From Marsupella aquatica (lineage: Eukaryota; Plantae; Marchantiophyta): DNA of 64,000 bases. This document shows positions 1 through 64,000 of the stretch, piece after piece (position 1 is the first letter of the stretch; each line of letters begins with the position of its first letter). The notes below the pieces were generated by a model. The model ran no database searches. It worked only from the letters and a program-made list of their open reading frames with translations, and was not told the DNA's origin. The position numbers were made by a program, and so were the translations under genes. The stretch covers positions 8,988,287-9,052,286 of the forward strand of contig OZ316899.1 in the NCBI GenBank assembly GCA_973895155.1, in the 5' to 3' direction.

Positions 1-759
1 CAATCAGCCTTCTTGGCTGCCCACCTCAGGACTTGTTTTCTGGTGACCCTCTGTGGTGGGCCACAAAGCTCTGTTTTGATGTTGAAGTGTGCAATTTGAG
101 ACCGTCTATGTCTGTGAGGATGATCAACAAGCAGATACCTTCTATGCCCCTGAAATTTCATATTGTGCAGGGCATGCGACCACTCACTTGTCACATTTTT
201 CCCACATGGTGTGCACCCCACGTAACCCTTTGTCACTCGTCTAGATATGATGCCATGGCCTGGGTAATCTGCTATATCCAACAAACAAATTGCATGCAAT
301 TTAAAAGGGCTGGGTCAAAGGAGCCCCTTCAGAACATCATGGGTTAACACCCATTTTATCCACAAAGTCGTCCACTCTTCCATTGCTGGAGCCAGCATGA
401 TATCTATGAATTGCTTGGTCACAGAAGCTGGTCCAAGGAATAGCAACACCATCATCACAAAAAACCTCTTTGTATTCATCCATGGGGGAAGGTTGTAATT
501 TAGCAGCATAACTGGCCAACATGAATAACGGTTGTTTTAGTCTCCAAATGGGTTTACTCCATCCAGTGTTAGACCAAATCAAAAGTTCCGCTTCTCTACA
601 GAAAACTGTGGCCACCTCTCATCAACAAATTCCAATGGGTTGGAATCTCCAATGTGACGTTGGAGGCCATCACTACTCTTGTTATCAGGTGTCCATGTCA
701 TCAGCTTGGAAATGGTAGGGCATCTAAATAGACGTTGTAGTCTAGGAATGAGAGGAAAA
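1..759 (-). pseudogene. CACTA (En/Spm) Tnp2-type transposase fragment, cut at 760 by a second CACTA insertion
   Basis: Minus-strand translation gives FPLIPRLQRLFRC...LMTW, a DGVNPFG-type motif and YNLPPWM..KRFFVMMVLLFLGP, hallmark Transposase_21 motifs; frameshifted. Confidence 0.85.
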
Positions 760-819
760 CACTAGTACATTTTCAGTGTTTTTCCGATGCTCCGGTATCG
801 CGAGCACTCAGAGGGGTAG

Positions 820-1300
820 TCACTGATATCAGTTATCAGTTTGGTCGCCTTGAAATTTCTGAATCTCAGCTGAGCAGCTGAGATAGGGCCTTCGCACTTT
901 CGCGCATCTCAACTGACCTCGCCGAGATCGGCGTAAGGACAAAAAAAATTTCAAAAATTCTCAAACAAAAAAAATCTAAAAAAAAATTCCGACAAAATTC
1001 GGTGTCCGTACCGTACGGACATCGGACTATCTCGGCAGGTCTCGCCGAGAAGTGGTGTCCGTACGGTACGGACACCCATAGTGAAAATAATATTTTGGGG
1101 GAATTTTATTTTTTTTGGAGAATTTTTGGAAAAAAAATTAATTTTGTTTTTCATTTTTTTTGGCCTTACGCCAATCTCGGCGAGGTCAGCTGAGATGCGC
1201 AAAAGTTTTTTTTTCACATTTTCTTCGGCGCCCCAACTTGGCGGCCTCTCTAAGATGACGTGGCGACTGATATCAGGTCGACTAATGGAAAACACTGATA
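820..1300. repeat. Nested inverted repeats and palindromes in the CACTA subterminal region
   Basis: gcgcatctcaactgacctcgccgagatcggcgtaagg (~902-938) is inverted at ~1163-1200; GGTGTCCGTACCGTACGGACA (~1001) and GGTGTCCGTACGGTACGGACACC (~1054) are palindromic; A-tracts mirror T-tracts. Confidence 0.85.
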
Positions 1301-1305
1301 ATTGA

Positions 1306-2431
1306 TGATGTAGCTTTACTCGCACTCAGACGTATATTTTTAAACTTTTTGACTTTACTTGAAGCTTCCCCAAGTCAATCGGTTACCCCTTAATACATTA
1401 TAAGCCTCAAAGGATCATCTTGGAGAAAGTTGAGGAGTTTGGATTTTTTCCGGAACAATCGCTTTCGAAGCTATCCGAAAGAAATTGCTCTGAAAGCTGC
1501 AAAATCGGTTTAGACTTTCGACTGGAACTTTGACAAATGATTACGGATCGGCCCAATGTTGGTTTGAGGAGATTTTTAGTGCGTTGGAAAGTTATTTCCA
1601 AGGGCTACAATGAAAATTTTAGTTTGGACCCAAAAGACCAACTTCAAAATATCCCAAACCAATTCTCCGAGGTTTTTTGGCATATGTTACTTAAACCGTT
1701 TTCTATCTCTTTTGCACCTCTTGAGCTTTTCCATTAGATAGAATAAGATATAGAGAGAATTAGATTAGGACACTCTTAGGAGTTAGATTTAGAGAGTCTT
1801 AGTTTGATCTCACCTTTTAGGACTTTAAGTTTAGATAAGAAAAGGTTTGTAGACTTTTAAACCTTTTGGCATCTCAAGCCTTTTGAGGGAGCCTACAATT
1901 GGACTCCCAAGACCATTTTTAATTTTATTTTCCTTTGAATATTAATCTCTGACCATTTTGGGTCTTTCTCTCATGCCAATCTTGGGCTTAGGAGAGAAGA
2001 TTAAACCAGAAGGGATTGTACCACACCTATGCATTGAAATCATATCATTTACCTCAATTTCATGGATGAATGTCATAAGAAACATGGATTTGTAAGAGAA
2101 AACTTTGATATCTAGGGAAAGGAGAATTATAGTGAGTCATTGGACCTAAAGTCAATCTCTATTTGAGTATATGGAAGTCTATGATGAGTGAAAATCAGAT
2201 TACCTATTGATAAGAAGTTAAACTCTGTGAATTTATTGATCTAAGAGTTTATTGGAGAATTGTTTTGGGATTCTGGAAGAAGAACCAGTAAAGAAATCGC
2301 TATAGGATTTTGAACACCACAAAACCGGAGTAAAACGCTTTACTTATTCCTTACGGGACCGAATCTTGGTTGTTTTGAGCAAGATCTTACATAGTAGATG
2401 TTGTTCTACTTACCACACAAGTTATACAACA
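1306..2431. mobile_element. Probable solo LTR or LTR-derived segment
   Basis: TGATGTA...TACAACA ends, no coding capacity, and contains the GTGCGTTGGAAAG-N9-AGGGCTAC motif also seen in another LTR in this window. No clean TSD. Confidence 0.45.
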
Positions 2432-2439
2432 TAAATGTA

Positions 2440-5400
2440 GTGAGTTGAAGGCGCTCAGCTGAGCCCAAAAGTTGTTCTCCCTTTGCCCCTGTGAGACGGT
2501 CATATATCCTCAAAGTTTGCTTCTCTTGATGCCTCGTCCAGCCACCCCCTTGGTGCATTGGGATCAAGTGTAGCTACAATGTTTGTACAATAAAACATGC
2601 TCTTTGCTCAAAGATGACGCTCAGCGATGCTACCTTCCACTCTCGCACGATTTGACACATATGACTTCATCACTCCCATATACCGCTCTACCTAGTACAT
2701 CCAACGACAATGTACCGGCCCTGCAATGCCAACCTCATGCACTAGGTGTAGGAGGAAGTGAACTTGGCCGTCAAAGAATGAAGGAGGGAGTGCCCTCTCC
2801 AACTTGCACAATACCTCCACTCCAAACAGGTCCATAGCTGCAATCTCAACCTCATTCACCTCTTTTTGACACACCCACCTCAAGAGCTTACCTAATGACC
2901 ACAGGGCATCACGAAGATCCTCACTACCCAATCCAATGATGGCAACTAGAATGACATGTTGTAGTAGACGATGGTAATCATGGGTCTTCAAGAAAGCTGG
3001 CCAACGTGGACAATCTGGTCCCCCGAATGCCTTGCGTAGATTGGCCCTGTAGCCGGTAGTAAACCTCATTGACCCTATACAATTGCGGAACTCAGTCCGC
3101 TTGCCTGTGGTCAATACCCAAGGAGGGTGAATAGTAAGGGGGCATTAGGGGGATCCATAGATGGCCAAAAACCATGAGAACCATGCATCCCCATCTCCTC
3201 ACAACTCTCTCTCCAGTTGTTGTCTTTCTCTCCGTATAGATGGCAAATCAATGACCTCCCAACGTTCCCCTCAATGTGCATAGGGTCAAACAAATGGTTC
3301 ATTGGCATCTCAACCCAATATTGCAGCTTTGACATTAATGCAGACAAACGAGTCATGCCACACCGGGCCAATGGTAAGGGATCATCTGGGTTTGTCACTC
3401 TATCCCATACCTCCTTCCAATAGCGTGGATCCCTTGGCACTGGTTGAGGGCGTGTGTCTAGCTGGTTGGCCATCATCCGTGTCATATAAGAATGGGTCAC
3501 TCCTCCATTCATGCTCTGGGGGGAGATACTTTGTGTGACCAATGTAAACTATCTTCCGTAGGGTGGTAGACTTTGGGCGTGCCACTCCCTCCAAATTGGG
3601 ACCACAAGTTGGGCAGGCTCAGTATCCTGATATCTGCAACCCAGAGATATAATTATCCAAACCCTACAACACACACAATCAATACATTAAACAATAGCCA
3701 GGCAAACTTTTATATATGACATTTTCCTATAGTGCAATATCTACCATAATAAACCATGCTTAATATGGGGGAAGGTATATTTTAGCATACCAAGAAGATC
3801 ATGTATGGTCCACATAACGATGGATTTAAATTTAAATTCATGAGGTAAACCACCAGTAAGCACTTGACCATCATAGCAATCCACTCCCCTCCATAGTTGT
3901 TGAAGCTCCTCCAACAATGGTTGCAAGTAAACATCAATCTTTTTTACTTGCTTGGGGCCTGGGATAATCATTGAGAGCAACAAATGACCTTTCTTCATGG
4001 CCATCCATGGAGGGATGTTGTAATTTGTAGGACTACTGGCCAAACTAAGTATGGTTGGGCCTTCCCAGCCAATGCAAAGGGGCTGATCCCATCCAATGCC
4101 AAACCTAGTCGTACATGACATGGGTCTGTCTTGAAGTCACCCCATCGGTCCTCCACAAACCTATTTGCAGGTGATTCCACCATCGTACGCATGGTCGGCG
4201 GATCTGAACTCATATCTGACCGGTTCTTGGAATGCCACACCATATACTCAGCCAACTCTGCACATCGGTATTGGTGCCGTAATTTGGGGATACGAGGAAA
4301 ATACCTCATGACCTTCTATGCTACTTTTCCAGTCAGCATGTCCTCTCGATACCTTGGTTGGTTACATGTAGGACATGTAGTGGCATCTTTGTGTTCCCCC
4401 CTGAACAAAATACAATCATTCACACAAGCATGTATGACTTTGTATTTGAGGCCTATGGATTTCAACACCTTTTTTGCCGCTTTCCATGAACTAGGCAAGC
4501 AATTCCCTTCAAGCAAAATACAACTATGCAAGGTCCTAAAGAGATCATCAAGAAGGAGATTGCTGCTCCATGTCTTTGGTGCAAGTTCAACAATAACATT
4601 ATTCCTGAGAGCCGAGATAGTTGTGACCCCTCAAAAATCCTTGTTTGCACATGGTCATCATCCATGGCCCTCTCCTCATCAAGTCTATCTTCAGTGACAT
4701 TAGACACATGCTCAGGAGGGATATCTTCATTCTCTGATGCTTGAGCCCTACGCCAATCACCCATGGCCTCAACAAGGTGTTGCCGCATTGCTCGTGATAA
4801 TACCCCCATATCTGGCTGCATGATTGAACATATGCATTCTAACATTTCACAAACATACATATTATATTAGAAGGGCCACAATGAGACAAGTGTTTAAAGG
4901 TATAGGCTTTTTGTTTCCCCGTAAAATTACAATTCTCTTTCAAACCTTGATCAAAGATTGACTTATACAACTAACCAATTTAGTTTGAAAACCAGTATCA
5001 TGTATTTTATGTTAAACAAGAAGGTGGTATATATACATATATGTCTACCCTACACGGGGAAAGATAGCAATGCTTTCTTGGGCCTATCCCACTCATACTC
5101 ACAAAACAACTCCTGGGGTTGTAATGGCTACAGTCATGACATGATCATCCATTAATATGTCTTACCTAGTAAGGCTCTCTAGGTGGACCAAATATCTGAA
5201 TCCACTCTAAACTAGGCCTAAGTCTTGTCCCTCTACCATGAGTACTATTGATGTACCCAGCTATATTATCGGAGCAAACAGGGTTGCCATCAATCATCCA
5301 AGAATGCCAAGGCCTCCGTATGATCTCATCTGGATCAGAATCCATTTGCAATGCATAGTCACCCCACGATGGGTGTTGGCGCAATAGAATGTTCCAACCT

Positions 5401-6309
5401 TTTGAAGTATACACGGGACCAATGTATGGAAATAGGTGCTCCCCATCATAACCTTGGGGCCACGGCTTGGACGGGACCACAGTGTCCTCCAAGGCAAACA
5501 CCCCAAATCCTATGTCAGGGCCAAGGGAAGACGCCTTCACTATCCATTGGTGACCCCATATGTGGATAGGGGTATCAGTGGTTAGGCCAAGGGGTATTTG
5601 GAATCTCTCAGACAATAAATCTTTCAACACTGTCAATGCCTAAGTCCCGGTGACATATGACAACCCCAACCTCCCTTCCACTTCCACATAGTCCTCTCCT
5701 GGTGGCACTCTAAGAGTACGGTCTAGAACTTGCTCATCGGTCTCATGAGTGCCCGACAAGGGTTCATAATGGCGACGCTGTCTCTGCTAACGTGCTCGGG
5801 TGCGTCCAACCCTGGATGGAACTGCTACGTTCTCTGTCTGAACACCGGGGGGGGCTAGATGGAGAGGGAGCTGATGATGATGCAAGCAACTCTCTTGCAC
5901 CAGCCAAAAGTGTATTTACCCATAAGTCATTAGAGACCAATGGAGGAGGGGTCCTACGAGGCACCTATTCAATCACAAAAAAACCAACAATTAATAAATG
6001 TATGGGTGCAATGTGGCAAATTGTACATGTATGTCTCCAAGAGCAATTAATTGTGCATACCTCGCAAGTACAATATCCCGGTAAATTGCCCTCGTGTTTG
6101 CCATAGTTCTCAATATGCTCAATGGCTTCCCAGGCTTGATGAACCACCATGCCTTTACATCGGACACACCAACATGGAATAGGGCCTAGAGGAGGAGGAC
6201 ATTGAAGCCTTGGAGGGGGGGGGGGAGGAATATCCCCCTCAGAAGATGAAGAGGTTGAGTCAGAATCCAACTTTGAACTCTCGGAAGAAGACATCTGTCC
6301 ATCACCCAT
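2440..6309 (-). pseudogene. Spliced CACTA transposase (transposase-associated N-terminus, Transposase_21, DUF4218-like), with stops and frameshifts
   Basis: Exon 1 IPCWCVRCKG...IEHIENYG; IHACVNDCILFRGEHKDATTCPTC; VRLGLALDGISPF; YNIPPWMAMKKGHLLLSMIIPGPKQ; DPMHIEGNV; LKTHDYH; LVHEVGIAGPVHCRWMY. GT..AG introns at 6060-5965 and ~3790-3660. Confidence 0.92.
5050..5964 (-). pseudogene. SET-domain (lysine methyltransferase-like) exon inside the CACTA transposase gene
   Basis: SET motifs in order: VKASSLGPDIGFGVFALED, FPYIGPVY, YALQMD, IDG..NIAGYINS, then after frameshifts HVMTVA..QELFCEYEW. In-frame AG acceptor at 5965-5966; stop at 5050-5052. Confidence 0.75.
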
Positions 6310-6897
6310 ACAAAAGTAACCTTTTATGTGCCATTGTGGGAATTAAATATGTAAGGCCAATGCAATAAATATGAAGGCAAAAAAAACATAGAGATGTTTT
6401 CATATCAATAATACCCGAATGAGACCCGCGCTTTGTAGTGCCAACTAGGATCTTGGCCTTAGACTATATTCTAAGACAAATCTGAAATTGCTGCACAAGT
6501 ACACTTGAGCTTAGTTGGGGTACACCAATATTAATAATTCATTGTAATTATAGCTAATGCTTCATAGTAAATATAGCTCACATTGTAGAGGTGGTAATAC
6601 CTTTCAGATGTGTGGTGATACCTTTCTGATGAACCAATGTAGTGTCATCCAAAGAAAGACCAGCTTCATTTACCATGTTCTCTATATCGGAAGAGCCTTA
6701 GGATAGTACTTTGGAGGAGGGGTCCGATGTTGATCCGATACAATGTCCGATACAATTTTAATGGGAATTTCCGATCTAAATAGAATCAGATGAGTAGTTG
6801 GAAGCATTTTTAGGGCACCACCTAAGTGCAAACGCACTTGAGTTGGGCTTTGCATCAAAAAACAGTTGGGAGTTCATGTCTTTGTGAAAAACAAGTG

Positions 6898-8026
6898 CAT
6901 GGCGCGCGGCAGCAAAGAGCAAATGGCTATGGAGGGGACCAATGGAGGGGCCGGGGGAGGGGCAGGAGCAGGGACATGAACAGAATTTGAAGGAACAGCT
7001 GGAGGGCAAGGAGATGGTGGAGATGGAAGGTCAGGAGCCGGACGAGGTGGGGCTGAAGGAGCTGCAGGGGATGGAGCAGGGCCATCAGAAGACTTTGGGG
7101 AGACCATGGCTGCAATTTTCCATAAGCAGGTAGGGCTCTCCATAGAGCATGCGCTAAAGGTGGCTGCATTGACACAAGGATTGCTAGACTCTTCTAGGAG
7201 CAATTTGCTTACTGAAGCTCAGAAAGCATTTGAGGAGAGGTAGCATACTAGGGAGAAAGAGAAGAAGACAAAGAGAAGAGAGGAGAAGGAACTATACCCG
7301 TCGAGGCCCTCTCACCATGACAGAGAGAGAGAAGGCCCTACGTAGAGAGGCACAAGCTGCAGACAGGAAAAAAGCCAAGGAGGAGAAGCTGCAAGCAGAG
7401 GAGAGAAGCAAGAGGCCAAAAATTTATCTGAATGAGGGAGGAGCTCCGAGGGCCCAGAGCTATAATATTTTCAGGAGTCAGCTTGGGCAAGTACTTAGAT
7501 CCTATTTTGGAGCGTTAGATTACTGGGGGAAGAAAAAGGAAGAAGAGAAGTTCAGAGTTTGTGAGCAGGTGAAGGAACATTTTTGCAATGGCTCATTTGT
7601 TGATGACAGGTTCTTAAACAGGAAAAGCAGTCTATCCCTTGCAGACAGAAGGAATCACATCAGGGAGAAGCTGAGGAAGTACCTTGGTGAGTGCAAGGAC
7701 AGTGAGGAGATGATCAGGCAAAAAGGGTACCCAAATGATATTCATGTGGAGGTATGGGCAGCTTGGATTGAGACCAAGCTGCAGGTTTGAGCTTGGCAGG
7801 CAAGGAGATACTAGCAAGCTGAGCTAGAAGTCCTTGCAATGAGGGCCCAAGCAGGGGAGACTATTGACACCCACCATGCTGATCAAAACCTGCAACATAT
7901 GCAAAGTCAATTCAGCTTGGGGACCCTCCCTCACATATGCAAAAGGCATTGATTTGAGTTGAGAATAGGCCAGTAGTCACTCAAAAAATGGGGCAGGGCG
8001 GGTCGCTGCGTCTCAAGGCAGAATTT
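6898..8026 (+). pseudogene. CACTA TnpA/ORF2-like gene, first exon, divergent from the transposase
   Basis: Gly-rich N-terminus, then FRSQLGQVLRSYF..WGKKKEEEK..., GYPNDIHVEVWAAWIE, and MGQGG..RLKAEF followed by a GTAAGT donor; resembles Transposase_24/TnpA proteins. Confidence 0.6.
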
Positions 8027-8035
8027 GTAAGTAGA

Positions 8036-10450
8036 TGTGACACGGGTAATGTGTCACTTAACAGAACGCAAGTCCTAGATTAGGACTTATACGGTCATTA
8101 GGACCATAGCCATAGCGTAGAGTAGTACAAATAGCCGTCTTTGCCATTATGAATAGATTAGGAGTAGGTTAGTTACAAATTAAGGGAATGAAATTATTAC
8201 AATCAGCCAAGGTACGGTGGTGGCGGCAGAGTAAAAATCCGTTAGGAGATCACGCTTGGACCAAGACACCCAACTTCGAGCCATTATCAACAACTAAACG
8301 GCCTCGCCTTCTCATGCTCGAGCTCACCCTGGCACCTCCATAAGAGCTGAGTTGATGGCGCCACGGCCCATTTGCTCATTCATACCTTTTGGAATTTGCG
8401 GACGCTGCCACTCACTCTCGCATTTTGCTTGAATTGAGCTAACTTTTATGAGGAAATTATCGAAGGTCAAGAGCAGATTGTGGCGAGATTTAGTCAAGGC
8501 GAGGAAGGCCTCCCCCAGCAAGCGAAACTGCTGGGAGGGGACGTGGACTTGACAAACCAGACCGCAAGGGTTAGTATGACCCTTACAACTTTGGGATTTT
8601 GGACCTTGTTTGGCGAGGTAAGTGCTAAGTTCTCCGAGACTTACTGGTACTCTTGCCCCAAGAAAGCCGCCTCCGAATGAAGATACGCAAAATTGGTGGC
8701 CAAGGTAGCACAGGTTAATTGTGAAAAGACAACCATCACCAGGGATTCTAGCTACAACAAGCCGTGGGACTACATCACCGAGCTATATATCAGCAAGGAG
8801 GGACTTAGATCGGTAGTAGAGGCAATTTTTGAAGTCTCTGCAAAGTTCTTTAGGCTGAAGGGCAGCTAGAGGCTGACTCAAGTAGAGTTTGACAAGATCT
8901 CGAGTTACATCAACTAGCAGATTGCAGCCAAGAAGCGCGAAGAAGACATCAGCAGACAATAGGAAGCGGCGTACAATCTCACGTTTCTCGGGGAAAGCTC
9001 CAACACCTTTGACTGGGATATGGCTACTCCAACGGCACCCCCGACCACTCAGCCTACGACTACCGGTGTACCGCCAAACCAAACCTAGGTCCGGCCGGTG
9101 AACAACACCAAGTGCTCTTCAGGTTCCGATGGACGAGTTAGTCCGCAACTCAAGCAGCGTTCTTGGAAGCAGGCAAGGAAAACGCCGGCCCCCGAGCCAA
9201 CTGCGCGGACCAACGCCCCTACACCTGCCCCGGCCAACCCGCCGACCAACCAGTCCCGACGGCCCTCGGATAGTCAACAACCCAACTTATTATAGGTAAT
9301 CCGTGTCCCCAAGGTAGTCTGGACAGCGATCAAGAAACCCAACCATGCGGACTATCTCCAGGAACATCAGTTGGAGCAGTTTGCTCACTTGCTATGGAGA
9401 CCTAGCGCAGCCGGGCCAAAGGAGGTTTATGAGTTCATCTCCAATTTTGACATTGATGCGGCAACCACCAAGGTTTCAGGGTAGACCTTATCACTTATGG
9501 AGTATCGGTTGGCACATATCTTTTGTCTGCCAACCGGGCTGGTGTTGGTTGAACTCCAAATTTGGGATAAGGAGTATACACCCCGGCACTTCAAACCCGA
9601 GGGTAAGACAGACAACGGGTACAAGCAGGGGTCATGCACCAATAGTCTGTATGGAGCGGCTTAACTTCATGCGGACTACCCTACACATGATTGAGCCACG
9701 ATCCGAGATCTCCCTCTATACGATCGTACAGGTGGAACAATACAAACGGCGGAACTGGGCCCAATTCTTTTGCCGTAGGTTCTCAAGGGAGCTTAGGCGG
9801 GCTCAAGGAGGTATGTGTATTGGGGGAAGGACCTACCTAGGAAGTCACATCGCCATCATCCTCGCCTGGTACAAGGCGCGGCGGGAGGCTAGGGGAAAGA
9901 ATATGGCCACCTCAGCCCCGACTAGTGTCACCCCCGCTCCGAAGGAGGCTACCCCGAGTGAGCGGACTACCACGCCTCGGGCAAACTCCAAGCCCGTGGC
10001 CCCGACTAATACTCCGCCACCTCCTCCCGTTGAAATTCTGCCGCCCCCTTCTGTCGAGCCTCCACTACCCCCAGTACAACCACCCCCAATCCCTCCACCA
10101 CCTGAAGAAACCTTCCCCTCCCCATTGCAGACTACGGAGGAGCTTGCCGCCCCGCCCGAGGAACCACCGGTGCCCAAGAGGATGGAGAACTACCAAGTAG
10201 CCCCGGGGACCATGGCCTACGACCTGGTCCAAAAGTTTAGCCAGACTTTGTCAGGGGAGCTGGCGACGTACATTGGGCAACAGGTCACGGCGTACTTCAA
10301 ACCAGTCTTCTTCATGTTAGAGCACCAACCACGGATCGTAAGCCGCTTGGAGGAGGAACTCATGGCAAAGGGGAATGAGATTGGGCGCCTCCAAATGCTA
10401 GTACAACACCTTGAAGAGGAGGCCACCACCCGCCATGAAGAGTTAGTCCG
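8036..10450 (+). mobile_element. Probable LTR-retroelement fragment with a decayed accessory ORF (~9020-10450)
   Basis: Begins TGTGACAC inside the TnpA intron. Frameshifted ORF contains EVYEFISNF..KVSG..LAHIFCLPTG..NWAQFF, a Pro-rich linker and a coiled coil, like plant retroelement extra ORFs. Confidence 0.45.
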
Positions 10451-11645
10451 CCATCATGATCCTTGGGTGTATCATCCAGCATCAGATTGTCCCCTGGATG
10501 CAGCAAAAAGTCTCCTGGGTCCAACTCCTTATTGCCCAGAATGGTGTACTATACCCAACAAATCGAGATGAAATGCATGGTCTCTGCAAAGTGCTCAATC
10601 AATCTAGGGTAGTCACTAAAGTGCTCTCCGACCTGTTTCCAGGTATTGGCAAGCAAGTATTCTGTCTTTGAGGTACAGAACTTGTCTATCACACCTCCAC
10701 GACAAAAAAACCACGAACAGTCTTGTCTTCTTCACCTAGCGGAAGAAAACAACAGTGGACATCCTTGAATATCTTACGCACCATAGTTGAAGACTTTCAA
10801 TCTCACAATGCAAATTCTGTGCACTATCAAGGAGTGGACGTTGTCGTGCCGAAAGATTTTGGCTCAGGAATGGCTTTTATAGGGGATGATGGGCGAGGCC
10901 TCCCGGTTGGGTTGTGTGCATGCTGACTCAGAGGGGCTGCTTGGTTGGATGGATTGAGGTTTGGTGATTGGGTGAGTCACTAGGCTTGGAGTTTGGATGA
11001 GCCTCGCTGATGGCAGCTGGCTCAGGTTGGATGGTTGGGTTTCTGATGCTACTTAAGACTTGAGCCTCGGCTCATTGAGGTTGGCGGTTGTCTATTGAGA
11101 TCTGTTGAGTTGCGTTCTGTGAGTTCCACTCCGTTCTACGGAACTCAACTGTTCTACGGCGGTTTTGGAGTTCTGGGCAAGTGTTGGATATAGGTGTGGA
11201 GTTTTTGATCCAGGCGGGGATTTCTCAAGTTTGGAGCCTCGTCGATCCAGACAGGGATTTCTTGAGTTTGGAGCCTCGTTGGTCCAAGCCCGAGTTCCGT
11301 GTGAGCTGTTTTAGACTAGTGGAGTAGCTAGTCGAGTTTTGGTTTTGTGAGCTAAGGAGGATAGTTTTTCCATCAGATTTTGAGTAGTTCTACTTGACAA
11401 GTTAGAGGTAGCGGCCCGCCGTAGGGCCAGCTACCAGACTCTTGCGGGCAAGCTTACTCAAGGGCACCTATTGTAACCTTTGTGAGAAAAGTAAAAAATA
11501 TAAAGGAGTGAGAGTTTGCTCCAAAAAGTGCTTGTCGCCTGTCCCAATTGCAGCAAGAAATGCACAGTTTGCCCGAGGAGCCCCTAACTTTAAGTTCTCG
11601 CGACATTGGCGACCATACTGGGGAATCCTTGGGGCAATTGGATGA

Positions 11646-14500
11646 GATGGGTGACTATGATGAAGTCGATCGGATCTCGAGCATCGTCATGTCGATGATG
11701 AGAACCATAAGGAAGGAAGAGCTTGAGGCGGAAAGGGCAAACAGGGAAGCGAATAGAACTACTCGGTGTCTCCAAGAGGTTCTGAAGGAGAATGGGCAGT
11801 TCAATGGGAGAAATGTGACAAGCTACCTTAAGTCTTACTTGAAAGAAGCAACTGTCTACAAGTTGGACGAAGGGACGGCAGTGAAAGAGTTCATGGTGCT
11901 GGTTGAGAAGGAGTTGAGTTTGACGGTGCGGACCATTGTTGAGTCAGCTGAGGGCTAGGATGACTTTGACCAGAAGATGAAAGAGGAGTTCCAAGTGGAG
12001 GATGCTGATCGGGTCACGCAGGCTATCTTCTTGGATTGGGTGAATGACAGGAACAAGAAGCTGAAGGGACCGCAAGAGCTCCTAAGGGAGTTCAAGACAA
12101 GGGTGTCTCAGTTACCAAAGCGGGATGTGGGAATCATCGAGTTGCAACGCTCGACGCTCTTCTTGAGGGCAGCCGATGAGGACCTTTGAGAGGAGCTTGA
12201 GAACCCGATGGAGCTGCTGGAACCTTTGATAGTTACCTTGTCTAACGATTGGAACCAAGTTGAGAAAGCGGTGTCAAAAGTGAGCAATCAACACCGACGA
12301 CGAGAGCTAGACAAGGAGGCTACCACTCTTGACCTAAGGCCGCCGGAACCGAGATTGAGGAAAGGGAAGCGAGAACCAGCAAAGGATGAGATCAAACCAT
12401 CGATGGATGATCTCGCGGAAATGATGCAGGACCTGAAGATCTTGGCGGCACATGCGGTCAAGAATCCAAAACCGAGGGTTGCGAGTGCTCCCAAGAGGAA
12501 GCGAGAGATGCAGAGTTGGCCATGCATGTGGTGCGACAGCAAAGAGCATGACAAACGGGAGTGCCTAGACCTGAGGGAAGCTGCGGATAAAGGGCTGATC
12601 AAGTTCATCGGTGAAGTTGGTCAAAAGAAGATATCGTTTGCCGATACTGAAGAGCCAATTCCATTCAACTCCAACAAGGGAGGCATGAAGGCTTTGGCTG
12701 AGAAGCGAGCTGGGAAGCGAGTCGAAGAGGCATCCTCTTCGCACTTGGAAGCAAATGTTTACAATGTGGAGTTGGATGGCCCCGTGACAGAAACGGACAA
12801 GTTTTACAAGCGCTTGGCGGATCTGGTGCGAGAGAGATCCGGATGGAGTGACCCGATGCTGATCAATGCGATAACGGTTGAGGTTGGGGCTAGTTGGGAT
12901 GCCTCGGTCAAGTCAAAAAGGAAGAAAACCAATGAGGATGACACTCCGTCTCAATCAGGGGAACAAGAGAGGCGGGATACTCGAGACAAGGAAAGAAGGG
13001 TTAAGGTTTGAAGAAGAGGAAATGAGCGAGAAAGAGCCAGAGAAAGGGAAACCGATCAGGAAAGACCTGGGCTGGGTGCTTGGCAGGGATGTGGACCAGG
13101 CCATGTACCCGGAGGTTGTAGCTGAGAAGTTCTAGAGCCAACAGGCTCAAGGGTTTACCAATGCCAAGTTCTTTGGCAGTATGAGGCGGGAGATCCAGGA
13201 AGCCATCTTGGAGAGATCCAAGAGGAAACGGATTTACAAAGAGGGCCCTCACACCTTGATGGGGGAGGCTGGCGAGACGGAAATTGGGAGTTTCCAAACT
13301 TACACTGTTGGGGCGTCCATGGGTTCAGGTAGTAAGCTTGCTGGCCCCAAAGAGTCAGACTTGGGGAAAACCAAGAGGGTCAAGTCCCTTGAAGAGGAGC
13401 TCATGAACTTGGACGATGAGTTCTTCAATGTGGAAGAGGAGCTCATGGGAACCGGAAGCGAAGCTGAGTCTGTGGCAAACAGGGACCCGATTGAAGGGGA
13501 AGAACGGGAAAGCATTACCGCGCAGTCGAGGACCATTCATGTCATGGGCTCAATGAAAGGAAACGGTTATGCTTACCAAGATGCATACTGGGCTCGAGCA
13601 AGTCCAAAGAGCGAGTGCCAGTTGGAAGGAATGGAAGGCAAGGTGCGGGCGCTCATTGATACTGGATCGAAGATCAACTTGATGGATCCAAAGGTGTTTC
13701 AAAAGGGGAATTGGCCGGTGGATAATGAGTTGCTTTGGAGTATGAACTCGGTGAGTTCAATGAAGGACTATCTTTGGGGCGGATGTTCGAATGTGATGGT
13801 GAAGTTTGGGAATGTCAAGCAGGCTTGTAACATTTTTGTTCATGAGCACTTGTTGTTTTCGGTGATACTGGGCATGCCGTTCATCATTGAATGGAGGATG
13901 GAGATGAAGGTTCTGGACGATACTACCTTCATGGTGAAGGTTCGAGGCAAAGATGATAAGGAGGTGGTTCAGTTTCTGGCGGTTCTACCTAGAAATAAGA
14001 GGAACCAAAAGCAGCTGCGAGATCCAACAACGGCAGAAGTTGGCATTGCTATGGGGGAGAACCGAGATGCTAAGATGGATCTAAGTGTAGAGTTCAAAGG
14101 GGAGCCAATTGCAGACCGAAAGATGGGAAGTCTAGTGTTCAAGGAAGAGTGTTACTCAGGAGAGCTACTGGACATTGGGAAGAATCTGAGTGACCTTGGG
14201 AAGTGGCTGAAACAGGATGGTGAAGAGTTCAAAGACATTCAAGTGAATTCTGATAAGTTCATTCTTAGAGAGGGCTACCTTTGGCGGAAACCTAAGGGCC
14301 CCATGCTAGTATCGAGGAGAGTAGTCGATTCTAAGGATGAGCAAAAGCGGATTTTTGAGGAAGTCTATGATGTTGAGGTCAAAGGTGGTTTGAAAGGAAT
14401 AAGGGCGAAGGTCTATGAGCAGATCTGAAAGGAGTATTGGTGGCCAGATTTGTATTGGGATGTTCAGGATTATGCTGACAATCGAGGGATCCATCACAAC
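11646..14500 (+). pseudogene. Gag (CMWCDSKEHDKREC knuckle), aspartic protease (LIDTGS) and a degenerate integrase N-terminal stub
   Basis: ORFs 11548-11958, 11977-12189, 12208-13011 and 13181-14428 joined across stops/frameshifts; ends in YWWPDLY..VQDY. Confidence 0.8.
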
Positions 14501-15656
14501 TTGAAGAGGCAGATTCAAGAGCTTGATTGGATTGACTATCGAGTCGTTGACATACGGAGAGAGTGAAGGCTTGCAAGCTGCAAACTAGAGATGAAATGGA
14601 CTCAAGTTCCGACTTGAGTGAATTTGAAGACGAGGCACTGGTCCAAGCGCATCCGTTGGACTTGAGTTTTGAAAGTGGCTTGATTGGTTCTGATTTGGAT
14701 GAGTTGGACTTTGAGTTTCTGGAAAGTGGAGTGCCTAAGGCCGAGTCTGAAGGCTTTGGGTTTGAGTTTCTTGAGGAGGAAGTAGTCCAGGCGCATGGCT
14801 CGAGTTCGGACTCAAACTTAGAGGAAATCTGATGGATTGGAGCAGACCGGAGGCTGCTCAGGTTTACTGGGGGAGGATGTCGTGCCGAAAGATTTTGGCT
14901 CAGGAATGGCTTTTATAGGGGATGATGGGCGAGGCCTCCCGGTTGGGTTGCGTACATGCTGACTCAAAGGGGCTGCTTGGTTGGATGGATTGAGGTTTGG
15001 TGATTGGATGACTCGTCGTCACCAGGTTTGGTGTTTGGGTGAGTCACCAGGCTTGGAGTTTGGATGAGCCTTGCTGATGGCAACTGGCTCAGGCTGGATG
15101 GTTGGGTTTCCGATGTTACTTAAGACTTGAGCCTCGGCTCATTGAGGTTGGCGGTTGTCTATTGAGATCTATTGAGTTGCGTTCTGTGAGTTCCGCTCCG
15201 TTCTACGGAACTCGACTGTTGTGCGGCAGTTTTGGAGTTTTGGGCAAGTGTTGGATCCAGGTGTAGAGTTTTCGATCCAAGCGGGGATTTCTCAAGTTTG
15301 GAGTCTCGTCGATCCAGGAGATTTCTCAAGTTTGGAGCCTCGTCAATCCAGGCAGGGATTTCTTGAGTTTGGAGCCTCGTTGGTCCAGGCCCGAGTTCCG
15401 TGTGAGCTATTTTAGACTAGTGGAGTAGCTAGTCAAGTTTTGGTTTTGTGAGCTAAGGAGGATAGTTTTTCCGTCAGATTTTGAGTAGTTAGTCACTCAA
15501 GGAGTTCTACTTGACAAGTTAGAGGTAGCGGCCCGCCGTAGGGCCAGCTACCAGACTCTTGCGGGCAAGCTTACTCGAGGGCACCTATTTTAACCTTTGT
15601 GAGAAAAGTAAAAAATATAAAGGAGTGAGAGTTTGATCCGAAAAGTGCTTGTCGCC

Positions 15657-17139
15657 AGTGGTGGACCTCACCACCCAGCGCCCTCACCAATCCCAACACT
15701 TGCGCCTAAGTGCCCTTGGTGCCCGAACGCCTCCATGGAATACCTTGAGCAAGCATCCAAGTGCCACTAGCACCACCTGCGGCCACTCCCATACGAAGCC
15801 GCACTTGCTCACCTACACGACCGCTACTCAACGGTCCTCACTCTCTGCACAAACAACCAAGCGCCTTGGTAAGTAACCCCTCTGGATCTAGAACTCGCCT
15901 AGTCTAGCATCCTAACTCAAGCTCAACAGACATTGGTAAATAGGTCAGCGATAGGTCCTCCCGATGCCATAAGCCGGAACTAGAACCCACGCCCACTGTC
16001 CGTCCAGGACAGCTCCTTCCCTGGGCGCGGTCCGGGTTCCCCCTCGTACCTATCCATCACCAACTGACCGCCCTGACCTCAGGACATGCTCATGGCCCAA
16101 ATAGCGTAGCTTGTCCCAAACTTGTCTCAACACGTCGGGGCCAGAATGGCCCCGACTCTTACAACCGCTCGCGGTTCGCCCCACTGATGGTCTAGGGACC
16201 GAGCGCCCTTGGGACTCAACCTCCATACCTACTTGGCCTTGCCTCCCCAACGCAAGCTCCCTTGGGAGGCTGAACGCGGCTTGGCTGCTGTTTGGCAGGA
16301 TTTGGCAAGAGGGCGAGATAACACCTGCAAACCACAAGAACCCATGACACCCCTGGACCTATCTGAGCTCAGGAGCGCGTAGCCCTCCTCAAGAGCTTTC
16401 CAACGCACCCAAGAAGTCCTCCAATGGACTTCCCGTTGGAAAGATATCGTCATTTCTGTTTGGCGGTTTCCCTTAGTGTCGCGACCGCCGCAGCTCACGA
16501 CTTCGGCTCGGCCTTAGCCCCCAGGGAGACACCACTCCCCTCATATATGTTTCTGGAGACCTGTCACCCCCCGGACCAGCTTTGGTCCCTAAACATTTGG
16601 CCCCCAACCCGGATCCTATCACGCATAATGGGCGCGCCACCAACTGGCAACGCCCATAACTTTCTTGATAGGCATCCGCAAGCGGAGTGCCTTAGCCGGT
16701 TGTGACCGGGCCGACCCAGTGCTCATGTCTAGGCCCTCAGGTCTGATCGCCGCTTGGGGCCCCCGACCGGCCCAACCCGGATTGGGCCACAACTTGCGCC
16801 CCAAGCGTCCGTTGCCAATGGCGTCAACTCCATTGGCCTTGGGCCCAAGAGGAGCTCACTCCCAAGCCCTCAGAACTCAAAGCCCATCCGACAGTCCGGA
16901 CGGCCATCCTTGAGCCCGGCCCATTTGCCCTTGACCCGACCAGCCATAGGCTAGTCCAAGTCCTTAGTGTGTGTCCCCAGCTTGGCCCCTTGCCTCGCTA
17001 GTGCCACGTCTCATTGCCCACAAGTCTCCCCGTGCTAAGTCCTCCCCGGATGGCCTATTCGGGCCTGGACCATAAGGGAGCTCGGCGTCGAAGTCAGCGA
17101 CGCCGGAGCTAAGTGTTAAGGTAGTCAAGTTCCGCGACT
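15657..17139 (-). mobile_element. Solo LTR (AGT...ACT family) inserted in the 3' LTR of the gypsy element
   Basis: 5-bp TSD tcgcc/ttgcc; the empty site is visible in the 5' LTR (cttgtcgcctgtccc, ~11531); homologous to three other copies in the window. Confidence 0.9.
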
Positions 17140-17214
17140 TTGCCTGTCCCAATCGCAGCCAAAAACGCACAATTTTCCCAAGGAGCCCCTAACTTTAAGT
17201 CCTCGCGACAACGT

Positions 17215-17693
17215 CTGAAATCACGAATGGGCGTGCAGTGAGGTCCCAGTAGCCTTGACCCAAAAACTCCCACAAAAAACCTTACTCATGCCGGATTGCA
17301 CAACATTTACGTCGTTACCCACATTGGTCATTTATGTCTAACATGGTAGAGCATCCATTATACGTAGTCTTATGCATGGTATCGGTCAGAGCCACGTCTC
17401 AAACGGCGTCCATATATACGTCTCTCCAAACAAGTTTATTTACGTCATCCAGTACAACATATACATTTTTACCTTGATCAAAACAATGTTAATAGTCCTG
17501 TTGGGAGATACGTTACTTTTGAGAAGCTCTAGACGACGTAAAATGGGAATTGAAAGCCTCCTGGTGTCACCCGCGGTTTGGCTTACGTTGAGAGTTTTGG
17601 GTTACGACGTAGTAGAAGACGTAATGGGGAAGAACATTGTGTCACAAGACGCGGAAGGAAGTCACAACGTAGCAAAATGTAGTTGTGTTAGTG
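17215..17693 (-). mobile_element. CACTA terminal segment
   Basis: The reverse complement begins CACTAACACAACTAC at 17693, with many ACGT-containing subterminal motifs. May be the far end of the element whose transposase lies at 1-759. Confidence 0.6.
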
Positions 17694-17789
17694 CAACCAA
17701 AATAGAATAAGTTAAATGTTGTTGACCCTAAACCATGGACCCAAAATTGCTCATAATTCAAAATTTTAAGTACATATCCTCTCTGTTGA

Positions 17790-18440
17790 AGTTAGAGTGT
17801 TAAGTTATAGGTCATTGTTCTCTGGTATGTGCATGCGGTGTGACAAGTGGTCCTCTAGAGCGTGTGATCCAAACATGTGTAGACACCAATTGCACCGGTG
17901 GTGGGGTCTGGGAGGCCAGGACAAGTGACATCACCAGGCACATTGCAGGATGGCAAGTGGTTCTAGATGATACATTGTGCTCTATGAAAATATCAACATC
18001 CAAGAGAACGGTCATCCAACTTTGGGCTAGAAGCCCTATAGGCAGGACAGTCATATTGGCAACTGTGCACACACCCTTGGCGCCTAATCTGTGGTGGGTC
18101 ATGTACAAGAGACACAAATACCAAGGATGTTAGGAAGGGTAATGAAGCAGGTAGAGGCTGGTTGTAGTTGTTCCTGGCAACAATAGGGTACTCAAAGTAC
18201 CATGCAGACTGGGCTGGAAGGATCCCAAGTCTGACATACTCAAGGTGCAACATCTCTGCCTTGCGCGCAAGGCGCACATGTTTAGCATTGCGGGTCCTCA
18301 CCATAAGTGTTGCCTTTGTTGTGATGTCCTTTGTTCATGTCCTTTGATCAGCAAGGCAAGCAGGAGGCCGACTTGCCTCGCCAATAACAACCAACCTAAA
18401 CTTATCAGTTCCCACTCATTGTCTCATTTCCTTGGTTGTA
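17790..18440 (-). pseudogene. Unknown Cys/His-rich protein, homologous to the cargo ORF at 28344-28790
   Basis: LPAQSAWYFEYPIVARNNYNQPL...GCVHSCQYDCP...AQCII*NH...DVTCP; reads through stops consistent with CGA>TGA and TGG>TAG changes. Confidence 0.65.
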
Positions 18441-19774
18441 ACTACAGGTCACAGTATACACATAGCATGAAACGTGCATAATACATATTTGAGATTGAGT
18501 TGCCTAAGACAAAGATCTTGTTGATAAACCCATGTTCTTGACGGACATCTATATAAATCATCTTTGGATCCTATTTTAGTATCAATCATGGGGAACCAAA
18601 CGAGAAAGATGTAGCAATGCAATACAAATATCATTCTCTTGGTCGGGCAACTTCAATAGGCAACGGAAAAAATTGACAATGTCAAAGTCCTAAGCTTGAC
18701 AGTTGGATGTTGAGTGCATTGATACCATTCGCAATACAGCCTCAAGTAAATTCAGGATAAGGAAAAAATCTCTCCTCATGAACAATCTTGCAAGCTAAAG
18801 TATCCAACAAAACTTCAAGTCTCACCTTGCAGGTTGCAACAGAGAGAAAACTTGCTGGTTGTTGTGTTGTGCAAGTGAACCTTCACTGTTGCCTCCGGTG
18901 TAGCCCCTCAAATGCAAGTAACACTCAACAACTCCCAAGCTGCCTGGTCTAGTAACAGAAAATGCTTATATCTTCATAACTTTATAGAGCAAGTACATTA
19001 TCATGTATGCAAGTAGATCTAACTATGCAAAAATTCAGGACAAACTAAAAGAGAAACAAAGGATGGCCAAGGGGATGGATTGACTAAAGCTAACAGGAAC
19101 TCAGGCAAGAGAGACAACAATGTAAAAGTCCGTCACTGATAGCTAAGCCTCATTTGAAGCCTCAGCAAATGGGATGGTCTAATCATGAAGGCAACAAAAC
19201 ATTCATGGTTCAGAGAATACAGTCCATATACAACAACAAATCTGAAACGACACAGACTAAGGAATAGAGTTTCTAGGATTTTACAAGTTAAGAATAAGGT
19301 CGGAATCCAAGAAACTATTGTTAAAATACACTAATGGGAATTGTGAACAAAAGAACAGAGAGTGTAATTTGCAGCAAGAGTAAGACCTATGTTCCGCACA
19401 TTTGTTTCTACAAGAATTGGCCAACTTAGGCACAAGGTCAGACTCCACCAAGCTTGCGCAAATGAAACTCAGGTCTAGCCTGCACTCACTTGATGAGGAC
19501 CTGCTAGGATTAGCTCAGCTCAGCTCAGCTCCACGTATTTCCACCTAAGTTGCACTTTTGTTCAATTAGCGCTATTGCTATGCAAATAATGGCCATAAGC
19601 AAACCATGAGAGTTTGCAGAATGCTACGACAAGTAGGATTATGAAATAAAATTGTGAGCAAAGGGAAAATGTAGTCTTACTAATACTTCACCTTCTGACT
19701 GAATTCTAAAGGATAATTGAATTGCCAATTATAGCAGAACTAGCCCCATGCTTGTGCGTTGCACGAATGACTTC

Positions 19775-19970
19775 AAGTGAGGGCAAGATGTTGAGGAGAG
19801 GGCAAGATATCAAGGAGAGGGCAAGATGTCGAGGAGAGGGTAAGATTTAGAGGTGAGGGTAAGATTTGGAGGTGAGGGCAAGATGTCAAGGTGAGGGCAA
19901 GATGTTGAGGTGCGGGAAAGATGTCAAGGAGAGGGCAAGATGTCAAGGTGAGGGTAAGATTTTGAGGCGA
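19775..19970. repeat. ~19-20-bp minisatellite (GAGGGCAAGATGTCAAGG), with degenerate copies at 20437-20700 and 38564-38717
   Basis: Tandem copies directly visible. Confidence 0.85.
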
Positions 19971-20089
19971 GACAAACATGGTTGTGCATTGCAAACATGT
20001 AATTCAGGCAGAAAGTCAAACAGATTAATACAAAAGTGATACAATCTTTATTCACCCTTGTATTCACCAGTTCAATAAAGAACCTTGTC

Positions 20090-20305
20090 ATATACAATTT
20101 TTTTGTCAACCTTGCTTGACCCTCCTTGGAATCCAAAAGTAAAACCTTGATAGTTGTAGGAGATATTGCCCTTGAAAATGCTGCATACAACTGTCCGTGA
20201 CTAAATACAGGCTTTGAAAGCTGTAACCCTACATGTTCTAAAGTCTGACCTTGAGCTTTGTTTATGATCATTGCATATGCCACTCGAATGGAAATTGGAC
20301 CCTAC
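20090..20305 (-). pseudogene. Helitron RepHel PIF1-helicase C-terminal fragment
   Basis: [42 protein letters not shown] corresponds to PIF1 motifs V/VI. Confidence 0.9.
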
Positions 20306-21419
20306 GTAATAAAAGAGGAAGTGATTTAAAAAATTAAAAAATGAAGTGATTTGTCATATGTCAACAGAATCCGTGGATAAATGTAAGGGTCCCTGCATGT
20401 TTTCCTGCAATAACTCAATGCCCATGCATTGCATGAAAGATGTTGAGGTGACAAAAGATGTCAAGGAGATAAATGATGTCAAAGTGAGCAAAAGATGTCA
20501 AGGTGATAAATGTAAGGGTCCTTGCATATTTTCCTGCAAGAACCCAATGCCCTTGCGTTGCATGAAAGATGTACAAAAGATGTCAAAGAGAGAAAAAATA
20601 TGTCAAGGTGATAAAAGATTCACGGTGAGCAAGCAATGTCAAGGTGATAAAACATGTAAAGGAGAGAAAAGATGTTCAAGTGAGCAAACAATGTCCAGAT
20701 TGTTAAATACACCATAACATCGACACTTCCTCATTTCTCCAAGATATATAAGTACATGCCTGGTGGTACATCCAGGTGGTTGGTATAACTGCCTATGGGT
20801 TAATCACCTAAGTATTAGGGGATTAACTTAGTGGTTAGGAGATTAATCCAAGGTTAGGAGACTAAATCGTTTGGGGTTATAACACTCCCCCTTGGGTGTG
20901 TCATTTTAGAGGGGAAATGATACACCCATATTAGGTCTCCTAATGGTTAATCTGGTTTATATGTTATTGAGTTCTGGATTTTTGATGCTAAGTTTGTGGG
21001 GGGATGTAACCTCCTTAAAACCTCCCCTACTTTCTTTTGTGGGAGGAAAGAGTATTACCATCCAGTTTTTATTGTCTTAGCCTATGGTTCCAAATTTTTG
21101 GGTTAAGTGACATTGTGATAAGAGTCATCGTAGGTTATTTTCTTAATAGTAACATGAGGTGAGTTTGTCATGTCGTGTAGTCGTAGTTCACATCGTGAAC
21201 AGTGGCTTATGAATGTTTGCGTTCTTGCGTTGGTGGTGTGCGCTCTTGTGTGGAGGTGAGTTGTTGGTCGTATTCTATTGTTGGTCCTCGCATTGCTGGT
21301 TCTGTTGGTCTTCGTGTCTGCTGGTCTTTGCATTGTTGGTTCTGCTTTGGTGATTCTCTGTTTCATTTCTTGATTCTTCTGGTCAAGGTATACGTCTCCC
21401 CTGAATTGCATCCTATCTA

Positions 21420-24400
21420 ATTTCTTTCATTCCTGCGTGAGGTTGGATAGACTGTGCATTCCGATTGAATCAGTATGTATTTTGTGTATAGATGGTGGTA
21501 ATGACTTCGTGAACATGTCTGCTACATTTTCTTGGCTTGCTATCCACTGAACGTTGATGCTGTCTCCATGCTGTTCATGTGCAAAAAAGAACTTCGGGGT
21601 GATGTGTTTAGTTCAATCGCCTTTAATAAATCCAGCTTGGATCTGATCTATGCAAGGTCTATTGTCTTCATAGATCGTAGTGGGTGATGTTAGGGTAGGC
21701 GTACCTGTATGTTTATGGATGTGGTTGATTACATTTCTTAGTTAGAGGCATTCGCAACTTGCCTCGTAGAGAGCGATAATTTCTGAATGGTTGGATGACG
21801 TTGTTGTTAACGTCTGTTTGGAGCTCTTCCATGAGATGGCGGTTTTTCCCATCAAGAATACATATCCCGTTTGGGACTTTGCGTCATCAATGTCCGACAG
21901 GTAACCTGCGTCCGCGTATCCTGTCATTGTGTTGTTAGTATTTGTATGGTAGAAGAGTCCCAAGTCTGTGGTTCCACAGAGGTAGCGAAAGATCCTCTTT
22001 ATCCCATTTCAGTGCCGAATTGTGGGTTGTGCACTATGACATGCTAAAATATTTATAGCAAAAGCAATGACCGGGCGAGTCTGGTTCGCTAGGAACATTA
22101 GAGCCCCTATCGCAGATAGGTATGGCTTCTCTGAGCCCAATACTGGTTTGTGCTCTTTTCGCTTTCTGAATATGTCTTTGTCCCTGTCGAGGGATCTTAT
22201 GTCCATGGGAGATTTTACCGGTTGAGCTTTGTCCATGTTGAATTGCTTCAACAGTTTTCTCGTATATGTGGTCTGGTGGAGTAAAATTCCTTGTGGCAGA
22301 TGCTCGAATTGTAGGCCAAGACAGAATGTAGTCTGTCCGAGATCTCTCATTTCAAAAATCTTTTTGAGCATGGTTATAGTTTCCAGCATTATTTTACTTG
22401 TACCGAATAGATTGAGATCATCCACGTAAATAGCAATTATGATCATTTCATCTCCTTCTCTTTTTATGAAGAGGCATGGTGCTATTTCTGAATTTTTGAA
22501 GTTTAATGCCATCATTTCTGCCTTGAACCTTTCATACCAGGTTCGACCACTCTGCTTCAGCCCATAAAGTGAGCGAAGCACTTGCACTGCGCATCGTATT
22601 TGTCGCTTTGTGGCATTTTGATTTTCTTGCTTTAGTGCAATTGCTTTGGACATAGTCTGTAGGACTGTCTTATTTGTATGGCCGAATGGGCTTTCCATTT
22701 GTAGGCTTTTGTCTTGTTGGACTGATGTGTCCGTGCTGTGGTATGCAGCTCTCTGTATAAGCTCAGGTGGAGCTTCCATGTGTATTGTTTTATCCAGATA
22801 TCCATACAGGTATGTTGTGACGATATCTAGTTGGTGCATTGGGATTTTATGGTAAAGTGAGAACGCTATAAGGTATATGTACGTGATTATGTCCATAACA
22901 GGTGAGTAGGTGAGGTCGTAGTCTCTCCCTGGTATTTGTGTAAAGTCTTTTGCCACTAGTCTGGCCTTGTGTCTGATGACTTCCCCTTTGGTGTTATGTT
23001 TTTTCACAAATGTCCATTTGTATCCAGTGAGGTGAGTGTCTTGTGGGGCAGGTGTTATTGATCCGAAGACCTGCCTTGATATCAGTGAGTCTAACTCAGA
23101 GTTAATTGCCATCTCCCATTGTGGCCAGTCTGGTTGATTACGTGCTTCTTTGATTGTTTTCGGATCTTCTAGTTCTCTGATTTCTTGTGATATATGTAAA
23201 GCAAAATGTTCATCTAGTTCTGTTGATTTTCTGTCCCATATGTGTCCCGTATTATTGTAGTTGATGGATATCTCTTCTCTTTCCTCTGTTATATGTATTT
23301 CGGTTGTAGATCTTACCGGGTTGTCTGAAGGAGTGGTAGATGTTGCCAACCTTCTTTGTCTTGGTTGTTTGTCCGTGGAGCCAGCTGGTCGTCCTCTCTT
23401 TGCTCTGGGTGCTTGCTCTTAAGGTCGCTCGTCCATTGTTCCTATTCTTGATGGTGCGTTAGCAGTAGGAATGTGGGAGCGGGTTACCTTTGCTGCATCT
23501 GCGAATGAGTCTGGGAGCTGCTCCATCATTTTTGTGAGGTGTATGATTCGTTGTACCTCTATGTCTGCTTGGCCCATTTTGGGGTCGTTCCAGAATTGTG
23601 ACTGGATCTTCCATTGTAGTTCTTGCATTTTCGGGTTGTCCTTCATTTTTTTTGAGCCTGTTGTTGGGAAGATTTCCTCATAAAGTGGCAATCAGAAAAT
23701 CAGGCTTTGAATACATCAGTGGTTGTCGGTTCTAGGTACCTGATGATCGCTGTAGAATCAAATCCTACATATATTCCTTTATTTCTCTAGGGGCCCATCT
23801 TAGTTCTCTTTGGGCCCATAATTGGTACCAGTACTTTTCAGCCAAAAGTTTGGAGGTGTGAGATATTAGGAGTAGTGCCAAGTGCTAGGTGATGTGGGTT
23901 TGTAGAGTTATATGCTGATGGTCGGTAGTTTAGTAGTGCTGCTGCATGAAGGATTGCATGGCCCCGTGCGGAGGTTAGGAGTTTTGATTGCATAAGTAAT
24001 GGGCGGGCTATAGTCTGCAGGCGTTTTATAAGGGATTCAACAATCCCGTTCTGAAAGTGGACGTAAGCCACTGGGTATTGTACATCGATGCCTGCAGCCA
24101 GGCAGAAATCATCGAAGGTCTTTGAGGTAAATTCCCCTGCATTTTCGACCCTCAGTATTTTGATTGGGATCTTGGGGAATTGGGCCTTCAACTTCATTAT
24201 GTGTGCTAAAATCCTTGGGAATACTAAGTTTATTGTGGACAGTAGTAATACTTGGGACCATTTCGATGAGGCGTCTATGATGGCCAGAAAGAATCGGAAT
24301 GGTCCACTCTGTGACTCGATCGGTCCACAGACGTTGGCATGTAATCTTTCTAAAAAGTTGGGGATTTTTGTTTCTATTGTTGCAGGTGATAGTCTCATAA

Positions 24401-25601
24401 TCATTTTGCCTTGGGAACATGCTAGGCAGGGGCCTTTGAGTTGAGTGGGGTGGATGAAAGGTGGTATCCCTTCTGTGTCTCTCAGTATTTTCTGGAACAT
24501 GCTTGTGCCTAGGTGGCCTAGTCTCCTCTGCCATGTTTCGGTCAGTGTTCGTCCAGGGGTGTTAGTGTGATAACTGTATGCTCTGGTGATGTAGAATCCT
24601 AGGGGATAAGCCTCCATTGTTTCTTTTATCTCTGTGCCATTGGGTGTTCTGGCGGTGATGTATAGTACCTCGCCGGTTTTACTGATGCCTGTATGTATAT
24701 GCAGGTTGTTGGCTCTGATGTCTCTAAAGCTAAGGAGGTTCCGAGTAGCTTTAGGGGCAAATATTGCTGATGTGATTTCAATTGTAGTTCCTCTAGGGAG
24801 GATTATCGTGGCCGGGCCATGGCTCTCCTCGATTTGGTTTCTGCCCATAATTGTGGTGACTTTCCGCTCTGAGGGGGTTATCTCTTTGAAGTATTCCCTC
24901 TTTTTCAGGATTGAGTGGGTGGTACCACTGTCCACAATGCATGTGTTGGGGTCTTCTAATGTGAGGTGTGTGCCTTTGTGCTCGAGCATGTGCGTTTCTG
25001 GTTGGATTTCAGGGACATCCAGGAATGCTCCATAGGCCTCCGATTGTGGTGGTTGGAGGCTCTTCTTGTATAAGTCTACTAGGTGTATGGGGGCTCTACA
25101 ATTCTTTTGGATTCTGTAGCATGTGGGTGAGTACTCACTTCTTTCTTGTTGGTTTCCAGTCAGAGTACTGGGGTCTTGGGGCTGATCTATTGTTATTCCC
25201 CTTTTCCAGCTGCCTCTGGTACTTCCAAAACGGGGTCTATCACGGCCTCTGCTTCTGGATGTGGGCTCTCGACTGTTCCGATGGGGGAAGCTCCCCCTGC
25301 AGCCTCTAAAGGAGCCTCTCCCCCTGAATCTTCCGCTGCCCCTTGAGTTACTCTCTCGAAAGTTGTTGTAATATGTTTCTGTGTTTGGGCGAGGTTGTAT
25401 GGACAGGTGCCAGGGGGTCTCTGTTGGGTGTTCTGGAGTAGTAGGAGCTGGTGTTTTCTGCCAATAGCATGTGTGCTATTAGCTCAGAGTATTTGGTAAA
25501 TCTCATATTTCTACACTGAGTTGATAATACTAAGTTCGTGGAATGCAGGGTGGAAAGTGTTTTCTCAATTTGTTCTTCGTCGGTTACGGGTTGTCTGCAG
25601 A
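21420..25601 (-). pseudogene. Copia gag C-terminus, protease, integrase, RT and RNase H (stops/frameshifts)
   Basis: CIVDSGTTH, RLGHLG, QNGIVE, LYGLKQSGR, YVDD, GYADAGY, IKG..KHITPKFF. Confidence 0.93.
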
Positions 25602-25987
25602 TCCTGGGCCCCCAGTGTCATTAATAATGGACCGGACGTGCAAACGGCGGAAGGGTACAAAAAATCCAATTCTGAATTAATTTTTATAATTGAATTATAA
25701 GCAACAAGACCAACTTTTATACGACAATCTCTTTATAACTATTCCTGGGCATCCAAAATGCCGGCCAAAATAATTTGCTTGAAGGGGCCCAGGAATTTGG
25801 CACGCCACGTGTCACAATGAGATTGGTCCACGTGGCACACCCTGAGTTGAGTTAAGTTTAACCAATACTTGTGGTGAATAGGATAAGGAGTTATGAAATG
25901 TATTTTGGCTTTTGGGGTTTGAGGTGAAAGGTTTTTGGGGGGTACATTTATGGGGGGTTTTGGGTGTTTGCAGGGCAAAAGTTCAAG

Positions 25988-26226
25988 GGGAGTACTCAAT
26001 CCCCAAGGGAGTGAGTCAAAGGCCCGGGGCAGGGGAGTACTCAATCCCCAAGGGAATCAGTCAAAGGCCCGAGGCAGGGGCGGAGTACTCAATCCTCAAG
26101 GGAGTGAGTCAAAGGCCCGGGGCAGGGGAGTACTCAATCCCCAAGGGAATGAGTCGAAGGCCCGAGGCAGGGGTGGAGAACTCAATCCTGAAGGGAATGA
26201 GTTGAAGCGGGAGTTGAAGGCCCGAG
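25988..26226. repeat. Tandem 45/48-bp repeats, about 5 copies, near the left end of the P-like element
   Basis: Unit GGAGTACTCAATCCCCAAGGGAGTGAGTCAAAGGCCCGGGGCAGG; no unique spacers. Confidence 0.9.
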
Positions 26227-27599
26227 GTCAAAGCATCCAAGGGAGTGTCAAAGTCGGGGTCGAAGGGAATTAGGGCTCAACTTCGAGCCGCCGGATTTCA
26301 TGTAGTGCTGCCAAGTCGAGAGGTTTGGTTTAGGCTGAAGGAAGTGGAGGCTTGCAGGTTGGCGACGGACCTTGGATGAAGGAAGCTATGGGGCCTGCAT
26401 GAAATGCTGCGGTTGGAGGCCGGCGCTTGATGCTTGCAAAAGTGGCGTTAGATGCAAAGCGGGACATTGCAAGGCTGGGAGGCATGCACTGGCGGGACCG
26501 AATGCGGGAGGCACACCTTTTTCAGAGCTTTGTTTAGGGGTAACTTTCTTTACACTACCCACTGTTTATGTAGAATGATCATACTTTCCATTGTTTATGC
26601 TGCATGCATACACTTTATTAACTATGCAAGCACGAAACCTACTGCCAGCTATTGCCCGAGCTACCATTGATCAGCAAGAAGGGTGAGGCGCGGGCTGAGG
26701 TGTTGCTGTGGCTATTGTTGATCTGCGCTCAGTGTCATTTGTCTGCTGGTCGTCTGTCGAAAGCCCAGCGGGAAGCCCAGGCATCTGAAAGAGGTCCGAC
26801 ATATTTGCTTTTTGCATGCTAAGTAAACTTGTGCTCACTATCTTACTAGGCTTGCTACCTTACTCCGCATAGTATGAGATTCAAATATTTGGGTATGCAT
26901 TGCACTTCTCGCGCCACTTCCGACTATGGTCAACTCCTCTTGTTTTGAAATTGCGGCTCACAGTAGGGCTCAAATGTTCCGGGAAATGTTGCAGAAAATG
27001 TAAGGTGGCGTGCCTTGGGTGTTGTGGAGGCGGCATTGTCTATGTAAGGTCTAGTACCGTTGCTATTGGAGCGCAGCCCCGAGTGCAGCTGCAGACGGTG
27101 TCTCAAGCTATCCGTAGAGGCCCACAAATCCTAGCATGGTGCAATGCAAAAAGGTCTGAATCAGTGTCTTGCCTTTTCACCACCCTGCACACCCTCTGCT
27201 CATTGTCGTTGTCTATGAAATTTTAGTCTTTCATTGTATGCTGAAGCTGTACAAGCTTTTATGTTGAGTCTGGTCGTGGCGTTTTGGCAATCCCGTGTTA
27301 ATTGAATGTTGGCAGGGCCCGACTATGTTTGTTTCTGCTGCCGTTTGGAATATTTGAACACCAATGTGAGCTCCTCATAGGATCAAAACAAAGGTACGTA
27401 GGATTGGACCAAGGTTGAGGACGAAGAAGCAATTATCTCTTATCAGTTTGTTGGATAGTTACAGTGCTCTCTGCAATTTGCACATTGTCGTGCTCATTGT
27501 TGTCATCTTGTTAATGTGGGTGTAGGGCTTCCTGTGTAGGGATTCTTGTGGGCGCCAATGCTTGTGCAGTTCTGGAGTGTTGGTTTCCTTTAGCTAATA

Positions 27600-28790
27600 T
27601 TTTTTGTGATAGCAGAGTTTTTGTTTGGGTGAGCGCTATCCACCTCAAAAGACTGCAAGCGATTGCAGCCCGGGAGGTTTAGTTTTGGACTGTTGAAGAG
27701 CGTCAGCCCGAGCCTGAGTTTGCCAAGCTTGTCTACGGGAAGCGCTGCTGGCAGAGGGAATTGCAAGCAAACAGGTTATTTTCAAATATAATCGTTCTTC
27801 CTGGACATAGTGATTTTCAAATCTATTGGTATATCATTTGCTCTTGTTCAGAGTAGCGGAGCATGGTGAACTCCTATTTGTTGCTCCATCGCGGTTAAAT
27901 TTGTGCTTCAAATGTGTGCAGGAGCTGTTGCTCTTGCTGTCCCGGCATTTTACCTGTCAAATGTGCGGCCCCGTGTGCGACTAGTGCTGCAGAAGTCCCT
28001 ATGGAAGGTGTCTACCACGGGCTGGGTGGAAAGTGTCTACTTTTGGGTAGTTTGCCATTTTTCTTGGAAGGGAAGTGCCACAAACGTGCTTGGGCTGTGC
28101 TTGGACTAATTGGTTCTGCAGGTAATCCAACATCCTCTATCTCAGTTCTCCTCTGTGTTGATTGTACTAGTCTAGGAATAATTGTGTACTAAGGGGCAGA
28201 AATGTTGTTGTTTGATTGAAAAGAAGCTTATGAATCAGTTATTTGCTTATAATTCTCATTTTGGCTTGGTGCTTTGTGAATTTACTCTGACCATATGTCA
28301 TTTTGTACTGCCTCAGGTGTAAATCTTCAAGCTCTCTAGAAGGTTGACTGTATTTGTCACAGAAATGCCTAGGACACGCAGCCATCTTGGAGCAGACCTT
28401 GACGGCAGAGGAGAAAGATTTTGTCTCAAGCTTGTTTCCATGAGGTTGGTTCCTGCCAGTTCTACTGTGGTCTGGGAATATCTGATTGTACACAGGAACA
28501 CCTACAGTCGGCCAATATCTGAGGGCATTCATGTGTTGCCCAAAGGTATTTGCATTGTCCCACTTGTCAATGGCATGGCACAATTAGAGTATACTCTATA
28601 CTCTGGATGTATCCACAGCTGCAAGATGTCTTGTCCAAATTGTCTGGTACGCCTAGGCGATTTTTATAACCAGGCTGGTCAAAACAGAATCAGAAGGTGG
28701 GCGGCTTCTGTAATTTGGAATCATGATGAGCGGGTCTTAGGTCCAGGAGTTGAGACTGTTTGTCCCCGAGCAGAGGATCATTTAGTTTAG
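27600..28790 (+). pseudogene. Spliced Cys-rich cargo gene of unknown function
   Basis: Putative exons ~27600-27774, 27853-28121 (SRLNLCFKC...CQMCGPVCD*CC...CLGC) and 28318-28790 (EYLIVHRNTY...GCIHSCKMSCPNC...IWNH), bounded by GT/AG. Confidence 0.5.
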
Positions 28791-30555
28791 CGTCTACAAT
28801 ATCAAATGTGATTTCATGGCATTTTGAATTTGACTGTGAAATGTGCCTGAATGGCACCAGGAGACGTACGTAAGAAACTATGTACAATTGGATAATTAAC
28901 ACAACTGAAGCCTAACACACCCTAAAGTATTCTACAAAATCTGCCTTAAAGCCTTGGACCCCTCTATTATCCCTCTAATTTTGCAAGGAGTATTTTTCCC
29001 AAGCCCATGCATTCCTTCAACATGATTGTCTATGAATGGAGTTGTTGTCGCAAATGATCTCTTTTGGCCTCCAGCTGAATTCTGACCTGGTCCACAAAAT
29101 CAATGTTCAAATTTATTTTGAACATCCCTGGGGGCATCCTAGTTGTGTCCTAGCCAATCTCTTTGCCAATCTATCTCGGATTTACAGATTGACCTGAAGT
29201 TTTTTCGCTAATTCAAACCTTTGCAATGGGTTGCATTATTCAAATAACCATATTCACCCATTGAAATATCCTAAACAGATTGCAATATTACAAAAACCAC
29301 TTCATTTGTTCACTGAACAGTATTGCGTAACTTTATTTGATCACAAAATTTAGTAATTTGCTCAATAGGTGATTACTGAAATGTGGGCTGAAATGGTAAC
29401 AATTTCAATTGCCCATGCTAATTGTGTTGCATTACTAATAAGACAAATTTGAATTGCTATTCACTTAATGCCTTCTCTTTGCTTCTCACTTTTTATAGGA
29501 GGGAGTGATCATTGCGATAGTATTCTGCCCCTACGCCCCACCTCCAGAAGCATACTCAGTGTGTGGGATGCTGTAAGGTAAGATTTGGGGGATCATTGAT
29601 GTGACGGTATATGGCAATACCTTCCTTTTCCTGGCATTACCCTTCTAAATAGTCCCACTGCAAACTATTTTTAAAGATATTCCTTCAACTCAATTTTTGT
29701 TGTCATTTATGCAGATACTCATACACCTCTAAAGTCAGGAAGGACAGATGCCCCCAAGTGTTGGGTTCCACCATCACAAGGTATCCAATCAATTTTGAAT
29801 TTTGTACTATTTCCTTCTGGATTACTGTATCTATAATGTTTCCACAGACGCTAACTGACAGGCATTGTGTGTTGCTGAGGTAAGTTTGCAAGTTTTTTTT
29901 TTCTAGGTCCTTTTTGCAATTTCCTTTCCTGCTATTGCAAGTGTTGGTTTGCAGGTTCCTCAAGTTCAATGGGACCCCGGGGAACTAATGCCCCCGGAGG
30001 AGACTTGCTGGAAGTGATGACCCAGCAGTCTAGCGCCCCTTGAATGAGAGAGCAGGTTGCCTAGGAGGGGGGGCCTTGGAGTTGATCGCCAATGGCATTC
30101 CTGATTAGAGCCCAAAGTGTTGGGTTTGGTTGGTCCGGGATTGTCAAGGAATCCAATTTCTTGGGGCACTTAGGGTCAATAGGGACTGAGTCCAAGTCCA
30201 CTGTGCTTGAGTGGAGGGAATTGGAGTGTGGGAAACCCAACTGTACATGCCAAGCACACATGAGCATGTTACAGATCCCAATCCCTCCAGTGCTTACATT
30301 GACATTGGAATCCTTGTCAGCAAAGGGTCCACCCTTCCCACCCAAGATTTCTCGGAGAAAACTGACTTGGATCTGTAGAAGCCAATCACCAAGAGCAATG
30401 GCCGGGATGGGGCAAGGCTCTCTTGGGGGTTGGTCCAATGGATGTGGTCTCCCAAGCAGTGGGCTGCTGTAGGTGTTCTGTACTAGGGTATTTGATTGGG
30501 GAGGTCACAATTTAGATTTAATAACTCACTACATTCTGCCTGGTTTTAACAGGCA

Positions 30556-31311
30556 ATGTTGGAGATTTATCCATACCTGAAGTGGATACTACCCGAGCCT
30601 GATTATGGCAGAGGGGATCTTCTGTTACACTTGAAGAGGTTGAATTCAAAATTAACTATGCATATTGCAGGGCTGCTCTGCAGAGAATATTACCTGAATG
30701 TGCACCATTTCTTCGTGGATCAAGGTGATAGAATGATTTACATCAGATGGGACAAATATGTCAAGTACAATAGAAATGTTATATTTCTCCTCATCAAATC
30801 CGGTGCAGTGAAGACCTTCATTCTTCATTGTTGTCATGTGGTGAAGGGGCTTCTGTTGTATGAAGCAAACTTCTACAAGGAAAATAGAAAGGAATGTTTT
30901 GATGAAATCCAGGACGTCATTGATGGTCTGGAAAATCCTCTGGCCACAGAGTTTTTGGTTGACGTAGGTGGGAAACTGTATCCCTACCAAAATAGACAAC
31001 TCCCTCCTTGACCTCTCTGTACATATTCAAGAACGGTAAATGTCTGTGGTCTACCGACTGCTAAAATGGCAGATGGAAGCTTCTGTGGATGTTGCATGTT
31101 AGCCTGTTGTGACATTCCATCACGCAGGGTTTCAGTGGCAGTGGTTCATCCTGACTTGAACCAAGTGGAATTCCATTGGTTGTGGGCTTATCCCCACACC
31201 GTGAAGACTATTCCACATTGGCCAAAATTAAATGTTTGGAGAGAACAACCACATTGGGGAGGTTGGGGTAGTGATAGTGATGAGGAGACTGACAGACATA
31301 GGCGATTTTGA
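30556..31311 (+). pseudogene. Unknown ~250-aa cargo ORF with one internal stop
   Basis: ORFs 30556-31011 and 31066-31311 share a frame and are separated by a single TGA; preceded by the acceptor TTTTAACAG. Confidence 0.5.
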
Positions 31312-31592
31312 ACCTCAGTACTTGATTTTGAAGCGTTACTCATTTCCAAGAGTTAGTGCACCACCCGGATTATTTTTTGTAGTTCTATTGTATATACTTG
31401 GATCAATCTGAAACTTTTGAGATAGTTTTTGCAATCTCAAGAAATGGACTGTAAAGTTTATAGACTTCTATATCAGAATGGTGGTTCTTTTGGTAGTGTT
31501 GATTGTGTAATTGACATGTGTATATTGTGGGGAAATGCTTGAATGTGACATGTCCAATGTATTGCTTGCAGGTCTGAATCTGTGATTTTTTC

Positions 31593-34500
31593 ATGCCACC
31601 TGTGCCTGTATTTCTCGTTGACCATGAGTCAGGGACCAAAAAACACTCTGGGACCATTAGTTGTCTCCCTGGATGGACCTTGGCGGATGCTAGGCAGAAA
31701 ATGGTGGATTTGGAACTTTGGGACTTTGATTTTGATTTTATTGATAGCATGGGAGGTTGTAGATTGCGTGCTGCTTGGGAAAAAGGCAACCTCATTGATG
31801 ATTGTGATGGAAAGATTGTCATCATCCCCAAAATACAGTCTGTGCCCATCCAAAAAGTGGGGGTTGATGTTGGAAGCAGCAATGCCTCCAATGCTGAGGC
31901 TCTGAGTAAGAGTGTTAGTGACGGAGAGTGGCACACTGAAGTTAGGGTAGAGCCTGAGATACAGTGGGAACAACAGGACTTGTCTCTGCCTGTTTCGCCC
32001 CCAACTTCAGCTCTCCCTAATGACCATTTGCATGTAACTATGGATGATGATCCACATGTGAGTTTCCAGTCAACAACTATGTCAAATGATCTGGCCAAGC
32101 TCTGGGTGTCCAGTGTTGACAAGCTGAAGGAGCATATGGTCTTCATAAAGTGTGAGGACCACAAGTGGAGCGTCAAAACTTGGGACAGTGGTGGTGTTCC
32201 ATGTGGTAAGATAGAGTGTTGCGAGTGCAACACTAATATATCTGGATCGTCTAAGTATGTTATGGATAGGGTGTCTGTCCCTAATTGTTTCACAAATTTC
32301 AAACAGAAGCATTTGATCACCCCAAAGCATGCCAAAAATGTGGCACATAATAGTGGGCAGAGAGTAGACTCTGCTGAGATCAGTCGAAGGGCTGCAGCTT
32401 CCTCCTTGAATGATCGTGCAACTCTTGACATGCACGTTCAGATTGTTGAAAGGCTCAATGAATTTGAGCCTGTGTCCAAACCTACCTTCTACATTATAGG
32501 TGATGTTCAAAAGGAGCCTGTGGAGAAGTTAGAGCGGTTCAAAGTGGGGTGCCATTTTTGCTCCGACGTGTTCACTTTGGTACCCAAGCAACGTAATCTA
32601 GAGGTTAATCTGAAATCCCATTGCATCTCTGCAAATCATCTATCAGCAGTGGCTAGGAGTTTGAAGCCACCACCTGGTGCACCAGTACTGTCAAGAAGGT
32701 CAGGCAGACCTCCTAAGGATGATAAGAGGGATGTTTGCCAAAGAACCATTAATGGGTTCTTAACCCGGCAGGCCAGAGATATTGCTTCCAGCAGCCGGTC
32801 AGGAGGGACAGCTGGAGGGAGTGGTTCAGGAGGGAGTGGTTACAATGGAGGTTCAGGCCATTCAGGGGATTTGACAGGAGATCCAGGTAAACCCCACCCT
32901 TGGTCATTGTTGTGTTGGGGATTGTGGCGGAACTCAGTTCAATATGGTGCAATAATCAGGCCTATCAAGGATATCCTATTAGATCAGCCAAAGGTTGACG
33001 GAGCATGGTACGCAGAGCCAGGGGTAAAGGCAGAGGTGTGGTGTCTTCTAGGCCAAGAATCTTGTTTGATAGAAGGACTGTTCAGGCATGTGAATTGTAG
33101 TAGAGCATCACAGCTTCTTGGTGGTTTCCAGGATCTGACTTGTGAAGAATGTTACAATATTGCAAGGATGGGTGACTTCTAGTTAAGAGCCTTTAGAGAG
33201 GACATTGCAGTAGAGAAAAGAGGTACTCAAGGAACCGGTAAGGGTAGATGGTTGGCATATCTCACAATTCCTGAGATTCAAGAAGAAGCCAAAACTTACA
33301 AGAGAAACATTTTGTCTCTCAGAAAACGTCTCAGAGCTCAGCAGCACCGCCTGTGCATGCTGGGGACTCGAGTCCCCACTTTGAGAGATCTTTGCAAAGA
33401 GTCTGGAAGTAGGAAAGACCTGTACAAGTTCTACAATGACATAGTCTTGGCTCACCAACGTGGTGCATTTGGTGGGAGAGAGGCCCTATGGGACTTGTTG
33501 CGAGATGTAGCTGCAAATCTTAATAGGAAGAAAGAAGGAAACACCTTTCAGCCCGATACTAAACTTCTTTCCCAGATATTGTTCTAGCACGATGGCAGGC
33601 GTGTGGTGGACTGCTTGCAAAGTAATGCATTAGGCCCTAGCCTGAACACCCTTCAACGGGACAGGAGAGCCATGGCTGTATTTAGGCCTGGTTTGCATGC
33701 TGACCAGTTCAAGTTTGTTGCCGTTGTATACTCTCAGCTAAAGCAGAGGATGGGGATCACAGGTCCCGTGCCATGCTATTTGGCAGAAGATGAGACCTGT
33801 CTTAAGCGGACAGTCAGGTGATTTCATTTCCCTGACAACCTCCTACAGTAGCAAATTTTTGTCTATTATCCCTCTCCTCAAGAGGTCTGTGGCTGACCAC
33901 TACTGTGGATGGCTGTGTTGCAGATGGCAACCAAAACATGACACATTATTGGGGTTTTGTGGGTTGAAAGAGGATCACCAGTGTGTGATTGGCTTGACAA
34001 TAAAGGTTGGAGCAGGAGAGGAGGGTTTCAGCAAAATCACTGATACCTTTGAGAATTACAAAATTGGAAACCAGGCCAGATGCATAGTAGTAAATCCTCT
34101 TGTAGAAAGATTTCCTAAGTTTTGCATGGTAGCCATGAGTACATGCGGTAAGTTTACTACAGATTTTGTCAGTCAGCAATGGAAGTCCACAGACACTATG
34201 TGGGCTAAATATTGTCTAGACTCAGTTGGTCCTCTCTTGGGTCATGCCAGTGATGGAGATGCACGAAGGAGGAAGCTCATGCTAGAAGACTACACTGGTC
34301 AAAGCTCATATCAAGGGCAAAGACAAAATCTGAGATGGGAAGGTTGGCTATTGAGCCACTCATTCACTACCAATGGATGTCATACACATGCTGTTGGGTT
34401 ACATGATCAGGATTACATTCATAATGGAAAGAAGTTAATAAACCCACTTGATTCTGCTGCTAGAACTTTGAAGCTGGGAACAGAGGTGGCTGGAATTTGT

Positions 34501-36340
34501 AACTTGGACACTCTCCAACGTTTATATAGCAACTTGGATGATGGGTTGAACAAAGGTGACGTTACACGGAATGATAGACAGAATTGGGCTAGTGCACAAC
34601 GACTATGTAGTAGGAAAGTTGTGAAGGCACTAAGAATGCTTCGTGAAAGGAAAGATGCAAGAGTTGAGCAAACTCTGGGGACTGAGATGTATCTCACAAT
34701 ATGTGGTGATTACTTGGATATCTTTATGAATCTGTCTCACCTTGAGAGAACGGGTTGTGCTCTGTGGCAAAGTTAGTTTCTTTTTCCGCCTTTGGCGATT
34801 ATGGTGTTTTCATGGAAATCATAGTGTTGGGGGTAACACAACAACAATCAATTTTACTGTGAGTTGTGTCCCTATGCAGACATTTCTTGATATTCAGATG
34901 TCTGTGCATTTTGTGGTACTTCTAATTATCCAATTCAGGGATAATTTTTGACATTTGCCAAATGTGCCATTGCATTTGACAGGATCTGATGCTTGTGAAC
35001 AGTTTTTCTCCAAAGTAGGAGGAATGAAAGGGAATGAGCGCAGCTATGATTTCTCTGAGTTGATTGACTGTGCAACATCTTTGAATAGGTTGGCTGCAAT
35101 GGATCTCAGCAAAGGGATTAGAGGGGCTGGGAAAAGTCACAAGAAGCATTGCAATATTTGGATGAAACTTCATCTAGTACCAGTACAAGTTAGTACTTCT
35201 GTTAATCCTGTAGACTATACAAGTGTTGAAACTAATGAAAAAATTGTGGTAGACTTGAAAGAAGGGTTAGTTTTAGCCCAGACTGTAGGAATCGAGCTAC
35301 AAATGAATCCATCTACATCTTGTAGGGATAAAGTATGGTGGGACTCACCTTGGGTTACTGAAAAGAAAGGGTCCAAGTTTGGAGGATGGTGTGATGTTGA
35401 AGTGGAGGATCTTGCTCCTGTTGATAGTGATGATGAAGAATCAGGTAGGGAGGTCAGGCAAGCTCCAGCTAATGTAACCATCCCCACACTTCCAACCGAT
35501 ACTGAAATCCCAACAGATATTGCAATGGCAGAAGGTAGTGAAATCATTGAAGATAGTGACAGGCCAAGCATTGCAATAGTAGGAGATCATTGTTCAGCTG
35601 TTATGTCTGAAATGCATTCAGACTTGGTGTATGGACAACCTGTTCTTGACATTAGACCAACTGTGAGTTTTGATGGTCGAACAATGTATAAGAGCACATT
35701 GGTGAGCCAACTAGTTGGCAACCCCAATGTAAGTAAGGATCGTTTGACTAGAGTGAAACAGAGCTTGTACTTCAACAATTTAGTTGATGCACCCAAAGAT
35801 CGAGCAGGAGCAGTCACCATGTTCATGACTGTGGGTAGTGATTGTGGAGTTCTCTTTGCTGATACAACAATACAGACTCGGGGCACAAGAGCCACTGAGG
35901 CTATACAAAAAGCTATGAAAGGGAAAAGAGCAAGGAAGGAACGTGGGACAAGTGGATCTTCTGCCCCCAATCCAAAAAGGCCAAGGGGAGAATCTGTGAA
36001 TGTTACCATAGTCCCTGATGGCCTTAAGTACACTTGGGGGATAGGGAGGGTACAGTGCATCCAACGAAAGTATCAGGGTCGGGTGATGGGTAGAACAAGA
36101 CAATCAGTGGATTTACTTGATAGGCCTGGCGATGAAGAAGCTGTAAGAGTTCGTTTTGAATGGTTTTCAAGGATTGGAAATAGTAAGCACAAATTTGCTT
36201 ACATTGTGATCCTCAATGGATTGATTTGGACTGTGTCATATCAAACGTGACACTATCAGTGAATCCCACAACTCCAAATGTTTTTCATTTGCATCCCTGT
36301 GATGCAAATCTGCTGGATGATTTTGCTAAAGCACATAAGT
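31593..36340 (+). pseudogene. P-element-superfamily-like DDE transposase, intron 33818-33923
   Basis: HTH-like GPSLNTLQR; candidate catalytic AEDET, HASDGD, DYIHNGKKLIN (DxxH), DRQN and GSDACEQFFS. Splicing restores KRTVR|WQPK. Stops at 33180, 33585, 34949 and a frameshift at ~34740. Confidence 0.8.
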
Positions 36341-37147
36341 GATTGGTACGACAGAGATGTAGACAGAGATGGTGAAGTTATGAGAATTCAACCATACAGG
36401 GTGACAAGATTTTCTTGCAGGCAAGTACTTCATATTCTATTTGTTTTTGTGAACAATTTGATATCCCATTTGATATGAAATACAATAGAACATGTGTTCA
36501 TTAGGTTTACATTTTTCAAATAGGAGTTTAGTTGGACAGCTAAATCATTACTTTTCTGATGTAAATTTTTGGATTGTGTTCACTCAGGATCACTTGAAGA
36601 TGAAAGACAACAGGAGGATTCTCTTAGTTGAAATAGGAGTTCTGTAAACATTGAACTGACATGCGTGCAGCATAATGTTTTCTATAGATAGGTACGTTTG
36701 TAAGAGAGTAGTTGTGCAACCATATATGCTCTTATAGTTGAACAATAGGTACATTTGCAAGCACTATCACATGTGCTAAAACAGAGAGACTACACTATTA
36801 CATGTGCTAAAATATAGTGAATCTTCTAGTTAATCTAATTATGTTACTCCATTTAAATAGTCTCTATCTATAATTACCTATTATTTAATGGTATATTTTT
36901 CAGCACTTTTGTATTTACGCAAAAATTTATAAAATTTCAAGACCTTTATAAATGTGACTAATTGTCTATTTATAATTCTGGCAAGGGGCAAATAAATTCT
37001 CTGAAATTAACTTTTTAAGAATAACAAGAGTTATTTTTATGGGTGTCCGAAAATAATAAGGGGTATATGTTAAGGGGTTGTATGCATGTATACCCCTTAA
37101 CTATACAAAGGCTGGGGGCCCAGGGTCTGCAGATGGCCAGTTGGGCC

Positions 37148-37434
37148 CTCGGGGGGTTAACTAAGTGTATATTTTGGGGTACCATGTGCGATCATAGCCT
37201 AATATAAATAGACCTATTTTATAAAGAAAATATTCCAAGAATATTCTCCATTTTCAATATTAATAACCTATTTTACTTTATAAAAAGTATATATTATAAA
37301 ATATTCTATAAACATGAGTTTATAATACCTTCTTTTGCCTCCTACGCTTTAAAAAAATTTAGTTAATTTCTATCAAAATTACCTATTTTGGATCGCACGT
37401 GGTTCCTAAGATTTTTGATAGTCAACCCCCCGAG
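37148..37434. mobile_element. 287-bp MITE with an 8-bp TSD
   Basis: TIR CTCGGGGGGTT(A/G)ACTA; TSD GTTGGGCC (37140-47, 37435-42); AT-rich interior. Confidence 0.9.
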
Positions 37435-37816
37435 GTTGGGCCACTATTCTGAAGAGTTCGCTGTTATATTCAGCTATAGACTTGTGATCTTGCACTCGGA
37501 GGTTCACCCAGTCATGGCGTGCAACGGGCAGGAAAATTGTTCGGGTGTGGTCGAATCTGGAGTGGAGGTCATCCCAGAGTATTCTGGGATTATACTCATT
37601 CATATATTGTTGCTTAAGGGAATCACTCAGGTGGTGTCTGATAAGGATAAGGGCCTTTGCCTTATCTTGGAGGGAGGGGCCAGCATCTGTTAGGATAGTG
37701 TCTTGTAAATTCTTGGCAGCTAAGTGCGCTTTGGCATCTAGTGCCCAAGAGAGGAAGTTGGAGCCGTCGATACTTAAGGCCTGGAAATTGAGTTTCTCTA
37801 TGGTATTAGTTGCCAT
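37435..37816 (-). pseudogene. Copia gag N-terminus of the 20701-38563 element
   Basis: MATNTIEKLNFQALSIDGSNFLSW..., clearly homologous to the start of the 1520-aa polyprotein. Confidence 0.9.
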
Positions 37817-38717
37817 TTTAGATTGAATTCGGAGGTGGCTCGTATATTCGTTCCCTTTGTTTGTTGCTTAGAGTTTTATTTAATAAATCCCGGTTCGGTA
37901 TATTGGATCTTGAATTTGAATTGAGAATCGCAGAGTGATAGATGGGTTCAAGGATTCAAATCTTATGGCCGGTTCGGCCCGCGTTTATTCATGCGCCCTG
38001 TTGTTTCTTGGCTTTTTGCCATGGTTGGATCGTCCTCCTTTCCCATCCCCTGCTCAGCTATTGATGGTGTGCTTTAACGTTGGCCTCGTTTCCTCTCGCT
38101 TGATGTCCATTTTGATTGGGTCGGGTCTCGTTTCTGGTTTCTGATACTTCGATGTTGGCTTATGATCGCGCGTGCCTTATCTTGGGGGTTCCGCCTTTCC
38201 GTGTGTGATTTGGGAATGTTATTTTCCCATGGTTGGGATCCCAATTGGCGCAGTGTTCAAAGAAGGGGGGGGGGGTCAGAAATCTATCGGGGCTATGTCC
38301 TCTCCTTCAATTGTGCGTGTAGGGATTAAGATCATAAGGCGATGGCTGGGGAATCGTTTGTAAAAAAAAATCCCTCGAGTTCTCTTGTGCTGATAACGTG
38401 TTAAATACACCATAACATCAACACTTCCTCATTTCTCCAAGATATATAAGTACATGCCTGGTGGTACATCCAGGTGGTTGGTATAACTGCCTATGGGTTA
38501 ATCACCTAAGTATTAGGGGATTAACTTAGTGGTTAGGAGACTAAATTGTTTGGGGTTATAACACAGATGATAAAAAAGGTTGAGTCCAAGAGAAAATCTT
38601 TCAAGGTGAGCAAAAGATGTTGACGTGAGTGAAAGAGATAAAAACATTTTGAGATAAGCAAAATATGTTTAGGCAAGGCAAAGATGTCAAGGCAAAAGAA
38701 GACTAAAATGTCAAGGC

Positions 38718-41700
38718 TGTTGTGACATTAATTCTATCAAGATCTCAATCAATCCATCAACAACTCCAATTAAAGTATGACCAATTCATGGTCATATATA
38801 TACAATGTTAGTTAGGGTAGTTATGATCCTATTCATCTCCCTTCTACTAATTCGTACCCTTTCAGGTCTCCCTATCCACTGTGTTTGGGATAATATTTGT
38901 ATTACAACACTCCCCCTAGATTGCTAATAATGTATCATTTGGTGCAATCTAATGGGTAATAAATAGTTATCCAAATGTGGTATTTCTAATCTGATTTGCC
39001 ATCAGGTGTAACCTCATTAAAAACCCTCTGCTTTCTTCTAGGGATAAAAAGAGTGTTACCACCCACAATGATGGGCCAGAAAAATTTATAATGTATGTGT
39101 TCTCTATTTTGTAAATAGAGGTAATGGAAGTTCTCGAGTATTGAAAAATATGTGTTTCAGGCTTTGTGCTTTCCTGCTTGTGGTGTATTATGGTTTAGGT
39201 CATGTTGGTTGGTGAGTCGACTTATTGTGGGTACTGTAGTCAAGGTTTCAGGATTGAGAGTCGACGCATGCCGATGCCCTCGCAGTGTTCATTGTGCAGG
39301 ATTCTAGGTAATGGTTTCGTGAAAAGGTCAGCTCTATTTTCTTTGGAAGGGATCCAGACTATGTTGATGTGATCCCCGTGTTGTTCTGCGGTGTAGAAAA
39401 ATTTCGGTGCTATATGTTTAATTCTGTCTCCTTTTATGAAGCCCTTGGTGATTTGATTGACGCAGGGTCGGTTGTCTTCAAAGATCGTTGTTGGAGCTGT
39501 CAGGTTAGGTCTTCCGGCAGAGGTATGGATGTGGTTGACTAGTTGTCGAAGCCAAACACATTCTCTACACGCTTCGTAAAGTGCGATCACTTCAGCATGG
39601 TTCGATGAGGTAGTGGTGAGTGTCTGCTTGGTGCTTTTCCACGATACTGCAGTCCCGCCTTGAAGGAACACATATCCCGTCTGGGATTTAGAATCGTCAG
39701 GGTCGGATAGATAACCTGCATCGGCATAGCCCACGAGTTCGTTAGGAATCGTATTAGCATAGTATAGTCCCATATCTATTGTGCCTTGCAGGTACCTGAG
39801 GACTCGCTTGATGCCGTTCCAGTGGCGGATTGTGGGTTGGGAGCTATGTCTTGCAAGTAAGTTCACTGCGAACGCTATGTCGGGTCTGGTCTGGTTTGCA
39901 AGGTACATCAATGCTCCAATGGCGGAGAGGTAAGGTTTTTCTGGGCCGAGAAGTAGCTCTGAGTCTGTTCTCTTATGAAATATATCCTTTGTAGGGTCTA
40001 ATGATCGAAGGTCCATCGGTGTAGTAACCGGATATGACTTGTCCATATTGAACTGCGCTAATACCTTGCGTGTGTAAGTAGACTGGTGGATAAAGATGCC
40101 TTCCGGTAATGTCTCGATCTGTATACCAAGGCAGTAATTTGGTGTGCCTATGTCTTTCATTTCGAATGCTGCTTTTAGAGTTGCTATCGTGGTGGCAGTG
40201 AGTTCAGGTGTACCAAAAATACTTATGTCGTCGACGTAGATCGCGATAATGATGAACTCATCTCCCATATGCTTGATAAATAAGCATGGAGCTATCTCGT
40301 GATTCACGAACCCAAGAGCGAGCATTTCTGCCTTAAATCTTTGATACCAAATCCTCTCGCTCTGTTTAAGGCCATAAAGAGAGCGGAGGACCTGTACAGC
40401 AATCTTGTTCTTGGATTTCTCTTTGCTGACAGTCTTGTTCACAGGTATCTTAACCTTGGTGGGACAAGATGGTATAGCATCAAGCTCTGTCTGTTTCTCG
40501 AAAACAGTGGGGGTTGATCTGTGGTTGATCAAGTTCGTCTGCATTTTTGTAGGTACAATCTGGTCTACGCCAGACTTTAGATCTGGGGATAATGGGAGAA
40601 GTTTCTCCCCCTGAATATGGAATTTAACTCTGTTAATGAGTTCAGGCGGGGCCTGCATATAGATCTCTGTGTCTAAAACTCCATAGAGATATGCTGTGAC
40701 GACGTCCATCAGGTGCAGCTTAAGTTTATGAATCAGTGAGAAAGCAATCAGGTACCTGTATGTGATGGCGTCCATAACCGGGGCATAGGTGAGGTCATAG
40801 TCCTTTCCCCAAATTTGTGTGTATCCCTTTGCAACCAATCGTGCCTTGTGTCTAATGACTTCACCTTTTGCGTTACGCTTTCTTACCAATGTAATTCTAT
40901 ATCCTGTCAGGTTCATGTCGGGTGGAGCTGGACAGAGTTTGCCAAACACCTGACGGGAGATAAGTGAGTCGAGTTCTGAATTTATGGCTTTTTCCCATAG
41001 GGGCCAATCGTCTCGTTTTCGTGCTTCACTGACTGTGTGTGGCTCGGTTGGATCGGAGGAAATTGTCTCTGATATGAGAAATGAAAAGTTCTCATTAATC
41101 GCGGTGTCTTGGCGGATCCAGACGTTCCCTGTGTGTGCATAGTTCAGGGAAATTTCTTCATTGTCGGCACATGGTTCCGGTATAGTTGAGAGTAAGGTAG
41201 TAGTTGGGCGTTTGTTCCTTAGTGTCCGATCCGTGGAACCTGGTGGGCGTCCTCTTTTTGCTTTGGGTGCTGCTGCAGTTGCTGGCCGTTCGTTGATGGA
41301 GATCCGGGCAGGGGTATTTGCTGCCTCTATGTGGGATTTGGTTACATTTGCAGCGTCATTGAAGGCGTCGGGTAATTTCTCCATCATTTGATGCAGGTGT
41401 AATATGCGTTTTACTTCATCATTGGCTAATTTGGTCCTGGGGTCATTCCAAAACTGGTCCGTAGTTTGCCACTTTAGTTGGGTAGGCTCGAGTATGTCTT
41501 GTATGTCGGTGGTGCTCAATGTAGGGAATATCTCCTCGCGGAATTGACAGTCATTGTATCTTGCTCGGAATATGTCCGCAGTCGTTGGTTCTAGATATCT
41601 TATTATCGAGGGGGAATCAAATCCAACATATATACCGTTCTGGCGCTGTGGTCCCATCTTCGTCCTCTTGGGGCCTAGTATAGGAACCATTACTAAGCAT

Positions 41701-44148
41701 CCGAATGTCTTAAGGTGTGATACATCTGGGATGGTTCCGTATGCCATGTGGTATGGTGAATATGAATTAAATGCTGACGGTCTGAATTTCAGTAGTTCCG
41801 CTCCATGCAGGACGGCGTGTCCCCAAGCTGTAATGGGAAGTTTTGTCTGCATAAGCATTGGTCTCGAGATCATTTGTATGCTTTTAATGAATGATTCTGC
41901 CGTGCCGTTCTGAAAGTGGACGTAAGCCACTGAGTATTGGACTATTATACCTAGTGTAGTGCAGATATCGTCGAAGGCCGGGGATGTAAACTTGCCGGCG
42001 TTATCTATCCGGATTGTGCGAATGGGTGAGTTCGGGAATTGCGCTCTCAGCCTGAGGATCTGAGTAAGTAGGCGCGCCAGGACCAAGTTACGGGTTGAGA
42101 TAAGTGATACTTGGGACCATTTTGTTGAGGAGCAGATCATCACTAAAAAGAATCGAAAGGGTCCACTTGGGGGGTCGATGGGGCCACATACGTCAATGTT
42201 CAGTTGTTCGAGGAACGCGGGGATCCTGTGTACTGTCTTCGAGGCTGATGGTCTGATCTGGAGTTTTCCTTGTGCGCATGCTGGGCAGATTTCCTTCATA
42301 GATGTGGGCTTTACCGTATGGGGTATTCCGCGGGTGTCCTTGAGAATTCGATGGTACATTGAGGTGCCTGGGTGGCCCAGGCGACGGTGCCACAGCTCAG
42401 TAATTGTGGGTGTCTCTGCTTCCACCTTGTATGTGTGTATCGGGGTGGCATACAGTCCTGGTGGGTGGTATGGTAATGATTCATGTATAATTGGGTCTTC
42501 GCCAGTTTCTGTCAGTATCTGTAGTGAGTTATTATTTGGGCCTAAAGTTGAGCGAATCTGGTAGCCATTTTCGTGGACGTCTTGAAAACTCAATAGGTTC
42601 CTGGTCGCGTTGGGTGCGTATATTGCAGAATGTATGTTGATCAGTGTTTTGTTTGGGAGTAGAATTCTTGCAGGGCCGTGGCCTTCCTCTAAGTTGTTGG
42701 TTCCCGTTATGGTCGTCACTAGCCGATTCGATGGTGATATCTTTTGGAAGTAACGTTTGTCTCTTAATATAGTATGTGATGTGCCACTGTCCAGGATACA
42801 TATGTTGTCGTCAGAGAGGGAGGGGGCCAATTTCTCATCTGTGGCGAGATGTATCTCTGGGGGTGGCTCAGAGTTCACATACTTGCTGAGGTCTGCATCG
42901 ATTTCTAGGTAGTTTGCTACCGTCATTGTTTGCGCTGTGGGCAAGCTTGCCTGATATAATTTGACTAAGTGTGGTTGGGCTCGGCAGTCGCGCTTGATAT
43001 GTCCGGGGCCGCCGCATCGAAAGCATTGGATGGGTGGTTTCTGGGGGTCTCGTTGCCAAGAGGTCTTCCTTCGTGGAGATTGTGTCATCGGGGGTTTGTT
43101 ATATCGTCCTCTCTGGAATCTGGTCTTCGTATATTGTGGGTATTGTTTGGCGTGGTGTCCCTGGGATCGTCCCTTGCCTTTGAATGTGTCGGCCGCTTTT
43201 GTGGAGTTATATTGTATTTCCAGTTTCGGGATAGTTCCTGGTGGTCTCGTTTTAGAGTTTTGCATCAAGAGTAGGTCGTTCTTCTCTGCCAGGAGCATTA
43301 CGGCAATGAGGTCTGAGTATTCGGTGAAGTGCATCTGTCGATACTGTTGGGCTAATGTCATGTTTGCTGCAGGGAAGGTCAACAGCGTCTTCTCTATCTG
43401 GTCGGCTTCCGAGATTTGTTGTCCGCATACCTTCAATTGGGAGGTGATCCGGAATAGTGCGCTGTTGTAGCTTGCTATTGTTGGGTGATCGAGGACTCGG
43501 AGGTGTATCCAATTGTTTCGTGCTGCCGGTAGGGAAATCAGTCGGAGGTGGTCGTATCTCCGCTTGAGTGCATCCCATAGCGCCCTCGGATTGTATTCGT
43601 CGAGATATTGGGCCTGTAAGTCTTGGTCTAGGTGATGTCTAAGGATGAATATGGCTTGAGCCTTGGTCTGTAGGTTTCCATGGTGATCTGCAATTATTAT
43701 GTCCCCGAGTCCCTTCGCATTGAGGACGATCTCGGCGTTTTGTGACCAGGATAGGAAATTTGATCCATCGATCTTCAATACTGGGAATTGTAATTTCTCC
43801 ATGTATAATAAAGTGGCTCGGGGGATTCAGAAGAAATTGTCTGTCTTCCCGATTGTTTGTCTTTCAGAGGATAGGTGTGTATTGAAATTATCAGAGTTCA
43901 ACGCGTCTGGTCTCTTTTAGCTCGAGAAAAATCTGAGGCATCAGGTGCTGATAACGTGTTGTGACATTAATTCTATCAAGATCTCAATCAATCCATCAAC
44001 AACTCCAATTAAAGTATGACCAATTCATGGTCATATATATACAATGTTAGTTAGGGTAGTTATGATCCTATTCATCTCCCTTCTACTAATTCATACCCTT
44101 TCAGGTCTCCCTATCCACTATGTTTGGGATAATATTTGTATTACAACA
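38718..44148 (-). mobile_element. Full-length young Ty1/copia retrotransposon (Bianca-like)
   Basis: 192-bp LTRs 38718-38909 and 43957-44148 with two differences seen; AAGGC TSD; PBS CGTTATCAGCAC; PPT AGGGGGAG. Confidence 0.97.
39240..43802 (-). CDS. Copia Gag-Pol polyprotein, 1520 aa
   Basis: CFRCGGPGHIKRDC, ILDSGTSH, WHRRLGH/CPAC, integrase D,D,E, YVDD, GYADA...FEDN...IKHIAPKFF...ADLFTK. Confidence 0.97.
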   Translation of the reverse strand: MEKLQFPVLKIDGSNFLSWSQNAEIVLNAKGLGDIIIADHHGNLQTKAQAIFILRHHLDQDLQAQYLDEYNPRALWDALKRRYDHLRLISLPAARNNWIHLRVLDHPTIASYNSALFRITSQLKVCGQQISEADQIEKTLLTFPAANMTLAQQYRQMHFTEYSDLIAVMLLAEKNDLLLMQNSKTRPPGTIPKLEIQYNSTKAADTFKGKGRSQGHHAKQYPQYTKTRFQRGRYNKPPMTQSPRRKTSWQRDPQKPPIQCFRCGGPGHIKRDCRAQPHLVKLYQASLPTAQTMTVANYLEIDADLSKYVNSEPPPEIHLATDEKLAPSLSDDNICILDSGTSHTILRDKRYFQKISPSNRLVTTITGTNNLEEGHGPARILLPNKTLINIHSAIYAPNATRNLLSFQDVHENGYQIRSTLGPNNNSLQILTETGEDPIIHESLPYHPPGLYATPIHTYKVEAETPTITELWHRRLGHPGTSMYHRILKDTRGIPHTVKPTSMKEICPACAQGKLQIRPSASKTVHRIPAFLEQLNIDVCGPIDPPSGPFRFFLVMICSSTKWSQVSLISTRNLVLARLLTQILRLRAQFPNSPIRTIRIDNAGKFTSPAFDDICTTLGIIVQYSVAYVHFQNGTAESFIKSIQMISRPMLMQTKLPITAWGHAVLHGAELLKFRPSAFNSYSPYHMAYGTIPDVSHLKTFGCLVMVPILGPKRTKMGPQRQNGIYVGFDSPSIIRYLEPTTADIFRARYNDCQFREEIFPTLSTTDIQDILEPTQLKWQTTDQFWNDPRTKLANDEVKRILHLHQMMEKLPDAFNDAANVTKSHIEAANTPARISINERPATAAAPKAKRGRPPGSTDRTLRNKRPTTTLLSTIPEPCADNEEISLNYAHTGNVWIRQDTAINENFSFLISETISSDPTEPHTVSEARKRDDWPLWEKAINSELDSLISRQVFGKLCPAPPDMNLTGYRITLVRKRNAKGEVIRHKARLVAKGYTQIWGKDYDLTYAPVMDAITYRYLIAFSLIHKLKLHLMDVVTAYLYGVLDTEIYMQAPPELINRVKFHIQGEKLLPLSPDLKSGVDQIVPTKMQTNLINHRSTPTVFEKQTELDAIPSCPTKVKIPVNKTVSKEKSKNKIAVQVLRSLYGLKQSERIWYQRFKAEMLALGFVNHEIAPCLFIKHMGDEFIIIAIYVDDISIFGTPELTATTIATLKAAFEMKDIGTPNYCLGIQIETLPEGIFIHQSTYTRKVLAQFNMDKSYPVTTPMDLRSLDPTKDIFHKRTDSELLLGPEKPYLSAIGALMYLANQTRPDIAFAVNLLARHSSQPTIRHWNGIKRVLRYLQGTIDMGLYYANTIPNELVGYADAGYLSDPDDSKSQTGYVFLQGGTAVSWKSTKQTLTTTSSNHAEVIALYEACRECVWLRQLVNHIHTSAGRPNLTAPTTIFEDNRPCVNQITKGFIKGDRIKHIAPKFFYTAEQHGDHINIVWIPSKENRADLFTKPLPRILHNEHCEGIGMRRLSILKP

Positions 44149-47100
44149 AAGGCATGTTTAAATGTACATTGCATTGAGGCAAAGATTTGGGGTGGCGTGA
44201 ACATTTTGACTCGAGGCAAAGAAATGCAAACAGATGCAAGTGAGCCAAAGAAATGTAGATAATGCAAATTAATGTAAGCAAGGCAAGAAAGTTGTTTAGA
44301 CATCTCATATGTTGTTGCGGCCATCTTGTCATTATGACGATGCAGTCACTCTGGCCATGAGGGTGTTGTGGCTATGCTAGTCTTGCGGCCATGTTGTTGC
44401 CAAGCCCGATGCCAATGCATTTTTGCATAGATACATTGAGGTAAGGTAAAGAACTGTTGATTAAAAGCCGGGGTTTTTAGGTGGATCACACTAAAATATT
44501 GGATTTTCCATAATTCTTTCTTGCCCATTTCATGTGAAAAGTGTTGTCAATACGGAGACCTTGTTCAAAATAGCACATGAAATTATGTAATCAAGTAATG
44601 TAATTCAAGTTAACACAAAAATATGGGATAAGGCGCAAATGGGTAATGAGAGTACATGGGCAAGAGTTGGGCAAGAAATCCTTATTGTTAATGATACAAA
44701 AGATGGAACAAAAGACCGGAAAAAATATGCAAATGGGAGCAAAGAGCTGGTCTCCAGACTTGGGAAAGAATTAGGGCAAAAGCGAGGGGGCATGTCAAGC
44801 AATACATTTCTCGTGTAGAAAAGATGTTGGGAGCTTGATCTTCTTGGTCTTCATTAAAGATGCATTTTTTGAAAAGATTTTCAAATAGAATGTTGGAGGT
44901 ATAGATGGAATAACAAATTTGGGACCCATTTTCTATAAAACAAAAAACAAAAAACAAAAGTATAATCAAAACATGTAAAAAACAGTTGACTTTGCTTTTG
45001 CATTTTTATTTTATTTTGGAAGTAGATGTTGTTTTGTTGTGAAAACTATATTGTTGGGAGAGCAAGGATGTGGGAGGGTGAGAGCTAGTGCAAGAGAGAT
45101 GATGGCCCCAGGTGCTTTGATACTATTGGGAGGGGAATATTTTATTTTTTTCTCTCCCCCTTTTTCCTATTTTTACACTCCTATGCAACACCTGTACTCC
45201 CTTCTTTCTTACATTGGCACCATTAAATAAACAGAAAAAATATACAACTAAATACAGAGAAGAAAAAGAAAGAGAAAATTAACCCATTTCCCTTCCTTCT
45301 AGAGTCTCATAGGCTCTGTAAAAATCCAAAATTTCTCATGCCCCAAAAGATTCTCCCATCATTCGTGTGTTCTTTCATACTTGAAAAAAACCACATTTAA
45401 GATGATGTCACATAAATATACTCTCATATACTATGTCAGATCAGTATCATCTACTATACTTTGTATTTTATTATTAAAATGAGCATATCATTTGACATAC
45501 CTGGTCAATCAATCCAAGGGTACAAAAAAATAATTGAAAAAATCTGACGGCTCGGGTTTGTTCCCTCCATTTCTGAATTTGTAAGCGGACGAAAGAGCTT
45601 ATTGGCGGCATTGCATACTATAGAAGTAGATGAGAAAGAGTGTGACAACAATGCCAGCACCATGGGCAAACAATGAAAAAGTGACAGGGCCGGGCAACGT
45701 ACTCCGCCTAACACCCTGCACTTAGGCCACCAACCAGCACTTGGAGCAGCGGCCTGCACTTTGACGGTTAATCCTACACTTGGACAGTTAAAACATGTAT
45801 ACTTTCACTAGGAAACTTTGATCAGTCTAGGGAGGGGATAAATGCTTTCATTTGATATTGAAGCTCAATTTTTGTAGCAGAAATACTGGCTATGCGTCGA
45901 TTGGAATGATGTCAGAACATGCCTTATTCACCTTGCTGAAACTCAGCAGGTCAAAGCGACTATTGCAATGAAGGACACTATGTACATAGACACAATTAAT
46001 ACAGGAATACTTCAATCAATACTGGAATCAAGGTTGCACAACTTACCAGGAAAAAGGGGCAGCTGGAGCAGGAGCTCTGCAACAAAGGCACCACCACAAA
46101 CAATGCTAAAAGATTGCAACCCCCCGTAGCTGAAGGTAAACACTGTGAACTTTTGAAAATAGACAAGGCTTGAGGAATTCATCCAATGTCCCACTTCAAG
46201 GCAAGACAAACTATTCATCCATCATAGCAGTGCTCCACAAGAAAGAAACCAAGGGAAATTTGGTGACCTTGGCCAATGACAAGGCCAATGTAGTGATTGA
46301 GCCTGCATAGATAGGATTCCATGTTGGAGTAGCCTGAGGTGTATTACTCCTCGACCAATCAAGATATGGATTGGAATTACAATTAGTTAGCTCTTCTTTG
46401 TCAGAATCATACTTGTGCTCTGCAATCCAAGATGAGTGACAACAATCCAACAAAAATTGAGAAACAAAAAACCTAGTATGTACTCATTGGAACCTTTCAG
46501 AAGTCAGAGGTGGGATGCTAGGATGAGCAAATTCTGTACTAGCGGATGCAGCTGGAGGCAAAGAAGGGTTTACTAACTCTGGGGGAAATGAGCATGACCA
46601 GGTGCCAGGCAAGACCAGCGAATTCTCTGAGAAATAGAAGTGCATAGGGAAAATGAAATTGGCTCATTGAGCTATGCAAGACCGACCACTGCAGCATACT
46701 TGGACAGTTGTTTTGCAATGCATAAAATACCCTGACTTACATGCAATGTGTACGCAACTTCTCTTGGCTGTCCCGCAGCTCACGGCAGTGGCATTGGGAC
46801 AAGGTAAGTGAATATTGCCATAGTTGAAGCACGCTGAGCTTGCAAGAAGTAAAGGAGCTTGGTAGCGGTAGCAACAACAACTTACACACTCACATTCTTT
46901 GAACAAATAGAAACTCAACACAGAATGCGTCAAATTTCAAATCTTTGTAAACACAAATTCCCCTAAATTCACACTCAGAGATGCCAAGAAAATTCTCTTC
47001 TTTCCACTGCAAAAGCTTTGAGAGCAGGAAGAAGGTGGGGAAGACAAGAAGATTGGTGGAGAGTGTCTGAAAGCTGCAACCTCCATAGCAAATGAGTAGG

Positions 47101-47271
47101 AAACCTGATTCTCTTATACATTTGCAAGCTATGAAAACATTATGACAGCAAGTCTACAATACCCTTACTGCAAGCTCCATGGCAAATCAGCAGCAAAAGC
47201 AAACTGACAAAACCTAGATTGGTTTGACAAAATGAAGCAGAAGCAAAACAGGAGAGAGCACAACAGAGATT

Positions 47272-49845
47272 CCCTGGGCCCTTAGCTTAACTAATATTGG
47301 ACCCCCCGTGCGAACAACTCAAGGGGTTTATAAATCCCTTTTTTGAATAATAGTTATAATCGCTTATAATGTAACAACCCTTCGTTTTATTGGGTTCCAT
47401 GTTATAATGAACCAAGGTGATCTAAAAAATAGGGTTCCAGTAGTTTTATGGAAGGGTAAAGCATATGAGGCCGCCACACGTCAATAACTCATTCATCCAC
47501 GTGTCATTACATCCTTGGTTTGGGGTGTGCAAACACATTTGAATTTTTGGGGGATAGGGGCAATTTTGCCTTTAGGGGGTCTCGTTTACCATTTATGGAT
47601 GACCAAAATGGTCTGCCGTCGATCTCTTTGATGCTCTATATCAAACGGTGTAGGGATATATATGGCCTTGTAGGGCCCTCGAAGGAGGAGGTCAAGTTGA
47701 CAACGTTGTTCAATGCGTGTTGCATTAGATGGGGATTCTATGATGCCCCAAGTGATAGAGAGAGTCTCAATCTAGAGTCACTTATGTACCTCGGTGGACA
47801 TTTATCACTTCTAGTGATCAAAGAATTGGTTTAAATGTAATAAGTTTTCCAATGCTTTAGACTCAAAGGATAACTTTCTTGTAAACAATGATGAATATGC
47901 TCAACAAACTATGGGACAAACTTAAGTGCAATGTGGACTTACAGTTTTCATAGATGACAGCGTAGGATGTTTACAACTTAAATTTGGATACTTGTATGCG
48001 TTTGTTTGAGTGGTGGACCTCGCCACCCAGCGCCCTCACCAATCCCAGCACTTGCGCCTAAGTGCCCTTGGTGCCCGAACGCCTCCACGGAATACCTCGA
48101 GCAAGTATCCAAATGCCTCTAGCACCTCCCGCGACCACTCCCATACGAAGCCCACTTGCTCACCTACACGACCACTACTCAACGGTCCTCACTGTCTGCA
48201 CAAGCAACCAAGCACCTCGGTAAGTAACCCCACCGGATCTAGAACTTGCCAAGTCTAGCATCCTAACTCAAGCTCAACAGACGTTGGTAAATAGGTCATC
48301 GATAGGTCCTCCCGATGCCATAAGCCGGAACCAGAACCCACGCCTGCTGTCCGTCCAGGACAACTCCTTCCTTGGGCGCGGCCCGGGTTCCCCCTCGTAC
48401 CTATCCATCACCAACTGACCGCCCTGACCTCAGGACATGCTCATGGCCCAAATAGCGTAGCTTGTCCTAAAGCTTGTCCCCAAGCTTGTCTCAACACACC
48501 GGGACCAGAACGGCCCCGACTCTAACACCGACTCCCGGTTCGCCCCACTGATGGTCTAGGGACCGAGGGCCCTTGGGACTCAGCCTCCACATCTACTTGG
48601 CCTTGCCTCCCCAACGCAAGCTCCCTTGGGAGGCTGAACGCGGCTTGGCTACTGTTCGGCAGGATTTGGCAAACGGGCGAGCTAACACCCGCAAACCACG
48701 AGAACCCATGGCACCCCCAGACCCAGCTGAGCTCAGGAGAGCGTAGTCCTCCTCAAGAGCTTTCCAACGCACCTAAGAAGTCCTCCAACAGACTTCCCGT
48801 TGGGAAGATATCGCCGTTTCCGTTTGGCGGTTTCCCTTAGATTCGCGACCGCCGCGGCTCACGACTGCGGCTCACCCTTAGCCCCCAGGGAGACACCACT
48901 CCCCTCATATATGCTTCTGGAGACCTGCCACCCCCGGACCAGCTTTTGTCCCTAAACATTTGGCCCCCAACCCGGATCCCATCGCGCATAATGGGCGCGC
49001 CACCAACTGGCAACGCCCATAACTTTCTTGATAGGCATCCGCAAGCGGAGTGCCTTAGCCGGTTGTGACCGGGCCGACCCACTGCTCATGCCTAGGCCCT
49101 CAGGTTTGATCGCCGCTCAGGGCCCCCGACCGGCCCAACCCGGCTCGGGCCACAACTTGCGCCCCAAGCGTCCGTTGCCAATGGCGTCAACTCCATTGGC
49201 CTTGGGCCCAAGAGGAGCTCACTTCCAAGCCCTCAGAACTCAAAGCCCATCCGACGGTCCGGACGGCCATCCATGAGCCCGACCCATTTCCCCTTGACCC
49301 GACCAGCCATAGGCTAGTCCAAGTCCTTAGTTTGTGTCCCCAGCTTGGCCCCTTGCCTCGCTAGTGCCACATCTCATTGCCCACAAGTCTCCCCATGCTA
49401 AGTCCTCCCCGGATGGCCTATCCGGGCCTGGACCATAAGGGAGCTCGGCGTCGGAGTCAGCGATGCCGGAGCTAAGTGTTAAGGTAGTCGAGTTCCGCGA
49501 CTGTTTGACTCTTAAATGCCTTGACTCCTACCTTCTTGCGAGGAAGTGTGTACATAAAGAATATGTTGTTCCTGTTTTTGCTTTTGATAATGTGAAATGT
49601 TTATTCCAATCTGTTTGACTTAGAATCTCTTTGACAGGATTTTTTTTATAACACCTGAAGAGCATATTTAATGTCATTTTGATGAAGATTATAATAGCCC
49701 AAAGGGCTTTTTGAATGACCCAAAAGTAATTTATTAATACTAATAAGAGTTTTTTAAAAGGGCAAAAAATAGTACTGAAGGGGTTTGGAGGGAAGGGGCG
49801 TTCACAGACGGGTTCCATTAATATACACGAAGTAAGGGCCCAGGG
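47272..49845 (+). mobile_element. Non-autonomous relative of the P-like element (~1.07 kb without the nested solo LTR)
   Basis: TIR CCCTGGGCCCTTA at both ends; perfect 8-bp TSD CAGAGATT; first ~65 bp align with 25602-25670. Confidence 0.9.
48009..49502 (-). mobile_element. Solo LTR (AGT...ACT family)
   Basis: Perfect 5-bp TSD GTTTG (48004-08, 49503-07). Confidence 0.92.
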
Positions 49846-51247
49846 CAGAGATTGTTGACTATGAATGTGAAGAGGCAGTTGTTAGCCAAGCAAATCAGCC
49901 AAAACGCAAATACTGACAATCTTAACCTCACCTGGTGGGTGTTGCAATGCAGCACCAAATACCGAGCTGCGCGGGTAGCTCCAAGGTCACACGCTGCAAT
50001 GTAGTGGTCCCCAATCTTCATTTGCAAGTAGGAAACATGCATCACAAAGCACACAAAATCAGTCACAGGTCTTAGTCTCAGCTCCCGGCTCCAAACTCTT
50101 GGCTCCCAATTTGCAAGAGCAAGCATTGTCAAAATATGGATTCCCACACTATGCAAAAGCTGTATGGCGCAACTAGATGGACCCAACAAGCTAGAAATTT
50201 GGGAAACCATGGTAGAGAGCTCATTATGCGCCGCACTAGAAGAAAAATGATACACAATTCCTAAAGATGGCTCATGAACTGGCAGAAGGGGCAGCATGGC
50301 GAGAAGTAGAAAAAATAGACAAGTTTGAGATTCAAAAAACTAACAGCCACAAATTTGCTTGAATCTGCTTGCTTTTAATAGTATTGAATGTTGCTCACCA
50401 CTCACATAGCTCCCTGTACTGCCTTAAACCCTATCTGTGGTGAGGTGAAGTTGTTCCGCAATGCATAAAACACCCGCAGCATGACTTAGATGCAATTTGT
50501 ACAAAGCTTGACCATGTCACTCGCAACTCACGACAGTGGTGTTTAAGCAAATATTGTCGTAGCTCAAGCACACTAAGCTTGCAAGAAGTAAAAGAGCTTT
50601 TGTTAGCAGCAACAACTTACAAAGTCAATGACCTCCCCTGTGAGACTGATTGAAAGACCTCAATACAATTACTAAAAGTAGGGGGACAAAATAGGGAGAA
50701 GCCTTTGGCAGTTTGGGATGGTGAGGATTGTAAACACTTAGGGCAAGGCCCGCAAGAAGGTCACTAAGTCCAAATGAGCCGCAACCTTATTGCCCAAAAC
50801 CGCACAAACTCAAAGTTGAAATTAGCACTAAGAGGTAGCAAGCTACAAAAAAGCATTTCCCAGATTCTTGATGCATGGCATCGAAGCTCATTCCACATAG
50901 AAAACCAAAGCCACTACCAAAACTAACTTGCAAATGGAAGTTTGGACTAACCAGGGCGATTCAGGGCAATTCAATGTCACTATGGCAGGTGCATTGATGC
51001 TCGTAGCTGCCATGTACCTTAGTGCTCCTAGCAGGTGTACGGTTGCAACTTCAACCTCCCAAGTAAGCTTGGTCCCAGCCGGTCAGTCTTATGTGAATCT
51101 TGGCCCACGTCGTCTCACTCCCAAGCTGTTAGCTCTCAGGCTGGAGACAAATCAATCATCTTCACTTGGACTTTTTACCTTTGCGCCGAAAGCTATCATT
51201 GGCCTCCAATGCTTCTCAGAGTCGTGGAACTCAACTACCTTAACACT

Positions 51248-53573
51248 CACTAGTACATTTTACCTCCTTTTTCTGATTCTCTCCACATTGGACATCTTTG
51301 TAAAACAAAATATGAAAAAACCATACATCCAATTCTGCCGGCATCGTAACATGCCATGATAAAAGTATCGGATATTGACAATCAGACTTCTATCGGAAAG
51401 TCCAATGCTAAGAGAATGGGAAAGTCCAATGTTGGGAGAATGGGAAAGTCCGATGATGGGAGAATGAGAAAGTTCAAAACAATGAAAATAGGATACGCAT
51501 TGGAGCGAACGCAAGGTGCTCAGGTCACCCATCTCTTCCTTTGGATTTTTACTTTCATTTTTCAACCACAAGCGAGGTGCTCATCTCCTTTGACATTACA
51601 ACTGTTCATTCATCAAATAAGTGGTCACCCATCCCAATTGCTATTCCTCCAACATGAGCTTAACTTTGTGGTTCTTATCCCTCACAATGTACATGCAAGC
51701 TTAACACTTTTATTGTTTGACTTGGAGTATTTAGGGATTTTATACACTTCTAAAATTATTAAGACCCATAATTTGGACCTAAGATGGGCAGAGTTAGGAG
51801 AGGCCGGCAGGCAACATGCAACAATGCAGCCCAGGCCAGGCTAGAGGCAATTGGGGTCAACAAAAACACAGCCCGGGCCAGGGAAATGAGGACGCAACGA
51901 TAGTGGCAAGGGTGAAGCAAAGATGCAACCAGTGCGCCTCGACTATGGTGACAAAGAAATGGAGGAGGGGAGGAGAAATGGAGCAGCCGACCCACCCCTC
52001 TGCAAACTAAACGTACTGAGGGTTCAAAATGTAATCGTGAGGGAAGCGACAATCGTCCGATGGGGAGACCAAAAGAAATCTCAAACATCGGATCTTCAGT
52101 AGTTAACCTCAGTTACTTTTATTAACCGATGACTTAAAAGAGTGGCAGACTGATAAATACAAGAAAAAGAGTGGCAATGTAGTGATTATGCCACAAAAGA
52201 GTGACATTCTAATAAATCCCACTTTTGCTCTATCACGATATTGCATGTTTGCATCGAGTGATCTATAATTACAATTACTCTCTTACATTCCCTTGGAGCA
52301 ATCAATAGAAATTTGGGGTCATTTGTGGATAGTAAAGCCCTCCTCCATCCAACTTGACATGGGATCATTATAATTTATTAATTAGTTATGGAAGATTAAT
52401 ATTTTGGTCCTTCCAAAGCCTTTGCGTCAAGGGCAGCTCCCGATTGTCTCATCTTTCATCAACTATGTTGTTGTTGGACTTGCAACAAAGATTGCATGGG
52501 ACAAGCAATCTCCTTTTAGATGATCAATTTTTGATTTTGCATGTTGAGCAAATATTGCCAAAAATCAATCTATTCATTAAAAGTGAATTATTATTCAATT
52601 CGAGAACATTTGGGCAATAGAAAGTGTACATTTGGCTTTCAAAAAGTGTACATTTGGGCAAGAAATAAAAGTGATGGCCATCAGACATACCACCATGTTC
52701 ATCTTTTATAAATGAACTAGGATGAGACTCCTTCTAGTAAAGATCATTTTTTCTCCCTCAAGTTTACAATTGACTATTTAGGTGTAGAGTATTGTACTAT
52801 AGTATACCTTTTGGGGTTAAAAAGTGTACATTTAGAGACCCAAAAGTGTACATTTCGAGGCCTAAAAGCGAACAAAATAAAATACACTTTTAATGAATAG
52901 GTGATTAAAAGGGAACAATATTTTGGGGTCTTGGAAGGAGGCAAGAACAACATTCAATTAAGTCCATTTGCCTCAAGTATGACGTCATTCAAGCATGCAA
53001 GAATGATTATATCCTCTTTTAGGAAGATTATGTCGGTGCAACTACATGCCCCATCTAACACATCAGGACTTTCCATTCTAACACAATAAGAATTTGTCTT
53101 TTTGCCAAAACAAACATTTCCCATTCTCTCAACATCGGACTTTCCCATTCTAATAGCATCAGTCTTTCCTATTCTCCCAACATCGGACTTTCCCATTCTC
53201 TCAGCATCGGACTTTCCCATTCTCTCAGCATCAGACTTTGCCATTTTACCACAATCGGATATAATATCCATTCTTATCAACTAAGGAACTTTTCCGATCA
53301 ATATCAAAATGCACATCATTTTCGTTACAAAAACAATTGGACATATCAATCAATTTCTTTTAGGGGATCCGATGTGTTTTGTAATGGATATGATCCGTTT
53401 TTTACCGCATTGGAAAGGTACCGTTGTTAATTACATTGGAAATGAAGATATCCAAAGCCGAGAGTATGGTATATTGCCATTTTGTGATAATGGGAATTTC
53501 CGATTCTAAAAGAATTGGACGCCAATTGTTTGCAAAAATTGAGCATCGGAAATCAGCTAAATATGTACTAGTG
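51248..53573. mobile_element. Non-autonomous CACTA element inside the 5' LTR
   Basis: CACTAGTACAT TIRs; 3-bp TSD ACT; 24-bp subterminal repeats (GGGAAAGTCCGATGCTGAGAGAAT) at ~51390-51480, inverted at ~53115-53250. Confidence 0.95.
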
Positions 53574-55319
53574 ACTTAGCTCCGGCGATGCTGACTTTGA
53601 CGCCAACCTTCCTTATGGTCTAGGCCCGAATAGGCCATCCGGGGAAGACTTAGCATGGGGAGACTTGTGGGCAATGGGACGTGGCACTAGCGAAGGCAAG
53701 GCTCCAAGCTGGTGACACACAGTAAGGACTTTGACTAGTCGAGTGCTGGTCGGGTCAAGGGGAAAGGGGCCATGTTCAAGGTCAACCATCCAGACCCCCA
53801 AACAGACTTTGAGTTCTGAGGCCTTGAGTGAGAACTCCTCTTGGGCCCAAGGCCAATGGAGTTGACGCCATGGGCAATGGACGCTTGGGGCACGAGTTAT
53901 GGCCCGATCCGGGTTTGGCCAATTGGGGGCCCCGAGCGGCGATGAGATCTGAGGCCTAGGCATGAGCACTGGGTCGGCCTGATCACAACGGGCTAAGGCA
54001 CTCCGCTTACGGATGCCTAACTAGGAAGTTATGGGCGTTGCCAGTTGGTGGCGCGCCCAGACATGCGAGATAGGATCCGGGTTGTGGACCAAAACGTTGA
54101 GGACCAAAGTTGGTCCGGGGGTGGCAGGTCTCCAAAAGCATATATGAGGGGAGTGGTGTCTCCCTGGGACCTAAGGGCGAGCCTAAGTCGTGAGCCGCGA
54201 CGGTCGCGACACTAAGGGAAAATGTCAAATGGAAACGGCGATATCTTCCCAACAGGAAATCCGTTGGAGGTCTTCTTGGGTGCGTTGGAAAGAACTCAAG
54301 GAGGGCTACGTCCTCTTGAGATCATATGGGTCTAGGGGTCCATGGGTTCTCAAGGTTTGCGGGTGTTATCTCGCCCGCTTGCCAAATCCTGCCGAAATAG
54401 TAGCCAAGCCACGTTCAGTCTCCCAAGGGAGGTTGCATTGGGGACGCAAGGCCAAGTAGGTGTGGAGGTTGAGTTCCAAGAGTGCTTGTCCCCTAGACCA
54501 TCAGTGGGGCAAGAACCGGGACTTAGTTGCTAGAGTCGGGGCCATTCTGGTCCCGACGTGTTGGGAATGGCTTGGGACGAGCTTTAGGACAAGCTACGCT
54601 TTGGCCCATGAGCATGTCCTGGGGGGAAAGGCGGTCAGTTGGTGATGGATAGGTTTGAGAGGGAACCCGGGCGGCACCCAATGAAGGGGCTATTCTAGAC
54701 AAATAGTAGGCATTGGTTTTGGTTCCGGCTTATAGCATCGGGAGGACCTATCGCTAACCTACTTACCAATGTCTATTGAGCTTGAGTTAGGATGCTAGAC
54801 TTGGGGAGATCTAGATCCTAAAGGGTTACTTACTGAGACGCTTGGTTGCTGGTGCAGACAATGAGGACCGTTGAGTAGCAGTCGTGTTGGAGAGCAAGTG
54901 CGACTTTATATGGGAGGGGCCGCTGGTGGTGCAAGGGGCACTAGGTTGCTTGCTCGAGGTATGCCATGGAGGCGTTCAGGCACCAGGGGCACTTAGCCGT
55001 GAGTGCTAGGATTGGTGAGGGCACTGGGTGGCAAGGTCCACCACTTGTGTATCAGAGCGATTGTTGGCATAGACACCGGGCCAGGGTTGTGCTAAGTTAG
55101 AATCCAAAAATCTTAACGGATTTTTGTAGGGACTTAGTGCTTCAACGTGCCCGTGGGTCAACTGCGGGCAGATTCAGTTGCTAGAGACATGGCTTAGAAC
55201 ACCCGATCAAAGAGTGGCAAGTAGGCTCCCCCCACCAAGGGGAGAGCCCAAGTTCAAGAAGAATAGAAGGAAGATGGGTTGATTCCCAAGACAAACGTCA
55301 CAAGCAAGACGACAAGGAT

Positions 55320-56705
55320 GTGGCGGCCAAACTCTCAACTGCCGCGACAAACACGTCAAGTGCAGAGCGCCGTCAACTTAAAGGGAAGGAGGTGGCCAAT
55401 CCTCCAAAGGACAAGCCAGAAAATGATGGCTCCAACTTGGATGGAAGCAATGACAATGCAGAAGCTGAATCGAAGGAAGAGGGTCAGGACCCAAAAGAGG
55501 AATTGATCCCAGCCCTGAGAGGGTTGGATGCGGAACCAAAGGATGATGTCAAGCCGGATGTCATCATGGATAATTTGACCAAGAAGAACCAGGGCAATGT
55601 GGATGATGCCTCAGCCCTAGGAGGTCATGGTGCCCACAGGTTGCGGGGGGTGTCACCAAAGTCCACTAGAGAACCTAAGGGCAAGCGGTCCGCAAAGGAA
55701 AGATGGTTGGAGGACCGCCCTCATACAACCCGCAAGGGCCCAACTGCGGACAACGGTTTGGGTCCATTAACTCAAGACCAACGACTCATTTATGAGCACT
55801 TGGAACACAACAAGGGGGCCCAGATTAAGTACTTACTTAGTCTGGGTAGTCAGAGTGTGACACATCTCGAGGGGGGAATGGTAGTTGGACGGAGTATGTT
55901 CCAAGTGAACTAGCTACCGACTCCCCAGCCCCACAATGGAGAAGCAAAGCGTAACCGAAAGGCCGGCAACTTCAAGAAAGGAACCTCATTGGCGCAAAAA
56001 GCAAAGAAGCAGGCGCTCATGGAGCAGAGGTGGGCTGAAGGTTTGTGCTACACGTGTGGCGCCATGGGCCATCAAAGTAAGGATTGCCCCTCAAAAGGGG
56101 CCAAGACAAGCAAAGATGGGGGGCAGAAGGGCATTAAGGTAAGTATCGCTCTAACCGAACCCTTAGTAGTTGACGAGGTCCCTATAGGGAATATTCCTAC
56201 CGGAGAGAAGGTGTTGTTGCAAGAGAAGATACCTAAGGTTAAGACAATGGATCCTGACAAGCTGATTTTTGTGAATGTCACTTCTAACGGTAATTTGGGT
56301 GTTGCTTTGGTGGATACAGGCGCGCCGCTTGCTTCATAAGTGGGCAGGCGACGACACATCTTGGGGTGGACGTGCAAGAGTTGCTCCAGCCGTTAGTGTA
56401 CAAGTTCGCCAACAACATGAAAGGGATGGTGTCAAGAGTGGTACATAGACTTTGAGTAGAGCTCATAGGCAAACAACAAAATTTTGTTAGTCATGAGATG
56501 TTCTACGGTCTAGACGATCTAGCTCTAGACTTCATTTTGTTGATAGGTTACCTCAAAAAGCACAATGTTACCTTGAAACCGGGGGATGAAGTGCTCAATT
56601 TTCCCAATAAGGGCGGTGAGCCCATTGTTGTACACAAAATTACTGAAAACAAAGAATGATTTCTCAAAGTAAGTAAAGTGTCGTGGTTGTCTCCGTGTGT
56701 ATTGG
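55320..56705 (+). pseudogene. Gag (CYTCGAMGHQSKDC) and protease (LVDTGA) of the chromovirus
   Basis: Zinc knuckle and DTG motif; stops present. Confidence 0.8.
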
Positions 56706-58191
56706 AGTCGTGGAACTCGACTACCTTAACACTTAGCTCCGACGTCGCTGACTCCAATGCCGAGCTCCCTTATGGTCCAGGCCCGGAGAGGCCATCCGGG
56801 GAGGACTTAGCACGGGGAGACTTGTGGGCAATGAGACGTGGCACTAGCGAGGCAAGGGGCCAAGCTGGGGACACACACTAAGGACTTGGACTAGCCTATG
56901 GCTGGTCGGGTCAAGGGGAAATGGGCCGGGCTCAAGGATTGCCGTCCGGACCGTCGGATGGACTTTGAGTTCTGAGGGCTTGGGAGTGAGCTCCTCTTGG
57001 GCCCAAGGCCAATGGAGTTGACGCCATTGGCAACGGACGCTTGGGGCGCAAGTTGTGGCCCGATCTGGGTTGGGCCGGTCGGGGGCCCCGAGTGGCGATC
57101 AGACCTGAGGGCCTAGGCATGAGCAGTGGGTTGGCCCGGTCACAACCGGCTAAGGCACTCCGCTTGCGGATGCCTATCAAGAAAGTTATGAGCGTTGCCA
57201 GTTGGTGGCGCGCCCATTATGCGTGATAGGATCCGGGTTGGGGGCCAAATGTTTAGGGACCAAGGGGGTGACAGGTATCCAGAAGCATATATGAGGGGAG
57301 TGGTGTCTCCCTGGGGGCTAAGGGCGAGCCAAAGTCGTAAGCCGCGGCGGTCGCGACACTAAGGGAAACCGCCAAACGGAAATGACGATATCTTTCCAAC
57401 GGGAAGTCTGTTGGAAGACTTCTTGGGTGCGTTGGAAAGATCTTGAGGAGGGCTACGTCCTCTTGAGATCAGCTGGGTCTGGGGGTGCCATGGGTTCTTG
57501 TGGTTTGTGGGTGTTAGCTCGCCCACTTGCCAAATCCTGCCGAACAACAGCCAAGCCGCGTTCAGTCTCCCAAGGGAGCTTGCGTTGGGGAGGCAAGGCC
57601 AAGTAGGTTTGGAAGCTGAGTTCCAAGGGTGCTCGGCCCCTAGACCACTGGTGGGGCGAACCAGGAGCGGTTGCTAGAGTCGGGGCCGTTCTGGTCCCGG
57701 CGTGTTGGGACAAGCTTGGGACAAGCTTTGCGACAAGCTACGCTAATTGGGCCATGAGCATGTCCTGGGGTCAGGGCGGTCAGTTGGTGATGGATAGGTA
57801 CAAGGAGGAACCCGGGCCGCGCCCAAGGAAGGAGCTGTTCAAGAAGAACAGTGGGCGTGGGTTCTAGTTCCGGCTTATGGCGTCGGGAGGATCTATCGCT
57901 GACCTATTTACCAACGTCTGTTGAGCTTGAGTTAGGATGCTAGACTTGGCGAGTTCTAGATCCTGAAGGGTTACTTACCAAGGTGCTTGGTTGCTTGTGC
58001 AGATAGGGAGGACCGTTGAGTAGGGGTCATGTTAGAGAGCAAGTGCGGCTTTGTATGGGCGGGGCCGCTGGCGGTGCAAAGGGACACTAGGTTGCTTGCT
58101 CGAGGTATTCCGTGGAGGTGTTCGGGCACCAAGGGCACTTAGGCGTGAGTGCTGGGATTGGTGAGGGCGGTGGGTGGCGAAGTCCTCCACT
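56706..58191 (+). mobile_element. Solo LTR (AGT...ACT family) inserted between protease and RT
   Basis: TSD attgg/atcgg; removal restores the frame ...LSPCV(L/S)AKQWW... Confidence 0.9.
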
Positions 58192-58457
58192 ATCGGCAAA
58201 GCAATGGTGGAAAGACTTCAAGGGTGGACATGAATGTTTTTTCTTTCATCTCCACCCAATTAAAGAGGCTGCTTTGCTGCCAAAGGTTAAGTCAGCTAAG
58301 GTCAGGCCCGACTGCGGTCAAATTCTTGAAATTTTAGAGAAATTCAATGATGTGCTCTTGCAGAAGCTACCTAAAGGTTTACCCCGCAGAGAGAAGTGAA
58401 TCACCAAGTTGAGTTGGAGCCAGGTTCAGCTCCTCAGTCTAAAGCTGCTTATCGTCT

Positions 58458-61056
58458 CACTAGTAGAAATACCCTCTATTTTTGACCAAACCACTATTGA
58501 CTAATGTGACAAGGTTATGGAAGTTTAGGGAGTTATCACTACATATGTCTTAAGTATCACTTCTACAAACTATCCACTCATTTGTTGCGACTCCTTCATA
58601 AGATAAATGGCAAGTCCACTATCCAAGCCAAATGTCTTAGTGCTAAGTACTTATGTGAGTGAGTGCTAATCACCAATTGCCAAACATTCAAGCTTTTAAT
58701 GTGAGAAAGTCTCAAATAGTAGAGGTACCCCATTAGGTGAGCCCCTTACATGTCACTGGCTCCTTTACATGAGCCCCTTGCATGTCACTAGCTCCCTTAC
58801 ATGTCATTGGCTCCTTTACATCAGCCCCTTACATGTCATTGGCTCCTTTACATGAGCCTCTTGCATGTAACTGGCTCCCTTACATGTCACTGGCTGAGTA
58901 CATTAGTACTCTCCACCCTTGTGTGCGGGAGCGAAAGTTTAAGGTCTTCGTCCGCAGAGAGGGTTTAGCGAGGGGAGGGGAGGGGAGGAGGAGCGAATGA
59001 GGTGACTATCGATAGTCGATAGTCGATAGTCGATTGATCAAGGAGGGAGGAGGAGCGAATGAGGAGTGTGTCGGGATTTCTTCTCGCTACCACTCTTACT
59101 AGCGCTTTTAGGGAGGCGGAAGTGTTTACGACCACACTTGAAGCGCAACGGCAGCGATTTTCAGTCGAGTGCTAAGTGCGAGAGCGAGTGCTCCCCGAAG
59201 GCATTGCGGGGGCATTGCGGTCAGTTATTTTAGGGTCGGAGCATAAGTTTGTGGTGTGGGGGTCCGTCTTCCGCCATCTGCTTTGTAAGTACTTACCTCT
59301 GACTTTGCCATGCGCAGCATTGGAATGGAGCTTTGCATGTCTGCTATCACAATGCTTGCTCTCGATAGAAAGTGACAATGCGCAAATGCGCCCTAGACTT
59401 ACTCTTTGCCTTGCGCGAAGCCTTGCTGTGGTCATGGTAGTCATCCAACACCTCTACAAAGTTGAGCTGCGGTGCGGTCATCTCCGTCTCTCGGTAGGGT
59501 CTGATTGTTGCTATTGCCTTGCTTTCTTTCTCTTTGATATGCTACGGTAGGGCTAAGTTCTACTGGGTTCCCTGAGTTCTACAGGGTTTCCTCTCTTGCT
59601 CAATTCTCTCCTTGCTCTCTCTCGCCCTCTCTCTCGGTCTCGCTCGTCCATCATCTCCGCTCTCCATTGTCCTCTCTCCTGCAGATTTTTCTCACTCGCG
59701 ATCCTCAAGTACGTACAAAATCTCTCCCTCTCTTATGCACGCCCATCACTATAGCAATCTGAGGTCGGGGCCGGGGTCAAACTTGGATTTCACTATGGAA
59801 ATGTAGATCAAAGTATATTGTCGGCACTTTCATTCTGCTTTGGCTGTGAAGCTTGAATCCCCACCATCCTTATACACTAGTATTCTAGTGTGCGGAAGTG
59901 TTGTGCAGAACTAAGGTGGGGTGCGGGGGGTTTTTCTTTGCCTTTGCTGAGCTGCGATTTCAACTCAACGGTCCTGTATTCTATGTACAGGACATTAGTC
60001 AAATGTGATACTCTATAATGTACTCCTCCATGGACAACGGATGAGCCACAGAATTGATGAGCCACACTCTGTCTGTGGCACTTGCAGATCAATTTTCCAC
60101 CCGTTCAAGAGCTTTCTCTTTTGCCAAGCTAGGCACAAAGAAATCATTCCAGGGTTTCTCAACTCCTGAGGTCTGCAATCACTCAGAGCCCTCTGCATTG
60201 TCATTGCTTTGTCTTCACTGGTGGTCTCAGGGTCGAGCGTTTGTGCTGCCATTGCCAATATTTTAATTTGTTGCTCTTAGACTCGCATGTTTGCTTCAAT
60301 ATGCTACTCTACAACTAAGTTCTATTGGGTTCTTTGACTTGTGAATTCCTTTATTCAACTGTGAAAATGCTAGCCCAACAATTGTCCACTTTTATTCTAC
60401 ACAATCTTTCAGGATTAGCAATCGAGTGTCCAATCTTAGAGTCCTGGGTCTTCTCGCACATTTGTACCAGCTTTGGTTTGACTACTTCAACACTGAGCAG
60501 AATTTTCTCCTTGCTTAATTCTCTCCTTGCTCTCTCTCCGTCCGTGTGTCTCTCTCCACTTTGTTAGTACTCTGTTTGTTTGTCTTTGCTCACCATCATC
60601 TTCTCTGCTGCAAAATTCTCTCTCTCTCAATCCTCAAGTATACTCTGTTTTTTGATGGATTGCTCATATTTTTACTCTGTTATTATGCCATTGTTAGTTG
60701 GATTGGTGCTTTTGTGGCATGAATGACTCAGTCTCGAATATGAATGACATCATTGTCTATGGAAACTAGTGCGGTCAAATCCGTGTTACCAATCACTCAT
60801 GGAAAACCCTATATGACTCGAATTAAGTCATTCTAAACACTTATGTTTGACTGATGTATAGATCTAAATACTTGAGCCTCTAGTCACTAAAAAGACTATT
60901 GACACTAGTCAATAATATGACTAAGTCAATCCAAGTCACCACTTTTACGACTACTAGTTGCAAGAACGACGTCAGTGATTTAATGTCATAGATGACCGGT
61001 TTTAGTCATAGTCAGTCGTATTTTATGGTCAAAAATAGGGGGTATTTCTACTAGTG
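58458..61056. mobile_element. Non-autonomous CACTA element inside pol
   Basis: 31-bp TIR CACTAGTAGAAATACCC(T/C)CTATTTTTGACCA; TSD TCT; internal ~20-bp tandem repeats at 58735-58895. Removal restores KAAYRLNL...QGFIHRSKSPYGA. Confidence 0.95.
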
Positions 61057-63724
61057 TCTGAACTTGAACAAACAAATGACGTTGAAGAATGCCTTGGAAG
61101 ACTTGATCAACCAAGGGTTCATTCATCGCAGTAAGAGTCCTTATGGGGCGCTTGCATTGTGTGTGTCCAAAAAGGATGGTACTTTGAGATTGTGCGCAGA
61201 TTATTGGGCCTCAATAAGCAAATGGTAAAGAACAAGTACCCGTTACCTCATATGGATGACCTCTTTGATTGCCTCTCCAAGGCTAAGAAGCTTTCAAAGG
61301 TGGACTTGCGGTCTGGGTATTACCAGATCCGCATGACTAAGGGGGACGAGTATAAGACTGCGATGCGCACAAGGTTTGGATCCTTTGAATTTTTGGTTAT
61401 GCCATTTGGGTTGTGTAATGCAACCGCAACGTTCATGAAGATGATGAATACCATCTTTCATGACTTGTTGGACCAAGGAGTGGTCGTCTTTATTGATGAC
61501 ATCCTAATCTACTCAAAATCGTTGGAGGAACATGAGCAGTTGCTCAGAGAAGTGTTCTCTCACCTTTGTAAGGCTTGTCTCTTTGCTAAACCTAGCAAGT
61601 GCAAGTTTGCAATGAACGAGATTCAGTTCCTCGGCCATACCTTTACCCCGGAGGAGATTATGCCTAGTCAGGACAAGCTTAAGGAGATCAAAGAATGGGA
61701 GCGTTCGTCCAATGTGAGGTGGGTTAGAGCCTTCTTAGGATTTGTGGGGTTCTATCGGAGATACATGAAAGACTATGCGAGGATCGTGAGGCCCCTAAAC
61801 GCGCTAACAATGAAAAACAATGTGTTTGTGTGGACACAGGATTGCGAGTTAGCATTCTTAGAACTTAAGCGGCTAAGATAACTTCACCGGTTCTAAAGTT
61901 ACCTGAGATGGGGAAGCCGTTTGAGATTTGGACAGACGCAAGTGATTACGCCATTGGCGCCTGTCTTCACCAAGATGGGTGTCCTGTGGCCTTTGAGTCA
62001 TGTAAGTTGAAAAATCATTGGATCACACCGGAAAGGGAAATGTATGCAGTGATCTACGCGTTGAAGAAGTGGGAGATTTACCTTAAGAACGGTCCCAAAG
62101 TGGTAACACACACAGATAGCTTGCCGGTTGGGTACTTCAGTTCTAAGCTAAGGCTGAACCCCAAGGAAATGTGTTGGCAGATGTTCTTGGCGGATGTTGA
62201 TTTCAAAGTCCGTCATGTTCCGGGGAAGACAAACACGGCAACTCACGCATTATCGCGTAGGGACCATCATTGTGTCAATGGGATCACAACGCTGAAATCC
62301 AAGTGGCCAAAGGTTCTGGCCACGGCGTATGGGGATGACAGGTTAGCTAAGGAATGGCAAAGCAATGGGGGTAGCCAAGCCAAGGTAAGGCACGTTTCAT
62401 TGGGGTTTGATACCGCGCACAATGTCCAGTTATGGCAATACAAGCAGAGGCGTGTGTACATCCCAAAGTCTCTAAGGTTAGAGGTTCTACAAAAGTATCA
62501 CGACTCACCCTGGGGAGGCCATGGCAGACACAACTGCTATGTATCGCAGCATGTCACGGATGTGTATTGGCCAGATATGAAGCAATCGGTTCTTCGCCAT
62601 GTGCAAAGTTGTTACTTGTGCCAAAAGAACCAAATGGTCTATAGGGCAAAAGGAGGACTACTACAACCCTTACCAGTAGCTGCGGCTCCATGGGAGTCTA
62701 TCTCCATGGACTTCATTGTTGGGTTACCTGAGTTCCATGGCAGTAACTTCATCTTAACAATCGGGGATCATTTTTCCAAGATGACGTATTTCTTGCCGAC
62801 TACAAAAATGGTTTTGGCCCGAGAGGTTGCCGGTCTGGTGTTTGACAATGTCTTCCAACAATGGGGATTGCCGTTGCATATCCTGTTCGACCACAATACC
62901 AAGTTCACGGGCCATTTTTGGAAGGCGTTGTTTTGGTTATCCGGAACAGACCTTACTAGAGGATCAGGGTAACATCACGAGACAAATGGCCAAACGGAAT
63001 GGGTGAATGGTATTGTGGAGGACTACTTGCATCACTTTGTGATGACCAATCAAAAGGATTGGGCTAAGCACTTAACAATGGTCAAGTTTAGGTATAACTC
63101 GACCAATCATTCAGCAACGGGGTTTGCGTTGTTTGTCTTGGCCATAGGGAGGACGCCAAGGAAGCCCTCCTGGTTCATAAATCCGGAAGCTTGGCGGGCG
63201 GAAAGCAAGGTCCTTCTGCGGACAATTTTTATTTGAGAGCAACGCTTAGTTGTGGAAGTGGCTACCAAGGGTATGACCCTTGCCCAAAGTCATACAAGGA
63301 GCAAGGGGACAAACATCAATGTCAGGTAAGCTTTGAAATTGGGGAGAGCGTTTGGTTGCAATTGAGACCTGAACAATACCATGGGAACATAAGTAGGAAG
63401 CTGGCTCCCAAATATGCGGGGCCCTATCGCATCATATGATGGGCCCACAAGGATAATTTGGTTTTGGTGGTGTTGGAGACACCCAAGGAAATGGGCATAG
63501 GCAAAAGCTATCATGTTAGCCGGCTCAAGAAATTTGTCAAAGACAATGATCCCAACCGGGATCAAGTCTTGCGTCCGGACGCCATGTTGGTGGAGGACAC
63601 TAAGGAGTTTGAGGTGGAGGCAATTATGGACCACCGTTACAAACGCAAGTTGGGAAGGCAAATCTTGGAGTATTTGGTGAAGTGGGCTGGCTATGATCAG
63701 GCCGAGAGTACTTGGGAACCGTGA
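61057..63724 (+). pseudogene. Gypsy RT, RNase H, integrase and chromodomain
   Basis: VDLRSGYYQI, MPFGLCNA, FIDDIL, TDASDYAIG, PWESISMDFI, LAPKYAGPY, EFEVEAIMDHR...EYLVKWAGYDQAESTWEP. Confidence 0.95.
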
Positions 63725-64000
63725 AGAAAATTTGGGTAATGCCCCAAAGATCCTTGGAAGCTATCGTAAGTGAAGCGGCCTACCGTCTTTGTGAACTGGT
63801 ACAAGCAGCTATAGCTAGGGTCATTGTAGCGTGCGAGGAAACAGTAAAAAAATTCCTTGCACGGGATCATTTTCTCCTTGGAATACCCAAAATTTGGCAC
63901 GAAAACAACCTCGCTAGCATAAAGTGACTCTCGCTAGCCTAAAAGGAACCTTCTATTTCACCTATTTATTTAACTCCCGTTGGGTTTAAAAAGCGATCTC

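Follow-up and report, generated by a model that had tools for sequence, protein, structure and literature searches.

A decayed cut-and-paste transposon in a liverwort genome, probably from a deep THAP-less branch of the P/THAP9 group

Does an 11.5 kb stretch of the genome of the liverwort Marsupella aquatica belong to the P-element superfamily, and does its length reflect a cargo of accessory genes? P elements have been recorded in animals, a few fungi and protozoa (PMC7776569, PMC5751038, PMC3698922), and THAP domains are stated to be restricted to animals (PMC7776569). In a survey from 2025, 1,007 plant genomes were screened for P elements with Pfam models, and active elements were reported only from seven other superfamilies (PMC12973397); we found nothing specific in the literature on P-like elements in bryophytes. 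The stretch lies at positions 25602-37125 of the window, the 64,000 nt of contig OZ316899.1 that were analysed. An earlier note on this DNA had read it as a giant P-like transposon with a spliced transposase and accessory genes of its own, and had suggested comparing the transposase with P transposase using Foldseek and checking the conservation of the cargo.

The exact boundaries claimed in that note are borne out. The element is flanked by identical copies of the 8 bp sequence TCTGCAGA, at 25594-25601 and 37126-37133, and begins with the terminal inverted repeat TCCTGGGCCCCCAG (25602-25615, plus strand), which agrees with the right end (37112-37125) at 13 of 14 positions, the first base on the left being T rather than C. 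The 13-mer core of these ends occurs exactly twice in the window, in inverted orientation, against an expectation of 0.16. Removal of the element and one repeat in silico restores a minus strand reading frame, as had been claimed for the host, and across the junction this frame gives an ungapped alignment with residues 121-173 of a Copia gag, the reference being an intact Copia at 39240-43802 of the window. Therefore the 'host' of the 11.5 kb element proves to be another transposon, a Copia retrotransposon; its gag lies at 37406-37816 on the minus strand, and the same comparison places its pol continuation at 23838-24989 and 22009-23349, also on the minus strand. The stretch is a real cut-and-paste transposon, which entered the gag region of a Copia and duplicated 8 bp in doing so.

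The transposase gene occupies 31593-36342 on the plus strand and has about 1,550 codons. Exon 1 (31593-33817), identified by homology and motifs, runs from an N-terminal extension through the first catalytic Asp: it encodes two CxxC...Hx5H fingers in the extension (32217-32330 and 32550-32639), a Cys-rich module (about 33006-33158), a coiled coil followed by the HTH motif GPSLNTL (33633), and the Asp itself within AEDET (33783). Exon 2 (33924-36342), for which the folds of relatives were also used, encodes SDGD (34249), DQDYIH (34405) followed by a helical insertion domain, the E motif SDACEQFF (34982) followed by a disordered acidic linker, and a C-terminal beta domain (about 35990-36339). 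These HTH and catalytic motifs are present just where the earlier note had placed them, and the D, D, H and E residues, invariant in the family alignment, are all intact in the window copy. Between the exons is a 106 nt GT..AG intron in phase 2 (33818-33923), an interval that is not present in the open reading frame of the Calypogeia homologue, and in which other copies have indels of lengths not divisible by three.

A spliced transposase of roughly 1,500 codons had been proposed; the size holds, but there is only this one intron, the other breaks being three in-frame stop codons (33180-33182 and 33585-33587 in exon 1, 34949-34951 in exon 2) and two frameshifts (near 34732 and 36203). With these five defects the window copy is therefore dead, a pseudogene rather than an intact spliced gene. 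Other copies, present in sequencing runs, have sense codons at 33180-33182 and extra letters at 34732 and 36203, and at least three of the five defects were not found in them.

The family to which this copy belongs has 686 representative clusters of homologues at E ≤ 1e-3, spread over liverworts, a fern and marine animals. In a quick tree, from which the window's own row was left out, the plant rows form one clade with an SH-aLRT of 100. Calypogeia fissa has an intact homologue (P0211), encoded by a single open reading frame of 1,529 aa, which aligns with the window gene from 31593 to 36330 at 49-57% identity, running across the stop codons; another relative (P0197) is found as two copies that are 99.9% identical, and some relatives bear a Ulp1 domain (PF02902). 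All five elements that could be delimited have 8 bp duplications (TCTGCAGA, CAGAGATT, TGTACAAG, GCCACACG and the crossed pair GCTTTGAG/TGTAAAGG). The ends of elements in the family read (T/C)CCTGGGCCC or CYCGGGGGGG, and the CA start that is the rule for P-element termini was not seen among them. One of the five sits in the same window, 10 kb from the main element: a non-autonomous relative of 2,574 bp on the plus strand at 47272-49845 (47264-49853 with its duplications), which has the ends CCCTGGGCCCTTA and the duplication CAGAGATT at 47264-47271 and 49846-49853, and within which no transposase similarity was detected.

The two exons were searched separately, and whole-protein folds were predicted for the natural relatives P0008 and P0153 rather than for the window's own broken protein. 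The P0008 model has a pLDDT above 90 over residues 190-730, and its best Foldseek match, in the comparison that had been suggested, is the P-element transposase (6p5a/6pe2; E 2e-11, TM 0.65-0.67). With VIA, 403 of 442 residues align to 6p5a_A over chain positions 135-565 (Z 24.5, rmsd 4.6); the next best families, in a ranking that covers solved structures, of which Kolobok and MULE have none to compare, are Transib (Z 11.1), RAG1 (9.6) and the hAT transposase Hermes (8.1). This match covers the insertion domain as well as the HTH and RNase H core, and no other transposase reaches half its strength. The model of P0153, which is 54-63% identical to the window protein, matches P transposase over chain positions 308-565 with a Z of 14.4, the sole match with Z ≥ 8 among 48,161 chains. 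Upstream of the core, a coiled coil and then an HTH are predicted, corresponding to model helices at 65-129 and a helical domain aligned from chain position 135.

Sequence profiles give fainter signals. The P HTH model PF12017 matches two of 33 members, at best with 6.4e-5; PF21787 reaches 0.0022 at best among the relatives, short of its cut-off, and is carried by the nearest ESM Atlas clusters; PF21788 matches weakly, at the expected position, both a window open reading frame and P0211 (E 0.13-0.14). None of the Pfam P-family models reaches threshold on the window protein or its full-length relatives, nor did PDB-sequence profile searches with two family alignments find P transposase. From the predicted fold, the domain order and the 8 bp duplications, the P-like assignment made in the earlier note appears sound, and we consider the element, with a probability of about 0.78, to be a decayed, once-autonomous cut-and-paste transposon with a transposase from a deep, THAP-less branch of the P/THAP9 group.

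It might instead be argued that the family is a separate, unnamed superfamily that shares only ancestry with P, membership of P as usually defined failing on several counts: identity to the Drosophila P transposase is only about 15%, the Pfam P models are not significant, Pfam scans of the window's open reading frames and of the scanned relatives found no THAP domain, the ends open with CCCTGG or CYCGGGG and not CA, and the family, with its 686 clusters, is large and self-contained. The absence of both THAP and the CA start had been remarked on from this one element, and it extends across the family. However, the fold match to P, which is not confined to the RNase H core but includes the HTH and insertion domain, exceeds any other more than twofold, the duplication length and domain order are those of P, and a few members do match the P HTH model. 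A separate superfamily therefore seems unlikely to us.

Within the proposed branch of the P/THAP9 group, the N-terminus has a Cys-rich module in place of THAP, and the liverwort copies are extended N-terminally by about 460 aa; the only homologue of this extension that was found is one Calypogeia protein, and a PDB search returned none. At the other end, the C-terminal barrels of the P0008 model (residues 889-991) and the P0153 model (residues 510-671) have middling matches to BAH-type domains, with Z up to 8.1 and of 6-7.4 respectively, and 30 of the 33 matches to the P0153 domain in two structure searches are chromatin readers (BAH, chromo barrel, Tudor and PWWP). On this modest match, the domain resembles chromatin readers of the BAH or Royal-family type. 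We infer a protein that starts with the N-terminal extension and its two zinc finger-like motifs, continues through the Cys-rich module, coiled coil and HTH to an RNase H-type DDE core, interrupted by an all-helical insertion domain where the P-element enzyme has its GTP-binding domain, and finishes with a C-terminal domain and disordered linker leading to the beta-barrel like those of BAH/Royal-family readers.

Upstream of the gene are about 6 kb in which the earlier note saw some 5 kb of further spliced open reading frames. The left subterminal region (25602-25840, plus strand) is conserved in three aligned elements and contains the motifs ACGTGCAAAC (25636-25645) and AAGGGTA (25651-25657), a candidate transposase-binding site and a pair also present in the relatives L004 and L006; the right subterminal region, which with the right inverted repeat spans 36900-37125 on the plus strand, is likewise conserved between elements. 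Then come a tandem array of about 4.7 copies of a 45-48 nt unit (25986-26202), internal DNA without a supported gene that is not common to the Calypogeia element (26203-29869), and a conserved non-coding block upstream of the gene (29870-30450, plus strand), which has 70% nucleotide identity to Calypogeia.

Were the element a cargo-carrying giant, these 5-6 kb would hold spliced orphan genes for accessory proteins specific to the lineage. The conserved block does carry conserved splice-like signals (GAG/GTAAGT and TTGCAG/GT), in the Calypogeia element too the gene is preceded by 4.2 kb, and a weak paralogue of the best upstream open reading frame (28365-28787) lies at 17993-18304 on the minus strand, with 32% identity over 68 aa and a match to GC[IV]HSC..CP. 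However, that open reading frame has no database homologue, and Pfam searches of every sizeable frame segment of the element found nothing significant. Comparison with four related loci by tblastx and blastn limited the shared upstream DNA to the terminus and the 600 bp block, and these are all that the Calypogeia element shares of it. The block itself has no conserved open reading frame on either strand (the minus strand gives 48% identity over 58 aa only, and the Calypogeia plus strand frame that was tried has eight stops) and no match in Rfam; it is probably a promoter or a 5' UTR, in the latter case possibly with an exon and an intron. Relatives of 6.8-7.7 kb lack most of this upstream DNA, and the genes of L004 and L006 start only 0.4-0.9 kb from the left end. 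Accessory genes are accordingly improbable, and the 6 kb are most likely non-coding, consisting of the repeat array, lineage-specific filler and the one conserved block; the extra length of the element comes from a double-size transposase and this apparently non-coding DNA.

Transposition of such a THAP-less P-type element would begin with an intact transposase from another copy binding the inverted ends, which begin with CYC, and the candidate subterminal motif, in which ACGTGCGAAC is followed after a few bases by AGGGTA. The protein would then pair the ends as a dimer, excise the element and join it to target DNA with an 8 bp stagger, and its reader-like C-terminal domain may direct insertion to particular chromatin. 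To our knowledge, P-type transposases are the only ones known to need GTP, and the present family would, by analogy, offer a plant-borne branch of them; it may also provide an example of fusion between a DNA transposase and a chromatin reader. P0197, with its two near-identical copies, and P0211, with its 1,529 aa reading frame, represent apparently intact, recently active copies for experiments. The family also accounts for multi-kilobase repeats that annotation of liverwort-type genomes would otherwise leave unclassified. Its escape from the Pfam P models would explain its absence from the survey of 1,007 genomes (PMC12973397), and the literature searched fits with the family being undescribed. 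A wider proposal, which we advance tentatively and rate at somewhat below even odds, is that land plants (liverworts and at least one fern) have their own Pfam-invisible clade of the P superfamily, with a double-length transposase, other zinc modules replacing THAP and a BAH/Royal-like reader that guides insertion, and that the GTP-cofactor machinery is ancient and widespread rather than essentially animal.

Among other known systems, hAT elements also make 8 bp duplications, and the DxxH motif after the second Asp occurs in them too, but the fold match to Hermes is weak (Z 8.1 against 24.5 for P transposase) and the family has neither the hAT dimerisation domain nor any other hAT Pfam match; a hAT origin, rejected on the fold, is very improbable indeed. 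Zisupton/KDZ elements, which were considered for their 8 bp duplications and the Ulp1 domain of some relatives, and which likewise have long transposases, were dropped because there is no KDZ Pfam match, nor one to CxC, in the window's open reading frames or the scanned relatives, and because the fold is P-like. Kolobok, which has a TTAA target duplication and a THAP domain, was set aside, the duplications here being 8 bp without TTAA and THAP being absent. Transib/RAG1 ranks second among the fold matches, with Z 9-11 over the region that also matches P, RNase H core and insertion domain included; however, this match is far weaker than that of P, and Transib makes 5 bp duplications.

Drosophila P differs from the present family in having a THAP domain, a transposase of 751 rather than about 1,550 aa without the N-terminal extension and the C-terminal reader-like barrel, and a length of 2.9 kb rather than 7-11.5 kb, as well as in the sequence of its ends; the present family, for its part, occurs in land plants and escapes the Pfam models built for P. 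Yet Drosophila P and vertebrate THAP9 share with it the 8 bp target duplication, the short inverted ends with internal motifs resembling binding sites, and the succession of coiled coil, HTH and an RNase H core divided by a helical insertion domain (for the P domain scheme, see PMC7776569), and they are, by a wide margin, its closest structural match (6p5a, 6pe2).

The element at 25602-37125 is bounded by terminal inverted repeats (25602-25615 and 37112-37125) that match at 13 of 14 positions, and beyond these by direct copies of an 8-bp target-site duplication, TCTGCAGA (25594-25601 and 37126-37133). The 64-kb window has just two occurrences of the 13-nt core of the inverted repeats, inverted relative to each other, where 0.16 would be expected. 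Both kinds of repeat had been proposed in the earlier note and are borne out, with one small correction: the outermost left base is T, not the C predicted from the right end. It had also been suggested that removal of the element restores a host reading frame. Joining the flanks in silico, with one copy of the duplication retained, does generate a 103-aa minus-strand ORF that spans the junction and aligns across it, without gaps, to gag residues 121-173 of another Copia ORF in the window; the recipient, however, is not a host gene but a Copia LTR retrotransposon, of which the gag (37406-37816), Pol beta-barrel and pre-integrase (23838-24989) and reverse transcriptase (22009-23349) regions survive on the minus strand. 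The insertion into this Copia is clean, with an 8-bp target duplication. The related gag-pol ORF (39240-43802, minus strand; 1,520 aa) is apparently intact, and no nucleotide similarity was detected between the two Copias at the insertion site.

The long open frames of the element are all plus-strand and fall within 31593-36342. The liverwort Calypogeia fissa has a relative, P0211, of 1,529 aa encoded by one uninterrupted ORF, which aligns with the window from 31593 to 36330 at 49-57% identity. Within this alignment, the window gene has a 106 nt, phase 2 intron with canonical GT..AG boundaries (33818-33923, plus strand), joining ...TV(R) to (R)WQPK, that is missing from the Calypogeia gene; there are also three in-frame stop codons in well-aligned plus-strand sequence (TAG at 33180 and 33585, TGA at 34949) and frameshifts near 34732 and 36203. 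Contigs from four public runs (three organisms), in which the transposon family is highly repeated, were placed on the transposase stretch. Other copies have sense codons at 33180-33182, two additional letters at 34732 and four at 36203, and the differences between copies are mostly transitions. Since the P0211 alignment and the other copies expose the nature of each break, the window copy is, judged from its sequence, dead: a pseudogene with one intron. Hence the long spliced transposase proposed previously stands as regards a single intron, whilst the multiple splicing does not, the other breaks being three stops and two frame slips. The coding sequence also contains a 20-nt inverted repeat (32957-32976 and 36109-36128), with arms approximately 3.1 kb apart encoding RPIK(D/E)I and DLLDRP; its counterpart at the Calypogeia locus (L001, 11332-11351 and 14353-14372) is conserved at the nucleotide level, and its core, AGGCCTATCAAG, is absent from more distant loci.

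The folds of whole proteins were predicted for natural relatives, not for the window's own protein. An AlphaFold2 model of P0008, which is 36-41% identical to the window core, was built with 33 family sequences and has a pLDDT above 90 over residues 190-730. The first Foldseek match to this model was the Drosophila P-element transposase (E 2e-11, target TM 0.65-0.67), followed by RAG1 (7e-5) and Transib (1e-3). VIA-align gave Z 24.5 against P transposase (rmsd 4.6, 403 of 442 residues, chain 135-565), an alignment that takes in the HTH, RNase H core and insertion domain, with Transib (Z 11.1), RAG1 (9.6) and Hermes (8.1) behind. A model of P0153, a much closer relative (54-63% identical to the window), was compared with 48,161 chains, of which P transposase alone exceeded Z 8 (Z 14.4, chain 308-565). 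The element is genuine, and its assignment as P-like, first made in the earlier note, is supported by the fold of these relatives, by its architecture and by the length of its duplications.

The claimed catalytic motifs are all intact in the window: the Asp of AEDET, SDGD, DQDxIH and the Glu of GSDxCExFFS are invariant, or nearly so, in the family alignment. When 1.84 billion representative proteins were scanned in full by HMMER, with the 328-aa D-D segment as query, 686 clusters were recovered at E<=1e-3, 51 of them at E<=1e-30, with many members of 1,000-1,600 aa. Those members that carry a species or genus name belong to the liverworts Riccia sorocarpa and Calypogeia fissa, the fern Adiantum nelumboides, and the animals Amphiura, Mytilus, Clytia and Desmophyllum; a precomputed P-family Pfam domain is recorded for none of them. 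Pfam gave no significant match to any piece of the element, the best being TNP-like_GBD (E 0.14) at the expected position, and P transposase was not recovered when PDB sequences were searched with profiles. PF12017 matches two of 33 members (best 6.4e-5), PF21787 matches one (0.0022) and is carried by the nearest ESM Atlas clusters, and PF21788 matches weakly at the expected position in both the window ORF and P0211; these faint sequence links point towards P transposase, as does the structure. A Pfam-model screen of 1,007 plant genomes covered 17 superfamilies including P, and the active elements that it reported came from just seven of the others (PMC12973397); a screen of this type would miss the P-like family of the window.

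The 5,991 bp of element DNA 5' of the start codon had been thought to carry around 5 kb of accessory genes. Outside the terminus, only 29870-30450 is shared with the Calypogeia element (L001 9115-9701; 70% nucleotide identity), at a distance of 1.1-1.7 kb 5' of the start codon. This block has no ORF conserved between the two on either strand, and contains conserved splice-donor- and acceptor-like signals (GAG|GTAAGT and TTGCAG|GT); it could represent either a 5' UTR interrupted by an intron or a promoter. The remainder contains a 45-48-nt tandem array and frame segments without Pfam matches, the best candidate ORF (28365-28787) having no database homologue. An ORF outside the element (17993-18304, minus strand), itself without a Pfam match, is a weak paralogue, similar to 28365-28640 with MxRTR... 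and GC[IV]HSC..CP in common. In 6.8- and 7.7-kb relatives the gene starts just 0.4-0.9 kb from the left end. On these grounds the idea of a cargo-carrying element is not supported, and its size is read as the sum of a very long transposase and lineage-specific DNA that is probably non-coding.

Four further elements were delimited, and 8-bp duplications are present in all five. One is a non-autonomous 2,574 bp element in the window itself, at 47272-49845 (47264-49853 with its duplications, CAGAGATT); its 13-nt inverted ends, CCCTGGGCCCTTA, match perfectly, and no transposase remnant is present inside it. The Calypogeia element is 10.1 kb long (ends CCCTGGGCCCTCACTCTT, duplication TGTACAAG), and a JGI metagenome element, the 1,307-aa protein of which is present on 12 contigs, is 6.8 kb (ends CYCGGGGGGGGCACT, duplication GCCACACG). 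The 7.7-kb element exists as two inverted copies, 99.86% identical and approximately 50 kb apart on one contig (L006 9146-16887 and L007 9147-16886); their duplications, GCTTTGAG and TGTAAAGG, are exchanged between the copies, the footprint expected if recombination between them had caused an inversion. Ends of around 240 bp (left) and 200 bp (right) are conserved among the two window elements and that of Calypogeia, and the motif pair ACGTGCGAAC ... AGGGTA is also present close to the termini of more distant elements. In a quick, incompletely searched, midpoint-rooted tree of 54 rows, the window's own not among them, all plant rows form one clade (SH-aLRT 100) separate from the animal and metagenome rows.

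At the start of the family's shared core is a small Cys-rich module (W...C...CxxC), and residues 1-875 of P0008 align with 460-1338 of P0211. Ahead of this module, the liverwort proteins have around 460 additional residues with two CxxC...Hx5H motifs; this extension has one homologue within the length band of the search, another Calypogeia protein, and no match in a PDB search. The C terminus is a predicted beta-barrel following a disordered acidic linker. Matches to the barrel in both models are led by BAH domains (EBS, ORC1, DNMT1, ZMET2, AIPP3, DIM2 and MTA1), with chromo-barrel, Tudor and PWWP domains next (Z 5-8), P transposase matching another part of the protein; the resemblance to BAH-type domains is suggestive only. 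The relatives P0016, P0049, P0259 and P0263 differ in their extra domains, those seen across the family including PTM/DIR17-like Tudor (P0016), SAP (P0049) and Ulp1 protease. As members bear Tudor, SAP or Ulp1, the C-terminal modules vary, and accessory modules have been swapped repeatedly across the family. The family further departs from canonical P elements in having no detectable THAP domain. Outside animals, P elements are recorded in only a few fungi and protozoa (PMC5751038, PMC3698922), and THAP domains are restricted to animals according to the review that sets out the P domain scheme (PMC7776569).
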